Shown here: piece by piece, positions 1-64,000 of the stretch | Layout: each line of letters begins with the position of its first letter | Position numbering within the stretch: position 1 is the stretch's first letter | Source of the DNA: an uncultured bacterium | GTDB lineage: Bacteria > Zixibacteria > MSB-5A5 > GN15 > FEB-12 | Direction of reading: 5' to 3' | Length of the DNA stretch: 64,000 nucleotides | Assembly (NCBI GenBank): GCA_965372795.1 | Contig: CBDVDR010000017.1 | Span: forward strand, 14,796-78,795 | The notes under the pieces: generated by a model | The model's database searches: none | The model's input: only the letters and a program-made list of their open reading frames with translations | Told to the model about the DNA's origin: nothing | Translations under genes and position numbers: made by a program

Positions 1-72
1 GACACTTCCTTTTTCTACTTCAACCGAGGCTTCAATATTTTCACCTTCGAAAATAAAATCAAAGTTATTCAT
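1..72 (-). CDS. 5' fragment of a gene running off the window edge (MNNFDFIFEGENIEASVEVEKGSV...), probably the biotin-carrier subunit of the acyl-CoA carboxylase
   Basis: ATG at 72-70 overlaps the end of the biotin carboxylase gene and the frame is open to base 1. The upstream biotin carboxylase lacks a biotinyl domain. Product inferred from context only. Confidence 0.5.
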   Translation of the reverse strand, partial: MNNFDFIFEGENIEASVEVEKGSV

Positions 73-1585
73 GGATGGATGCTCCGATCTGCCAACTCCC
101 GAGAATATCCCATGGTGAAGCAAGCGTTTCCTGTTGTCCGTTATTTCTATTTCCATTTGAGTTAGAAGCTCCAACCGTTCCCAACGCTGCCACCGAGGCG
201 GCAAGCTCTTTATAATCGAGCATATCAATTTGACGGTCGCTCATATTTTTTTCTATAAAATTAGTAAAGGTTTTACCTGAGATAAAATCTTTATGACTCA
301 TTACATCAATCATAAATCGCTTGGAGGTTCTCACACCCAAAATTTTATAATTATTCAAAGCATCAATCATTTTCTGAATCGCTGCTTTCCTGTCAGAAGC
401 GTGCACAATCAGTTTTGCCATTATCGGATCATAATCAATCGTCACTTCTACCCCGCCGACAACACCCGAGTCAACTCTGATTCCCGGACCTGATGGTTCG
501 GAGTACAAAAGGATTTCACCGATAGACGGCATAAAATTATTCTCGCCATCCTCGGCATAAATACGACATTCAATCGCATGGCCTCTTTGAGTAAGATTCA
601 TATAACTATCATCAAGTTTCTCTCCGGCAGCAATACGAATTTGTTCCACTACCAGATCAACCCCAACGACCATCTCGGTAATCGGATGTTCCACTTGAAT
701 CCGTGTATTCATTTCCAGAAAATAATAATGTCCGGTTTCATCAAGCAAAAACTCTACTGTACCGGCATTAGTATAGTTTGCAGTTTGTGCAACCTTGACC
801 GCATCCTTACCCATCTTGTCCCGAAGCTTATCATTAAGGGCAACCGATGGCGTCTCTTCGATAATTTTCTGATGTCGGCGTTGAATTGAACATTCCCGTT
901 CAAAAAGATGCACCGTATTTCCATGACTGTCAGCAATCACCTGAAATTCTATATGACGGGGATTTACAATATATTTTTCAAGATAAACCGTATCATCACT
1001 AAAAGCATTCATCGCTTCCCGTTGAGCTGCCTCAATTGCGCCGACTAATTCCTCAGGCTTATTAACGACCCGCATCCCTTTACCACCGCCACCGGCGGCA
1101 GCTTTGATAATTACCGGATAACCGGCTTTGGTCGCAGCTTCTTCAAACTCTTTTATATCATTGCTGGAGCTTTTCATTCCGGGAATCAAAGGAATTTTTG
1201 CATCCGCCATTTTAATCCGCGACTCGACTTTATTGCCAAGCAACTTGATAGCCTCAGGTGTTGGACCGATAAATGTGATCCCTTCATCGATACATCTTTG
1301 ACCAAACTCGGGATTCTCTGCTAAAAATCCGTACCCCGGATGAATTGCATCACACCTGTTATTTTTGGCTGCTGTAATAATTTTATCAATATCCAGATAC
1401 GATTCTCTTGGCGGAGGAGGTCCGATATTGACCGACTCATCCGCAAAATGTCTATGCTTGCTGTTTTCATCTGCATCGGAATACACTGCCACCGAAGGAA
1501 TTCCTAAAACCCGACAGGCGTTCATCACCCGCACCGCGATTTCCGAACGGTTAGCAATCAGAATTTTATTAAAGAGTTTTTTCAT
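65..1585 (-). CDS. accC: Biotin carboxylase subunit of acyl-CoA (probably 3-methylcrotonyl/geranyl-CoA) carboxylase
   Basis: ANRSEIA, HPGYGFLAEN, GGGGKGMR, ERECSIQRRHQK and EMNTRIQVEHP motifs; no C-terminal biotinyl (MKM) domain. Confidence 0.93.
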   Translation of the reverse strand: MKKLFNKILIANRSEIAVRVMNACRVLGIPSVAVYSDADENSKHRHFADESVNIGPPPPRESYLDIDKIITAAKNNRCDAIHPGYGFLAENPEFGQRCIDEGITFIGPTPEAIKLLGNKVESRIKMADAKIPLIPGMKSSSNDIKEFEEAATKAGYPVIIKAAAGGGGKGMRVVNKPEELVGAIEAAQREAMNAFSDDTVYLEKYIVNPRHIEFQVIADSHGNTVHLFERECSIQRRHQKIIEETPSVALNDKLRDKMGKDAVKVAQTANYTNAGTVEFLLDETGHYYFLEMNTRIQVEHPITEMVVGVDLVVEQIRIAAGEKLDDSYMNLTQRGHAIECRIYAEDGENNFMPSIGEILLYSEPSGPGIRVDSGVVGGVEVTIDYDPIMAKLIVHASDRKAAIQKMIDALNNYKILGVRTSKRFMIDVMSHKDFISGKTFTNFIEKNMSDRQIDMLDYKELAASVAALGTVGASNSNGNRNNGQQETLASPWDILGSWQIGASIHE

Positions 1586-1592
1586 AGTTGAA

Positions 1593-2378
1593 TTATTCTA
1601 TTACCCATTTTGGTTTTCGTTTATTTAAAAAGGCGTCCATCCCCTCCTGACCTTCATCGGAGATGCGCAGTTTTGCTATCATTTCTGCCGTGTATGGTTT
1701 AAACTGATCCGGTGACATAGCCGGAACTTCACTGACAAGTTTTTTCGCCATCGTTATTGCTTCAGGACCGGATGAAAGAATCATCTTCACCAACGAATCA
1801 ACCTCGGCATCAAGCTCGACATCGTCAACAACCTTGTTAACCAATCCGACTTTGTATGCCCGCTTGGCATTCATTCGTTCTCCGGTTATAAAAAGCTCTC
1901 TTGCTTTACCTTCGCCCATTTTCTTAATCACATACGGTCCGATACAAGCCGGCACTACCCCGATCTTGACCTCTGAAAAAGAAAACTTCGCCGACTCGGC
2001 CGCAATTGCAATATCACAAACCGCAACAAATCCGGTTCCCCCGCCAATCGCCGCACCATTAATCCGACCTATCACAGGACGCGGGAAGGAATACACTTTG
2101 TAAAACAGTTCCGCTAATTTATTTGATTCATCCAGATTTTGCTCATAAGATTGATCGACAACCGAACGCATCCAATTCAAATCAGCTCCGGCGCAAAATG
2201 ATTTCCCTTGACCGCTCAACACTATAACTCGAAGGTCATCATCTTTTAACAGTTCGTCAAAAAGATGTGACATCTCCTCAATTACTGTTGAGTTGAAAGC
2301 GTTATGAATTTCCGGACGAGCAAAATTTATCCGTCCGACATTCCCGGTTTTTCTGTATTCAATAGTCGTATATTTCAT
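1593..2378 (-). CDS. liuC: Enoyl-CoA hydratase/isomerase, probable methylglutaconyl-CoA hydratase
   Basis: Crotonase motifs FCAGADL, AIGGG, FSEVKIG and EGQEGMDAFLNKRKP; lies between MCC subunits. Confidence 0.85.
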   Translation of the reverse strand: MKYTTIEYRKTGNVGRINFARPEIHNAFNSTVIEEMSHLFDELLKDDDLRVIVLSGQGKSFCAGADLNWMRSVVDQSYEQNLDESNKLAELFYKVYSFPRPVIGRINGAAIGGGTGFVAVCDIAIAAESAKFSFSEVKIGVVPACIGPYVIKKMGEGKARELFITGERMNAKRAYKVGLVNKVVDDVELDAEVDSLVKMILSSGPEAITMAKKLVSEVPAMSPDQFKPYTAEMIAKLRISDEGQEGMDAFLNKRKPKWVIE

Positions 2379-3029
2379 TTAGATATCCAATTTTTCTTTA
2401 ACTGCATTTTTAAAGTTATAAAATAATATTTTTTTATCCTTCCTACATGCAGGATGGAAATAACTAAAGACATGTCTTTCTCCATCCAATAAATATGATA
2501 TACCATTATTTATATTAATCCATTTTGGTTTGCCATCAAATAAAATCTCAGAGTAAAAATTACCTGTCCCTCCACAGACAATAATATTGGGATTATATAT
2601 GTTGATTTGTTCAATTAATTTCTCTTTATGAATCTTACATGAATCTAAAATTTCAGAATCAATCGCTGTACCACTACCAGAAATCTTTTTTAAATTCATG
2701 ATAGATATTTTCTTCAAATAAAAAGCTCTATCTTCTTGATTCAATAAATCTAAAACATCCCAATTCACTTGGTTATCGAGAATCGAAGCACTCCAACGTA
2801 CAACATTATTCCATGTATAACCATTCTTGATAGCACCTTGATTTAAAAATTCTTTAAAACTAACTATTTTATCGTTATAATCATTAGGTTCTTTCAATAC
2901 AAAAACTATCTTAATATTTGCATTTTCGTATCCGTCAAAATCAACTATTCCATCTCTTACAAATCCTCTTATACCATTCCCCCACTTCTCAAACAGCTTA
3001 TCTTCTTCTTCTTTCATTGAACTCTTCAT
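2379..3029 (-). CDS. Hypothetical protein, uracil-DNA-glycosylase-like fold
   Basis: IVFVLKEPN, NPNIIVCGGTG and YFHPA resemble UDG-superfamily motifs; very AT-rich relative to flanks. Confidence 0.55.
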   Translation of the reverse strand: MKSSMKEEEDKLFEKWGNGIRGFVRDGIVDFDGYENANIKIVFVLKEPNDYNDKIVSFKEFLNQGAIKNGYTWNNVVRWSASILDNQVNWDVLDLLNQEDRAFYLKKISIMNLKKISGSGTAIDSEILDSCKIHKEKLIEQINIYNPNIIVCGGTGNFYSEILFDGKPKWININNGISYLLDGERHVFSYFHPACRKDKKILFYNFKNAVKEKLDI

Positions 3030-3034
3030 AAGTC

Positions 3035-4642
3035 CTACATTCTGAATACACCGTATTTCTGATCTGGTATCTCTGCATTCAATGACATCGAAATCCCCAA
3101 CGCCAACGCCTGACGAGTATCGGTCATCCCGATCAAACCATCATCCCAAATTCTCGCACCGCTAAAATAAGGAGTCGATTCACTTTCATATTTATCTATA
3201 ATCGGCTGTCGAATAGCATTGATTTCTTCGGAAGTAAGTTTTTTACCTTCGGCTTCAAGCTGATTAATTTTTACCGTTGCCAGAACATCAGCCGCCTGTT
3301 CGCCGCCCATAACACAAATTTTTGAATTGGGCCACATCCACATCATCCGGGGAAAATATCCGCGTCCGCACATAGCATAGTTACCGGCTCCATAAGATCC
3401 ACCAACGACAACTGTAAATTTAGGTACATCAGCATTCGCAACCGCATGAACCATCTTGGCACCATCACGGGCAATACCGCCGGCTTCGTATTGTCGGCCG
3501 ACCATAAAGCCTGAAATGTTCTGCAAAAATATCAATGGAATTTTTCTTTCGGTGCAAAGCTCGATAAAATGAGCACCCTTCACCGATGACTCTGCAAACA
3601 GAACCCCGTTGTTACCGATGATCCCCACCGGGTAACCCATAATTCTGGCAAAGCCGGTTACAAGAGTCGTGCCATATAACTCTTTAAATTCATGAAAACG
3701 GGACCCATCAACAATTCGGGCAATCACTTCTTTAACATCAAACGGTTTCCGAAGATCATTTGAGACGACGCCGTATAATTCTTCAGCCTCATAATATGGC
3801 TCTTCAATTTCTTTAATATCCATCGGAGTCTTATTGGTACGATTCAAATTCTCGACTACGTTACGACAAATTTGAATCGAATGTTCATCATTTTGAGCAT
3901 AATGATCGGACACCCCTGAAGTTCGACAGTGCACATCCGCCCCGCCTAATTCTTCCGGTGTGACTTCTTCCCCGGTAGCAGCTTTGACAAGCGGAGGACC
4001 GCCAATAAAAATAGTACCCTGTTTACGAACAATAATTGTTTCATCCGACATTGCCGGAAGATACGCACCGCCGGCAGTACAGGATCCCATCACAACTGAA
4101 ATTTGAGGAATATTTTTCGCCGACATTCTTGCCATGTTATAAAAAATACGCCCGAAATGATCTTTGTCCGGAAAAGTACCCGATTGCAGAGGTAAAAATA
4201 TACCGCCTGAATCTACCAGTGAAACACAAGGCAGATGATTCGTCTCGGCAATTTCCTGGGCGCGGGCATGTTTCAAAATTGTCATCGGGTAATAAGTTCC
4301 GCCCTTGACCGTCGCATCATTGACAATCACCATGACTTCTTTTCCGTGCACTCTGCCGATTCCGGTAATCAATCCTGCCGCAGGTGCGTGATTGTCATAC
4401 ATATCAAAAGCGGCAAGTGGACTTAGTTCCAAAAAAGGACTATTGCGGTCAAGCAGTTTTGCCAGCCGTTCACGCGGAAGAAGTTTCCCCCGGTCGATAT
4501 GACGTTTTCGGGAACGCTCGGGTCCGCCTTGTTTTACTTTGTCGAGTCGTTCTTTAAATTCAAGATGCTGGGCTTTGTTAGCCTCAAAATTGTCTTTGTA
4601 CTGTACAGATTTTAAATCAACCTTAGTTTCAAGTCGGAACAT
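3035..4642 (-). CDS. liuB: 3-methylcrotonyl-CoA carboxylase carboxyltransferase (beta) subunit
   Basis: [36 protein letters not shown] and [13 protein letters not shown] motifs. Confidence 0.92.
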
Positions 4643-4644
4643 AT

Positions 4645-6450
4645 TTATTTTTTCCCCGGTGTTGTTTTTAAAAGAGATGATGGCACCTGGACTGTCATTT
4701 GAAGCAATGCTTGTGCTAATGTTTTCCCTTGAGGGTCGATCATCAATGACTTGGTTCCGCCTCCGCCAAGGGTCTCTTCAAGCAGAAAATTTAAACCATG
4801 CAATATATCTAATTCATAGCGAAGTACTTTACCAAAGGTTATCCCTTCAAAGAATTTTTTAACTTTGTCGGCTGTAAGATATTCAACCAGCCAGTTATAT
4901 ATCTCCGGCGAACGGGCAAGCACTCCAATATTACAGGTGTCCCCTTTGTCACCGGACCTTGCATAACAAAGCTCCTGTAGCTTTACCATTTTCGCTTTTC
5001 CAGAAGGCTTTTTATATTTTTCTCGTTCTTTAGGCTTAAACAATTCGTCCTGTCGTACCGAGCGAACTCTGATCGGAAAAGAGATTTCATGGAAATCCTC
5101 TTCACCATTCGTGTCAACCACCAATACTTTGGCATTCACCCGACTGCGATGCATCAACGCCGGCCAATAAGCAACGACCATTTGCGGTTTGGGTCGACCT
5201 CCGGTAGTAACAGCCATTCCTGCTGGACCAGACAGAATCAATGTAGACAATGCTTTCCCGAAATCTTTAACTTTATTAACATCTTTATCACGAACTCCAA
5301 AACGCAGCATGATTTCGTTAGTTTCACATTGAGAAAGTTGTTCTGGCCATATTGAACCGGAACCGATCATACTCGTTTGAGTCGCTTCATATTTATGTTT
5401 TAATTTTTCCCAGAAAATATCAGCGATGATCTCAGCTTTCCGCTCAACCTCTGGTCCGCAAACCAAAACGGCGCCGGATGCTTTCCAGCCATCTTCATAC
5501 GACATTGAAACTTTAAGGAAATCTGGTTCCGGTTTTCCTTTGATTCCAAAAACTTTAACTCGGTTGTTCCCTTCATCGGTAAGTTGAATCGTATCAAACC
5601 TGGCAATGCCATCGGGTGAAATATAATTTGAGGGATCACCCATCTCATAAAAGAGTTGTTCTTTAACCGTTTTTTCAGAAACCATCCCACCGGTATTTTT
5701 ATGTTTGGTCACATAGAAATTTCCGGATTTCTCTATCTCGACAATCGGATAACCGATATTATTAAAATTCTTGACCTCGTGCCAGTCGGTGATATTCCCG
5801 CCGGTAGCCTGTGCCCCGCATTCGATCATATGTCCGGCGACAATCCCCGATGCCATCTTATCCCAGTCATCCATCGCCCAGCCAAATTCATAAATCATCG
5901 GGGCTAAGGTTATCCCGGTATCAGTTACCCTTCCGGTAACAATCACCTGGCAGCCAGCTTCAAGAGCTTTCACGACCGGTTCCGCACCAAGATAAATATT
6001 TGCCGATGAAATTCTTGAACGGACTTTGTAAAAATCTTCTCCGGTTTCCATATTGGAGAATCTCTCTCCCGCGGCAGACAGTTCATAAAGCTGATCAACA
6101 ATATTATCACCGTAAACAACGCCGACTTTCAAATCCAAGCCCATTTTTTTAGCCATCTCAACAATTTTCCGACCCATTCCGATAGGATTTATTCCGCCTG
6201 CGGATGCAATAACTTTGACTTTCTTTTTACAAATCAGAGGCAGACATTCGGCAAGCTGATCGAGAAAATCAACCGCATACCCAAGTTCAGGATTTTTGGC
6301 GCGCTGCCTTTGAAGGATTGACATCGTAATTTCAGCTAAAAAATCGATCGTTATATAATCAAGCGGACCACCGGTTAGTTGTCTTTTCAATGCTGTTAAA
6401 TCGTCTCCCCAATATCCACCCGCGTTTCCAATTCGGATTTTCTTTTTCAA
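4645..6450 (-). CDS. atuA: Acyclic terpene utilization AtuA family protein (DUF1446 plus C-terminal domain)
   Basis: [34 protein letters not shown] and C-terminal ARSGDKGD...DPQGK; TTG start. Confidence 0.88.
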
Positions 6451-6559
6451 TTTATAATCCTTTAAATTTTTCCCGATTTATACAGTTATATACCAAGAAG
6501 CTAATATATGCCAAAGAGTTGGATTTGTAAAGCAAGGCAGGAAATTGGTCGCAAACCGG

Positions 6560-7609
6560 CTAATCTTCGAGTTCGGCGGTCGTCACCCTTGTAATTTCCT
6601 GATAAATATTTTCAGTGAATTTAAAACAACCGTCATTTGTCAAATGACATATATCATTAAAATGAATTCCATCCTTGGGAATCAATTGATTTTGATCTAC
6701 AAACAGAACCTGATTATGATTTTTAGAAATATTAGATAAAACTTGATTATGAACGCCTAAGCCTTTAATAATATTTTCAAATTGCCCCCATATCTCAATT
6801 GGATACTGATTGGAACTATATTCAAGAGATTTTTCTGCAAACGATTCAAGAGAATAATTATCCGGAACGAAAGATGCAAAACTCATCATAAGAATCTGTT
6901 CATCTTTCTGTTCAGCCAAATCTATTATACTTTCTAAATTATCTGAAAATGATTCTGCTGTTTTAATATCTGAACCGTACTGAAGCCATTCCTGGCGGGG
7001 TTGGTTCATTTCAATAAACTCTCGACCATTGATGAAATTATTGAACCGATTATAAAACAGTCTCGATACTGCAGGAATTGCAGAATACTCGAGCGATGAA
7101 CAACCTGTCAATAAATTGAGTTCGTTATACCAATCATAGTGTGAGTAATCTGTTTGAAATATATCCGGCGGACAATTGTTCGCCCGTAATTCGTTGATAC
7201 CATGATAAAGAACAACAAGATCAAAATTTATATTAATTAGTTGCGAATATTTATAGTAGCTGTCCAAAGATGTATGTGCCCGTTCGGCAAGATTAAATAT
7301 TTCAACATACTTACCGGTCGCTTCAGAAAGCATCTTCCCCATCGCAATTTGAATGTTCCCAAAATCATTATTCATCACCGAACCGCCCAGCAAAAGCACT
7401 TTATATGCATCTTTTGGTGATCGGTTTATCCCCCGCTTGATATGTTTTAATTCAGGATAATACTTATAGATGTAATCTATTGGAGTTATAAAAGATGTTT
7501 CATATTTCTGGACAAAGTAAACACGGGAAAGAATCTCTATCAAAAACAGAAAATAGATTGCAATTAAAAAATAAAAAATCGGCTTCCGCTGCCTCGTCTT
7601 AATCTCCAC
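6560..7609 (-). CDS. Membrane-anchored SGNH/GDSL hydrolase family protein
   Basis: N-terminal TM ending LIEILSR; LGGS block I, HGINE block III, DxxH block V (FNDICH). Confidence 0.75.
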   Translation of the reverse strand: MEIKTRQRKPIFYFLIAIYFLFLIEILSRVYFVQKYETSFITPIDYIYKYYPELKHIKRGINRSPKDAYKVLLLGGSVMNNDFGNIQIAMGKMLSEATGKYVEIFNLAERAHTSLDSYYKYSQLININFDLVVLYHGINELRANNCPPDIFQTDYSHYDWYNELNLLTGCSSLEYSAIPAVSRLFYNRFNNFINGREFIEMNQPRQEWLQYGSDIKTAESFSDNLESIIDLAEQKDEQILMMSFASFVPDNYSLESFAEKSLEYSSNQYPIEIWGQFENIIKGLGVHNQVLSNISKNHNQVLFVDQNQLIPKDGIHFNDICHLTNDGCFKFTENIYQEITRVTTAELED

Positions 7610-7727
7610 TATTCCCCTCGATTATATGTAGCAAGTTCATCCTGAAGCTTGCGGTATATTTATTTGAAAAAGTTACAATGCGATCACTTAGTTGTCAACA
7701 ATGTGGTTAATAATATTTCGAAATATT

Positions 7728-8777
7728 CTATTGATTGGACAACTCAATAACTTCCAATAGATTATCGACAAACTTCACACACCCCGAATCTGTTAAATGG
7801 CAGGCATCGTTAAAATATAGTTTCCGCTTCGGGATTAAAAGATTTTGATCAACATAAAATGTCTGTGGATTTTCCAGATGAAGCGATGCTATTACTTGGT
7901 TATGCTCTTTCAACCCTCGCCTGACATTCCCCGGATGGCCCCAAATTTCTACCGGATACTTATTGTCGCTATACTCAAGAGCCAATTTCTTAAAATCACT
8001 CAAGTTATAACTTAACGGGAGATAAAAAGCATAAGACGCAAGAACCAATTTTTCAGTTTTCGACTCAGCCAAATCAATTATCTTTTTATAATTTATAGCA
8101 AAGGCTTCTGCTGTCTTAATTGTAAAACCAAACTTCAGCCATTCATCTTTAATATAACTCGGGTCAAAAACTTCTTTCCTGCCGGAACTATGAAGATACT
8201 GCGCGTAAATCAACTTAAACGCTATCGGCAAAGTCAGCAAATTATTAAACGTATCAGTACTCAATGTATTCAGTTCGGCATACCAGCCATAATGACTATA
8301 ATCCAATTTAAATAATTCCGGCGGACAATTGTTGGCGCGAAGCTCATTAATCCCATGATACAAAATCACCAGATCAAATTTATAATCTTCCAACAGTTTA
8401 TATTTATAATAACTGTCTAAACTTGTATGAGCCATCTCGGCCAGATTAAAAAGCTTTACTGTTTTACCTAATGAATTGCTCAGCCTCTGTTCTAAAACTT
8501 CCCCAATACTTCCAAACTCCGGATTCAATACCGACCCGCCCAGCATCAAAACTTTATACTCAGCCTCAGAATTTTGATTTTCTTCTTCAACCTCTAGTAA
8601 TTCAGGATAAAAATGATAGATCGAATCTGTCGGTGCGATAAAACTTGCATCATATCGGATTACAAAATAAACCCGCGAAAGAATTTCAAGCAACACCAGA
8701 CAATAAATTGCAAATATTAAATATTTACCATATCTCTTGATTGAGCTGTTCTTATATTCAATTGGTCGAGTTTTCAT
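7728..8777 (-). CDS. Membrane-anchored SGNH/GDSL hydrolase family protein (paralog of 6560-7609)
   Basis: Same length (349 aa); shares LGGSV, AHTSLDSYYKY, YHGINELRANNCPP and FNDACHLT motifs. Confidence 0.75.
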   Translation of the reverse strand: MKTRPIEYKNSSIKRYGKYLIFAIYCLVLLEILSRVYFVIRYDASFIAPTDSIYHFYPELLEVEEENQNSEAEYKVLMLGGSVLNPEFGSIGEVLEQRLSNSLGKTVKLFNLAEMAHTSLDSYYKYKLLEDYKFDLVILYHGINELRANNCPPELFKLDYSHYGWYAELNTLSTDTFNNLLTLPIAFKLIYAQYLHSSGRKEVFDPSYIKDEWLKFGFTIKTAEAFAINYKKIIDLAESKTEKLVLASYAFYLPLSYNLSDFKKLALEYSDNKYPVEIWGHPGNVRRGLKEHNQVIASLHLENPQTFYVDQNLLIPKRKLYFNDACHLTDSGCVKFVDNLLEVIELSNQ

Positions 8778-8832
8778 ATCTATGAAGTTAATATATTATT
8801 ATTTCAATCCATGTCAACTTTAACCCACACAC

Positions 8833-8892
8833 TTCGTGTGTCTATTTTTCGTGTGTCTATTTTTCGTGTGCCTATTTTTCGTGTGTCCATTT
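8833..8892. repeat. 15-bp tandem repeat TTCGTGTGTCTATTT x4
   Basis: Units at 8833, 8848, 8863 and 8878, with single substitutions in units 3 and 4. Confidence 0.9.
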
Positions 8893-8927
8893 TTTGTAAG
8901 TAATTATTAAACCATATTGAACCATAC

Positions 8928-8956
8928 TTGACAGAATGAGTTATTTTTTATATTCT
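8928..8956 (+). promoter_or_regulatory. Sigma70-like promoter of cysK
   Basis: TTGACA (8928-8933), 17 bp spacer, TATTCT (8951-8956). Confidence 0.6.
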
Positions 8957-8997
8957 AATAATGGAGCAAAAATCTTTCATTTAAACAAGGGATTCAA

Positions 8998-10101
8998 ATG
9001 GATAAATCTACCCAGCGCAGACTTCAATCTTTGTCATTTTTGGTAGGAAACACTCCCCTTTTAGATATTTCATTTAATTATAACGGCACAAAAAGGCATA
9101 TCTATGCCAAAGCTGAGAATTTAAACATGACCGGCTCCATCAAAGACCGCATGGCGCTTCATATTCTCAAAAGAGCCTACGCCGAGGGACGACTCAAACC
9201 CGGCGATACCATTATCGAGGCTACCAGCGGAAACACCGGCATCTCGTTTGCAAGTATCGGTCGTGCGATGGGTCATCCGGTTACTATATTCATGCCGGAC
9301 TGGATGAGTCGCGAACGGGTCGATCTGATTCAAAGCCTAGGCGCCACAATCAGACCGGTCACCCGTGATGAAGGCGGCTTTGTCGGAAGTATCAAAATGT
9401 CAGAAGAACTCGCTTTGCAATCTGAAAACAATTTCCTGCCTTGCCAGTTCTCCAATAACGACAATGTCGAAGCCCATTACGAAACAACTGCTCCGGAACT
9501 TTGGTGGCAGTTGCGATTCCATGATAAAACCCCTGATGCTTTTGTTGCCGGAGTCGGCACCGGCGGAACCATTATGGGGATTGGCAAATTCTTAAAAGAA
9601 CAAAACCCGGGTATCCGTGTTCATGCTATGGAGCCGGCAAGTTCCCCCACTCTTCGAATCGGTAAAAAAGTTGGTTCGCATCGGATTCAGGGAATTTCCG
9701 ATGAATTTATTCCTGCGATTTTAAATTTGAATGACCTTGATGATATAATAGATGTCCATGACGGCGACGCTATTATTATGGCGCAGAAACTTTCTGCCGA
9801 ACTTGGTTTGGCGGTTGGTATTTCTTCCGGTGCAAATTTCCTTGCCGCCTTGTTAGTACAGGATCAGATTGCCCCGGATGCGATAGTTGTTACGATTTTC
9901 CCGGATGATAATAAAAAATACTTAAGCACCGATTTACTTCGCGTGGAACCGATCAAATCAGATTACCTCTCCCCTTCGATTGAACTGTTTGATTTCAATT
10001 CCTTTAAACGCACTTGCCATACTTGTTGTGATTACCATTATTGCACCCAAAAAATAGTCCCCATCGAATCAGACATTGAGGCGATCAAACATACCCACTA
10101 A
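8998..10101 (+). CDS. cysK: PLP-dependent cysteine synthase family protein
   Basis: GNTPL, GSIKDR (PLP lysine), [28 protein letters not shown]. Confidence 0.85.
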
Positions 10102-10110
10102 ATTCTTATT

Positions 10111-10266
10111 AGCACAAGTAGGGCAGTGATCCCTGTGATCCTGCCATTTATGATTTCTTTCATGTTCTGTTGGGTCCTGATTTACCAAAGGTAAATTGTG
10201 ACCCGACAGCACAAGTAGGGCAGGTCTCAACCAACCCTCGGTTGATAAAAACCTGCCTTTTTTTTT
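10111..10266 (+). repeat. Cluster of GTAG REP-like palindromes; the last copy is followed by a T-run (terminator-like)
   Basis: GTAGGGCAG..CTGCC at 10118-10145 and 10215-10256; AGCACAAGTAGGGCAG repeated at 10111 and 10208; inner palindrome TGTTGGGTC..GACCCGACA. Confidence 0.75.
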
Positions 10267-10332
10267 GAATTCGAATACAAATTTCCGTATAAAAAACAAC
10301 AATGATAATTAATAACATGAAAGGATATTATT

Positions 10333-11166
10333 ATGGAATTTGATAACATTTTAGAAAAACTAATTGAGTGGGGTGCACTATACGGCACCAAAATTATCGG
10401 TGCCTTTGTAATTTTAGTCATTGGGAGAATTGTTACAGGAATAATTTCAAAACTTGTTCATCGACTTATGGTAAAATCAAGTTTGGATAATGCTCTGGTA
10501 CAATTTGCTACAACTCTGACAAGAATCACGATGTTAACTTTTGTAGTTCTGGCTGCGTTAAGCTCACTTGGGGTTGAAACAACTTCTTTTATTGCTATAT
10601 TGGGTGCTGCCGGTTTAGCGATTGGTTTTGCTCTGCAGGGATCGTTATCTAATTTTGCTTCGGGAATCATGTTGATTATTTTCCAACCCTTCAAAAGTGA
10701 AGACTTAGTTGAAGCTGGAGGGCATCTTGGGGTTGTAAGAGAAATTAATGTTTTTCATACTGTCATAATTTCATTGGATAATAAAAGAATTATAATACCT
10801 AACGGTAAAATTACAGGTGATAGCATTATAAATTATTCAGCTGAAGGATCTCTTCGTGTTGATATGGTTTTTGGTATCGCATATCATGATAATATCAGCA
10901 AAGCAAAAGGTATATTGGAAGACATCTTAAAAGCTGACGGCCGTGTTTTAGACGATCCGCCATTTACGGTTGTGGTAAAAGAACTGGGAAACAGTTCGGT
11001 TGATTTTGCAGTCAGACCGTTTGTTAAAGTTGCAGACTACTGGGCTGTGTATTATGATACAACCGAAAAGGTGAAAAAGGCTTTTGACGAAAAAGGTGTT
11101 ACGATACCATTCCCTCAACGCGATGTTCATTTTTACAAAGATTCAACCGAACCAATTTTGGAATAA
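10333..11166 (+). CDS. mscS: Small-conductance mechanosensitive channel
   Basis: GAAGLAIGFALQGSLSNFASG, IIIPN and IPFPQRDVH motifs. Confidence 0.93.
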   Translation: MEFDNILEKLIEWGALYGTKIIGAFVILVIGRIVTGIISKLVHRLMVKSSLDNALVQFATTLTRITMLTFVVLAALSSLGVETTSFIAILGAAGLAIGFALQGSLSNFASGIMLIIFQPFKSEDLVEAGGHLGVVREINVFHTVIISLDNKRIIIPNGKITGDSIINYSAEGSLRVDMVFGIAYHDNISKAKGILEDILKADGRVLDDPPFTVVVKELGNSSVDFAVRPFVKVADYWAVYYDTTEKVKKAFDEKGVTIPFPQRDVHFYKDSTEPILE

Positions 11167-11167
11167 T

Positions 11168-11292
11168 AGCCCGTAGGGCAGGACTCTTTAGCAGTTTTGC
11201 CAATCAGCCCGTAGGTCAGGTCTCTTTAGCAGTTCTGCCAATCAGCCCGTAGGTCAGGTCTCTCTTCTCTTGGAGACCTGATCTGCATACTG
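11168..11292 (+). repeat. 38-bp tandem repeat of a GTAG REP half-site ending in a full REP palindrome
   Basis: AGCCCGTAGG(G/T)CAGG(A/T)CTCT starts at 11168, 11206 and 11244; the third copy closes TCAGGTCTC..GAGACCTGA. Confidence 0.85.
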
Positions 11293-11329
11293 TATTTTTC
11301 ATAAAATAAATCATTTTCTTCTAAAAAAA

Positions 11330-11480
11330 TCCGTGTAACTCTTTAATTTATTTAGCAATACAGCGAAATGGGTTCGTTTCAACACTTCGTGTTTTTGACT
11401 CTGGCGAAACTTGCATACATGGAGTGATTTTCAAAATGGGTTCGTTTCCTCATTTTTATACTTGCGTATACTTCGAATGT
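11330..11480 (-). repeat. Dispersed structured non-coding element, inverted homolog of 33232-33440
   Basis: Reverse complement aligns with 33232-33335 (CGAAGTAT.CG.AAGTATAAAAA, AAACGAACCCATTT, CAAGTTTCGCCAGAG) and with 33393-33440. Confidence 0.8.
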
Positions 11481-11539
11481 TCTTGATACCGTAAATATTG
11501 TTTTCAAATACATTCTTATTTTTTATTTGAAATAAAACT

Positions 11540-11857
11540 CCCGTAGGTCAGGTCTCTCTTGGCTTCGAGACCTGATCTGCATCCTGTATTCTCAAAGTAT
11601 AGTTTCTTAGTTTTTCTCATAATTTTAGACATAACTTACCGTTCCTCTTTTCATAGAGAGGTATGAATTCTTATTCACTAATGAAATGATGTTGAATTTG
11701 TAAGTGAGTGAAGGAAGATTTCTTCGTAGGGTTCAGGCATGCCTGAACCATTTTGTGGGCGGCAGACGCCAACCACACCTCGTGTGCTCGTCTGCCCCAT
11801 CTTCACAATAATCGGGTGCCCCACTCCTTGGGGTGGGTTTCTATTCATCTTAACCAA
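11540..11857 (+). repeat. REP-like palindrome cluster (four different families)
   Basis: 11540 CCCGTAGGTCAGGTCTC..GAGACCTGATC; 11726 GTAG plus perfect palindrome GGTTCAGGCATGCCTGAACC; 11755 GTGGGCGGCAGACG..CGTCTGCCCC; 11814 GGGTGCCCCACTCCTTGGGGTGGG. Confidence 0.8.
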
Positions 11858-12065
11858 CTGAACACATCAGTACTATCTAGACATACTCTACTTCTACTTG
11901 ATATGAATATATTAATAATTATTGACAAAAAATTTCAACATTATATCTTAATATTGAAACACGCACATCATAGTAGTCACATTTAAAGCTTGATTGACAT
12001 AAACCTAACTTAAGAGTTGTCTTTTGAAAAGATTGTAATTCAACACTTTCAATAGTGGAGGAGAT

Positions 12066-13421
12066 ATGTTAAATATTTCGGAATGTCAATCAGATCTCAA
12101 TGAAGAAGAAATATTACAATGTCACTCAGAACTCATAGAGGACCTAAACTTTTTCCAAAGCACAGAATTTACAACCAAATTTCGCGATAATTTTAATTTA
12201 AAAAAACTTACACGAAAAAAGGGTATTAATGATCTGCAGAATAGAATTTCGAATTTCAGTTCAGAACCTTATTGTCATCAATTGTACTCATACATTGATG
12301 AATTAAGGATGTGGGGCAAACAACAAATTTTTTTATATAAATTTAAACCTGCTGATAAAAATGACACCTTTCTAAATGAGCTCTCCAAACCGGCATATAT
12401 TCAAGAAAATTTAAAGAATAAAAACGTCGAAAATGTATTTGAAAATAATATTTGTTACTTAAAATCTGAAAAGCCTATTTTGGCTCATGTATATTACGAA
12501 AACAAAAATAATAAAACTGTTAAATTGATATTCAAATGGATAATGACTCGCAAGTACTTTAAACTTGTTGGTAAAACGTATATGCCAAGAGAAATACGAT
12601 CGACCAGTTTTTTTGTTGTAAATTTGCTTGATGGCTTCGCAGAAATACGTCTACAACAATTACCACCCAACCCAAATTTGAATCCGATGCAAGAACGCGA
12701 TATGTATATAAAAGAAATTAACAAATATATCGACTTTCATAAATTTTCGTTGATAGAACTTAAACCGATTATGGAAATAATTCTGAAAAAAGCAATCTTT
12801 ACAAATAAAGCTGTAAATATTGTAAGTAGTAATAAGCCAGGTCATTTAATTTTTAAAAATTTATTTCCACGGTTTTACAAACACCCTGTTGCTAATAGTG
12901 TTTCAGCATATTGGACTTGTAAACAGGACATTATAGGTAAATCAAAAATTAATTTTACATTATTTAGAGAAAGTAACAGCATTAAATTAACGGGTGTAGT
13001 TGATCCTAAAAAATTAAATAAAATTTTAAATAAAATTTATGAAATCCATGAAGGTAATACTGATCCAATCGATCATATTCCATTTATAAGAAATGGTATT
13101 GTAGGTACAACGCTTAAACTTGTAGAAAATAAAGAAAAAACTGAGACTGTCCTGGTAACAACAGGGAGCCTCGGCGCATTTCTAATTTGGACTTTATGGG
13201 AGTTTTTGGTTGAATATATTAACCTTAAATTAACAGAACAGATTACTTGGCTCGATACAAATTATACTAAAAGTGTTGTAGAAATTTCATATATAATATT
13301 GTACTATGGAATTGACCGGATTATTCTTAGCATAAAATTTCTATTTATTCAAAGTCCTTTTAAGCTCATAAAGTTGATTGCGGATTCAAAAAATAAGAAG
13401 ATTACAGATTTGAGAACATAA
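12066..13421 (+). CDS. Hypothetical protein with C-terminal hydrophobic helices
   Basis: 451-aa ORF with GGAGG RBS and upstream TTGACA; AT-rich; no family recognised. Confidence 0.75.
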   Translation: MLNISECQSDLNEEEILQCHSELIEDLNFFQSTEFTTKFRDNFNLKKLTRKKGINDLQNRISNFSSEPYCHQLYSYIDELRMWGKQQIFLYKFKPADKNDTFLNELSKPAYIQENLKNKNVENVFENNICYLKSEKPILAHVYYENKNNKTVKLIFKWIMTRKYFKLVGKTYMPREIRSTSFFVVNLLDGFAEIRLQQLPPNPNLNPMQERDMYIKEINKYIDFHKFSLIELKPIMEIILKKAIFTNKAVNIVSSNKPGHLIFKNLFPRFYKHPVANSVSAYWTCKQDIIGKSKINFTLFRESNSIKLTGVVDPKKLNKILNKIYEIHEGNTDPIDHIPFIRNGIVGTTLKLVENKEKTETVLVTTGSLGAFLIWTLWEFLVEYINLKLTEQITWLDTNYTKSVVEISYIILYYGIDRIILSIKFLFIQSPFKLIKLIADSKNKKITDLRT

Positions 13422-13553
13422 GATTATTGTTTAAGAGAACAGAAAAGATGGGACATTGCCATACAAAATGATTTGTCACTATAATAGTTTTACTGATCCG
13501 TTTGATGTATCCGACAAACCATGCGTTTAAGCAACTACATACCATTGTCCCAA

Positions 13554-13597
13554 GGGTGCCCCACTCCTTGGGGTGGGTTTATGTTCATCTCAACCAA
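13554..13597 (+). repeat. 44-bp direct repeat of 11814-11857
   Basis: First 27 bp identical, 3 mismatches over 44 bp. Confidence 0.9.
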
Positions 13598-13821
13598 TAA
13601 ATCACATTCAATATCGACCCCACCGCAAACAACACCCACGCCAATCGAAACAAGTTGTAACCAAGCGGAGTAAACATCGCTTTATGCTTTTTCATGTTTT
13701 GCATGTCAAGCTTCACTGTCTCTCCGGGTGGATTATCCATTTTAAGTTTGTGGGTTGATACTGCCATCAGAATGAAGGCACAGAACCAGCATAATAGTGC
13801 GAGCACGAGAAGTATTTCCAT
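13585..13821 (-). CDS. Small two-TM membrane protein
   Basis: 78 aa, two hydrophobic segments, GAGGA RBS upstream. Confidence 0.6.
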   Translation of the reverse strand: MEILLVLALLCWFCAFILMAVSTHKLKMDNPPGETVKLDMQNMKKHKAMFTPLGYNLFRLAWVLFAVGSILNVIYWLR

Positions 13822-13861
13822 CGTCAGTCCTCTTTATAAATCCTGCGTTTATTTAAGTTTG

Positions 13862-14422
13862 TTATAAAATAGTATCTACATCATTAATAAAAAGCCTAAG
13901 AATATCCCCTTTGTTTAATCCTTTATTTGAATGCCCTAAATCTTTCCTTATTGCAAACAATAACTCTTCTAAACTTAGTAGCAGTAATGGACTTTTGGGA
14001 TCAGTTGCTGTTATTGTAGTTTGTCTAAATGCAACGAATGAATTTACAACTTGATCACCACCCCAAGGTATTAACTCTTGCATAAAACCTACTAAAAATG
14101 CTATAATTTCTTCATTTGTTTTTTTCTTTTCCTTTAACTCACCTGCAAATAAAGTATCAAATATAAAGTATATAAATTTTGTATAAATATCTCTTTTTTT
14201 CTCACTTTGCTCTTCTCTGATTATTTTTTTCTTCTCATATAAATTTGCAATTATTAATGAAAATACAGAAATCATTATTGTTCCACTAACTGCCACTACT
14301 GCGATAACTATATCATTATTCATACTCAAAATTTTATCTAAAACTAATTCGATTATTTTATAAATAAAGAATCCTGAAATTATTACAACAATAAGACTAA
14401 AAAACATACTACTATTTTTCAT
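13862..14422 (-). CDS. Hypothetical membrane protein (2 N-terminal TM plus helical domain)
   Basis: 186-aa AT-rich ORF with AAGGA RBS; hydrophobic N-terminus. Confidence 0.7.
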   Translation of the reverse strand: MKNSSMFFSLIVVIISGFFIYKIIELVLDKILSMNNDIVIAVVAVSGTIMISVFSLIIANLYEKKKIIREEQSEKKRDIYTKFIYFIFDTLFAGELKEKKKTNEEIIAFLVGFMQELIPWGGDQVVNSFVAFRQTTITATDPKSPLLLLSLEELLFAIRKDLGHSNKGLNKGDILRLFINDVDTIL

Positions 14423-14446
14423 AAATCCATCCTTCTATTAAAATTT

Positions 14447-14510
14447 GAGCAGGTTAGAAGCCCTACGCTCACGACAATTGTTTGGCAGCATCACAGGGAT
14501 GCCGCCCTAC
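14447..14510 (-). repeat. Two GTAG REP-like elements between islet genes
   Basis: Reverse strand reads GTAGGGCGGCATCCCTGTGATGCTGCC (14510-14484; same family as 10118 and 28636) and GTAGGGCTTCTAACCTGCTC (14466-14447). Confidence 0.7.
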
Positions 14511-14515
14511 TTGAA

Positions 14516-16237
14516 TTAAGACACTCTATCCTGAAAGTAATATTTAATGATTTTTACATTTTCATCAATTTCCTCAAAATTACTAAACAAAACTGAGGTA
14601 TAGTTTAATTCCATAAATATTTCTGGTAATTCAGTGGCAGCTAAACCTGGTAATATCACTAATAGAATTTCTTTTTGTTCAAATTTATCAGAATGAAGAT
14701 ATTCAATTAATTTTCTATAAAGAGATTCATCAATATTTGAATCAATAAAAAACAAAAAGGCTAAACTATTGGAAATATAACTTTCTGCTAAATATCTATT
14801 TGGGTCAAAACTTTCTAAGAAACTATCAGAATACGTCATGTGATTATAGCCAGACTCATTAAACATTTCAATTAATTTTGACAAGAATTCTTGAGGTATT
14901 GATTTCTCATTAAATATACTAACTCTAGAAAATGATTTAAGTTTTTTAGAATAATTTTCTTTCTTTCTTTGAGTCATCAGGAATTGAGTTGTTGTGGTTC
15001 TTTTGATGTCGTTTGACAACCACTCTTCACCAAATCCGGAACTTAGCAATTTGTATAATTCTGGATCAGAGTTACATTTCTTTGCAATAATTCTAATTTT
15101 ATCATCAGGTGAGTCAATTGGAATTTTATTTTTATTTATCCATTCTATAATTTCTGCACATAGATATTTGTGTTTAATAAGTAAATCAAAGATATATTCC
15201 CACCTTGATTGTAAACTTCTTGAAATTGCAAAGTATCCTATTGGAATTTTATCATCTTCATTCGAATTTATTTCATTAAATATCTCACAATCAATAAGAA
15301 GATTATTTACGAATCTAATAGTTGTTCTTGGATTGTTTCCGCACGCTGTACCAATAATTGGCAAAATTACTTTAAATGCATCACTATTCTCTATCTCTAA
15401 TTGCTCAATCAAACTATTTGAGAAGTTTTCCATTCGTTGGTCATGAGGTGGAATTGGAAAAGGTAACTGCACCATTTTGTCTAAGTATTTACTCCCCTCG
15501 TCACCTTTTAGCCCAAATTCTTTCTCAAACCTATGTTGCAAATATCCTTCAATAATTGTTCTGGCAACTCCAAGTATGAATACGAAACCCTTTTGTGATA
15601 GAACTAATTTGATGCTTTCAAGTAGCTTGACAGCGTTATCTGGAAAACATCTATCCAAATCATCTATTAGTACTACGACTTTGAATTCAGAATCAATCTC
15701 AATCTTTGAAAGAGTTTCAAATGCATCAAAATATAAACTTTTATCAAGCAAAGGATCAGTTCTCTGTTTATCACTATGATCGATCATATCTTTCGCAACA
15801 AATCCTGCTTCTATTTCAGCAAAACCCGGAATCTTTATTTTTGATTTTGCCGAAAATCCATAGGCAACTGCTTTTAATCCTCTAACAAAAGATTTAAGTT
15901 GTCCTTTAAGCTTTTGGTCTTCACTTTTAAAATTTTCTAATCCTTGTACAATAGTTGCAACAAGGGGTACAATAGGATGATCTTCCTGTTCAAAACGCCA
16001 GGCATTAAACCAAATCGTAATAATATTATTATTTTCCTCTAAATGCTTTTGAGTCAGTCTCAACAGGCTGGTCTTGCCTGAACCCCATTCACCGAATACA
16101 CCTATCGTAAATGGTCCGGTCGTTCCAGCCGCCGCATCGCCTAAAACTTTTGCATAAGTATGAAATCCAAGCCCATCTGTCTTAGAGTTATCATGCTCGC
16201 CGATTGCTTGATCTGATAATAATTTGAGTTTTCCCAT
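14516..16237 (-). CDS. KAP-family P-loop NTPase with a C-terminal TIR-like domain
   Basis: DGLGF, Walker A GEWGSGKT, WFNAW, Walker B LIDDLDRC, YLDKMVQLPF, NPR; last ~140 aa has an alternating beta/alpha TIR-like pattern (less certain). Confidence 0.85.
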   Translation of the reverse strand: MGKLKLLSDQAIGEHDNSKTDGLGFHTYAKVLGDAAAGTTGPFTIGVFGEWGSGKTSLLRLTQKHLEENNNIITIWFNAWRFEQEDHPIVPLVATIVQGLENFKSEDQKLKGQLKSFVRGLKAVAYGFSAKSKIKIPGFAEIEAGFVAKDMIDHSDKQRTDPLLDKSLYFDAFETLSKIEIDSEFKVVVLIDDLDRCFPDNAVKLLESIKLVLSQKGFVFILGVARTIIEGYLQHRFEKEFGLKGDEGSKYLDKMVQLPFPIPPHDQRMENFSNSLIEQLEIENSDAFKVILPIIGTACGNNPRTTIRFVNNLLIDCEIFNEINSNEDDKIPIGYFAISRSLQSRWEYIFDLLIKHKYLCAEIIEWINKNKIPIDSPDDKIRIIAKKCNSDPELYKLLSSGFGEEWLSNDIKRTTTTQFLMTQRKKENYSKKLKSFSRVSIFNEKSIPQEFLSKLIEMFNESGYNHMTYSDSFLESFDPNRYLAESYISNSLAFLFFIDSNIDESLYRKLIEYLHSDKFEQKEILLVILPGLAATELPEIFMELNYTSVLFSNFEEIDENVKIIKYYFQDRVS

Positions 16238-16328
16238 TTTCCCTCTCGTTTATGAGGATTAGTTTTAGCCTCACATTTTATTTAAATGTACAAACAAGTC
16301 CCCCACAAATCAAGACCTTTCCCACCAC

Positions 16329-16472
16329 AAAAAAAGGCAGTCCGCCTTGGTGGACTGCCCTACTTAAATCTAACACTGGATTCCTGCTTTCGCAGGAATG
16401 ACAATTTGCTTTACATGCGAAGCAATAGACTAACCTCGTTAGTGGCTATGCCACTCGACACATGCGAAGCAT
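16329..16472 (-). repeat. Palindrome cluster downstream of the DUF35 gene: GTAG REP/terminator, GTCATTCC-type palindrome and small hairpins
   Basis: GTAGGGCAGTCCACCAAGGCGGACTGCC plus T-run (16363-16329); TGTCATTCCTGCGAAAGCAGGAATCCAG (16403-16376); CATGCGAAGCA x2; ACTAAC-CTC-GTTAGT; AGTGGC-TAT-GCCACT. Confidence 0.75.
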
Positions 16473-16495
16473 CAAACCGATTATATCGGTGTCAC

Positions 16496-16897
16496 CTAGT
16501 ACCATTTGGGGACGAATTTGTGTCCATAACTGATCACGCCATGATGCGCCTCTTTCTGGACCAGTCGGAATTCCAAACGGACTTCCATTCCGATCTTGAC
16601 TTCCTCAACATCACAATCCGTCATCTGTCCAAAGACACGAGTACCATCGGTCAGCTCAACAATTGCCAACGCATAAGGACCCAAATCACCCCATTCTGCA
16701 GGAGCAATCCGTATCACAGTAAAGGTTACGATCTTGCCGGTATCAGGAAGGACCACCGTTTCCGATTCGGTCTCGCCTGTTTTGGGATCGATCAAGCGTT
16801 TTGGAAAATATACGTTTCCGCTTTCTTTGAACTTGCATGCTTCACGGCGGTAACGCTGGGGATATTCACGCCAGTTACGAGAACTAAACATAGTCAT
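16496..16897 (-). CDS. DUF35 family (rubredoxin-like ribbon plus OB-fold) scaffold protein of the thiolase/HMG-CoA synthase complex
   Basis: WREYPQRYR, GKIVTFTVI, PYALAIVELTDG and GVISYGHKF; TAATG overlap with the thiolase gene. Confidence 0.9.
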   Translation of the reverse strand: MTMFSSRNWREYPQRYRREACKFKESGNVYFPKRLIDPKTGETESETVVLPDTGKIVTFTVIRIAPAEWGDLGPYALAIVELTDGTRVFGQMTDCDVEEVKIGMEVRLEFRLVQKEAHHGVISYGHKFVPKWY

Positions 16898-18057
16898 TAC
16901 GCCACCTCCATGATATGGACAACCGAAGAACCACCGGAACCACCCATGTTCTGAGTCATGCCGATTTTAGGTGAGCCGGGAATCTGACGCCCGTTCTCAG
17001 CCTGTCCGGTTAACTGTTTGTACGCTTCGACCATTTGTGCAACACCGGTTGCACCGACCGGATGACCTTTGGATTTCAAACCGCCGGATGAGTTCATCGG
17101 GAACTTGCCATCAAGTGCGGTTTCACCGGCAAGGATCGCCGGACCGGCTTTACCCGGTTCAAAGATTCCGATAGATTCAGCGACAATTATTTCAGCAATA
17201 GTGAAACAATCATGCACTTCGGCAAACTGCATATCTTTGATAGTTTTGCCAGCCATCTTAAATGCCCGATCAGCGGCGATAGTAGCGGCTTTGATGGTTG
17301 TCATATCTTCACGCTGGGCCAGCTGAATGGTATCAGTGCCGACACCGGTGCCGATGATTTTGATATATGGTTTACCAAGTTTCTTGGCAACTTCTTCAGA
17401 TGTTAAAATAACAGCTGCGGCACCATCGGTGATTGGTGAACAGTCTAAAATATGAAGCGGATCGGCAACCATGACAGAATTGGCGACCTGTTCCATTTTA
17501 AGTTTGAACGGATACTGTGCCACCGGATTCATCGAACCGTTAAAATGGTTCTTCACTGCTACAGCCGAAAGCATATCACGAGTCGTGCCATACTTGGCAA
17601 TGTGAACATTCGCCATCATAGCATAGAGTCCCGGGAAGGTTGCGCCGTGGAAAACTTCATATTCCTGATCGGCGGCGGCGGCAAGTGCCTGAGTGGCTTC
17701 TTCACCGTCACAGTCGGTCATTTTTTCAACTCCGGAAGCCATCACGATGTCTGACATCCCTGAGGCTACTTCGATAAAGGCTGCCCGGATTGCCATTCCG
17801 CCCGAGGCACAAGCTGCCTCAACGCGCATCGCCGGTAATCCCGACATACCCATGTAATCAGTTAACAATGAAGCCAGATGTTCCTGTCCGACAAACATAC
17901 CACCGGACATACAACCGGTATACATTCCGTCAAGATGGTCAACTCCAGCATTTTTTATCGCTTTAAGAGCGGCATCGGTGTGGAGATCACGAAGTGACTG
18001 TCGCCATACTTCGCCCCACTTACTCATACCAACGCCAACTACACAAACATCTCTCAT
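16897..18057 (-). CDS. Acetyl-CoA acetyltransferase (archaeal/SCP-x-type thiolase)
   Basis: EAACASG (catalytic Cys), [28 protein letters not shown] 18057 chosen because the GGAG RBS overlaps the GTG at 18066. Confidence 0.92.
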
Positions 18058-18068
18058 ATCATTCACTC

Positions 18069-19118
18069 CTAATCGTTCTTGATGATTTTGTGTCTGAACT
18101 TGGCGTAGGTGCCATAGTCGATGTAGGTCAAATTCTCCTCGAGAAGCTTTTGGGTTTTAACCGCAAGGTCTCGTACTTCGTTGATGCGATCAGTTACTTT
18201 CCAGATGAAAGCATCCGATCCCGCACCCGAACCATAGGAGCACATAAAGATCATGTCGCCCGGCTGGGAAACATCCAATGTAGCCGTTAAGCCGATTGGT
18301 GAGGCACCCGAGTAGGTATTACCCAGTGTCGGAGCCAGCCAGCCCGGATCAATCTGTTCCTGCGTGAAGCCAAGTTCAAATGCGACGCGCTGGGGGAATT
18401 TACCGTTAGGCTGATGGAAAATAGCATATTTGAAATCAGATGGTTTCATTCCGGCTTTTTCCAATATAGCATTTGATGCTCCTTTGGTGTGAGCAAAGTA
18501 AGCTTCTTCACCGGTGAATCGTCCGCCATGCTGGGGATAGAACTGGTGTTCTCTCCGCCAGAAATCAGGCATATCGGTCATGTATGAATGAGTATGTTCA
18601 ATTGATGCGATCACATTATCATTACCCATAATAAAAGCACCGGCACCGGCAGCAGCAGAAAATTCAAGGGCATCCGAAGGAGCACCCTGAGAGGTATCAG
18701 CTGCGATTGCCAGAGCATATTTCATCTCGCCTGCTTTGATATGGCTAAGAGCAACATACATTGCCTCTGAACCGGCTTTACAGGCAAATTCAAAATCAGC
18801 ACAATGAATATCCGGGGTCGCGCCGAGTGCTTCGGCAACAGTTGTACCGGATGGTTTTACGGCGTACGGATGAGATTCCGAGCCGATATAAATTGCTCCG
18901 ATATCTTTTGGATCAACTCCCCCGGAACGCTTGAATGCGTTACGGGCAGCCTCTACAGATAACGTAATGGTATCCATATCCGGCGGAGGGACAGATTTTT
19001 CACGAAGCATCAGTCCTTTTTTGTAACTTGGGGCATCGGCTCCCCATACCTTAGCGATCTCTTCCACCTTAATCCGATGTCTGGGAAGATGGGCGCCATA
19101 GCCAACAATTCCTGCCAT
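18069..19118 (-). CDS. Hydroxymethylglutaryl-CoA synthase, archaeal type
   Basis: [38 protein letters not shown] and SYGSGAGSD; 349 aa. Confidence 0.92.
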
Positions 19119-19346
19119 AAGAGCCTCTTATATTTTATAGTTCTATTTAAGTGTCCAATTTCAAAAAACGTACGAAATTCAATAATAACCGTTTCTATGC
19201 GAAAAACAAGTTTCGGACGATAAATATTGTGAAAATATTATTTATGTGATCTTAAAAAATGTTTTATAAGAGGGCTTTACAATTTGAAAAGCAGGATAAT
19301 ATGGGTAATAAATTAATTCAAACCGATGTAATTAGTAAGGTTCAGG

Positions 19347-19991
19347 ATGCCGATAATAATAATTATGCATAAGAATATATTATTTCTCTCAATAATTATC
19401 ATTGCAACTATTACTTTAGGCGACAGCCTGTTTGCCGTTGATAGTTATGAGGTTACGAGCACGCCTAATAAAGACACTCAGTTTGACAAAAATACTGCTT
19501 TCTATGAAGGTGACTCGCTCAACTATATTTTCTCTCCCCCGGATGGATTTAAACTGGAGCTTGAGCCGGCGATAAACGATGGTTATTCGTTCGCTTTCAT
19601 TAAAGAAAATGAAAAGTATAGTTCATCAGATGTTACCCTTACGATCAATATATTCAAACTGGAAGCTAACCAGTATAATTTTGATATTGAGGGATATATC
19701 ACCCATGACACCTCATCAATCAAAGATCATTTTGGCACCCATGTCGTTATTGATCAGATAGATTCGATCTTCAATTCCAACGGCAGAGAAATCACAACTT
19801 ACTACATCAACGACAAAACCAGGTTTATTCCGAACGTGATGATTTCTTATTATAATGCCGGTAATGAGTTCTTGATATTCGAACTTGTTATATCGCCGGG
19901 ATATCCCCGTTTTCAGGCTGAGGATGAATATATCGCTATGATCCGCAATTTCAAGACCCTCATTAAAGGCAGTTTTGGCAAAAAGCCATAG
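19347..19991 (+). CDS. Hypothetical secreted protein
   Basis: N-terminal signal-peptide-like segment (true start may be ATG 19365). Confidence 0.65.
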   Translation: MPIIIIMHKNILFLSIIIIATITLGDSLFAVDSYEVTSTPNKDTQFDKNTAFYEGDSLNYIFSPPDGFKLELEPAINDGYSFAFIKENEKYSSSDVTLTINIFKLEANQYNFDIEGYITHDTSSIKDHFGTHVVIDQIDSIFNSNGREITTYYINDKTRFIPNVMISYYNAGNEFLIFELVISPGYPRFQAEDEYIAMIRNFKTLIKGSFGKKP

Positions 19992-20074
19992 TCTCCCCTG
20001 TTTCAGATTTGCAACCTTTCAATAACTTACCCGTATATCTATATTATAAGAGGAAAAAAATGTGAGAGGTAGTT

Positions 20075-20662
20075 ATGAAAAGGTTATCAATCTATTTACT
20101 GATGGGGTTGCTGTTGTTTGCCTTTGTGGGTCCTGTTGAAGGTAAAACCAGCAAGTACAAAAAAAGCAATCGCGACTATGATCGTTATGACAGTAAGACT
20201 TCAATTGACATTGAAGATGGTTCGGTGATCGTTGAGTATGATGATCGTAAAACTTATGACAAAATAGAAATCACCGAGGATTACGAATTATTTATCAATG
20301 ACGATCTGATTGATTGCAACGCCGACCAGACTAAACTGGTCAAAGAATTCCATACCAAGGTTTTTAAGATTAAAAAGTATGCCGTCAATATTGGCTGGGA
20401 GGGTGCGAAAATTGGTGCCGAGGGTGCCAAGCTCGGACTTAAAGCTATTGGTCGGGTTATAAAACTGATCTCGGCTGATTATGATTCGGATGATCTTGAG
20501 CGTGACATGGAACGTGATGCCAAGAAGATTGAGAAGAAAGCTGATAAGCTTGAAAAAAAGGCTGAGATAATTGAGCGTATGGTTGAAGATCTTGACGATC
20601 TCGCCTATGAGATGAAAGAAGAAATCCCGGAACTTGATGAACTCGATTGGTTTTGGTTATAG
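20075..20662 (+). CDS. Secreted DUF2884/YggN-like protein
   Basis: Signal peptide, IEITEDYELFIND..QTKLVKEF segment, long coiled-coil ending IPELDELDWF. Confidence 0.6.
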   Translation: MKRLSIYLLMGLLLFAFVGPVEGKTSKYKKSNRDYDRYDSKTSIDIEDGSVIVEYDDRKTYDKIEITEDYELFINDDLIDCNADQTKLVKEFHTKVFKIKKYAVNIGWEGAKIGAEGAKLGLKAIGRVIKLISADYDSDDLERDMERDAKKIEKKADKLEKKAEIIERMVEDLDDLAYEMKEEIPELDELDWFWL

Positions 20663-20772
20663 CCCACACCCTTCGGGTGTTTTATTTAAATAATTAGATC
20701 AGTTGGTTTGTTTGACAAGTGGTTTAGGTTGATATTTGTGATTAAGGTTTGAATCTTCCACGCAATTTGTCT

Positions 20773-20805
20773 GTAGGCAGGTATCATTGATACCTGCCTT
20801 TTTTT
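20773..20805 (+). terminator. GTAG REP-like hairpin doubling as an intrinsic terminator
   Basis: GTAGGCAGGTATCATTGATACCTGCC followed by a T-run. Confidence 0.65.
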
Positions 20806-20857
20806 ATTGTTAAATTCTCACTTGAATTGTAATAATTGATTACATATACTATTACCA

Positions 20858-21607
20858 ATGCAGAAAAATAATAGTAAAAAATGTATCGGTAGAAATCTAA
20901 ACTTTAAACGATGTAATCGATCAATAAATCGGGGATTCTTTTGCCATGACCATAATAGGCAACCCGTGAGATTCCTATATTCAACAGTTATGTTATTACT
21001 AAGCATTATGGCTTTTTTTTCATATTGTATTCCACCTTCACAAACAATTCAAGTTCAATCAAATCATGAGAGGGATCTTATCATTTGTGATCATTATTCT
21101 TTAGCTCTTAGTTTATTCTTAGCAAGATTTAGATTTAATTTATATATGCTTCCCCTATCAGATCCAATAGAAACTACAATTTTAGAAGCATTTCAACCTG
21201 GAAAAGATTTACTACATACAAAACCAGACTTGGATAAAATAACACCAGATGTGATAAAAATAATCTTTACCACCTATGATTTCTCAACAACTTTATATAA
21301 TTATGAACCAATACAAGGTGGCAGATTACCAACGAATGTCGAAATGCTAAAAGGTGACATAAAAACATTAAATGACAACTGTATAGATATATTGAGTAAG
21401 TATGCAAGTAGCGGCGATCCAAAATTAATTCAATCAATTGAAGTTATGAGAAATAGAACTGATAATTTACTTGGTCCATTTGGCATATCAAATCTTTCAA
21501 AACCCAATAAACACGAAATAGCAGATCTAATAGAATTATTTGAATTATTGCTCTCATCATATAAAACAATTGATGAAATCAAGAGTCGTACAGAAAATAC
21601 TGATTAA
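20858..21607 (+). CDS. Hypothetical protein: N-terminal C-x9-C-x9-C-x2-H zinc-finger-like motif, TM helix, helical C-terminal domain
   Basis: CIGRNLNFKRCNRSINRGFFCHDH followed by a hydrophobic helix; AT-rich. Confidence 0.65.
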   Translation: MQKNNSKKCIGRNLNFKRCNRSINRGFFCHDHNRQPVRFLYSTVMLLLSIMAFFSYCIPPSQTIQVQSNHERDLIICDHYSLALSLFLARFRFNLYMLPLSDPIETTILEAFQPGKDLLHTKPDLDKITPDVIKIIFTTYDFSTTLYNYEPIQGGRLPTNVEMLKGDIKTLNDNCIDILSKYASSGDPKLIQSIEVMRNRTDNLLGPFGISNLSKPNKHEIADLIELFELLLSSYKTIDEIKSRTENTD

Positions 21608-21663
21608 AATGAGATTCTGTGGTCTTGGCAAACGAGGTCGACAGATCCCACTTCCCATCATTA

Positions 21664-22167
21664 CTAAGCTTCAAATAGATTATATTTTTTCATAATTTTA
21701 GCAAATGATTTATCAATATTTGTAAATATTTCTGTAATTTTTTCAAATGCTATAGATTGTGCTCTGTATCCAGCTTCTGATCCATTAAAGCTTGCAAAAG
21801 TCATATTTGTAAAAGGAATAATCAATTTCCTTAAATCTTCTGGTAAATAAAACAAGTTCTTTTCCCAATACTCACGCGCTTCGACAACATCCTCATAAAT
21901 CTTTTTTTTAATTTCATCACTAGCTCCACCAAATGAATTTAATGCTCTATTTATCATGTGAGCAAGATGATAAGATTTAGCCATTATTTTAATCGATTCC
22001 TCTGAAATTATTTTTTCAATTTGAAAGGATCTATCTTTTTCACGATCTGCTATTTCAAGTTCCTTTAATTTTCTTGTATATCGTAATGTATAAATTGGCA
22101 ACCCAAAACCTACGAAGAATGGTAACATTTTTTCAAACGCTTTTAATATTTCTGTAAAGAATTCCAT
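21664..22167 (-). CDS. Hypothetical protein with N-terminal hydrophobic segment
   Basis: 167-aa AT-rich ORF, AAGGA RBS, directly downstream of uvrC. Confidence 0.65.
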   Translation of the reverse strand: MEFFTEILKAFEKMLPFFVGFGLPIYTLRYTRKLKELEIADREKDRSFQIEKIISEESIKIMAKSYHLAHMINRALNSFGGASDEIKKKIYEDVVEAREYWEKNLFYLPEDLRKLIIPFTNMTFASFNGSEAGYRAQSIAFEKITEIFTNIDKSFAKIMKKYNLFEA

Positions 22168-22207
22168 ATTGTTTCCTTTATTATTTTAATTTCCTGCGGT
22201 TTACTCA

Positions 22208-24010
22208 CTACTTCAACCCCTTCAAAATCATCTCCGCTAACTTCTCAGTGATGCCCTTCTCCTGTGAGAGTTCTTCAACCGACAGCTCTTTTATCTTGGC
22301 AACCGACTTATATTTTTTCAACAGCATCTTCCGGCGTGCCGGACCAATCCCCTTAATATCATCAAGTGCCGATTTGATCGTGCGTTTACTCCGCACCTTA
22401 CGATTATACTCAATCGCAAAACGATGCGCCTCATCACGAACCAGCTTTAACAAAATCAACCCCGGTGAAGCCTTACTGATAATCAACGGATCACTCCTGC
22501 CCGGCAGGAAAACTTCCTCTAATCTTTTCGCCAGTCCAATCACGGTTTGATCATGGAACCCCAGATGTTCAAGTTCGGTTTTCGCCGAGGACAACTGCCC
22601 CTTTCCCCCGTCAACCACCAGCAGATCAGGTGGCGTTGTCGATTCTTCTTTGATCCTGAAAAAATATCGTCCGATAATTTCACGCATCATTTTGTAATCA
22701 TCCTGCCCCGTAACACCTTTGATTTTAAAATGACGATACTGGCTTTTTTTCGGTTTCCCATTCTCAAAATAAACACATGACCCGACCGCATCGGTTTCAC
22801 CGGTGTTGGAAATATCAAAACAGACTACCGTCTTGGGTGAACTGTTCAACCCAAGATCGCTTTGAAGTGCAGTGACCATTTTACTGGTACGTTCAGATTG
22901 TTTTTGTTTTTGAATCAGAAGTTCATCAAGCAGAAGTCTTGCATTTTTAGCCGCCAGATCAACCAACTTAACTTTCTGCCCAATTTTAGGTGTAATAAGA
23001 TGAGTCTTTGACTCTTTGAACCATTGTTCATACAATTTTTTATCTGTTACTTCAAGCGGCAGGTAAATCTCTTTCGGCATATTCGGTTGATGATTATAGT
23101 ACTGACTCAAAAACGTATGCAAGATTTCATCATCGGTGTCATCGGTATCGGCATTGATCTGAAAATCCTGCCGTCCAATTAAGATGCCTTCCCTAATCTG
23201 CAAAATAACCGCCACCACATATTTTTCTTCCCGTGCAAAAGCGATCATATCCCGATCAACAATTTCACCGACATCAACTTTCTGTTTTATCATCACCGAT
23301 TCAATAGCTTCGATCTGGTCACGGATTTTACACGCCTCTTCATATTCCATATTGTCAGAGGCAAACTTCATCTTTTCAGCCAGACGTTTGATCAACTCTT
23401 TTGATTTTCCCGAGAGAACCAAAATAACCGAATTAACCAGTTCGGCATATTCCTCCTGACTCTGAAATCCCTCGCAGGGTCCCCCGCAACGATCAATCCG
23501 ATAATCGAGACAGACCTGATATTTTTTACCATCGGGATGAGGAATCATAAACCGGCAGGTTCTGATTCTAAAAAGACGGGTCAGAAATTGCACGGTACGA
23601 CGCATCCCCTTAGAAGATGTGAACGGGCCAAAATATCGGGCGTTGTCCTTTTCAACTTTTCTGACGATTAAAACCTGTGGAAATGGTTCATTGGTTATTT
23701 TTATATATGGGAAATGTTTATCATCGCGTAAATCTACATTGTAGCGGGGCTTATGTTCTTTGATCAGATTCGCTTCAAGAATCAGAGCCTCGACCTCGCT
23801 GTCGGTAACCATCAGTTCAAAATCAGTTACTTTGGCAACCAGTCGCAAAGTTTTTGGATCGTGCCTGGACGGGGATTGGAAATAAGTACGAACGCGGTTT
23901 TTTAGATTTTTAGCTTTCCCGATATATATGATTTTTGCCTGTTTATCTTTGAACAGATAAACACCCGATGAGGTCGGCAGATTTTTTAATTTTAGCTGAA
24001 AATCGGTCAT
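22208..24010 (-). CDS. uvrC: Excinuclease ABC subunit C
   Basis: GIY-YIG (GVY..IIYIGKAKNL), UVR domain, CFDISN, VVDGGKGQL, RDEAHRFA and C-terminal HhH. Confidence 0.97.
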   Translation of the reverse strand: MTDFQLKLKNLPTSSGVYLFKDKQAKIIYIGKAKNLKNRVRTYFQSPSRHDPKTLRLVAKVTDFELMVTDSEVEALILEANLIKEHKPRYNVDLRDDKHFPYIKITNEPFPQVLIVRKVEKDNARYFGPFTSSKGMRRTVQFLTRLFRIRTCRFMIPHPDGKKYQVCLDYRIDRCGGPCEGFQSQEEYAELVNSVILVLSGKSKELIKRLAEKMKFASDNMEYEEACKIRDQIEAIESVMIKQKVDVGEIVDRDMIAFAREEKYVVAVILQIREGILIGRQDFQINADTDDTDDEILHTFLSQYYNHQPNMPKEIYLPLEVTDKKLYEQWFKESKTHLITPKIGQKVKLVDLAAKNARLLLDELLIQKQKQSERTSKMVTALQSDLGLNSSPKTVVCFDISNTGETDAVGSCVYFENGKPKKSQYRHFKIKGVTGQDDYKMMREIIGRYFFRIKEESTTPPDLLVVDGGKGQLSSAKTELEHLGFHDQTVIGLAKRLEEVFLPGRSDPLIISKASPGLILLKLVRDEAHRFAIEYNRKVRSKRTIKSALDDIKGIGPARRKMLLKKYKSVAKIKELSVEELSQEKGITEKLAEMILKGLK

Positions 24011-24031
24011 TGTTTCTGACTTGCTTATATT

Positions 24032-24553
24032 CTAATTCCCAATAACTCTTTTGGCACCGACAAAATATTTCGACCAGTATTTTTCTCTAAGGCTCGATAT
24101 AATAATTCCGTTGGAAGATGAAGCATGGATAAATTTATTATTATCTAAATAGATTCCGACATGGGAAATTTTACTGCTGTTGATTTTGAAAAAAACCAGA
24201 TCACCATAATATAAATTCTTATTCTTAACTTTTTTGCCTATTTGAAATTGATCATTGGCAGAACGGGGAATGTTCGTCTGATTATACTTTTTGAAAACCT
24301 CCGATGTGAACAGCGAACAATCAAGCCCCGGATCAGTTTTAGACCGTCCTTTGTACGGTCGGCCCAAATATCTTTGCAAAATCGACCCAAGCCGCATATT
24401 ATCATTGGTCGTCAGTGATGATAACTGTTTGGATTTGATCGCCCTTGGCTGTTCTTTGGAGGTCGAGCTATATCGGGGTGCACTCTGGCATCCGATGAAC
24501 AGTAATAAACATAAAGCTGCCCCAATAGATATATATAACATATCGCACTCCAA
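24032..24553 (-). CDS. NlpC/P60 family lipoprotein peptidase
   Basis: Lipobox FIGC; GLDCS, GDLVFF, HVGIY and FIHAS. Confidence 0.9.
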   Translation of the reverse strand: MECDMLYISIGAALCLLLFIGCQSAPRYSSTSKEQPRAIKSKQLSSLTTNDNMRLGSILQRYLGRPYKGRSKTDPGLDCSLFTSEVFKKYNQTNIPRSANDQFQIGKKVKNKNLYYGDLVFFKINSSKISHVGIYLDNNKFIHASSSNGIIISSLREKYWSKYFVGAKRVIGN

Positions 24554-24566
24554 ATTTTTGATTTCC

Positions 24567-25478
24567 TCAAGCAGCCTGGGGGTATTTTATCCCAAACCTC
24601 TTCAGGTAATATATACGAGTCAAAAGAAGTAAAACAACTATAAACCCGATGTAGGCGGGAAAATAGAATCCGGCTAAAAGCGTCAGAAGTAAAATCGGAA
24701 GTTTCGTTGCAAACAGGCAGAGCCTGTCTGAACTAATTATCACAGAAGCTAAAATAATCAGACTTGATATGATCGAGATATAAGTAAGCAGCGGGAAATT
24801 TGACCAGTTGGCAACAAATGCCGAGGCAGCCATGAATGCCAGAGCTAAAATTTTTGCCGTGCGAATAGACATGATCGTTGCGATAGTTTTTTTACCTGTC
24901 GCCAGGTCCCCTTCCCGGTCCGGGATTGTGGTCATGACATGAATAGATGCCACCGCCAAAAAGAAATAGAGCGGGCTATCCCAACCTAACAAACCGGCGT
25001 TGTTAATATTTAATTCGGGCATCACCGTATAAGGGATCAACCAGCCAAAAGTAAAAGCATTAACAAACAGTCCGGCAATTGGACGATCTTTGAGTCGCAG
25101 TGGCGGAGCTGAATATAAAACCCCTAACACAAATTGCTGGGCGAAAATCATGAATATCCAAAAACTATAAACCGGAGTGATGGCAAACGGGATAATTGAT
25201 GCAATAAAAAAAGCTTTCCACAAATGACGGGAACGCAGAATTTTCATTTGTAAAAATCCAAGTTTCTTATTTATGCGGTCAGATTCATAATCGTAAATTT
25301 GATTCAAATAATATGCTCCGGCAACAATCAAACTCAGACAGACAATCATTAACAAATTATATATTGAAAAAGAATCGTTTGATAGTTCCAGATGATAATG
25401 CAGACTGACAAGATAAATTGACCAGACCGGCAGATGTAACAGCGGTCGGGCAGCAAAGAACAGATCAAATATTTTCAT
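24567..25478 (-). CDS. UbiA-family intramembrane prenyltransferase
   Basis: NQIYDYESDRINK, YSAPPLRLK and DREGDLATGKKT motifs; multiple TM helices; ATGA overlap with cdsA. Confidence 0.88.
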   Translation of the reverse strand: MKIFDLFFAARPLLHLPVWSIYLVSLHYHLELSNDSFSIYNLLMIVCLSLIVAGAYYLNQIYDYESDRINKKLGFLQMKILRSRHLWKAFFIASIIPFAITPVYSFWIFMIFAQQFVLGVLYSAPPLRLKDRPIAGLFVNAFTFGWLIPYTVMPELNINNAGLLGWDSPLYFFLAVASIHVMTTIPDREGDLATGKKTIATIMSIRTAKILALAFMAASAFVANWSNFPLLTYISIISSLIILASVIISSDRLCLFATKLPILLLTLLAGFYFPAYIGFIVVLLLLTRIYYLKRFGIKYPQAA

Positions 25479-26326
25479 GATAAAAATAATTTAAAGTACA
25501 AAAACAAAAACGGCGCCGCAAACAGAAGCGAATCAAATCTATCCAAAATCCCCCCATGCCCGGGAATAATCCCCGATGAATCTTTGATATTTAACGAGCG
25601 TTTCCACATCGACTCGACCAGATCACCGATTTGCCCGGAAACCGAAGCACCAAACCCGACGATTAAAATATGTATCATCGGCAGATGCTGCAATCGCCAG
25701 AAATATATCACAACCGTCACAACCATCGCACCCACTATCCCCCCGATAAAACCCTCAACCGTTTTGTTCGGTGATACTGCCGGGGCAAGTTTGTGTTTAC
25801 CGAGCCATTTCCCAAACCCCAAAGCCGCCGTATCCCCAGACCAGAGAATTGCAAACAGGAAAAACATAGCATCCCCGCCGTTTATGGACTGGAGATCATT
25901 CCCGACTTTGTAAACAAACGGGTACAACATCCCCAGATATATGACACCCCAGAGCAACCGACTTTGCCTTTTGAACAACTCTGATGGATCGTCTTTACCA
26001 AGAGCATATAATTTGGTGGTGATTACAAAAAACAGAAAAAGCAGTATCAACAGGGCGGTGTTATTATCAGGAATTTGCGATATAAATTGAGTGACTTGAA
26101 TATATCCGGTTGAAATTAATATCGAAAGAATGACGGTCCCGGATGCAAACCAGAAAAAAATATTAGAAAGCGGGAAACCTTCTTTTGTAAAAAATTCATA
26201 ACAACCCAAAGTTGCCAGCAACAGCACCAGCCCCAAAAGCCAGGTACCGCCCTGATAACAAATCCATAAAATTGCGGGGATTGCCACAACAGCGACTGCG
26301 ATTCTGGCAAAGAGATTTTTACTCAT
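25475..26326 (-). CDS. cdsA: Phosphatidate cytidylyltransferase
   Basis: SPNKTVEG and GDLVESMWKR..KDSSGIIPGHGGILDRFDS. Confidence 0.95.
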   Translation of the reverse strand: MSKNLFARIAVAVVAIPAILWICYQGGTWLLGLVLLLATLGCYEFFTKEGFPLSNIFFWFASGTVILSILISTGYIQVTQFISQIPDNNTALLILLFLFFVITTKLYALGKDDPSELFKRQSRLLWGVIYLGMLYPFVYKVGNDLQSINGGDAMFFLFAILWSGDTAALGFGKWLGKHKLAPAVSPNKTVEGFIGGIVGAMVVTVVIYFWRLQHLPMIHILIVGFGASVSGQIGDLVESMWKRSLNIKDSSGIIPGHGGILDRFDSLLFAAPFLFLYFKLFLS

Positions 26327-26339
26327 TAGCTATCCCGGG

Positions 26340-27080
26340 CTACTTCCCAAATCTTCGTTCACGCTTTTGATAATCAGCAACTGCTTTGTAAAGTTCCAAT
26401 TCATTAAAATCAGGCCAGAGGGTGTCTATAATATAAAGCTCGGTATAATTGGTTTGCCATAACAGAAAATTTGACAATCTCATTTCACCGGAGGTACGAA
26501 TCAACAAATCAGGATCAGGAATTCCGGAGGTATACAAAAAACTTGAAAACAACTCTTCATCAATTTCATTCAGATTCACATAACCGGCTTTTACCGAATT
26601 TGAAATCGCTTTCACCGCATCAAGTATTTCTGTCCGACCGCTATAATTCAGAGCCAGATTCAAAACCAGCCCTTTATTGCTTTTGGTTTTTTCAACCGCT
26701 CGAGCCAGTACCTTTTGACGGCTTGATGAAAGTCCTGTTATGCGTCCGGTTGTGATGAGCTTGACATCATTCTTTATCAGTTCATTAAGTTCATTACGGG
26801 TCGTGCGGGATAAGAGCGACATCAACGCCGCCACTTCGGATTTTGGTCGTTTCCAGTTTTCCACCGAAAAAGTATAAAGGGTAAGATATTTCACTCCGAT
26901 ATCAGAGGCTGCCCTGACAACGTCCTTCACAGCCTTTACTCCGGCTTCATGACCAAAAGTACGCGGTTTATCCCTCATCGCAGCCCACCGACCATTGCCA
27001 TCCATTATGATTGCTATATGAGTCGGAATCCGGTCTTTTTGAGCAAAAATGGTGTCTTTTAGTTTGTCAATTTTATCCAT
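26340..27080 (-). CDS. uppS: Undecaprenyl diphosphate synthase (cis-prenyltransferase)
   Basis: HIAIIMDGNGRWA, FSVENWKRP and DLLIRTSGEMRLSNFLLWQ. Confidence 0.97.
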   Translation of the reverse strand: MDKIDKLKDTIFAQKDRIPTHIAIIMDGNGRWAAMRDKPRTFGHEAGVKAVKDVVRAASDIGVKYLTLYTFSVENWKRPKSEVAALMSLLSRTTRNELNELIKNDVKLITTGRITGLSSSRQKVLARAVEKTKSNKGLVLNLALNYSGRTEILDAVKAISNSVKAGYVNLNEIDEELFSSFLYTSGIPDPDLLIRTSGEMRLSNFLLWQTNYTELYIIDTLWPDFNELELYKAVADYQKRERRFGK

Positions 27081-27139
27081 ATCTAATTACCAAATTAAGA
27101 ATTGATCAAAGTGATAGCAAGCTCAATAAAAAAGAGTTT

Positions 27140-27814
27140 TTACCGCAGAATATTAAAGTCGTAAATACTGGTCTCTATACGATAATATTCGGTCGAGAGC
27201 GTTGTCGATTTAGCCCCCACAACCCAAATCGAATCCGGCATCACTATTCCTGAATAGTCCGTAAAACGGAATGATTTGGAATATCGATCATGTAATTTAT
27301 CATGGGGAAAATGCAAAAATAGCCAGTGCATAAAATAATGATTCCGGTCAATAATAGCCAGCCCCACCGGAATTTCGGCAACCGTTGTATCAATATCAAA
27401 ACCGATGGCTAAAAATGTACCGCCGGTGTCATTGGGGTAAAAATTATATTCATATTCAGTATTAAATATATTAGGATAATTCCAATCAATTTCAACTTCC
27501 TTACTTGAATTGACCGAATCCCAGATCAACGAATCAAGGTTGCCATAACTGTAAAATTGGGTTGTGAATGAAGAATCGGTTTTGACAATCACCCCTTTTT
27601 TATTAACCTTTTTATAATAGGACCTGGTCTGAAAAGAAAAATTTAAACCGCTCTCAATCGGATTTCTACTATCTGAAACCGATTTTGCCCGCTCGGTATA
27701 AAATTTTAAAACCGGATCTGTATCATCGGTATCCTCAGGCACCGCAACAGAGTACAACCCCGCTATTAATAAGACAATCGTAATCCATGATGTTTTATAT
27801 ATTTTCACTAACAT
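27140..27814 (-). CDS. Hypothetical secreted protein
   Basis: 224-aa ORF with signal-peptide-like N-terminus. Confidence 0.65.
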   Translation of the reverse strand: MLVKIYKTSWITIVLLIAGLYSVAVPEDTDDTDPVLKFYTERAKSVSDSRNPIESGLNFSFQTRSYYKKVNKKGVIVKTDSSFTTQFYSYGNLDSLIWDSVNSSKEVEIDWNYPNIFNTEYEYNFYPNDTGGTFLAIGFDIDTTVAEIPVGLAIIDRNHYFMHWLFLHFPHDKLHDRYSKSFRFTDYSGIVMPDSIWVVGAKSTTLSTEYYRIETSIYDFNILR

Positions 27815-27921
27815 GTTGATACTATTATACGTATCTATTATACAATTGCCAAGTCAACAATTTTGGCGACATCATAGCTTTAGAATGAATTACATATATA
27901 TAGAATTATAAAGAGGTCTTT

Positions 27922-28362
27922 ATGCATGTTAATGAAGTATTGAATAAAAAAGGGATCAATGTTATTACAGCCGGACTGGATATGAAACTGCGCGAGGCTA
28001 TGAAGATTTTGATTTCCAACAAGATTAGTTGTTTGCCGGTATTGAACAGTTCTGATGATCTGGTTGGAATTATTAGTGATAAAGATATTTTTAAAGCGAT
28101 ATATAACAATGCTGAGGCGATTGATGAGGCGGTGGTTGAAAATCATATGACAACTAATTTGATCGTTGGGTTGATTGATGATGACATTAATTTTATTGCC
28201 GGACTTATGACAAAAAATAAAATCCGCCACATTCCAATTATGGAAAATGATAAATTGTCCGGGGTGCTTTCGGTTGGAGATATTGTCAAGGTCCAGATGA
28301 CTGACATGGAGGTTGAAAATAGATATTTGAAAGATTACATAGACGGCGCCTACCCGGGGTAA
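27922..28362 (+). CDS. CBS-pair domain protein
   Basis: LVGIISDKDI, MTKNKIRHIPI and GVLSVGDIVK. Confidence 0.9.
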   Translation: MHVNEVLNKKGINVITAGLDMKLREAMKILISNKISCLPVLNSSDDLVGIISDKDIFKAIYNNAEAIDEAVVENHMTTNLIVGLIDDDINFIAGLMTKNKIRHIPIMENDKLSGVLSVGDIVKVQMTDMEVENRYLKDYIDGAYPG

Positions 28363-28395
28363 GGATAACAGTGTTAATAAACACACTATATGTTA

Positions 28396-29003
28396 GTGGG
28401 CGGCAGACGCCCTCGTCTGCCCCATCCTTTTGTCATTTCGTGGGCGGCTGACGTCAACCACACTTCGTGTGCTCGTCTGCCCCATTCTCCACGTAGTATG
28501 TTCTTGAGTAGGTTAGTCCGCCAAGGCGGACGCGCTCCTGACAATTTTATATATTATATCGAACAGATTTGAGGGGTAAAATGTTCGATACTAGGAAGGC
28601 AGGATTATTATAGTCCTGCCTTTTTTATATTCTTTGTAGGGCAGGATCCCTGTGATCCTGCCATTTTATATGTTTCTTCGTAGGGCATGTTCTTGAGTAG
28701 GTCAGTGAGCCCCGTGCTCCTGACATCTGTCATTGCGAGCGAAGCGACGCAAGCTCAGTTCGTTGTTTCGTGGGCGGCAAACGTCAACAACACCACGTGT
28801 GCTCGTCTGCCCCACTCTCCGTAGGGAACTGGCATGCCTGTTCCACCCCAAAAAACACACAACGTGTGTCATTGCGAGCCATGCGACGTAATCTCAATTT
28901 TGATATTGTATTGTAATAATTGTCATTCCCACGAAGGCGGAAATCCAGTATTTTCCTTTAGTCCCGTAGGGTATGGTCTCTCTTGACTTCGAGACCTGAT
29001 CTG
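28396..29003 (+). repeat. Mosaic cluster of about 12 co-oriented palindromic (REP-like) elements of several families
   Basis: GTGGGCGGC..GTCTGCCCC at 28396, 28440, 28770; GTAG elements at 28508, 28636, 28697, 28821, 28966; GGCAGGA..TCCTGCC at 28598; TGTCATTGCGAGC at 28728, 28867; TGTCATTCCC..AATCCAG at 28921. Confidence 0.85.
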
Positions 29004-29039
29004 TCAGCAGAAAATTTCGAATATAATTCTTAAGTAGTC

Positions 29040-30800
29040 TTAATCTAAAATTACATATTCCAGATTCAAGTTTCTAATGCTTTCTAGAACCTCTTCATTT
29101 ACATTAGGGATACTTATAAACAAGATTCTTTTTGCGCGACTCAAAGCCACATAGTAAATCCTTGCATCATCAGAATCGGCATCAAGATGCTCGGAAGCAT
29201 TTAGCACATAACGTTGGAAGTCTCGCAATTCATCATAGTACACCAAGACTTTTTCAAATTCAGTACCTTTGGCACTGTGAATTGTGCGAATGGTGTCCTC
29301 AGACTTCGTGTCTACTCTGATATATCCCAGCAAGCTTGATACGCTATTGTTTTCGTAGAATGTCTTCGGACTTCCGGGCCGAAACGTTGAGCCTAATAGG
29401 AAAGAATGTTGAGCATGTATTCGATTCCTCAAATCTGTGTAATATTCGTATAGCGAACGTTGTCTTGTTCCATTCGCATTCAGGTCATCCAAAATACCAA
29501 TTGCTGTTTTTCGTAGCTCCAGTAACGAAACTCCTTTTCCCGCTTTGGATTTCAATGGTATCAGAACCTGCCTAATGCTGTCTTTATAAAGACCTTTTTG
29601 GTAGAACTTGAAACCCTTTAGAATGTCATGGATAACTTTAGCTCTGGCTGAATTCGAATCAGAAGCATAAAGCCCCTTGAGTAGATCGTCGCCACGTATT
29701 TCTGCTAGATTCCTAAGTACTTCAACCTCGCTATTCCTTCTCGCCAAAAGAAATACGTCTTCATGCCCGTTTTCCCCAAGCCAACCAAGCATTTGGGGAG
29801 TTGATCCCACCAAAACCTTAACCGAATCTCCATTGATTGCGCTTGATGCTGGCTCTTGTTGAATATCAGTTCTCATGCTATTTAACAATTCTATAATTCT
29901 TCTTGAAGAACGGTGATTCTTATCTAATTTGAAATCCCGTAAATTCTCCAATTGGAAATTTTCAAAGTCACTTCGCGATGCACCTGCGAATTTATATATT
30001 GACTGATATAAATCTCCGATTACACCTACCTTTGTATCGATTTCTGCAATCTTTTTGATAATCCACGTCTGTAATTCTGTAGTGTCTTGAAACTCGTCGA
30101 TAAAGATATAGGGGAACCTATTCCTGACGAACTCTAATACTCTTGGGCTTTTGGTTATGATTAGGTATGAGAAATAAAGAACGTCCTCATGATGCATTAT
30201 TCCGTCAAGCCAATATTTGCTTTTATAAATCCACAATTCGCGATTGCTAACCGGTATTGGTGCGCCCCTATTAGCCCGGCATAATAAATCAATCTCACTT
30301 CCGACAAAGGTATAATCCAAACTAGACAGTTGTTTGAATATTCGTATCTTATTGTCTGCGTAATTGAAGTGGATGTAACTTCTACCGTTTTCTTTCTCAA
30401 TCGTTGTTTTCCATCTTCTAATTTTATCACTGTGTGGGATATGATCTTCATGTCCATTGAGTAGGTCTGTATTAAACAACGCATTACCATCATTATCTTT
30501 CTCGATTAGATGACAAAATGGTTTGACAATATTGCGGTAGAGAAAGCTGTGAATGGTAGAGACATCAAATCTAGATTTATCGCAAATTAGTCGATCACGA
30601 ATTTCTTCTGTAGCCACATTTGTGTAGGTGATACAAGCAATCTTCCTAGTAGTATTGAGCCTTTGTGATTCTGTTAAGACTCTCGCCAGATGAGCTACCA
30701 GTGCCCTTGTTTTTCCCGCACCTGGACCCGCAAAAACACGGAAGTTTGTTTCGATATTATCTAAATCAGAAAAGAGGGGAAGTGAATTGATATCTACCAT
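29040..30800 (-). CDS. gajB: Gabija protein GajB, UvrD-like helicase
   Basis: AGPGAGKT, ITYTN, STIHSF, FIDEFQD, GDLYQSIY, NHRS, TIHSAKGTEF and YVALSRA; directly downstream of an OLD nuclease. Confidence 0.85.
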   Translation of the reverse strand: MVDINSLPLFSDLDNIETNFRVFAGPGAGKTRALVAHLARVLTESQRLNTTRKIACITYTNVATEEIRDRLICDKSRFDVSTIHSFLYRNIVKPFCHLIEKDNDGNALFNTDLLNGHEDHIPHSDKIRRWKTTIEKENGRSYIHFNYADNKIRIFKQLSSLDYTFVGSEIDLLCRANRGAPIPVSNRELWIYKSKYWLDGIMHHEDVLYFSYLIITKSPRVLEFVRNRFPYIFIDEFQDTTELQTWIIKKIAEIDTKVGVIGDLYQSIYKFAGASRSDFENFQLENLRDFKLDKNHRSSRRIIELLNSMRTDIQQEPASSAINGDSVKVLVGSTPQMLGWLGENGHEDVFLLARRNSEVEVLRNLAEIRGDDLLKGLYASDSNSARAKVIHDILKGFKFYQKGLYKDSIRQVLIPLKSKAGKGVSLLELRKTAIGILDDLNANGTRQRSLYEYYTDLRNRIHAQHSFLLGSTFRPGSPKTFYENNSVSSLLGYIRVDTKSEDTIRTIHSAKGTEFEKVLVYYDELRDFQRYVLNASEHLDADSDDARIYYVALSRAKRILFISIPNVNEEVLESIRNLNLEYVILD

Positions 30801-30803
30801 AGG

Positions 30804-32921
30804 CTAACTCAGAATAAACGTGATTGCATCAGAAATATACTCTGGTACAACAAATGCTTCACGATCTTCGCCTTTCTCTAAGTTATCCCTTAGCTGTTGC
30901 TCTAAATAGAGTGCATGTTCACCTTTTCTCTTCTTCAACGCCTGAGAGTAAACAGCTGCAATCAAAGCTTTCTTCTTTCGATCATCTTCCCACAGGCAAC
31001 CTTCAAGTGAGTCTATGATCTCAGAGTGATTAGAAAGGGCTTTAATTTCGGTGAGTGACTTTATCTGTTTGTGGGCATCTACAAGACTTATCATTACTTC
31101 TTTTCTGTTTTTGCCACGAGATGGAAACGAGTCAGTAATAAGTGATAAACAGTTGGGGTTATTGAATATCAAGTCATACTCAAGTGTCATGCCCACGCCT
31201 GCCGGTGACGAATATATGCTAATGTTTTGACTGCTTTCAACTGTAGACTGCAATATGCCTACATGCTTTGCCATCGACTTGTATTCATATGCCTCAGTGT
31301 CTTGATCTAGTTCGAAAGGATAACAACTATGCCATCTAACTTTCTTTCCGTGCTCATTAACGTCTGATCCTGGTGGGGGCTTATCTTTTCTGCATGGGTC
31401 TGTGTCAGTTATGCAGGCAACTTTCTTATTGATTGCAAAGCGTTTTGAATCCTTGTTATAAGTGAATAGTTTCAGGAAGTGGTCGAAAGTGCGACTGTCA
31501 ACACTCACTATGCAAACATGTTTGTTCAACAAGTCTTCTTCCTTACTCAAGTAAGAAGCAAGGCAGGGTAGTAATACTTGTTCAGCGAGCCCTTCAACAA
31601 GAATCACTCTTTCCGCGAATAGCATATTCGACTTTGTAGCGTCTAGGAACCGTTTTACATAATTTTTGGAGTTCACATCTTCTGGCGTGTCTGTGAATAC
31701 TTTGCCAGGATAACCCACCTGTTGCTTTCCCTCAATATCTTCGTACAAGCAAATCACCGCATCCAAATCCACTGCGGCAGTAATGTGTGTAGAATGTGAA
31801 GTGATGAATAATTGTCTTGCCTGCTCCTGCTTTTTGAGGTTATTGTCGAGAAACTGTAGAAATTTATATTGCATCGATGGATGCAGATGAGCTTCCGGTT
31901 CTTCTATTGCTAAAATGGGGAACACTTTTGCATTGTCGCCCATAAACCCCGAGCGTTGCATTTGCATCTTTGCAAGGATTAGGGCTATGAATAGCAGATT
32001 GTTGTATCCCAAACCGTTATGCGTAATCGGAAATGTAAAACCTGATTGCTCTACGATGAGCCTCAATGCGAAAAGTATTTCATGCTCGCTGATTGTAGCA
32101 TCGAAATCTGGTTTACCGCCTTTATCTGCCCCTGTTTCTTGCGAGTATTCAAGGATTTTCTCTTTTGAGATACGGTCTATTAGGTGCTGTAACAGAGCTT
32201 CCGATTTCTCGGAAAACTCTCGTTCTCTGTCTCTAAGGATTGACTTTGTCGCATCGTCTAATTCCTCAAATTGCTTCCCGTTAGAAACATCATAATCAAG
32301 AAAATAACGGAGTACATCTCTCAGTAGAGTATTGTTGCCATAGAACATTTGTCTTTCTGCGTCGCGGATCGCGTCGAGAAATTGAAAATCAAATCGATCA
32401 AGGTTTTCTGACTCCGCTCTCTCCTCGCGCTTTGGGTCACCTCCAAATATTTGTGATACATACTTATTGATAAATCTCTTACCTATTACGCTGAAGCAAT
32501 CCTTCTGGATATAATTTCCTTCTGCATCTTTGTGTTCTTCGATAACTTCCTTATATTCTTCCAAATGCTTACTGGGCAAGAAGAATGTATATGTTAATTG
32601 AGCTTCATATGGAGGTCCTTCGTTGATCAGCCAATCATATATTACATTCTTGTCATCGGGCTTTTCAGCATCAGGATGCTCAGTTATAGTAACTCTTATA
32701 TCTATGCGTGGTGGACTTGAAAAGTCATCGTATGTCTTATTGAAATCATCAATTGTTGGCCTGTTTCTTTGTTCCCTAGCAAATACAAATTGTAAAGCCC
32801 TCAGCACATTCGTTTTACCGGCATTGTTGTGACCAATTATTACATTTAGCCCAGGGGTAAATATGACTGATGTATCAATAAAGTTCCTAAAATTGGAAAT
32901 TTGAATATTAGAGATATACAT
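30804..32921 (-). CDS. gajA: Gabija protein GajA, OLD-family ABC-ATPase/TOPRIM endonuclease
   Basis: ISNFRN, Walker A GHNNAGKT, GLGYNN, EEPEAHLHP, TSHS, TOPRIM LVEGLAE and DTD; ATG start at 32921 (the ORF track extends to TTG 32936). Confidence 0.88.
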   Translation of the reverse strand: MYISNIQISNFRNFIDTSVIFTPGLNVIIGHNNAGKTNVLRALQFVFAREQRNRPTIDDFNKTYDDFSSPPRIDIRVTITEHPDAEKPDDKNVIYDWLINEGPPYEAQLTYTFFLPSKHLEEYKEVIEEHKDAEGNYIQKDCFSVIGKRFINKYVSQIFGGDPKREERAESENLDRFDFQFLDAIRDAERQMFYGNNTLLRDVLRYFLDYDVSNGKQFEELDDATKSILRDREREFSEKSEALLQHLIDRISKEKILEYSQETGADKGGKPDFDATISEHEILFALRLIVEQSGFTFPITHNGLGYNNLLFIALILAKMQMQRSGFMGDNAKVFPILAIEEPEAHLHPSMQYKFLQFLDNNLKKQEQARQLFITSHSTHITAAVDLDAVICLYEDIEGKQQVGYPGKVFTDTPEDVNSKNYVKRFLDATKSNMLFAERVILVEGLAEQVLLPCLASYLSKEEDLLNKHVCIVSVDSRTFDHFLKLFTYNKDSKRFAINKKVACITDTDPCRKDKPPPGSDVNEHGKKVRWHSCYPFELDQDTEAYEYKSMAKHVGILQSTVESSQNISIYSSPAGVGMTLEYDLIFNNPNCLSLITDSFPSRGKNRKEVMISLVDAHKQIKSLTEIKALSNHSEIIDSLEGCLWEDDRKKKALIAAVYSQALKKRKGEHALYLEQQLRDNLEKGEDREAFVVPEYISDAITFILS

Positions 32922-33163
32922 TACATTTTCACCCAATCTACTTTTATTAAATGTTAATCTTCCTACGCTTTTATGCCTTGCGACTATTTAAAATTGTTTA
33001 TCCCGTAGTCGATCCATAAATCTACAATATTATTATCCTTTTTGCTAATAATTATTCAATAAATATGCTCCTCCCCCACTTTCCCCACACTTTCAATGGT
33101 GAATGCGATAACGCACCCCTTTATAAAAGGAGGAACGGTAAGTTATGCCCAAAATCCCAACCA

Positions 33164-33440
33164 CGAAGTATGCGTAAGTATACAAAATTCACAAAATCAC
33201 ACCCTGCGACAAAACACTCTTTTATGCAAAAACACTCGAAGTATGCGTAAGTATAAAAAGTGAGCAAACGAACCCATTTCTACATATCACATATAGTGTC
33301 CAAGTTTCGCCAGAGAAAAACACACGATGTGTGAAAAATGTGCCTTTAAAGTACCGTAACAGTCGAAGTATGCGTAAGTATAAAAAGTAACAAAACGAAC
33401 CCATTTTGGTTGTACAAACATTGCCAACAATGACTTACAG
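33164..33440 (+). repeat. Structured non-coding element with three copies of CGAAGTATGCGTAAGTATA and two of AAACGAACCCATTT
   Basis: Copies at 33164, 33237 and 33364; homologous to 11330-11480 on the opposite strand. Confidence 0.8.
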
Positions 33441-33482
33441 CGAAAAAAATTATATTTTAGGGAGAAAAACACACTATGCCAC

Positions 33483-33512
33483 AAAAAAACCGCATCGTTA
33501 AATGCGGTTTTT
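33483..33512 (-). terminator. Intrinsic terminator after frr
   Basis: AAAAAAACCGCAT-CGTTAA-ATGCGGTTTTT. Confidence 0.8.
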
Positions 33513-33535
33513 AGAATAATCATTTTATTGAAAGG

Positions 33536-34093
33536 TCAGACTTCCATGACATCTTTTTCTTTAGCATCAAGCATTTTATCAATCCGTTGAATATGACCAT
33601 CAGTCAATTTCTGGATTTCATCATGTCCGTCAGCTTCCTGGTCCTCAGAGATTTCTTTATCTTTCTGAGCTTTCTTAAAGATGTCGTTATATTCTCTGCG
33701 GATACTCCGCAAAGAAACACGCCCATCTTCAGCAAGGTGTTTACAATGCTTAACCAGTTCTTTACGTCGTTCTTCATTCAGCGCCGGAATCGGGAGTCTA
33801 ATCATTTGTCCGTCGACTAAAGGATTCAACCCCAGATCGGCAGCCTGGATTGCTTTTGTGATGTCAGCAACCGTTGATTTATCAAAAGCCTGAACGATTA
33901 GCAGTCTTGGTTCGGGCGAGTTGATGGTTGCCAACTGATTTAATGGCATCTTTGAACCATAAGCATCAACTTTGATGGTGTCCAACAGTTGCGGAGTTGC
34001 TTTTCCGGTTTGAACCGCCATAAATTCTTTTGAGATGGCTTCGATGGTTTTATCCATCCGTTCATTTGCATCTTTGTATGATTGATCGAGCAT
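33536..34093 (-). CDS. frr: Ribosome recycling factor
   Basis: TGKATP, DLGLNP and IPALNEERRKELVK. Confidence 0.97.
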   Translation of the reverse strand: MLDQSYKDANERMDKTIEAISKEFMAVQTGKATPQLLDTIKVDAYGSKMPLNQLATINSPEPRLLIVQAFDKSTVADITKAIQAADLGLNPLVDGQMIRLPIPALNEERRKELVKHCKHLAEDGRVSLRSIRREYNDIFKKAQKDKEISEDQEADGHDEIQKLTDGHIQRIDKMLDAKEKDVMEV

Positions 34094-34133
34094 AATTTGA
34101 TTCTCCTATCTCAGATAATTCCAATTTATCTTC

Positions 34134-34859
34134 TCAGGAAATAAGAGTACCGACCTCTTCACCCAGAACCACTCTTTTGAGATTACCGGGTACATTCAGA
34201 TTGATAACTCTTACAGGGATTTTATTATCTTTTAAAAGCGACACTGCGGTTGAGTCCATCACTCTTAATTCTTTTGTCAAAACTTCCATATATGTTAATT
34301 CCGGAAGGAATACAGCATCTTTATCTAATTTCGGATCAGCAGAATAAACACCGTCAACGTTGGTTGCTTTGACCATCATTTCAGCATTTATTTCCATAGA
34401 TCTTAAAGCCGCCGCCGTATCGGTAGTAAAATATGGGTTACCGGTTCCAGCCGCAAAAATAACGAGCCTTCCCTTTTCCATATGTCTTTTGGCTCTACGA
34501 CAAATATATTGTTCGGCAAAATCCTCAATTTTAACCGCCGACATGACTCTGGTAAAGATGCCCATATTCTCAAGCGTATCCATCATAGCCAGCGAATTGA
34601 TCACAGTAGCCAGCATTCCCATTTTATCGCCGGTAACGCGGTCGATACCTCGAGCGGCAAGGTTGACGCCCCGGAAAATGTTGCCACCACCGAGAACGAT
34701 TGCTATCTCGGTGCCGAGATCTTTAATTTCTTTGATTTCTTTACAGATACGTTCGAGCGTATTCGGGTCAATGCCGAATTCGGTCTCTCCGAGGAGGGCT
34801 TCCCCGGAGAGTTTTAATAAAATTCTTTTAAAAGCAGGCGACGAGCCATCGCTATCCAT
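34134..34859 (-). CDS. pyrH: UMP kinase
   Basis: RILLKLSGEAL, GGGNIFRG and GNPYFTTDTAA; likely ATG at 34859 just after the tsf stop. Confidence 0.96.
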   Translation of the reverse strand: MDSDGSSPAFKRILLKLSGEALLGETEFGIDPNTLERICKEIKEIKDLGTEIAIVLGGGNIFRGVNLAARGIDRVTGDKMGMLATVINSLAMMDTLENMGIFTRVMSAVKIEDFAEQYICRRAKRHMEKGRLVIFAAGTGNPYFTTDTAAALRSMEINAEMMVKATNVDGVYSADPKLDKDAVFLPELTYMEVLTKELRVMDSTAVSLLKDNKIPVRVINLNVPGNLKRVVLGEEVGTLIS

Positions 34860-34860
34860 A

Positions 34861-35454
34861 TTATTCACCAAGTCTAAAACGGGAGAACCGTTTGATCTGA
34901 ATATTTTCACCGATAGTAGCAATCATGTTTTTCACAAAAATACCAATTGTTTGATCGGTGTCTTTGACAAAAGGCTGTTCAAGCAGAACTACTTCGGCGT
35001 AGTGTTTCTCAATTTTACCATCAATAATTTTATTGATAATTTTTTCCGGTTTGCCTTCGTTAATCGCCATTTGTTTGTAAATTTCGCGTTCTTTGGCAAT
35101 ATAATCAGCATCGACTTCTTCACGTTCAACATATAACGGTGAAGCAGCGGCAACATGCATGGCAATGTCTCTGCCAAAAGCTTTAAAGCCATCAGTCCGG
35201 GCAACAAAATCAGTTTCGCAATTGATTTCTACCATCGTACCTAATTTATCACCATAATGAATATACATTGCAATAATGCCTTCAGCCGTAGTTCTTCCTT
35301 CTTTAGAAGAAGCTTTAGCAATACCTTTTTCTCTTAAGTAATCGGCTGCTTTTCCAAATTCACCTTCACACTCAACAAGAGCTTTTTTACAATCCATCAT
35401 GCCAGCTCCGGTTTTTTCGCGAAGCTCTTTAACCATCTTAGCAGTAATTTCCAT
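34861..35454 (-). CDS. tsf: Elongation factor Ts (short form)
   Basis: VKELREKTGAGMMDCKKAL and EINCETDFVA; 197 aa. Confidence 0.97.
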   Translation of the reverse strand: MEITAKMVKELREKTGAGMMDCKKALVECEGEFGKAADYLREKGIAKASSKEGRTTAEGIIAMYIHYGDKLGTMVEINCETDFVARTDGFKAFGRDIAMHVAAASPLYVEREEVDADYIAKEREIYKQMAINEGKPEKIINKIIDGKIEKHYAEVVLLEQPFVKDTDQTIGIFVKNMIATIGENIQIKRFSRFRLGE

Positions 35455-35455
35455 C

Positions 35456-36250
35456 TTATTTCACTCTCTTATTTTTATCATCGGCTTTCACAACATCTTG
35501 GGTTGTATAAGTTGTCACTTTGTGTTCACGGTCTTCATCAACATTTGCTTCAATCATTTCCTGAGTAAGGTGATGTTTCGCATCAATCCCGGCTTCGACC
35601 AGTTCTTTTAAAAGGACTCTAATAGATTTGATCGCATCATCATTACCGGCAATCGGGAAATCAATCGGATCCGGATCAGCGTTGGTATCAATAATAGCAA
35701 TGATTGGTATACCGAGTTTATTAGCTTCGGCAACAGCAATTTTTTCTTTTCTGGCATCAACGATAATGACTAGACCCGGCAGATAGTTCATCTCTTTAAT
35801 TCCACCGAGAACTTTACGAAGTTTTTCAGCAGAGTTCATAATCTTAGCTGCTTCTTTTTTGGTGAATTTTTCGAGGGTGCCATCGGTGCTCATTTTTTCA
35901 ATATCTTTTAATTTCTTAATCGAATTTTTAATAGTATTGAAATTCGTAAGCATGCCACCAAGCCATCGTTCGGTGATATAGAACCCGTCGATTCTCGAAG
36001 CCTGTTCCATAATAACTTCTTTTGCCTGTTTTTTAGTTCCGACAAAAAGAATAGAACGACCGCGTCCGACCGTTTCACGAACCTTAGCTTTAGCGATTTC
36101 TAAAGCATTAAGAGTTTTTTGGAGGTCAATAATATAGATACCGTTTCTTGCAGTAAAGATAAACGGCTTCATTTTCGGGTTCCAACGACGAGTCTGATGC
36201 CCGAAATGTACTCCTGCTTCAAGGAGTTCCTTGATCTTTGGATTTAACAT
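35456..36250 (-). CDS. rpsB: 30S ribosomal protein S2
   Basis: AGVHFGHQTRRWNPKM, RWLGGMLTN and GNDDAIKS. Confidence 0.98.
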   Translation of the reverse strand: MLNPKIKELLEAGVHFGHQTRRWNPKMKPFIFTARNGIYIIDLQKTLNALEIAKAKVRETVGRGRSILFVGTKKQAKEVIMEQASRIDGFYITERWLGGMLTNFNTIKNSIKKLKDIEKMSTDGTLEKFTKKEAAKIMNSAEKLRKVLGGIKEMNYLPGLVIIVDARKEKIAVAEANKLGIPIIAIIDTNADPDPIDFPIAGNDDAIKSIRVLLKELVEAGIDAKHHLTQEMIEANVDEDREHKVTTYTTQDVVKADDKNKRVK

Positions 36251-36254
36251 ATTC

Positions 36255-36362
36255 TACCTTGGTTATGTAGTTATTCTTTATCCCGGCTTCAACCCTGAAT
36301 CCACCCTGAAAAGGGACCGCATCCAAGTCGGCTGGAACTGTTTATTTCCCCCAAAGGGGATG
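36255..36362 (-). promoter_or_regulatory. Putative structured rpsB leader (S2 autoregulatory element)
   Basis: GC-rich ~110-nt rpsI-rpsB spacer with stem potential (CCC-TTTTCA-GGG, CCCC-TTTG-GGGG); position matches known S2 leaders; family not verified. Confidence 0.4.
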
Positions 36363-36372
36363 ATTTTCCTTT

Positions 36373-36765
36373 TTAACGCTTTGAGAACTGGAAGCGTTTA
36401 CGCGCTTTCGGCTGGCCATATTTCTTCCGTTCAACTTCACGAGCATCACGGGTAAGAAATCCGCCTTTTCTCAATGCATTTCGCAAATCAGGATCTCTCA
36501 GCAGCAATGCGCGAGCGATTGCTAAACGAATAGCTCCAGCTTGTCCTGATAAACCGCCGCCACGAGTACGACATCTGATATCGAAACTTCCCATTAATTC
36601 TGAGTCAACCAAAGGTTTTTGAGCGTGATCAACTAAGGTCTGACGTTTCAGATAGTCCTTAATATCACTGCCATTGACAACAATTTTGCCTTTTCCTTCA
36701 GAGAGTTCGATTCGAGCCGTAGATTCTTTCCGGCGACCAGTTGCAGCAAATGAATTTTTGTTCAT
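36373..36765 (-). CDS. rpsI: 30S ribosomal protein S9
   Basis: TGRRK, GGGLSGQAGAIR and ERKKYGQPKARKRFQFSKR. Confidence 0.98.
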   Translation of the reverse strand: MNKNSFAATGRRKESTARIELSEGKGKIVVNGSDIKDYLKRQTLVDHAQKPLVDSELMGSFDIRCRTRGGGLSGQAGAIRLAIARALLLRDPDLRNALRKGGFLTRDAREVERKKYGQPKARKRFQFSKR

Positions 36766-36773
36766 ATCTCTTT

Positions 36774-37211
36774 CTATTTACTAAGCTTTAAAACTTCTGG
36801 TTTCTGTGCCTGATGGGGATGTTTAGCATCTGCATAAACATGCAGTTTCTTAAACATTTTTCTTCCGAGACGATTTTTAGGCATCATTCTTTTGACTGCC
36901 AGTCTAAAAACCTCTTCAGGCCTCTTCTTCATCAACTGAGCAAAAGTTGTAGTAGTTAAACCACCGGGGTAACCACTATAACGATAGTATCTTAATTGAT
37001 CAGGTTTATTTTTCCCCAACACTCTTAATTTTTTGGCATTGATAGCTATAACATGCTCGCCAGTATCAAGGTGCGGAGTAAAAATAGGTTTGTCTTTTCC
37101 ACGCAAAATATTTGCGACTTTGACAGCAGTTCTGCCCATAATCACATTATTAAGATCAATCAAGATCCATTTGCGATTGTCCGTTTCCACTTTAGGAATA
37201 TAAGTTTTCAT
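36774..37211 (-). CDS. rplM: 50S ribosomal protein L13
   Basis: LRGKDKPIFTPHLDTG, YSGYPGG and HPHQAQKP. Confidence 0.98.
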   Translation of the reverse strand: MKTYIPKVETDNRKWILIDLNNVIMGRTAVKVANILRGKDKPIFTPHLDTGEHVIAINAKKLRVLGKNKPDQLRYYRYSGYPGGLTTTTFAQLMKKRPEEVFRLAVKRMMPKNRLGRKMFKKLHVYADAKHPHQAQKPEVLKLSK

Positions 37212-37450
37212 TCAATTACCTTAGCTTAAATCTACGCCAATATTACAAAAGCCTCAAAATTTACACATATTTTGTTGAATGTCAACACTTTCAATAAAAA
37301 AAAATGAGCTTTTATTAAGCTCTTTCCCATTGAAGATATCGGCACATCCCGCAATACATTTAACAACATTGATTTAGGGGGATTTATACGAATTTGTTAA
37401 CTTGGTTAATAGTCCCATTTTTTTTAAAAATAGGACTATTAAATAACTAT

Positions 37451-38014
37451 TTATATCTTACCAACCAGATCTATTCCAGGTTTTAGAGTATTTTCACCCG
37501 GTTTCCAACTTGCCGGACAAACTTCTCCGCCATGTTCATGCACAAATTTGGCTGCTTGAAGTTTCCTTAAAAGCTCAACCGATGAGCGACCGATTGAATT
37601 ATCATTTATTTCAAATGACTTTATGATTCCATCCGGGTCGATAATAAATGTTCCACGAAGTGATAAGCCAGCTTCTTCAATCATCACCCCATAATCACGG
37701 CATAGATTACCGGTTGGATCCGCAAGCATGGGGAATTTAATCTTTTTAATAGTTTCTGAACTTTCGTGCCAGGCAAGATGACTAAATTCAGTATCAGTTG
37801 AAGCAGACAAAACCTCTGCCCCTTGTTTCTTAAAAGTTTCATAATAATCAGCTAATTCACCAAGTTCTGTCGGACAGACAAAAGTAAAATCAGCCGGATA
37901 GAAAAACAGAATCACCCATTTTCCTTTATAACTCTCAAGATTAACATCAATAAATTTTCCGTCTTGAAAGGCTTTCAAATTAAACTTTGGAGCCTGTTCA
38001 TTGATCTTCACCAT
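37451..38014 (-). CDS. ahpC: Alkyl hydroperoxide reductase C (2-Cys peroxiredoxin)
   Basis: FYPADFTFVCPTE and EVCPASW. Confidence 0.96.
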   Translation of the reverse strand: MVKINEQAPKFNLKAFQDGKFIDVNLESYKGKWVILFFYPADFTFVCPTELGELADYYETFKKQGAEVLSASTDTEFSHLAWHESSETIKKIKFPMLADPTGNLCRDYGVMIEEAGLSLRGTFIIDPDGIIKSFEINDNSIGRSSVELLRKLQAAKFVHEHGGEVCPASWKPGENTLKPGIDLVGKI

Positions 38015-38154
38015 TTTGGACTTCCTTTCTCTATATTATTTAACATTCAATTCATTTCTTAACAAAGAATTATTGAAGAGGTTCCAAAAATCAAGCAAAT
38101 TATACACTATAGTTACAAACCATGTTGCCGATATATATATTCAGAGGAAATATT

Positions 38155-38454
38155 ATGGAAATATATTTAAAATTATTCGAACAAGCGATTCAAAAGCAGA
38201 TAGAATTAGTAGGGGAAGATGTAGCTTTTGAACAGGCTAAAAAAGCTGGATTAGGGGTCTCCTCTGACGGTCATATCGTTAGTTGTACCGGGAATCCTCA
38301 ATTAGTTCTTATGCGACTGATTAAGTTTTTCACTACCGGTGGTCATTTGAAAGCACTGGTAGAATGCACGCCATTAATCAATGAGTTGATTCGACGCGGA
38401 CAAGATGAAGAGACTTTAGAAGCCGAGCAAAAAGCTCATTTATCTGTGAAATAA
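38155..38454 (+). CDS. Small hypothetical helical protein
   Basis: AGAGGA RBS before ATG 38155; 99 aa. Confidence 0.65.
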   Translation: MEIYLKLFEQAIQKQIELVGEDVAFEQAKKAGLGVSSDGHIVSCTGNPQLVLMRLIKFFTTGGHLKALVECTPLINELIRRGQDEETLEAEQKAHLSVK

Positions 38455-38460
38455 GATTCA

Positions 38461-39078
38461 CTATTTCTGAATTAGTTTCAATTTGAAACGGGTATTAAAT
38501 TTACCATTTGAGCATTTCCCGCAAGATGCCATCCGGAATCTTTTCTGTCTCGGATATAATAACCCACAATTAGGACATATATAATTATATCGTGGTGTTT
38601 TTCTTAATGACGGGTGACCACGGGCTTTGAGGGTTGTTCCTACCCGTTTCGCTTCCCTTTTAAAATCAGTGTCATGTTTGAAGTGTAATATGTGAATCAT
38701 TTCATGCTTCAGGGTATCGGTTAAATCTTCGGGGAATATGTCATGATATTTCACTCCGATTTTAATCAGCTTATGGATCGGAGTATAAGAACCAGCAGAA
38801 AACATCCGCTTGGAATATGCAATCCGAACCCGGGGTAGTTTTCCATCCCAATACAAAAGGTTGAGCCGATCAAACATCTGATATAGAATCTCAATTGTAG
38901 GAAGAGTTTTTAGCGGCTCTTTTAAAACTGTTTTGCGGTTGTTATCTTTGTCATGTGAAAGAATCTTTATGTCAGGTACAGGAACAGGCGGTTTCGCTTG
39001 CACAAGATTAAAGAGATCAAGGTTTAGAGCCCGGAACGCCCGTTTTATCAGTTTTCGTTTCATACGCCTAATATTCAA
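38461..39078 (-). CDS. SprT-like zinc metalloprotease domain protein
   Basis: FDRLN..WDGKLP, HEMIH and C-terminal CPNC..CGKC zinc ribbon. Confidence 0.85.
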   Translation of the reverse strand: MNIRRMKRKLIKRAFRALNLDLFNLVQAKPPVPVPDIKILSHDKDNNRKTVLKEPLKTLPTIEILYQMFDRLNLLYWDGKLPRVRIAYSKRMFSAGSYTPIHKLIKIGVKYHDIFPEDLTDTLKHEMIHILHFKHDTDFKREAKRVGTTLKARGHPSLRKTPRYNYICPNCGLLYPRQKRFRMASCGKCSNGKFNTRFKLKLIQK

Positions 39079-39136
39079 GATTGATGTACTTAAATAATAG
39101 TTATGGATTTTTTTTCAACATTTCAACTAAAAGAAA

Positions 39137-40135
39137 TTATCTTCCGCCGCGAGTCAAACCTTTATCAGTAATGTAAAATGAAACGAGTTCTTGCGGGGTA
39201 ACATCAAATGCCGGTGAATAGACCTCAATATTATCAGGAGCCGTCTGCATTCCAAATCCGTAAGTAACTTCAATTGAGGATCGTTCTTCAATTACAATAT
39301 CGTCACCGGTTTTGATCTTATTATCAAAAGTTGAGTATGGAGCAGCAATATAAAAGGGAACCTTATTTTCTTTGGCTAAAACAGCAACCGAATAAGTACC
39401 GATTTTATTGGCGAAATCACCATTGGCAGCCACCCGGTCAGCACCTACTATCACATGATCGATTTTCCCCTGCTTCATTAACATGCCGGCAGTATTATCA
39501 CATATCAAAGTAACTTTAATATTCTCCTGTTGAAGCTCCCAGGCTGTCAAACGGGCACCCTGAAGTAAAGGTCGGGTTTCATCCGCATAGATATGGTTTT
39601 TCTTGTTTTGATTATGACAAGTATAAATAACCCCAAGCGCAGTGCCTATCCCTCCGGTTGCAAGGGCTCCGGCATTACAATGAGTTAAAATTGAGTCGCC
39701 TTTTTTAATGAGCTCTGAACCATGGATTCCTATTTGTTCACAAAGAAATTTATCTTCAGAATGAATAGCCTCAGCCTCACTCCACAAACTTTTTATAACC
39801 TGATCTATGTCAGTTGAAGAAATTTCATTGAACTTGCTTATCATCCGATCAATAGCCCAGAAAAGATTAACAGCTGTGGGTCGCGAGGCTTTGATTTCAT
39901 CGGCTGTTTTATAAACAAAAGCTTGATCAATATTTTGATGCTGATTTATAGCAGCTGCCAATGCATAAGCGGCAGCGATTCCGATTGCCGGGGCTCCGCG
40001 TACTTCCAGTCGCTTGATTGCTTCGATAAGTCGTAAATAATCAGCCGACTCGATATAGACGATTTCAAGGGGAAGTTTGGTTTGGTCAATCCATTTAATT
40101 GCATTTTCAGTTCTGCAAATTGTGGTAAAATTCAT
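39137..40135 (-). CDS. mtnA: S-methyl-5-thioribose-1-phosphate isomerase
   Basis: VRGAPAIG, RPTAVNL, THCNAGALAT, ETRPLLQGARLT and NKIGTY. Confidence 0.95.
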   Translation of the reverse strand: MNFTTICRTENAIKWIDQTKLPLEIVYIESADYLRLIEAIKRLEVRGAPAIGIAAAYALAAAINQHQNIDQAFVYKTADEIKASRPTAVNLFWAIDRMISKFNEISSTDIDQVIKSLWSEAEAIHSEDKFLCEQIGIHGSELIKKGDSILTHCNAGALATGGIGTALGVIYTCHNQNKKNHIYADETRPLLQGARLTAWELQQENIKVTLICDNTAGMLMKQGKIDHVIVGADRVAANGDFANKIGTYSVAVLAKENKVPFYIAAPYSTFDNKIKTGDDIVIEERSSIEVTYGFGMQTAPDNIEVYSPAFDVTPQELVSFYITDKGLTRGGR

Positions 40136-40187
40136 AGCTCAGAGATATAAGAATATCGAATTAAAGTCAATGATATAATAAAGGGAA

Positions 40188-40604
40188 TTAGTCGCCAATG
40201 ATCTGAATGACGACCGAGCGCTCTCTGGGACGATTATCAAACTCTAAAAAGACGACCTGCTGCCAGGTGCCTAAAGTTAGTTTTCCACTCACAAAAGGGA
40301 CGGTGATATCAGGACCTATCAAGGCTGCCCGAAGGTGTGAAAAGCCGTTGCCGTCATGCCAGGTAGCGTCATGTTCATAGGTGATATTTGAAGGGACTAG
40401 TTTTTCCATCAGGTTCGGAATATCTTTTAATAATCCCGGTTCATATTCAATGGTAGTAATTGCGGCGGTTGAGCCCGGCACAAAAGCAGTTACAGTACCG
40501 GAATTTATTTCTGATTTTGAGACTAATTCTATTATCTGATTGGTTAGGTCGACAATATCGCCGTCACCCGAAGTGTTGAATTTAATTTCCCGCGTATGAA
40601 CCAT
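40188..40604 (-). CDS. yjbQ: YjbQ/UPF0047 family protein
   Basis: GSTAAITTIE, NGFSHLRA and LGTWQQVVFLEFD. Confidence 0.9.
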   Translation of the reverse strand: MVHTREIKFNTSGDGDIVDLTNQIIELVSKSEINSGTVTAFVPGSTAAITTIEYEPGLLKDIPNLMEKLVPSNITYEHDATWHDGNGFSHLRAALIGPDITVPFVSGKLTLGTWQQVVFLEFDNRPRERSVVIQIIGD

Positions 40605-42269
40605 TTAATTATACAAAAATCTTTTAACTTTTTTGGTCGATGTTTTTTCAAGCTCATTTATTTGAACTTCAAAATTTGTTATCCTTTTGTAATCAGCCAT
40701 TTGAGTATTTACATTAGTAACAATTTCTTTAAAAACATTATTTAAAATTTTCATATCAGGGTTATTCAGATTTAGCTCGTGATAGGCTTTGACTTCATCC
40801 AAATCAGGAACGATAATTGCGACGACCTCTTCACCCTGTTTACTTTTCTTTTTTCTGCCGAAGACCACTGTCTCGAGAATCATATTCGATTCATGCAGTT
40901 TATCCTCGATCTCTTCGGGGTAAATATTTTTACCGGCAGCGGAAACAATTAGATTTTTTGCTCTTCCGGTTATCCAGAGATGCCCTTTTTTGATACAGCC
41001 TAAATCACCGGTATGAAGCCAGCCATTTTTTAATAACTCAGATGTTTTTTCAGGGTTGTTTCTATACCCGGGAGTTACATTCCCACCGCGAGCGATGATC
41101 TCTCCCACCCCTTTTTTATCCGGATTTTCAATGCGAATTTCTACATTAGCAACTGCCTGACCGACAGAACCAAACTTGATATCATCAGGACGCTGAGCCG
41201 ATAGAACCGGTGATGATTCAGTCATGCCATACCCTTGAATAAATACCAGTCCGATGTAATTAAAAAATTCTGCTATTCTTGAGGGAACCGCCGCACCTCC
41301 TGAGACAAACATTCGGATCGATCCAAGCCCGGCTTTTTCCCGCAGCGGCTGGAATAGTTTTACTCCTATGCGATTACCAACTTTCCAACCAAGATTAGAA
41401 AGCGAATAAAGAGATTTAAACATAATCCGCTTGGTCACCGGCGCATTATTTATCGCCCGATTGATTGAATGGAACATTTTTTCAAATAAAAGCGGCACCC
41501 CGATTAATACTGTTATCTGATTGTTCACGATATCTTCAATTATCTCTTTGGATTTTAATGAACGGGCATATACAATTTTACAACCGATATACAAAGGTGT
41601 GAAAAAGCCGCAGGTTGCTTCAAATGTATGATGAAGCGGGAGAATCGATAAGAAAACATCATTTTCTTTTACTTCCAACGCCTCCTCAATGCTGGCTAAG
41701 TTGCACAACAGATTCTTATGAGTAAGTTCAACAGCTTTTGGATCTCCGGTTGTACCGGAAGTATAGATCAGGACAGCAGTTTCACTTTGTGACGGTGTTA
41801 AACCGGAAGGATCAACAAACAAAGACTTATAAGAAGTGTGTGAGTTTTCATCAAATGAGAAGAGTTTTAAATCTTTATCAAATCCGTTAAGAGTTTCAAT
41901 AAAGTTTGAGGAAGTAAAGACCACCTCTAAATCAGCATGGTTTATAATATTTTCAATTTCATTAGGTTTCAGATTAGCATCAATCGGAACAACCGTCCCA
42001 CCGGCAGCAAGGATTGAAAAATAAGCTATTCCCCATTCCGGGCGATTTTCACTTAATAAGCCAATTTCCTTTTTTTGAAGAAGGGAATGCTTTTGAAGAC
42101 CGGCTGCTATTTTCCTAACTGATGAAAACAGCTCTGAATAAGTATAAGAGGCACCTTTACCGCCTTTTCCAAGAAAAGCTATTCGGTTTTGTCTTCCTGA
42201 TGCTCTGCTTTCGAGTGTAAAAAATAGATTATCAGTCAGACCAATTTTATTTTGAGCATTTACTGACAT
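40605..42269 (-). CDS. Long-chain fatty acid--CoA ligase (AMP-binding)
   Basis: YTSGTTGDPK, QGYGMTE, WLHTGDLG and GKNIYPEEIE. Confidence 0.9.
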   Translation of the reverse strand: MSVNAQNKIGLTDNLFFTLESRASGRQNRIAFLGKGGKGASYTYSELFSSVRKIAAGLQKHSLLQKKEIGLLSENRPEWGIAYFSILAAGGTVVPIDANLKPNEIENIINHADLEVVFTSSNFIETLNGFDKDLKLFSFDENSHTSYKSLFVDPSGLTPSQSETAVLIYTSGTTGDPKAVELTHKNLLCNLASIEEALEVKENDVFLSILPLHHTFEATCGFFTPLYIGCKIVYARSLKSKEIIEDIVNNQITVLIGVPLLFEKMFHSINRAINNAPVTKRIMFKSLYSLSNLGWKVGNRIGVKLFQPLREKAGLGSIRMFVSGGAAVPSRIAEFFNYIGLVFIQGYGMTESSPVLSAQRPDDIKFGSVGQAVANVEIRIENPDKKGVGEIIARGGNVTPGYRNNPEKTSELLKNGWLHTGDLGCIKKGHLWITGRAKNLIVSAAGKNIYPEEIEDKLHESNMILETVVFGRKKKSKQGEEVVAIIVPDLDEVKAYHELNLNNPDMKILNNVFKEIVTNVNTQMADYKRITNFEVQINELEKTSTKKVKRFLYN

Positions 42270-42317
42270 CTAAATAAGTTAAGAAAGTATACTCCCACAT
42301 GCAATAATTTAGTCAAT

Positions 42318-42349
42318 AAAAAAACCGCCTGTCAAATACAGGCGGTTTT
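42318..42349 (-). terminator. Intrinsic terminator
   Basis: AAAACCGCCTGT-CAAAT-ACAGGCGGTTTT. Confidence 0.8.
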
Positions 42350-42368
42350 GATAAATCGAGGTAAAGTT

Positions 42369-44774
42369 CTATGGAACAGTGATATCGACTGATACTGCAG
42401 CGGTGCCAGCATCGGAACTAACGGAAATTAGTCCGGTATAATCACCGGCAACTAATCCAGAACGGTCAACAGTTACTGTTATTATATCAGTTTCAGTAGT
42501 TGTTGTGCCGGCAGCAAGATCAGTTGTAATCCATGTTTTATCATCACTAATTGTCCAGATAATTGTACCACCGGATCCAGAATTAATAAGATTAAATGTC
42601 AGATTAGTGGTAACGGCTCCAAAACCAAGAGCTGTTGGAGTAGCATTTAAAATCGGATTAGTATTAATAGTAACCTGTTTTGAAAGCGTAATTCCACCGA
42701 GCGGGTCGGTGTCATCGATAGATATTGTAACAGATTCAGCACCGGTTGCAGCGGCGGGCATTGTAATTATAAATTCTGCATAACCGCCTGCATCAGTTTC
42801 TGCTGTTGCAGGAAGGACTGTAGCGCCGTTATTAACGGTTGGAACAAGAGTATGATCTCCAAGAGGATTACCCCAACTGTCAGCATACTCAATTTCAATT
42901 CTAACTTCAGCATCATAATCGGCTGTGGTAGGCACGGCCGTAATTGTACAATTCTTACGGAATGTTTTACCTGTTAGAAGATTTATTGTATGTGTTGTAA
43001 CTCCCCCACCACCATCATCAGCTCTGAAAGAAACAGTAGTAACAGCACCAATTCCATCATCATTTCCACCTGTCAATGACCTATCTGCATCAAGTAGTAC
43101 AGATTGAATAGTCGAAAAATCTGAAGCAGCCCCACAACCATTTTCAAAAACTCCAGAAGATACTTTTAATAAAGGAGAAAATCCTTCAAATCTTGATCCG
43201 CTAATTACAGGATTTCTATTTAGATCATATCCACTAACTTGAACTTCTACTTTCTCTTTGCCATCAGCATTCATAGAATTTGGTATATTAATACTAAGGC
43301 CAATTGAATCTATAAAGTGAGTATTGTAAAACACTGAAGTGTCAGCTACAGTTCCACCGGCTGTTTCGGCATAGATAAGAACTCTACCATCAGCAGTAGC
43401 AACATTATTACCAGCAAACCATATAGTTTTAGCGATGCCTTCATGTTCTGTCGTACGTTCTTCATGAGATTTCATGGTACCTTCATCAGTTGAGAAATAT
43501 ACAACGGTTGAATCATTAACAGGATTCAAGAAAGTATCAGATACAACAGCTGTTATTCTAACTTCATTACCAACATTATCCCAATAATCAACATTACAAT
43601 CAAACGCACCGACTACAATATATTTTGGTGGACCGGCTGAGACGAGGACCTGAGTAGCATTTGAAAGGACCGTATCAGCATCAGCTCTGATTCTGATGGT
43701 ACCTGAAACTGTTCCTGAATGAATTGTTACGGTTGCCACACCCTGATTATTAGTCTGGGCGACATAAGGACCATAGCCAACGTTTCCAAGATGTTCTCCC
43801 CCGCCGGGTCCGTCAAGGATGCGGAAATTGACCGACAATCCTTCAGGGACGACATCACCGTTATAATCATAACAAATGGCTCTTATAGTTCCGGTTTCGA
43901 TTCCGCCTGTCTGCTTAACAGAAAGACTCATCGAATCAGAGGCAAGGTAAATTGAATTTATAGCTGCATTCGGGTTCAGCTGAATACTTGATTCAACATG
44001 ACCGGAAATACCATTATCGTTTACGGTTGCTTTAATATAAACTGTCTGGGCATCGTTTCCGGAGACAAAATTAACCATTGCAACTCCGGCTCCACCGGTT
44101 GTAAAAGCAGTTGATGAAATAAATCCGACAGCATCCCAAATTCCGTTTGCATTAGCATCGTAAATCACGGAGTCGATACCGTTTGACCAGTATCCATTGC
44201 CATCAATATCATCAAATTTTTCACCGGCAGCGAGGAATATCAGAGTTGAATCCGGAGCAGGTTCACCGTTAACATCACGAACAGTAATAGTCAAAGTAGC
44301 AGTATCTTCACCATTAGCTAAGAGCAATGATGGAGAAATATTCATGTTCAGATTTCCAGTACCTTCTTGTTCTTCTTCGGTGATAGTTATGCCAGTTGAC
44401 CGTTCAAGGGAACTGCCTAAAACAGACACCGTTAAAGTGGCTTCACCGGTCGTGGTTGCAGTAAAGACAGTTGCAACCGCGCCGTCAACATCGGAAGTAT
44501 CGGTAGCTGGTGAAAAATAACCGGCAGTTGAAGGAGCAACTGAGAACGCTACTATTTGATTGGGAATTGCTAAGGAGCCTTCCCGAAGAGTAGCTTCTAT
44601 CACAGAAGTATTCCCTATAGTGACAGATGGTGGGTTAACAACAACTGTAATATCAGTTGATGTTGATAGTTCATTTGATACTGATTTTGATGAACATCCG
44701 GTGATATTCATTAAAACAAAAAGCATCAGAATTGAAGCTATAATTGAAAAAACCTGTAAATTACGCCTAAACAT
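42369..44774 (-). CDS. Invasin/intimin-like Ig-domain (Big_1) lipoprotein with a C-terminal BACON-like domain
   Basis: Lipobox ITGC; repeated Ig motifs (ANGEDTATLTITVRD.NG.P, VSDTFLNPV, DSWGNP); DxDxNG Ca-binding loops; WTISDDKTWIT..VDRSGL..GDYTG. Confidence 0.75.
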   Translation of the reverse strand: MFRRNLQVFSIIASILMLFVLMNITGCSSKSVSNELSTSTDITVVVNPPSVTIGNTSVIEATLREGSLAIPNQIVAFSVAPSTAGYFSPATDTSDVDGAVATVFTATTTGEATLTVSVLGSSLERSTGITITEEEQEGTGNLNMNISPSLLLANGEDTATLTITVRDVNGEPAPDSTLIFLAAGEKFDDIDGNGYWSNGIDSVIYDANANGIWDAVGFISSTAFTTGGAGVAMVNFVSGNDAQTVYIKATVNDNGISGHVESSIQLNPNAAINSIYLASDSMSLSVKQTGGIETGTIRAICYDYNGDVVPEGLSVNFRILDGPGGGEHLGNVGYGPYVAQTNNQGVATVTIHSGTVSGTIRIRADADTVLSNATQVLVSAGPPKYIVVGAFDCNVDYWDNVGNEVRITAVVSDTFLNPVNDSTVVYFSTDEGTMKSHEERTTEHEGIAKTIWFAGNNVATADGRVLIYAETAGGTVADTSVFYNTHFIDSIGLSINIPNSMNADGKEKVEVQVSGYDLNRNPVISGSRFEGFSPLLKVSSGVFENGCGAASDFSTIQSVLLDADRSLTGGNDDGIGAVTTVSFRADDGGGGVTTHTINLLTGKTFRKNCTITAVPTTADYDAEVRIEIEYADSWGNPLGDHTLVPTVNNGATVLPATAETDAGGYAEFIITMPAAATGAESVTISIDDTDPLGGITLSKQVTINTNPILNATPTALGFGAVTTNLTFNLINSGSGGTIIWTISDDKTWITTDLAAGTTTTETDIITVTVDRSGLVAGDYTGLISVSSDAGTAAVSVDITVP

Positions 44775-44882
44775 GTTTTCTCCTAATATTATTTAATATT
44801 TCCATTTACTATTCGCTAAATTATTTAATTCGTTCAATTTATTAAAACCCCTCAGTTTAAACCAAGGGGTGTAATCTTTGAC

Positions 44883-46172
44883 CTAATTACCTTCCATCGC
44901 CAAACCATCTTCGATGATTGTCGGTGTAACAAAAATCACCAGATCCCGGCTTTCCATACGTTTGTTTGTATATTTGAAGAGTAATCCTAAGATTGGAATA
45001 TCTTTAAGAATTGGAACGCCAACTTCTGATTCAACTTCATCCTGGGTAGTCAAACCACCGATAACAGCCGTTTGTCCATTCTCAACAATAACATTTGTTT
45101 CAGCAGTACTGATATTAATTATGACACCATTTGGATCAAACATATAGGTAGAACGTTCCGGCTTAAGATACATTAGAATCTGATTTTCAGCTGTAATATG
45201 CGGAGTGACTTCTAATATTGTACCAACTTCTTCAAAAACAATTACTACGTTTCCGGATTCATCAAACTGTTTGACAGGAATTTTCTGACCCATTTGAATT
45301 CTGGCTGTTTTGTTGTCGACTGTAGTAATTTCAGGATGAGCAATAACTTTACCTTTACCGGAACTAACAATAGTATTTACCACCGCATCAACAGTCCAAC
45401 CTTTTTGTAAAGCGGTAACAGCATAAGTTCCAGCAGGATCAGCGGTTCTATCATAGACCTGACCTTTTTGCTCGAATGAACGGCCGGATTCGGTAGTGAA
45501 GGTTCCTGCTGCATCCCAGCTAATGCCTAACTCTTCAATATCAGTATTAAAAATTTCAAGCATTTGAGCAGAAATTTTGATCTGTTTAGCAGGTCGATCC
45601 AGTTCAGATATATACTCAATGATTGATCCCATATTTGACGGAATCTCTTTGATGATAATAGAATTTGAACGGCTATCAGAAATAGCTTCTCCACGCTCAG
45701 TCATCAGCGACTTAACAGATTTCACAATATCATCGGAAGTTGAGTTTGAGATTCGCACGATTTGAGTAATTAGCGGAACGATTTCCCTTTGTTCTTTATT
45801 ATGTTTCTCAAGTTCAGAAACTTCATTTCGATAATCTTCAGATTTCAGAACCCTGATGAATTTTTCACCTTCATTTACAACGGCGAGGTCATAAGTTCGG
45901 CCGATAATATCCATTGCTTTGCGCCAAGCTACATCAGTTAATTTAATGGTAACCAAACCCTTTACTTCAGGAGAAATCACAACATTAACATTACCATAAT
46001 CAGCAAGGAAAGTGAGTACTGAAGTAATTTCGGCACCCTGGAATTGTAAATTTTTAATCAGTTGAGTCGGGTCGCTCTTTTTTTCTACAGCAATAACCGG
46101 ACTTAAGAACGCAACTACCAGGATTAGAACCGTCATAGCAGTTATCGTTTTATTCCAACTCTTTAACATCAT
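44883..46172 (-). CDS. pilQ: Type IV pilus secretin (no N-terminal AMIN domains)
   Basis: STN/N0 (LQFQGAEI..V.WRKAM), N3 (DSRSNSII), secretin core VGTILEVTPHI, GVPILKDIPILGLLFK and LVIFVTPTI; start placed after the GAAAGGA RBS. Confidence 0.9.
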   Translation of the reverse strand: MMLKSWNKTITAMTVLILVVAFLSPVIAVEKKSDPTQLIKNLQFQGAEITSVLTFLADYGNVNVVISPEVKGLVTIKLTDVAWRKAMDIIGRTYDLAVVNEGEKFIRVLKSEDYRNEVSELEKHNKEQREIVPLITQIVRISNSTSDDIVKSVKSLMTERGEAISDSRSNSIIIKEIPSNMGSIIEYISELDRPAKQIKISAQMLEIFNTDIEELGISWDAAGTFTTESGRSFEQKGQVYDRTADPAGTYAVTALQKGWTVDAVVNTIVSSGKGKVIAHPEITTVDNKTARIQMGQKIPVKQFDESGNVVIVFEEVGTILEVTPHITAENQILMYLKPERSTYMFDPNGVIINISTAETNVIVENGQTAVIGGLTTQDEVESEVGVPILKDIPILGLLFKYTNKRMESRDLVIFVTPTIIEDGLAMEGN

Positions 46173-46191
46173 TATAGCCGTCCTTTCGCTA

Positions 46192-47685
46192 TTAATCATT
46201 TTCAAGTTTTAAAGCTACGGTTCTACTCCAACCATATTCAAATATCTGGAAATAAACTCGTTCGTTTTCCACTCTTAAGACATAGCCTTTTTTAACTTTA
46301 TCACCAGATTTCAGAATGTAGCCATATCCTGTTTTATCTTCTAATAAAGCTCTGTTGTTGCCACCAGTAGATTCAATGACACCTACTAATTTAAGACCTT
46401 CAACATTCGGCTTCCTTCTTTCAACTATAGTGTTATTAACTTTAGTTTCATTTATAAGAGTTTCAAACGGATCACGTCTATTACGACTTTTATATTTTAT
46501 AACTAATCGCTTCGGAAATTCCGCTACCATGGTTCCTTTAATTTTATTTGAAGCAACCGGAGATCTGCGGAATCTTGAAGTTTTTGATTTATTTACTTCT
46601 TTTTTCGCTAATACTTTTTTAGTTGGCTTCTTCTTAGGAGCAGCTTTAGCTACTGCTTTGGTAGTTTGTTTCTTAGGGGAAACTTTAGCCACTGCTTTGG
46701 TAGTTTGTTTCTTAGGGGAAACTTTAGCCACTGCTTTGGTAGTTTGTTTCTTAGGAGCAGCTTTTGCTATAACCGCTTTTTTCTTCTCAGGTTTAGATTT
46801 TACAGCAACAGATTTCGTTTGAAATTTCTTTTTCTCGGCAAAAACCGGTTTAGTTTTTAATTTCGGTTTTGGTGCTGGTCCAATTTTCACTTTATTTTTA
46901 TCAGTATTATCAACTTTTGCTTTGGATGATTTTCCTGATTTCTTTATAACCTGAACCGGTTTTACTTCTTTAGCAACCGGCTTTACTTCACGTTGCTCTG
47001 AAAAATTTAGTGCAAAGGCAGAATTCGACCACTTCGTTTCTTTTTTAGCAACCGTTACAACTGGTTTTGATTTCGGTTTTGTTACCGCAACTTTTGATGA
47101 CTGTAAACTGGATTGACGATCAGACTCTATCGACTTATTCAGTTGAGCAACCGTTTTTGAGGATTTTGATAAAACTTCTTTTTTTACGATTACTTTAGGA
47201 GTTTTCTTTAGTTGTTTCTTTTGTTTTAGCTCCTGTTTCAGGGCGACAACAACTGTTTTTGTAGTCCAGTTACTGAATGACTTATATGAATTTCCCGGAA
47301 TGGTAACCCTTACCTGCTTAGAATCAGAATCAATACTATAGACAGTTTCTTTTTTCATATCAAAAACTAAGCGGACAACTTTTTCAGGTGTAACAGAGTA
47401 TTGACTGGTTCTTAGTTTACTGATTGAGCAATTCGGTAATGCCATAAAATTTTTGGCGCCAATTTCATGAGTAGCCGAAAGGATATCTACAATAACTCTG
47501 AATGGCTTTCCATCTTTGGCTTCCACAGTCTGGTGTGTGTATCTGATGGTTCCATTAATATCAACAGCTGCCACCGTCTCTCCATTTTTATGACTCAGCT
47601 CAACATTAGTTACCTCGGCGGCATTGACATGCATTCCCAACAGAAACACAGTCGCGAGGAATATAAAGATCTTATTGTATTTCAT
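46192..47685 (-). CDS. AMIN domain plus Lys-rich linker plus PilP-like domain fusion
   Basis: Signal peptide; AMIN (PFRVIVDI..LRTSQY..VVRLVFDM); C-terminal RRDPF..LKLVGVI..ALLED..GYILKSGD typical of PilP; occupies the pilP slot between pilO and pilQ. Confidence 0.75.
   Translation of the reverse strand: MKYNKIFIFLATVFLLGMHVNAAEVTNVELSHKNGETVAAVDINGTIRYTHQTVEAKDGKPFRVIVDILSATHEIGAKNFMALPNCSISKLRTSQYSVTPEKVVRLVFDMKKETVYSIDSDSKQVRVTIPGNSYKSFSNWTTKTVVVALKQELKQKKQLKKTPKVIVKKEVLSKSSKTVAQLNKSIESDRQSSLQSSKVAVTKPKSKPVVTVAKKETKWSNSAFALNFSEQREVKPVAKEVKPVQVIKKSGKSSKAKVDNTDKNKVKIGPAPKPKLKTKPVFAEKKKFQTKSVAVKSKPEKKKAVIAKAAPKKQTTKAVAKVSPKKQTTKAVAKVSPKKQTTKAVAKAAPKKKPTKKVLAKKEVNKSKTSRFRRSPVASNKIKGTMVAEFPKRLVIKYKSRNRRDPFETLINETKVNNTIVERRKPNVEGLKLVGVIESTGGNNRALLEDKTGYGYILKSGDKVKKGYVLRVENERVYFQIFEYGWSRTVALKLEND
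46631..46768. repeat. 39-bp coding tandem repeat (PKKQTTKAVAKVS/AA) x3.5
   Basis: TTCTTAGG anchors at 46631, 46670, 46709 and 46748. Confidence 0.9.
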
Positions 47686-47696
47686 GCTTTAAACTC

Positions 47697-48320
47697 CTAA
47701 AGGGATAACTCTGTGAGACGTTCATTGTCCTTCACAAAGTAGGTTGTGAGGGTAAATGAAGATTTCATAGTTTCTTGTTTTTTAAGATTATCCAATTGAG
47801 TGCTTTTTCTTTTGGATTTCTCTTCAGTTATAGTCAGCTCAAGAGCTTCTATTTGAACATTCATGACATTTGTTATAAATGGGAAATTAGCCACATAACT
47901 GGTAAATTTACCAAAATCATGAAATCTGCCGGTCAGTTCAATATCAAAAGAGGCAATATTATAAAACTCATTAGAGGAAATTTCGGATGGTTTTACTTTT
48001 GTAATTTTAGTCCCGGTCAAAGATGATGCCATATGGAGTTGAACCAGAAATGACGGAATCTGCTTTACTTCGGGAAGCAAGGCTTCAATCTTATCATATC
48101 TTTCAATAAGATCGACATATTCAATTTTTAAAGCTTCCAGAGATTTTGCTTTCATCTCAACATTGCGTAAGTTCGTCGTAATAGTTTCGAATTCCTGAGC
48201 TTTTTGAGTAATCTGGTTGTCATACATCGAGTAGACTCTTGAGTACCAGAAATATACTACAATAAAAAAGGCCAGAACTCCTAAGGCTATTCTTTGAACT
48301 TTTGAATCTTTAAAGTCCAT
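47697..48320 (-). CDS. pilO: Type IV pilus assembly protein PilO
   Basis: TM plus coiled coil, LLPEVKQIPSFL and GRFHDFGKF..VANFP. Confidence 0.9.
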   Translation of the reverse strand: MDFKDSKVQRIALGVLAFFIVVYFWYSRVYSMYDNQITQKAQEFETITTNLRNVEMKAKSLEALKIEYVDLIERYDKIEALLPEVKQIPSFLVQLHMASSLTGTKITKVKPSEISSNEFYNIASFDIELTGRFHDFGKFTSYVANFPFITNVMNVQIEALELTITEEKSKRKSTQLDNLKKQETMKSSFTLTTYFVKDNERLTELSL

Positions 48321-48331
48321 GCTATAATTCC

Positions 48332-49084
48332 CTAATTTAAAACTTTATGGCTTGTTTTTGAGCCTTTGTTTTTATTATCAATTTTTGTCGAAGCTATGAG
48401 ATTGCGCAGTTTTTCATCTGAAAGAAAATGCAAATCACAGGTTATGACAAAGTTATATGCTTTGTGGCTATCGTCACTGTCGAGTTTCTTTTCTTCAGAG
48501 GATACCAGTTCAACATTTTCAAAATAATCTGAGCGCATCATGTTGATCATAAAAGATGCCAGAGCATTCAGAGTAAATGAGTATCCTTCAATTTTAACTT
48601 CTTTTACCGGAGCATTAATACTCGCAGCAACAGAGTAGGCATCAATTTCTTTTTTCTTTTTCTTTTTGCTATTCTTGTTTTTATCAGCTTTAGCAACCGG
48701 TGCAGATTTTGGTCCAAGTTCTTCAAATTTTTGAATCCAAACAAATTCAGGAACATTTCTTGCGATATCTTCAAGAACTTTTACCCATGATGACCGATGA
48801 CTATCTAATTTTTCAACGGCTTCCATTCGCTGGGTAATTTTAGTTTTTACATCAATCAATCCATCAACAAGCTGGATATCTTTTTTCAGCATGGCAGCAC
48901 GCTGTTTTGCTTTGGCAATGTTATCATCCAGAATTGTAAGTTGATGAGATTGGTAGAACGTGACGGCTAAAAGCATCACTACGACTCCGGCGGCACCGAT
49001 CATGCCATAAATACCGGTTTTCCCCATCGAGAAAGAGATGGATTTTTTTCTATATCCTTTGGGAAGTAGATTTATCTCTATCAT
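48332..49084 (-). CDS. pilN: Type IV pilus assembly protein PilN
   Basis: N-terminal IEINLLP motif, TM, VPEFVW and FENVEL. Confidence 0.9.
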   Translation of the reverse strand: MIEINLLPKGYRKKSISFSMGKTGIYGMIGAAGVVVMLLAVTFYQSHQLTILDDNIAKAKQRAAMLKKDIQLVDGLIDVKTKITQRMEAVEKLDSHRSSWVKVLEDIARNVPEFVWIQKFEELGPKSAPVAKADKNKNSKKKKKKEIDAYSVAASINAPVKEVKIEGYSFTLNALASFMINMMRSDYFENVELVSSEEKKLDSDDSHKAYNFVITCDLHFLSDEKLRNLIASTKIDNKNKGSKTSHKVLN

Positions 49085-49090
49085 AGTATA

Positions 49091-50140
49091 TTACCTTACC
49101 TTCCGCATTGCTAAGCCAATTGGTACAGCTAAAAGCGGTGCAATTTTTTCCGGTTGGAGATATTGGAATAATTCCGGGTCGTAATCTACATTCCTGAGCG
49201 GGTTTGCAATCTCTAAAGGAACATTAAGTTTTGATTGCAGGAATTCGGGGAGATAAGGAATTAAGGCTCCACCGCCGGAAAGAACCAACCAATCAACATT
49301 CTCTACTTTAGCTTGTGATTTAAAATATGAAAAAGCCAGTTCAATGCCTGACATTAAATCATCGGTAGATGAGATTATTGTCGCTTTGAGCATATCCTGG
49401 TCTATCGAATCATTCATTTCACCTTTAATAGCTTTATTTGTCAGTTCCGGATTAAGGCGAAATTCTTTTTGAATGGCATTGTATATATCACGGGTTCCTG
49501 ATGATACGTCGCGAGTTGAATGATAAATGCCATCGACCAAATATGTAACATTGGTAACATCATGACCAATATTTACCAGAGCGGTAATTCTTGTAGGATC
49601 AATTTCATAATTATTTTCGTATGCATTAAAAATCGCTAAGGCATCATCATCTACGATTACCGGACGAAGATCGCAGTCTTCCACTAAATCCAAGACCATC
49701 TTCAAATATTCTTTTCTGGCTGCAACCAGAAGAATGTCCATCTTGTTTACATCTTCATCAGTTTTAATAATATGATAATCCAATGAAACATCATCGACAT
49801 CAAATGGTGCCCGTTGTTCGGTTTCAAACAGAATTGCCTGTTCGGCTTCGGTTCCTGTTTTTTTATCAATTGTAAAACGATCCGTTATCACACCGTGACC
49901 GGAAATTGAAATAACAACATCCTTAATTCTTGGATCAGTCTGATCAATGAGAGATTGGATGTTAAAAATGACCGCTTCACGGTCTCTGATTTCATCTGCA
50001 ACTATCGCTTCAGGAGGAAGCTCCCTGATACCGATGGCAGAAACTGAGTAACCTGACTTGGAGTGTTCAAGTTTAACGAGTTTAATGGAGTTAGCTCCAA
50101 TATCAAGTCCGACTGTGCTTTTACTTTTACCAAATGCCAT
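49091..50140 (-). CDS. pilM: Type IV pilus assembly protein PilM
   Basis: VGLDIGANSIK, LVAARK, LVNIG, LSGGGA, NPL and IGLAMR. Confidence 0.94.
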   Translation of the reverse strand: MAFGKSKSTVGLDIGANSIKLVKLEHSKSGYSVSAIGIRELPPEAIVADEIRDREAVIFNIQSLIDQTDPRIKDVVISISGHGVITDRFTIDKKTGTEAEQAILFETEQRAPFDVDDVSLDYHIIKTDEDVNKMDILLVAARKEYLKMVLDLVEDCDLRPVIVDDDALAIFNAYENNYEIDPTRITALVNIGHDVTNVTYLVDGIYHSTRDVSSGTRDIYNAIQKEFRLNPELTNKAIKGEMNDSIDQDMLKATIISSTDDLMSGIELAFSYFKSQAKVENVDWLVLSGGGALIPYLPEFLQSKLNVPLEIANPLRNVDYDPELFQYLQPEKIAPLLAVPIGLAMRKVR

Positions 50141-50369
50141 ATTTCGCTCACTACTGTAGAGTTAATATTTCAAAAATTATACTTACCAATTTTATCGGCA
50201 TATCCACTTATCAATTTACATGCCTGTACTAACTTATATCCTTTCGAATATCCTTTTATCAGGTTTTTGAGAACCTGATTGCTCAATTATTACTCTTTAT
50301 TTTATCGGAAAATAATTCAATTAATATTAGATATATTTTGACATATCCCCTAAGTCGTTATAATACAAC

Positions 50370-50400
50370 AAAAAAGCCCGCCATGCAGCGGGCTTTTTTT
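50370..50400. terminator. Intrinsic terminator (bidirectional form)
   Basis: AAAAAAGCCCGC-CATGCA-GCGGGCTTTTTT. Confidence 0.8.
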
Positions 50401-50414
50401 AGTTAATAAACCGA

Positions 50415-50978
50415 TCAATAGTAGTATGATTCAGTCGATATTTTGCCGGTAGATGGCAGTACGCTATGATCATGGATAGAGAATATGTGTTCTGAATAAG
50501 CCATAGTTCCAATCAAAATTTTACCGCCGTTTGGAGGTTCAACCAACTGGACTGATCCACTCGGTTGAAAAATTATTGCATTTGTTACGAGATTAGTTCC
50601 CAACGCTGTAAATCCGGATGGCAAAGAATCTACTCTTATTACAGAATCGCCGTGATCATAAGTGAATTGATCCAAGTTGACAATATCTTTAAAAGTTATA
50701 AAGACCAGACCTGAGGTTGCACCACCTTCGTAGGAAACTTCTCCGCCATAATAGTCATCATTACCAAAATATACACCATAAGGCGTCTTTTCAGTAATTG
50801 CAGCAGAACGGGCAACTCTTAAAGCAGAGACAACTTCTTTATTAGCCGTTCGGAATTTAATCCGATCAAAAGCATTCTGCATGCGAGGAACAGCCATGGC
50901 CGAGACAAGACCAATAATAACAACTGTTACCATCAGCTCTATCATTGTAATGCCTCGAATTGATTTTAGTTTTTTCAT
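50415..50978 (-). CDS. FimT/GspH-like minor pilin
   Basis: Prepilin site G|ITMIELMVTVVIIGLVSAMAVP; LRVARSAAI. Confidence 0.85.
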   Translation of the reverse strand: MKKLKSIRGITMIELMVTVVIIGLVSAMAVPRMQNAFDRIKFRTANKEVVSALRVARSAAITEKTPYGVYFGNDDYYGGEVSYEGGATSGLVFITFKDIVNLDQFTYDHGDSVIRVDSLPSGFTALGTNLVTNAIIFQPSGSVQLVEPPNGGKILIGTMAYSEHIFSIHDHSVLPSTGKISTESYYY

Positions 50979-50994
50979 TTCAAACCTTCCTTAT

Positions 50995-52410
50995 TCAATC
51001 AAAATTATTATACCATTTCAAATCTATAAATTTAATATCACTAAATTGTTCAATGTTCAGATATGACAATAAGCGTGAATCGAAATTCAAATTAATCGGC
51101 TCGGTTGAATAGAGTAATATTTCAGGAGCCACTAAATTGCCATTAATTGTTAAGATTCTATTAGATTTATCTTTGCCAGACATATCTCCAAAAATCATCT
51201 TTTGGGCAACTAACTGTCCATCAATTAACAGGTCGTGCTTATCTGAGTTCTGATTTATAAATTTTGAAACAAACTCTACATTAAGATGATGTTTTTCAAA
51301 ATCTTTAGATTTCTGAAGTCTGTTTAAAACCTCATTGGACCCTATAAAAATGTTACTGCCTGCAACTAATGATAGGGCGTTGATATGTCCCTGGGGACCT
51401 TTTCCGAAGGTTCGTTTACCTTTAAACATCCCGTCAGCATAGGTCAGGTTTTCAAAAATATAAATATTGCCACGGACAAATAATTGTCCAGCCCCTTTTA
51501 TTATACCGGAAAGGATCAAATCACCAGCTATGGCAACTTCCCCGTCAATAAGAATCGGATCCAGAGTTGTTCCCTTTAGGACCAAACTTCCTTCATGACT
51601 GTTAGCTATTCTATTAATACTAGTTGTATGAAGTGGTCTTGTGGATGCATCAATTAGAACCGAGGCTTTCTCACCGCCGGTGATATTACCGATTGCTGTT
51701 TTTATGACAGTAGAATAATTCTTTTCTAATATTTTCGGGAGTAATTTTGAAATTCTATTTTCTATTTGATGTTCTTCTTGTGCAGAGCAATTTGAATTTA
51801 TATGATTTACAGGTTCAAGTGAAAAAACCTGTGGAGTAATTTTATTTTGAATATCTGTAATATTTGAATGACAATTGATACAACTCGATTTCTCAGATAG
51901 AGCGACAAAAGAAAATCCTTTTGAGTCATCTATTTCCACTTTAAAGTATTCAATTAATTTGCTTATCTGGCCATTTCCGGATTTCCCATAAGAAGTAATA
52001 ATAAAATTGCAGGAGTTCTTAGTATCAGATCTTAAGATGAGAACCGAATCGACAGTTTGTTCTTCACCTACAATTACAAATTCGAATAGTTTGATTTGGT
52101 TATCATTATAAATATTTTGTTCATTCAAATATTTACGATACGACACCAGACTGCCACTGTTTTCGTTATTGTAATTATCTTTGCGGTTTGATTGTTCCAA
52201 GTATTCATTCCATAAAACTGCTTTCGTGATCTCCAGTCCGGATTCGGCAGAAAACAGAGCCTTATCAAGCTGTAATTTATGTTCATTGGAATTAGTATTG
52301 TAAACCGATGACCCCATTAGCTGAATGCCTAAAATTAACAGAATAACCATAGTTATCGAGGCAAATTTTATCAGATAGAGGCTTTCCTTTTTGTCATATC
52401 TACGTTTCAT
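50995..52410 (-). CDS. PilX-like minor pilin/assembly protein containing a CxxCH motif
   Basis: N-terminal TM followed by KALFSAESGLE (PilX N-term pattern), IITSYG, CINCH and beta-helix-like GD/GN repeats. Confidence 0.6.
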   Translation of the reverse strand: MKRRYDKKESLYLIKFASITMVILLILGIQLMGSSVYNTNSNEHKLQLDKALFSAESGLEITKAVLWNEYLEQSNRKDNYNNENSGSLVSYRKYLNEQNIYNDNQIKLFEFVIVGEEQTVDSVLILRSDTKNSCNFIITSYGKSGNGQISKLIEYFKVEIDDSKGFSFVALSEKSSCINCHSNITDIQNKITPQVFSLEPVNHINSNCSAQEEHQIENRISKLLPKILEKNYSTVIKTAIGNITGGEKASVLIDASTRPLHTTSINRIANSHEGSLVLKGTTLDPILIDGEVAIAGDLILSGIIKGAGQLFVRGNIYIFENLTYADGMFKGKRTFGKGPQGHINALSLVAGSNIFIGSNEVLNRLQKSKDFEKHHLNVEFVSKFINQNSDKHDLLIDGQLVAQKMIFGDMSGKDKSNRILTINGNLVAPEILLYSTEPINLNFDSRLLSYLNIEQFSDIKFIDLKWYNNFD

Positions 52411-52816
52411 TGATTACCTCTTTTGCTATCTGAACCGGAGTTAGAAGTTTCAGAGCAGATAATCTGGCGAGACATTCAACGTTTTTATTTTCAAAAGGAA
52501 ACACTTCAATTGTTAATTTATAGATACCCGAGCGTATATTATTTTTTTTAATTTGTCTAAATATTCTAAATTCACCAGAAACAATTTCTGATGATGATTC
52601 CTTATAATGGTTCGAATTGATCAATTTTTCCAATTCTATTCTCGCCAATTCGTTCGCTGAGTTAGATCTATGGGTAGAATGGTTGCTATTATTTAAAGCA
52701 AGGATAAGCGGCGAGATACCTGTCACCCCAACAACAATGATTGCTGCGACAATAAGCAACTCCCGGCATGAGAACCGGTAAAATCGGCTAATATTTCTTA
52801 TATAATAATTCAACAT
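52400..52816 (-). CDS. PilV-like minor pilin with a degenerate prepilin site
   Basis: FSCRELLIVAAIIVVG hydrophobic segment, ANELARIELEKL and YKLTIEV. Confidence 0.5.
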   Translation of the reverse strand: MLNYYIRNISRFYRFSCRELLIVAAIIVVGVTGISPLILALNNSNHSTHRSNSANELARIELEKLINSNHYKESSSEIVSGEFRIFRQIKKNNIRSGIYKLTIEVFPFENKNVECLARLSALKLLTPVQIAKEVINET

Positions 52817-53085
52817 AACATATCTCCAGAAAGTTATAAGCAGAAATGATGCCTTGAATGAATTAATAACAATTTTCCGATTTATCCCCCTATGTCGATA
52901 TCTGACAACTTTTTATCCATGAGGATAAAACCTGACTCAGCAGTAAAATTAGCGAACTCCGTTTGATTGGCAAAATAGTATTGGAACCTTCCCATACTAT
53001 TAAGTATTACAACAATAATATTGCTAATTTGTTAAAATGATTTAACTTAAAGTGTTCTCACAAGTTTTATTAAAAGGATAAAAAG

Positions 53086-55446
53086 ATGGCAGCCACGTTT
53101 TTACAAAGAATTCTTACAACAATTTTATTCATTCTTATTTCCACTCAATTAACATTTGCGAGCAGTTCTATATCGCTTAGTTCTGAGCCAGTTGTTAAAG
53201 AAAAGCTTGAGATACCATTAACCTCTGCAGCCAAATCATTCCTTAAAGAGAGAGATCAGGAATCAGCAATAATTTGGGTCTTTTTTACCGACAAAGGACT
53301 TTTTGACAAAGCCGGCTTTCAAAAAGCTGCCAGCGAAATCAATTTTAGCGAAAAAGTATTATGGCGAAGAGCAAAATCCGGTATCAATGAAATTCTCTTT
53401 TCTGATCTGCCGGTTAAAGAAAATTATGTAGCCGAGATTATAAATCTTGGGGCAGAACTACGAAATCGGTCGAAATGGCTTAATGCCGCAAGTTTTGAAG
53501 TACCATTTGAAAAATTAGATCAGATCGAACTATTACCTTTCGTTTTTGAAATTAAACCGGTATCGAGATACACTAAACCTGTTATAGATGAAGCCAATTA
53601 TCCCTCCGAATCAATTATAACCCAGCCATTGGGAGCTTCTTCAATAGATTATGGCTCGGCCTGGGCGCAGCTTACCCAGATTAATGTACCTCAGGTTCAT
53701 AATATGGGTCTTTCCGGTAAAGGGGTTACTTTGGCAATCCTTGATACTGGGTATAGAAAAAGTCACGATGCTTTTGCCAGTCATTATGCTCAGGGGCATG
53801 TACTGGGAGAATATGATTTTATTTTTAATGATGGAAATACTTCCAATGAAGCAGTTGATGCCTCAACTCAATGGAATCATGGCACCTCGGTTTGGTCTCT
53901 AGCTGCAGGTAATAAGCAAGGTGAAATAGTTGGACCGGCATATAATGCAAATTTCTTGTTAGCTAAAACTGAAGATGTACGAAGTGAGACTGTTATTGAA
54001 GAAGATAACTGGGCTCGTGCGGCTGAATGGGCGGATTCTGCCGGTGCTGATGTTATTACCTCCTCGCTCGGTTATTCAGACTGGTATAATTATGCTGATT
54101 ATGATGGTCAAACTGCAATAACCACTATTGCAGCCAACACAGCCGTTGATCTGGGGATTGTTGTTTGTATTTCAATGGGCAATTCTGGTCCGGCATCCGG
54201 AACATTGACTCCTCCGGCTGATGCCTTTGAAAATATATCTGTCGGAGCTGTAACTTCCACAGGAGGTTTAGCCAATTTTTCTTCACGAGGTCCAACTTTT
54301 GATGGACGGATAAAACCTGAAGTTTGTGCCCGTGGAGTTTCCGATGCTATTGCTACAGCAAGTGGCAATAATACTTATTCATCAGGTAATGGAACTTCTT
54401 ACTCAACTCCTCTCGTTGCCGGAGTAGCCTGCTTGATTCTTGAGCAACATCCAAACTACCCGCCTCAATTAGTAAGAAGAGCTTTAATGGAGAGTGCTGA
54501 TAATACCGCAACCCCGGATAATAATTTTGGCTGGGGAATTGTTGATGCGCTGGGGGCTGTCAATTGGGGAGCAAATTTCTCCGCTGATGTTACAACCGGC
54601 GAGGCTCCGATGCTGGTTCAATTTACCGATTTATCGACTATAACAGTATATTCATATCTCTGGGACTTTGGTGACGGGACAACTTCGAACGAACAAAATC
54701 CACAATATTTATATAATGATCCTGGCGTCTACCATGTTTCATTGTCGATTGAAACTGATTACGGCTTAATTTCAAATCAGCGGGAAGCATATATTATTGC
54801 AATGGGCGACACTTTGATATTTGTCAATGATTCGGCATTTGCCGGAGACCAGGCAGTGATGTCAGTCTTGATGACTAATTCGATGGTTCTTGATCGGATA
54901 ACTATTCCGTTTAGATTTCTTGATACTCCAAAGATGGAACTGGATTCAGTTTCATTTGGAGAACGAACCTCATATTTTGAATTGAAAAATTTTGGTTTTG
55001 CAGATGATGTCAACCGGAGATATGTTGTCAATCTGTATGCAAACAACGGCGGTTTGGCCGAACCGCTTCCTCCCGGAAGCGGCGAAATTGCAAAACTCTT
55101 TTTTACTCTTGATCGAAAAGAGATTGGCGGGTTGTCAACACCTGTTGATACCCTATCTGTTTTAGGTTATTACTTAAAAGTATTTTCTCAATATGCCGAA
55201 TTCACCCCAGAATTTTATTCGGGTACAATTTCAACTGTTTTTGTTATCCGGGGTGATGTTGACTACAGCTTAGATATCGACATTTCTGATCTTACATTTT
55301 TAGTGAGATATATGTTTATGCTGGGCGATGAGCCGGTGACATTCCAGACCGGGGATATTAATGGCGATCAGGTTCACTCGGTCCTGGATCTGACTTACAT
55401 GGTTGATTACATGTTTAACAATGGCGCTCCCCCGCCTACTCCATAA
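53086..55446 (+). CDS. S8 subtilisin-like serine peptidase with PKD, cohesin-like and dockerin domains
   Basis: Catalytic triad LDTG, HGT, GTSYS; PKD WDFGDG; paired dockerin repeats GDVDYSLDIDISDL and GDINGDQVHSVLDL. Confidence 0.92.
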   Translation: MAATFLQRILTTILFILISTQLTFASSSISLSSEPVVKEKLEIPLTSAAKSFLKERDQESAIIWVFFTDKGLFDKAGFQKAASEINFSEKVLWRRAKSGINEILFSDLPVKENYVAEIINLGAELRNRSKWLNAASFEVPFEKLDQIELLPFVFEIKPVSRYTKPVIDEANYPSESIITQPLGASSIDYGSAWAQLTQINVPQVHNMGLSGKGVTLAILDTGYRKSHDAFASHYAQGHVLGEYDFIFNDGNTSNEAVDASTQWNHGTSVWSLAAGNKQGEIVGPAYNANFLLAKTEDVRSETVIEEDNWARAAEWADSAGADVITSSLGYSDWYNYADYDGQTAITTIAANTAVDLGIVVCISMGNSGPASGTLTPPADAFENISVGAVTSTGGLANFSSRGPTFDGRIKPEVCARGVSDAIATASGNNTYSSGNGTSYSTPLVAGVACLILEQHPNYPPQLVRRALMESADNTATPDNNFGWGIVDALGAVNWGANFSADVTTGEAPMLVQFTDLSTITVYSYLWDFGDGTTSNEQNPQYLYNDPGVYHVSLSIETDYGLISNQREAYIIAMGDTLIFVNDSAFAGDQAVMSVLMTNSMVLDRITIPFRFLDTPKMELDSVSFGERTSYFELKNFGFADDVNRRYVVNLYANNGGLAEPLPPGSGEIAKLFFTLDRKEIGGLSTPVDTLSVLGYYLKVFSQYAEFTPEFYSGTISTVFVIRGDVDYSLDIDISDLTFLVRYMFMLGDEPVTFQTGDINGDQVHSVLDLTYMVDYMFNNGAPPPTP

Positions 55447-55472
55447 AAAAAGCCCGCTCAGATAAGCGGGCT
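55445..55472. terminator. Intrinsic terminator between convergent genes
   Basis: AAAAAAAGCCCGCT-CAGATA-AGCGGGCT. Confidence 0.7.
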
Positions 55473-55489
55473 GATTTCAGTCAATTAAT

Positions 55490-56590
55490 CTATATTGTAA
55501 ACTTACCGTTTTTATAAATAACTTTTCCATCGGCAGTAATTTGAGCTTTTTTCTTCAGATCACAAACCATGTCCCAATGGAGTCCGCTCTTATTTTTACC
55601 GCCGGCTTCCGGAATCGCAGCCCCGACCGCTAAGTGACAGGTGCCTCCGATTTTTTCATCAAACAGAATATTTTTTGAAAACTGTTTGATTTCATAATTG
55701 GTACCGATTGCAAATTCTCCCAAGAATCTTGCCCCCGGATCCATATCAAGCATCGACTTTAAGAATTCTTCATTTTTGACGGCTGATTCATTTACAACCT
55801 TGCCGTTTTTAAACTCAAGTCTAACATCCTCAACTTCGCGTCCCATATAAACGGCCGGGAATGAATAGCGGATGTACCCGTTGGCACTTTTCTCAAGCGG
55901 GCTGGTAAAGACCTCCCCATCCGGGAAATTTTCCGTACCGGCACAGTTAATCCATTTGCGTCCTTTAACCCGAAGTTTTAAATCGGTGCCTTCAGCCAAA
56001 ATATGTATCTGATCAACTTTATCCAATTTTTTGATTAACCGATCCTGTTCTTTATGAACTTTCAGCCAATGCTTAACCGGATCAGCGGAATCCACATGAC
56101 CAGCTTTATAAACGAAATCTTCATAATCAGACAACGACATATCTGCTTCCTGTGCATCTGACAAAGTAGGAAATTGAGTTCCGACCCAAGCCGCAGACTT
56201 ATTGGCAATTTTTTTGAAAAATTTATCCATCAGAGGCATTCTAACTTTACGGGACAGTGCCTGTTTTTTTGAATCCACACCGGATAAAAATCGGGTATTC
56301 TCACTTCCCCAGATATGCAGCAAGGCGTCAACCTTATCGACTTCCATTTTTTCAAATGGATAAATATACTCAAGCTGTTCTTTTGTCCCCAGCTTATACA
56401 TATTTTCTGAATTATCAGGAACAATAATCCGTGTAAAAGGATGCGCCCCAACTTTTAAGGCTTCTTCATAAGCTGCTTTGATTAAAGGCAGCGTTGAAAC
56501 TTCACCTTGAATCTTTATAAGTTGTCCTTTTTTTAATTTCAGCGAATAATGAATTAAAATTTTCGCTAACTTTTGAACGCGAGGATCCAT
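55490..56590 (-). CDS. Aminopeptidase, M29 (thermophilic metalloprotease) family
   Basis: NFPDGEVFTSP, GEFAIGTN, LFDEKIGGTCHLAVG and SGLHWDMV. Confidence 0.93.
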   Translation of the reverse strand: MDPRVQKLAKILIHYSLKLKKGQLIKIQGEVSTLPLIKAAYEEALKVGAHPFTRIIVPDNSENMYKLGTKEQLEYIYPFEKMEVDKVDALLHIWGSENTRFLSGVDSKKQALSRKVRMPLMDKFFKKIANKSAAWVGTQFPTLSDAQEADMSLSDYEDFVYKAGHVDSADPVKHWLKVHKEQDRLIKKLDKVDQIHILAEGTDLKLRVKGRKWINCAGTENFPDGEVFTSPLEKSANGYIRYSFPAVYMGREVEDVRLEFKNGKVVNESAVKNEEFLKSMLDMDPGARFLGEFAIGTNYEIKQFSKNILFDEKIGGTCHLAVGAAIPEAGGKNKSGLHWDMVCDLKKKAQITADGKVIYKNGKFTI

Positions 56591-56608
56591 GTTTATCTCT
56601 CCTATAAC

Positions 56609-57121
56609 TTAAAACTCAATGCCTTCTATTTTGAGCAATTTCTTTTTCAGTGGTAAACCGCCTCCATAACCGCCCAACCCATTTGATGCCAGCACCCGGT
56701 GGCAGGGGATTATAATCGGTAAATTATTACAAGCATTGGCTGTCCCAACAGCCCGGGATGCTTTTGGGTTGCCTATCGCTTTGGCAATCTCACCGTAGGT
56801 TTTAGTTTTTCCAAAAGGAATTTTTTTCACGTACTGTAAAGATTTTCTATAAAACGGTGAAGCATGAAGATCAATATCAACTGTGAATTTGGTTAGTCTG
56901 CCTGATAAGTATGCTTTAATCTGTTTTTCAACTTCTGTGTTATTCTTCCCGCCGGTTTTGATTTCCTTGTTCGGAAAGATTTTACTGACTTTCATTTCAA
57001 ACTCTTTTTTTCTTTCATTTGGCAATGAAATAACGGCTACTCCTTTGGAGGATGATGCCGACCTGAACTCGCCGACAGAAGTTTGAAACGAATGAATATA
57101 AACTATAGTTTTTTCTTTCAT
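56609..57121 (-). CDS. ogt: Methylated-DNA--protein-cysteine methyltransferase
   Basis: IPFGKTKTYG, RAVG, IPCHRV active site and GYGGG. Confidence 0.94.
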   Translation of the reverse strand: MKEKTIVYIHSFQTSVGEFRSASSSKGVAVISLPNERKKEFEMKVSKIFPNKEIKTGGKNNTEVEKQIKAYLSGRLTKFTVDIDLHASPFYRKSLQYVKKIPFGKTKTYGEIAKAIGNPKASRAVGTANACNNLPIIIPCHRVLASNGLGGYGGGLPLKKKLLKIEGIEF

Positions 57122-57126
57122 TTTAA

Positions 57127-57759
57127 TTATTTCAGTAAAGTTAATATTTCATTAAAGGAATCTAAAAGAAAATCCGGTTTTGATTCTATCAGTTTATCTT
57201 TTCCCCCATACGGCGAAACTATTCCGGCGACTTTCAAAGGAACGGCTTTGGCAGCATAGACATCATTGATGGTATCACCAACAACCAATGATTCTTCGGG
57301 CGAAGCATTTAATCTTTTCAAGGCCAGTTGGAACGCATCCGGCGCCGGCTTGACCCTCTTAACTTCATCTCCCCCGACAATAGCTGAGAACATATCCTGC
57401 CATTGGAACATATCAACTATGCCGTCGACATGCTTCTTAATTTTGGTTGTTGCAATCGCAAGTTTATAACCACCCTGTAGCAATCGATCAAGAACTTGAG
57501 GAACCTCATCAAGTATTGTCGTCGAAGAAACAACCGTTTCGGAAGCTTTAACCTGAAAATGATGATACAATTCTTTAACCGGAGCATCTGTAAAAACAGG
57601 ATACATCTGGGATAACGGATAGCCTATAAATGCCTTTATCTTTTCAGGCGGTTGAATTGGCTGCCCCATCTTTTCAAGTGAATAATTAACTGCTTCAACA
57701 ACCCCGTCGGATGAGTCTATTAGAGTGCCGTCCAGATCAAATATTATATTTTTAATCAT
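57127..57759 (-). CDS. HAD-superfamily hydrolase (phosphoglycolate phosphatase-like)
   Basis: FDLDGTLIDS, KPAPD and VGDTIND. Confidence 0.9.
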   Translation of the reverse strand: MIKNIIFDLDGTLIDSSDGVVEAVNYSLEKMGQPIQPPEKIKAFIGYPLSQMYPVFTDAPVKELYHHFQVKASETVVSSTTILDEVPQVLDRLLQGGYKLAIATTKIKKHVDGIVDMFQWQDMFSAIVGGDEVKRVKPAPDAFQLALKRLNASPEESLVVGDTINDVYAAKAVPLKVAGIVSPYGGKDKLIESKPDFLLDSFNEILTLLK

Positions 57760-58553
57760 TAAAGAAACTTTTCAACTTTCCCAATAAGGTTTTGTAAGGG
57801 TACAACATGTGATTTCTCAATTGTACCATAGCTCAAAGAGATTACAATTATAGAGAATTCGTCCCCTAATGTCAATTTGGATTGCCCGGTTAGACTCCAA
57901 TCCTTTTTGGTTCCCTCATAATCCGGCATACCGTTTATCACCACAATGCCATCGAGTATTTCAATTTCTTCCGAGGGCAGCCCCACTACGATACCGGTGT
58001 GGTCTCTTTTGTTTTCATCAGTATACCTGACAATATCATATCTTTCCGGCAAAGCATGGAATACCGGTTGTTCCAGGAAAAAAAGATCGGTTATGTAACT
58101 TAAACTGTTCGCTGACAATAGATCACCCTTTGTGAATATTGGAGAGACTTCATTATTCTCCTGAAAAAAATATTCGGGCATATTTCGGAGAATGAAATTA
58201 CCCGGCGCGACCGGAGCTAAAACTTGAAACATAACACCTATTAATACAAAGATTAGTGACGTTTTCTTGCTCCTTTTGACACTGTTTTGCTTATTTTTTT
58301 TTGTTTTTATTAAATCTATAAATGTGAACAGGTAAAAAACTATTGGCAGACCAAACAAGATAAATTTTACCATACCGGATAATGGAACAAAAAACGAAAC
58401 AAAAAAGAGAATAACAGCAATCAGGGTAACCAAAAAGATGAACAGCCCAAAAAAGATCTCTTTGAAGTACAAATGACCCAAGCCGGGAAACAAAAGGTTC
58501 AATAAAATTGCATATAAATTACTATTGATGTATTTATTCTTCTGCTTCACCAT
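57759..58553 (-). CDS. Membrane protein with a degenerate S26 signal-peptidase-I-like domain
   Basis: FPGLGHLY TM domain, then SPIFTKGD, ERYDIV and VVGLPSEEIEI..G.VVING; catalytic Ser and Lys appear substituted. Confidence 0.65.
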   Translation of the reverse strand: MVKQKNKYINSNLYAILLNLLFPGLGHLYFKEIFFGLFIFLVTLIAVILFFVSFFVPLSGMVKFILFGLPIVFYLFTFIDLIKTKKNKQNSVKRSKKTSLIFVLIGVMFQVLAPVAPGNFILRNMPEYFFQENNEVSPIFTKGDLLSANSLSYITDLFFLEQPVFHALPERYDIVRYTDENKRDHTGIVVGLPSEEIEILDGIVVINGMPDYEGTKKDWSLTGQSKLTLGDEFSIIVISLSYGTIEKSHVVPLQNLIGKVEKFL

Positions 58554-58899
58554 TCTAATTGTTCATTTCCTATACATTTTAGAAATTTGCTATTTCGTAG
58601 TTATTAAAGTAATCCGATAATTTTAAACAACTTAAAAGAGTTTCTTTATTTAATAATACTTGGGAAGGCATAATTTTGTTACATAAAGATTACAATTATT
58701 TCTCATAACCTTTGCGCATATATAGATTTATAGATTAACCAAGTCTATATAGGTAATATTTTTGGGAACAGAAATTGCTTTCTAAGCGTATATAATATAT
58801 ATGGATAGTATAAAATCATTACTTATAATTTAGTACTATCGCATAAGAAGTTTTTTTTATAGATTGAGCGTATAATTTTTTAAGATAATTGGAGGATTC

Positions 58900-60708
58900 A
58901 TGGCTCGTTACACCGTGCAACTTTTTGGTATAACCGTCTTTGCAATAGCGTTAATCTGGTTTGTAGGTTCTGGTGAAGCAGTTCAGAATACACAACTGGA
59001 AGAACCGGTACTGTGGGCAGATACGGTTCATTTTAATCTGGAGCAGAGTCCTGATAAAGAAAAATCACCAATGCTGAAGCGTGATTCATTCTTAAAAGAT
59101 GTCAAAAAGCTTACTCAAACAGCTTTTAATGTCAGAAACCACTACATGGAAGAAGTCGATACCCGTGAGATAATTAAAGCCGGTATTCGGGGAATGCTTT
59201 CAGACTTAGACCGTTTCTCAGTTCTTATGGAAAAAACATCCTACGACGCCTTAATGGAATCGACCCATGGTAAATATGAAGGTCTTGGGATGCAAATCGA
59301 TTCCAGAGACAATTTCATTGTAATTATTGCTCCTATTGAAGGTACTCCTGCCCAGCGAAAAGGTCTTCATGCCGGTGATATCATCACTACTATTAACGGA
59401 GAATCAACTGAAGGTATGACTTCATCCGATGCTTCCAAATTGATGCGTGGTAAAGCCGGAACTTCAATCGATCTTGGAATCAAAAGAACCGGAATCAAGG
59501 ACCCGCTGGAATTCAGTATTGAACGCGCTATTATTGAACTGAAATCTGTTAATTATTCCGGTGTTGTTCCCGGAACTGATATTGGATATGTTCGCCTCTC
59601 CCGTTTTGCCGAAGAAACCAGCCACGAACTCCGACAGGCAATCAATAAACTTAACGAAAAAAATATCAAAGCCCTTATTTTTGACCTTCGCAGCAATGGC
59701 GGCGGATTATTGGATCAAGCTACAGAGACAGCTGAATTGTTTTTGGGTCAGGATAAAGAAATTGTTTATACCAAAGGCAAATTCGAAGATAGTGAACGTC
59801 ACTACAAAACTTCCCGTCCCCCAATTTTCACTGACAAACCTTTGGTAATTCTGGTTGACGGCGGCACCGCCTCTGCCTCTGAAATTGTTTCAGGTGCAAT
59901 TCAGGATTGGGACCGGGGCTTGATCGTAGGATCAACGACATACGGCAAAGGCTTAGTCCAACAGATCTTCCCTATATCATCCGATGGGGCGATGGCACTT
60001 AAACTAACGACAGCTAAGTATTATGTCCCTTCCGGACGCTGTATCCAGAAACCTGAGAAACAGCAAAAGAAATCTGCGAATCATTCAACCGTTGCAAAAG
60101 ATGAAAAAGATGCACCTGCAGACTCAATGGAAGTCAGCGAAGAAGAAATATTTTATACTAACGGCGGCAGAATCGTTTATGGCGGCGGTGGTATTATTCC
60201 TGATATCGAACTTGAAGCCGACCTCTGGCAGCCGATAGAAATCAATCTTGTAAGAAAATCAATGTTTTTTGATTTTGCCATCAAGTATGTTTCAGAGAAT
60301 CCTGATGTTAAACCGAATCTTGAGATTTCTGATGCGTTAATAGAAAATTTCAGAGGGTTCATTAAAGAAAAAGAATTCGATTACAAAACCTCACTTCAGT
60401 TTGCTCATGAAAAACTTGAGGAAACTATTAAAGATGAAAACAAAGAAGATTTATTTAAAAAAGATCTCGAAGACATGAAGCTGTTGATTGAACAGGAAAA
60501 ACAAAAAGATTTCGACCGCTCAATCGCATACATCCGCCGCTCTATTAAGCGTGAAATAGTTTCTGCTATTGCCGGTGAACGCGGTGTCTATGAAGAGATT
60601 ACTCTTAAAACTGACAAGTCAGTGCTGAAAGCAGTTGAAATTCTTACAACTCCGGCAGAATACGGGAAACTTCTCAATAACGGTTCCGGAAACACAAGTA
60701 TAAATTAA
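58900..60708 (+). CDS. ctpA: S41 carboxyl-terminal processing protease (PDZ)
   Basis: GLGM PDZ, DLRSNGGG, TASASEIV, TYGKGLVQ and GRCIQ. Confidence 0.93.
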   Translation: MARYTVQLFGITVFAIALIWFVGSGEAVQNTQLEEPVLWADTVHFNLEQSPDKEKSPMLKRDSFLKDVKKLTQTAFNVRNHYMEEVDTREIIKAGIRGMLSDLDRFSVLMEKTSYDALMESTHGKYEGLGMQIDSRDNFIVIIAPIEGTPAQRKGLHAGDIITTINGESTEGMTSSDASKLMRGKAGTSIDLGIKRTGIKDPLEFSIERAIIELKSVNYSGVVPGTDIGYVRLSRFAEETSHELRQAINKLNEKNIKALIFDLRSNGGGLLDQATETAELFLGQDKEIVYTKGKFEDSERHYKTSRPPIFTDKPLVILVDGGTASASEIVSGAIQDWDRGLIVGSTTYGKGLVQQIFPISSDGAMALKLTTAKYYVPSGRCIQKPEKQQKKSANHSTVAKDEKDAPADSMEVSEEEIFYTNGGRIVYGGGGIIPDIELEADLWQPIEINLVRKSMFFDFAIKYVSENPDVKPNLEISDALIENFRGFIKEKEFDYKTSLQFAHEKLEETIKDENKEDLFKKDLEDMKLLIEQEKQKDFDRSIAYIRRSIKREIVSAIAGERGVYEEITLKTDKSVLKAVEILTTPAEYGKLLNNGSGNTSIN

Positions 60709-60725
60709 AGTAATTTTATTATTAC

Positions 60726-60758
60726 AAAAAAGGCGCTGATGATCAGCGCCTTTTTTTT
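60726..60758. terminator. Bidirectional intrinsic terminator
   Basis: AAAAAAGGCGCTGAT-G-ATCAGCGCCTTTTTTTT between convergent genes. Confidence 0.85.
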
Positions 60759-61209
60759 ATGGAGTAATTTCTAACGTATCAGTATCATCTTTGATCTCTC
60801 CGATCTCATACCGCTTTAACAGCCAGTCATTGTCATTGAGAATAAAAGTAAATATTACAGGACGAGTTTGAGTCTGAGTTGAATCCATGACATAACAATC
60901 AACCCGGGCTTTATCTTTTGAATAAAATATTTCACAATTACCAAACTGCGTGAATTCGAAAGCTTCTAAACTATCACCGCCAAAATATACAAATTGGAGA
61001 AGAGAATCGGAGTTTTGGTTTAACTTAAGCATCTGAATCGAAAGTAAGGAATCAATCGAAGCCCGATTTTTTAGTTTAACAGCTTCCTGCAATTGAAATA
61101 TTTTGTCTTTAATAAGCGGGATATGATCTCGTGATGGAAGTTTTTCTTCACATCCCAAAACAATGATCGAACTAATTATAACAGCAAAAAGAATTCTAAG
61201 TGTTTTCAT
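60757..61209 (-). CDS. Hypothetical lipoprotein
   Basis: Lipobox VLGC; possible NTF2-like fold. Confidence 0.7.
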   Translation of the reverse strand: MKTLRILFAVIISSIIVLGCEEKLPSRDHIPLIKDKIFQLQEAVKLKNRASIDSLLSIQMLKLNQNSDSLLQFVYFGGDSLEAFEFTQFGNCEIFYSKDKARVDCYVMDSTQTQTRPVIFTFILNDNDWLLKRYEIGEIKDDTDTLEITP

Positions 61210-61224
61210 AATCCACCTATTTAT

Positions 61225-62625
61225 TTATTTCTTTCCATCAAATCTGAATTGACCGGTACCGCTTGGACTGATAACTGCTTTGGCCGTCAGTTTTTTCATA
61301 GTCTGGGTCGACACCAGATTCCAGAACCAATAACGGTGACCGAATAATAATTTGCGATGATTATATTTATCTGCGATTTTGAATAAATCGTCATAAACTC
61401 CTCTAAGCATCTGATCCATGCCGCCATCTAAGGCATACACCACTGGCATAACCACAATCGTATCTAAAACGAAAATTTCAGGATTTGATTCTGTTTTAAA
61501 TGTTTCCCCGGTTGCCCAGTTAATTTGACGACGATCGTAATGATAGAACTCACAATTTATCTCGGGGATGTTATCTCCATAAAGGATTTGGTAATTACCC
61601 TGAAAAGTATTGTATGAGTAAAACTGAGTGCCGTTAAAAACATCGCCGCCCTGAACAGCATACATATAATAAGGAATGCGGGCTTTACAGAAATCAGTAT
61701 TATTAAAAATTTTCAATGGTGCCGAACGGGTGATGAATTTTCTCCCCAGATCATGCCAGAGCAGCAGCCCGCCGATAACCGGATAAGGATTATATAAAAT
61801 CGTTCCCCCGTCAATAAACAGATTTTTATCAGCAGAAATTTTTCCGGCTTGAACCATTTTATCAAGTTCCGCCCAGTAGAGCGGCATATTCTTCTCGATC
61901 ATATTTGCCAGCGAATCAGAAATTTTCTCAGAATATATTTTGGTCTCTTCTGCTTCGGCAGGAGTTATAGCCGGGAATTTCAGCGAATAAACACCGTCGA
62001 TCTGACTGGCATAACCTTTGGCTACCATCGGCTTGAGAAGATTTAAAATAACTTCAGTGTCAACCTCTGCAATTTCAGAAATTTCTGCGATTGTTTTACC
62101 TTCACTGATCATAAAAATTAATATCCGTGAAAACTCCGAATCAAAATCAGGGCTGGTATTAACCATCGGAGGCATCGTTATTTTTTCTGAAAGATATGGA
62201 AAAATTCCTTCGGGGGTTTTAGGTTTCAGAATAAACGGTTGTTCCATAAATTTTTGATTGTCTAATAAAACATCGAGTGTATCGACAACATCATAAAGAC
62301 TAAATTTTAATTCAGATCTTCCAAAATTTGGCGGAACTGAAAACGTAGGCGTAACCTTTTTCGAATCCATTGGATAAACAATAACATTGATTTCAAATAA
62401 ACGGGTTGGATTTAAATATTCACCCTGATATTTAATATCAATCATGACTTTAATAAATTTTAGATACTCAGAATTATTAGTAAGTTCAAATGAGGCTTGC
62501 ATGGTTCCCCATTTAGTTTTTGGCAGAGTAATATCACCAACAATTATATCCTGAGCAAACATTTGCGGGGTTATAAAGAGAATTAATAAGACGATTAAAA
62601 TAATTTTCATTTTTTTCTCGAACAT
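61225..62625 (-). CDS. Hypothetical secreted protein
   Basis: 466-aa ORF with a signal peptide (QMFA|Q); co-oriented with rlmN. Confidence 0.75.
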   Translation of the reverse strand: MFEKKMKIILIVLLILFITPQMFAQDIIVGDITLPKTKWGTMQASFELTNNSEYLKFIKVMIDIKYQGEYLNPTRLFEINVIVYPMDSKKVTPTFSVPPNFGRSELKFSLYDVVDTLDVLLDNQKFMEQPFILKPKTPEGIFPYLSEKITMPPMVNTSPDFDSEFSRILIFMISEGKTIAEISEIAEVDTEVILNLLKPMVAKGYASQIDGVYSLKFPAITPAEAEETKIYSEKISDSLANMIEKNMPLYWAELDKMVQAGKISADKNLFIDGGTILYNPYPVIGGLLLWHDLGRKFITRSAPLKIFNNTDFCKARIPYYMYAVQGGDVFNGTQFYSYNTFQGNYQILYGDNIPEINCEFYHYDRRQINWATGETFKTESNPEIFVLDTIVVMPVVYALDGGMDQMLRGVYDDLFKIADKYNHRKLLFGHRYWFWNLVSTQTMKKLTAKAVISPSGTGQFRFDGKK

Positions 62626-62637
62626 GTTTTTCTCCCG

Positions 62638-63669
62638 TTATATATTTTTTACCGCAAGTTGCCCGCAGGCTGCATCAATATCTCTTCCCCGGCTTTTCCG
62701 AACAGTTACCGCCGGCAGTCGTTTGCTGAGTTCTTTGCCGAACCAGTTAACCTTTTCATCGGATGGTCTTTTAAAATCAAACCCTTTGACCGGATTATAA
62801 GCCAGGACATTTATCTTACACTTCAATCCATGAACAAGCCGACAAAGAGCATAAATATCTTCCATTTCATCATTAAAACCGTCAAACAGGATATATTCGA
62901 AAGTTACCACAGTTCTATTCTGATCAGAAAAATATCGTATTGATTCCATCAGTTTGTCGAGTTTAAATGTCTGGGCAATCGGCATTATTTTTATTCTTTT
63001 TTCCTGAGTGGCAGCATGAAGTGATATCGCTAAGCCGACTTTTAAGTTAGCATTAGCTAATTTTATAATTTTAGGCGTGATTCCCGAGGTTGAGACAGTA
63101 ATTCGTTTTGGTGAAATTTCTAAACCATCAATATGAGTTATAATTTTGATAGCTTCGGTTAAGTTTTCGAAGTTATTTAACGGCTCACCCATCCCCATAA
63201 AGACGATATTATTAAAAATATCATTCCCGAGTTCATCGCGTAAATACAGCAATTGTCCAACAATTTCTCCGGCGGTTAAATCCCGGAGTAATCCCATAGT
63301 CCCGGTAGCGCAGAATTTACAGGTTAGCGCACAGCCAACCTGAGAGGATACACAAACCGTATTTTTTCTCTTTTCATCAGGTATAAGGACCGTTTCCACC
63401 GGTTTACCATCATCTAAGCGGAAAAGATACTTTCTGGTCCCGTCTTTTGATTGTTGTTTATCTTCAACTTTCAAACCGTCTATAAATGTCTTTTTCACCA
63501 AACTTTCCCTGAATCTCAGCGAAAGGTCGGTCATCTGATCGTATTGATAGATTCGCTTGTTATAAATCCATTTAAAAAGCTGTCTGCCATTAAAGGCTTT
63601 TCCGCCCAGAGAGACCATAAGTTCTTCCATCTGCTGGCAGGAATATCCGAATAAGTTTTTCTTTTTCAT
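62638..63669 (-). CDS. rlmN: 23S rRNA (adenine(2503)-C2)-methyltransferase
   Basis: CVSSQVGCALTCKFCATG radical-SAM motif, FMGMGEP, ISLHA and IDAACGQL. Confidence 0.97.
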   Translation of the reverse strand: MKKKNLFGYSCQQMEELMVSLGGKAFNGRQLFKWIYNKRIYQYDQMTDLSLRFRESLVKKTFIDGLKVEDKQQSKDGTRKYLFRLDDGKPVETVLIPDEKRKNTVCVSSQVGCALTCKFCATGTMGLLRDLTAGEIVGQLLYLRDELGNDIFNNIVFMGMGEPLNNFENLTEAIKIITHIDGLEISPKRITVSTSGITPKIIKLANANLKVGLAISLHAATQEKRIKIMPIAQTFKLDKLMESIRYFSDQNRTVVTFEYILFDGFNDEMEDIYALCRLVHGLKCKINVLAYNPVKGFDFKRPSDEKVNWFGKELSKRLPAVTVRKSRGRDIDAACGQLAVKNI

Positions 63670-63801
63670 ATTTTAGGAATCTACAAAATAAATAAATTTA
63701 TGCAAGTAATTGGTTAGGGGTTGCATTTATTGAAAATAAAGTCGAAATCTGAATTATTCGGCTTGACTAAATCTAATTTGAAGATTATACTTCTGCCCGT
63801 T

Positions 63802-63875
63802 CGGGGTGTGGCGCAGTCCGGTAGCGCGCTTGCTTTGGGAGCAAGATGCCGGAGGTTCGAATCCTCTCACCCCGA
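63802..63875 (+). tRNA. tRNA-Pro (anticodon TGG), CCA not encoded
   Basis: Acceptor CGGGGTG/CACCCCG, D-arm GCGC..GCGC, anticodon arm CTTGC-TTTGGGA-GCAAG, T-loop TTCGAAT. Confidence 0.96.
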
Positions 63876-64000
63876 TAATATTATCAGTACAAGATGTCGT
63901 CGGTTCCCCCCTAAAGGGGATACAAGAATCCTCTCACCCCGATTTTATTATCAGTACAAGATGTCGTCGGTTCCCCCCTAAAGGGGATACAAGAATCCTC
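63859..64000 (+). repeat. 67-bp tandem repeat derived from the tRNA-Pro 3' half (runs off the window end)
   Basis: GAATCCTC starts at 63859, 63926 and 63993 (period 67); the two complete units differ at 2 positions. Confidence 0.92.

Follow-up and report, generated by a model that had tools for sequence, protein, structure and literature searches.

The segment at 33.2 kb of the window, which is the whole 64,000-nucleotide stretch of DNA analysed here (bases 14796-78795 of contig 17, in a genome of 3.35 Mb, 69 contigs and 38% GC), belongs to a family of dispersed, polar repeats found at the borders of low-GC accessory islets. The preferred reading, held tentatively and with a probability of roughly 0.4, is that the repeat is a resident boundary or landing element operating at the level of DNA, with low-GC cassettes joined at its head edge and its tail facing the core genome. 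The family itself, its anatomy and its polarity are well supported, and the mechanism is what we infer from them. A limited literature search returned no description of an element of this kind in the phylum.

The original prediction described an element of two copies, in which the plus strand at 33.2 kb was said to align with the reverse complement of a segment at 11.4 kb, each beside an accessory islet. The alignment is real (I1, 65 nt at 77%; I2, 42 nt at 81%; I4, 33 nt at 88%) and reaches further than first noted, from about 33077-33449 on the plus strand against 11700-11331, and the placement beside two accessory islets was borne out for both copies. Copy A is situated between the frr terminator and the region upstream of gajA; copy B has an mscS-type gene on one side and, on the other, a block of three genes of which the last encodes a KAP NTPase, and it carries an unrelated REP-type repeat nested at 11540-11590. 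The hairpin with a GNRA-type loop does occur three times in the plus-strand copy, as a module starting at 33158, 33231 and 33358 (family D6), and both of the stem and loop differences quoted between the two copies are present in the DNA. On the minus strand, the 13-base hairpin of copy A is followed by a T run and was scored as terminator-like in a consensus scan. The features of the two copies and of their surroundings are collected in Table 1.

Table 1. Element copies A and B and neighbouring features, in window coordinates.
Feature	Position	Strand	Details
Copy A	33077..33449	+	Head, linker with inserted modules, two tail units; 5' edge is the invariant CA dinucleotide 33077-33078 (alignment A1)
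Copy A head	33077..33159	+	nhmmer E = 2.7e-26
Shine-Dalgarno-like motif and ATG in copy A head	ATG 33145-33147	+	
Hairpin module with GNRA-type loop, copy 1 of 3	33164..33182	+	Repeat family D6
Hairpin module with GNRA-type loop, copies 2 and 3	33237-33255, 33364-33382	+	Within copy A
14-base box, tail unit 1 of copy A	33266..33279	+	49 copies genome-wide at <=1 mismatch
13-base hairpin module in copy A	33321..33333	+	5-pair stem, 3-base loop
Terminal tail unit of copy A	33393..33449	+	Tail model match 7e-17; alignment A2 (39 tail units)
Parts of the terminal tail unit	box 33393-33406	+	Box, short stem around variable patch, conserved A-rich end
frr	33536..34093	-	Core gene on tail side of copy A
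gajA	30804-32936	-	Head-side cargo of copy A; Pfam; PADLOC GajA 5.4e-253
gajB	29040-30800	-	Head-side cargo of copy A; Pfam; PADLOC GajB 9.3e-164
Cluster of other short palindromic repeats	28387..29039		Far border of Gabija islet; ~650 bases
Copy B	11331..11700	-	Head 11618-11700; boxes 11434-11447 and 11366-11379
mscS-type channel gene	10333..11166	+	Core gene on tail side of copy B
Head-side cargo of copy B	12066..16237		451-aa and 186-aa proteins of no known function; KAP-family NTPase (14516-16237)

A profile search of the genome for further copies replaced the two-copy picture with one of about 26-31 copies. A DNA search of the genome returned 102 matching pieces, and with nhmmer a profile of the head (the first ~100 bases) matched 31 places at E<=1e-3, a number that falls to 26 at E<=1e-10, and a profile of the tail unit (the region around the box) matched 61 places. 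The alternative offered in the original prediction, a mobile or dispersed repeat, was therefore right in kind. Copies were observed within about 1.3 kb of the ends of C9, C10 and C33 and of the start of C30; the repeat thus probably breaks the assembly, and the copy numbers are to be taken as lower bounds.

The plan of the element is a head of ~95 bases, followed by an A-rich linker and one to four tail units, each with an invariant 14-base box. When 26 heads were aligned (A1), the 5' edge was sharp, at an invariant CA, the central 45 columns contained no indels, and a TATA-like block stood at a constant distance from a conserved block upstream of it; the 3' end of the head consists of a Shine-Dalgarno-like motif and an ATG. 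The linker measures 103 bases in the five copies that are uninterrupted. Tail units lie downstream of a head in the same orientation in 57 of 61 cases, with one to four per head, and the remaining four are found at three places. Successive units are 40-200 bases apart, and the 39 that were aligned share three features: the box, a short stem that encloses a variable patch, and an A-rich end that is conserved. Many copies contain nested small repeats, namely the 13-base hairpin, the 20-base GNRA module and REP-type palindromes. About 86 perfect-stem sites of the 13-base hairpin were counted in the genome, far above the number of element copies, and the hairpin thus behaves like a separate small repeat family.

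Judged by the mean identity of 72% among heads, the copies are old. The closest two have heads that are 96% identical, and their likeness begins exactly at the head edge and continues at ~95% over roughly 270 bases; the cargo that they adjoin is unrelated, a STAND NTPase in one case and SoFic in the other. What these two have in common is the element and not the cargo, which indicates that the copied unit is the element alone.

The most consistent property of the family is its orientation. Open reading frames at 26 loci were taken by a crude longest-ORF rule, and 105-108 flanking proteins were scanned with Pfam and PADLOC. In 27 of 28 comparisons the head-side gene had a lower GC content than its tail-side counterpart (32.6% vs 42.1% on average; Wilcoxon p = 4e-7), where two two-headed loci share one gene and three heads are without a partner gene. 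At copy B, for instance, the values were 0.286 for the head-side gene and 0.367 for mscS. The trough is confined to the head side, with 32-36% GC across about 3 kb compared with 40-42% on the tail side, and for 22 of 31 heads a 1.5-kb segment of <=33% GC is found no more than 800 nt away; the element is present at just 17 of the 185 such low-GC segments of the genome. The exception to the polarity is a head on contig 18 that abuts a core-like ABC-F gene. Flanking genes were found in co-directional, divergent and convergent layouts, and the polarity holds regardless of gene direction, which makes it unlikely that promoter or terminator activity is responsible for it; an insulator role was rejected as its cause on the same grounds.

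The genes on the two sides also differ in kind. Specific PADLOC matches were obtained on the head side of 9 of 26 loci, and comprise Gabija, Hachiman, Shedu with a KAP NTPase, AbiEi/AbiEii, SoFic (two loci), a type II methylase with an EcoRII-type enzyme and Vsr, a PDC-M48B-like protein with a helicase, and a QatA-like NTPase; the KAP-family NTPase beside copy B gave QatA/PDC-S20-like matches. Pfam added two NB-ARC STAND NTPases, a Roc-COR protein, a SocA/Panacea pair (SocA antitoxin) and DUF4238, and many head-side proteins have no known family. Tail-side genes are of the housekeeping type, among them frr, mscS, cdaA/folP, an aminoacyl-tRNA synthetase gene with recO, mnmA and queA, and further include genes for histidine ammonia-lyase, gatD/gatE, gyrA, secA and similar.

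The site of copy A was compared with related loci to assess what lay there without the islet. The frr gene and the homologue of the gene at 27880-28386 are adjacent, 46-304 bases apart, in 14 of 14 related loci in which both were detected, and neither gajA nor gajB is present in any of 42 related loci. On this comparison the Gabija islet is an insertion between frr and its usual neighbour. Neither the head model nor the tail model gave a significant match in the same 42 loci (275 kb in total), and a search for closer strains in metagenomes through Frr gave a best match of 72% identity and hence no pair of empty and occupied versions of the site. The repeat cluster at the far border of this islet includes at least five palindromic repeat families, several of which recur at 11168-11296, 11744-11867 and 16372-16406.

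Copies of the box were found well outside this genome. A DNA search of 40 relatives did not find the whole head, a 20-base head pattern gave only three chance matches when searched in one genome per species, and phage and plasmid records held no similar sequence. In a search of 285 genomes of the phylum with two candidates scored per genome, matches were obtained in at least 11 of the 284 other genomes, from four families. These matches are 25-43 bases long with 84-100% identity (most 96-100%), and nearly all fall on the box region. They number 47 in G021, a genome of the same family, 42 in G039, from another family, and 4-8 in three other genomes. The 14-base box is identical in all of these and the flanks are specific to each genome; boxes occur in tandem, and head-like parts are recognisable upstream of them. 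In one further genome (L146 of G134, about 1390-1450, minus strand), a full box has just upstream of it a tandem repeat of 17 bases, in which the unit includes a shortened box.

The polarity recurs in G039, where GC stands at 47.7% in the 2 kb upstream of the arrays and at 53.3% in the 2 kb downstream, with the upstream side lower in 19 of 21 arrays (p = 2.4e-5); in G021 it was not significant (15 of 22, p = 0.19). Defence genes as cargo did not hold up as a general rule, since only 1 of 33 head-side proteins of G039 had a specific defence match and the head-side genes of G021 are mixed in kind. Five of 20 loci in G021, which belongs to another genus, are syntenic with element loci here (frr, NFACT, aaRS-recO, glnA-deaminase and aconitase), and at all five the head-side genes differ from those of the window's genome; at frr and NFACT the tail is turned toward the same core gene as here. 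Frr of G021 is 67% identical to that of the window's genome, compared with 62-70% for relatives without the element at frr. G021 is thus no closer than relatives that lack the element, so that the shared sites point either to a strong preference for particular sites or to an old inheritance followed by many losses. An observation of a different sort comes from G039, where a two-gene block of low GC (376 aa and 177 aa; GC 0.39-0.42) lies between inverted box arrays (L176, 3534-6024), the same two-ended plan as that of six islets in the window's genome.

RNA structure was assessed at the level of the segment, the family and the modules. Folding of 33164-33440 was close to that of shuffled sequences (z = -0.97 on the plus strand, with 32 of 200 shuffles folding equally well, and z = 0.05 on the minus strand), and the mean z-scores of heads and tails lay between -0.4 and -1.1. 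The RNAalifold consensus was empty (0 pairs) both for 26 heads and for 39 tail units, and comprised 24 weak pairs (-6.6 kcal/mol) for five canonical copies. Three hairpins drawn by hand in the head were paired in 79.0% of cells, compared with 77.5% after shuffling, with 53 of 500 shuffles reaching the observed value and no covariation above the shuffled background. On these data a global RNA fold was rejected. The Rfam check gave a tRNA at 63802 as the sole match in the window, with weak matches (14-22 bits) near the element between 33409 and 33535, mostly over the frr terminator, and hence no family for the element.

The two hairpin modules behaved differently from what had been claimed for them. 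The covariation proposed for the GNRA hairpin is not upheld, as the change between the copies is one-sided, from G-U to A-U. The 20-base module is found in only about 14-15 places genome-wide and is missing from most element copies; it constitutes an indel between two 96%-identical copies, and the same stretch can be read alternatively as two direct 9-10-base units. A GNRA-type loop is present in 14 of 15 module copies, and the stem mostly has a wobble pair, with pairing that works on the plus strand only. As to the compensatory outer pair of the 13-base hairpin, the pair does differ between copies A and B and compensatory changes are enriched genome-wide, with 54 of 143 matches that carry two stem changes still fully paired, in four different ways (one hairpin site may be counted twice, once per strand, and the copies are not statistically independent). 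No significant covariation was seen across the element. The real pairing signal is confined to the 13-base hairpin module.

No coding signal was detected across copies. A small (basic) protein was rejected: the frame is open from the head ATG through the box in just 5 of 27 copies, the box frame offsets are 13/8/6, and the differences per site by codon position (0.30/0.34/0.35 and 0.26/0.35/0.34) show no excess at the third position. In the absence of both a fold and frame conservation, the family is preserved as blocks of sequence, as neither a fold nor a protein.

Among the alternatives to a DNA-level boundary element, a multicopy family of small-RNA genes survives best, and we regard it as unlikely. 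The head would then be a promoter, the transcript would be A-rich with one to four 14-base motifs serving as seed or protein-binding site, and the genes would either coincide with insertion hot spots or act as such themselves, as tRNA genes do. The indel-free centre of the head and the fixed distance of the TATA-like block are consistent with this, as conserved head spacing could reflect a promoter, and so are the head-like parts upstream of boxes in other genomes, the conservation of a short motif alone while the rest varies between genomes, which is usual for sRNA seeds, and the wobble pairs of the GNRA module. However, a consensus scan found neither a plus-strand promoter in the head (3 promoter-like sites vs 3.3 expected) nor a plus-strand terminator, no consensus fold or Rfam family was obtained, and ~thirty copies per genome with frequent nested insertions would be unusual for an sRNA gene. 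The fixed polarity toward cargo, irrespective of gene direction, would also be left unexplained.

Somewhat less probable again are the ends of non-autonomous transposons, in which the box arrays would be multiple transposase-binding sites with the cargo inside, and single-ended islets would be those from which the second end has disappeared. The conserved 14-base site, directly repeated at one end, points in this direction, as does the presence of inverted copies at both ends of 6 of 26 islets, with head plus tail in four (contigs 1, 8, 9 and 23) and tail only in two (contigs 5 and 13); the two-ended islet of G039 is a further case. The ends of Tn7, Mu and Tn402 carry several direct copies of a protein-binding site and are inverted, and defence genes are typical cargo of such transposons. 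Against this, inspection by eye of the outer ends of the six two-ended islets revealed no target-site duplications, which old copies could have lost; four element copies examined had no terminal inverted repeats, and no partial head edges or tail ends were found at the far borders of the cargo. The window's genome, which is 98.65% complete, gave no match to an rve-type transposase (one was found in G021 and three in G039). The element also differs from those transposon ends in having anything from 1 to 4 tail units, spaced 40-200 bases apart, and the closest two copies are alike in the element and unlike in cargo.

Partner enzymes were also sought beyond the rve type. No recombinase or transposase gene adjoins any element copy, and the four tyrosine and four large serine recombinase genes of the genome are all located away from the copies. 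An IS91-type search gave no match in the window's genome or in any control genome, and therefore carries no weight. Mobilisation as a REP/REPIN by a RAYT was rejected, as the three Y1 transposase (Y1_Tnp) genes have no head, box or tail end nearby and the whole element is not palindromic; an IS200/IS605-derived element (PATE) or a TnpB guide RNA was rejected as well, since the Y1 genes are not associated and the TnpB zinc-ribbon had no match in the window's genome.

Passive accumulation is improbable. A REP/BIME- or BOX-like mosaic repeat could gather in permissive intergenic DNA such as islet borders, and the age of the copies and the abundance of other short palindromic repeats in the genome, nested in and around the element, are in keeping with this; it does not, however, predict a fixed orientation (27/28 here and 19/21 in G039), a box that is invariant across families of the phylum, or the re-use of five identical sites in another genus. 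Least probable is the reading favoured by the original prediction, a structured non-coding RNA with GNRA hairpins kept by covariation, for which the near-constant GNRA-type loops, the plus-strand wobble and the compensatory changes of the 13-base hairpin can be cited, and which founders on the lack of a consensus fold, of head covariation and of an Rfam family, on weak z-scores and on a GNRA module that is dispensable.

Among known systems, the element is closest in form to BOX and BIME, in setting to core defence hot spots, and in logic to an integron platform or a multi-site transposon end. BOX of Streptococcus pneumoniae has the anatomy A-B(n)-C, and BOX and the BIME of enterobacteria resemble the element in being modular, non-coding repeats that are dispersed through intergenic DNA and differ in how many internal units they contain, and in clustering with other small repeats that nest inside them. 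There is no sequence relation, and we know of no BOX or BIME that has a fixed orientation to foreign DNA, that carries an invariant 14-base box common to a whole phylum, or that occupies syntenic sites at which the cargo changes. The clustering of BOX, RUP and SPRITE is described in a review (PMC10969869). The same review reports that identical MITEs flank class 1 integrons in Acinetobacter, and that non-autonomous repeats bracket accessory genes, to which the six islets bracketed by inverted copies can be likened; a MITE itself was rejected, as the element has neither terminal inverted repeats nor target duplications, and most islets are single-ended.

In E. coli, hot spots of defence islands hold lower-GC defence systems between conserved core genes, often without a mobile-element gene. 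The core defence hot spots cDHS1 and cDHS2 of Pseudomonas aeruginosa likewise carry lower-GC defence systems between core genes, with an origin left unexplained and with 29% and 47% of sites lacking a mobile gene, according to the sections of PMC10250203 consulted. Flanking genes serve to define those hot spots, and the same sections describe no sequence element common to their borders, whereas here ~26 small hot spots share one polar repeat. The hallmark of such a hot spot, the same core flanks with different content, is seen at frr, which is without an insertion in the 14 related loci and has the element with other genes in G021, and four more sites are shared with that genome.

An integron platform is a constant, sharp-edged sequence with variable cassettes on one side and direct repeats, the integrase sites of attI, behind the edge. 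The element differs from it in having no adjacent integrase, no recognisable attC-like site at the far ends of the cargo and no cassette arrays, with a single cargo block per site, and in that its platforms are dispersed over the chromosome. A true attI/attC integron was ruled out on this basis, none of the four tyrosine recombinase genes being near a copy. An att-type crossover would duplicate the head edge beyond the cargo, and no such duplicate was found there.

A few unrelated repeats were noted elsewhere in the window. A tRNA gene at 63802-63875 is followed by tandem 67-base direct repeats (63859-63925 and 63926-63992, 97% alike) that begin within the tRNA 3' end and resemble the duplicated attachment sites of an integrated element. 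At 46613-46767 a repeat with a 39-base period is present in three overlapping copies, probably within a coding region, and a 15-base unit is present in four to five tandem copies at 8833-8907. The segments 7108-7573 and 8261-8723, 1150 bases apart, are 74% alike and are probably tandem paralogous genes.

The boxes are conserved across genomes, and sites are re-used with different cargo in another genus. Together with the sharp constant edge, the one-sided low-GC variable DNA, the independence of gene direction and the direct repetition of the box, this argues for a resident element acting at the level of DNA. In the mechanism that we propose, the boxes are probably binding sites for a protein acting in trans, which might be a recombinase, a transposase or an architectural protein, and foreign gene cassettes of low GC, in this genome often anti-phage systems, would be joined at the head edge of the element. 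A more ambitious version of the same reading, and a doubtful one, is a dispersed gene-capture platform throughout the phylum, in which the boxes would recruit the putative protein and foreign cassettes would be joined in one orientation. If true, this would be an integron-like system without a linked integrase, at about 25-45 chromosomal sites per genome, and would account for the building of 'scarless' defence hot spots.

Defence islands of bacteria are often found between core genes without a trace of how they arrived, and in this genome ~26 small islets share one polar border element. If a boundary element of this kind is where foreign DNA is joined, the origin of hot spots would become testable by a search for a box-binding protein. 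Many of the head-side proteins belong to no known family, and the element is therefore a practical marker for new accessory genes. Should it prove instead to be an RNA gene or a transposon end, it would still represent an abundant and undescribed family in a phylum without cultured members.
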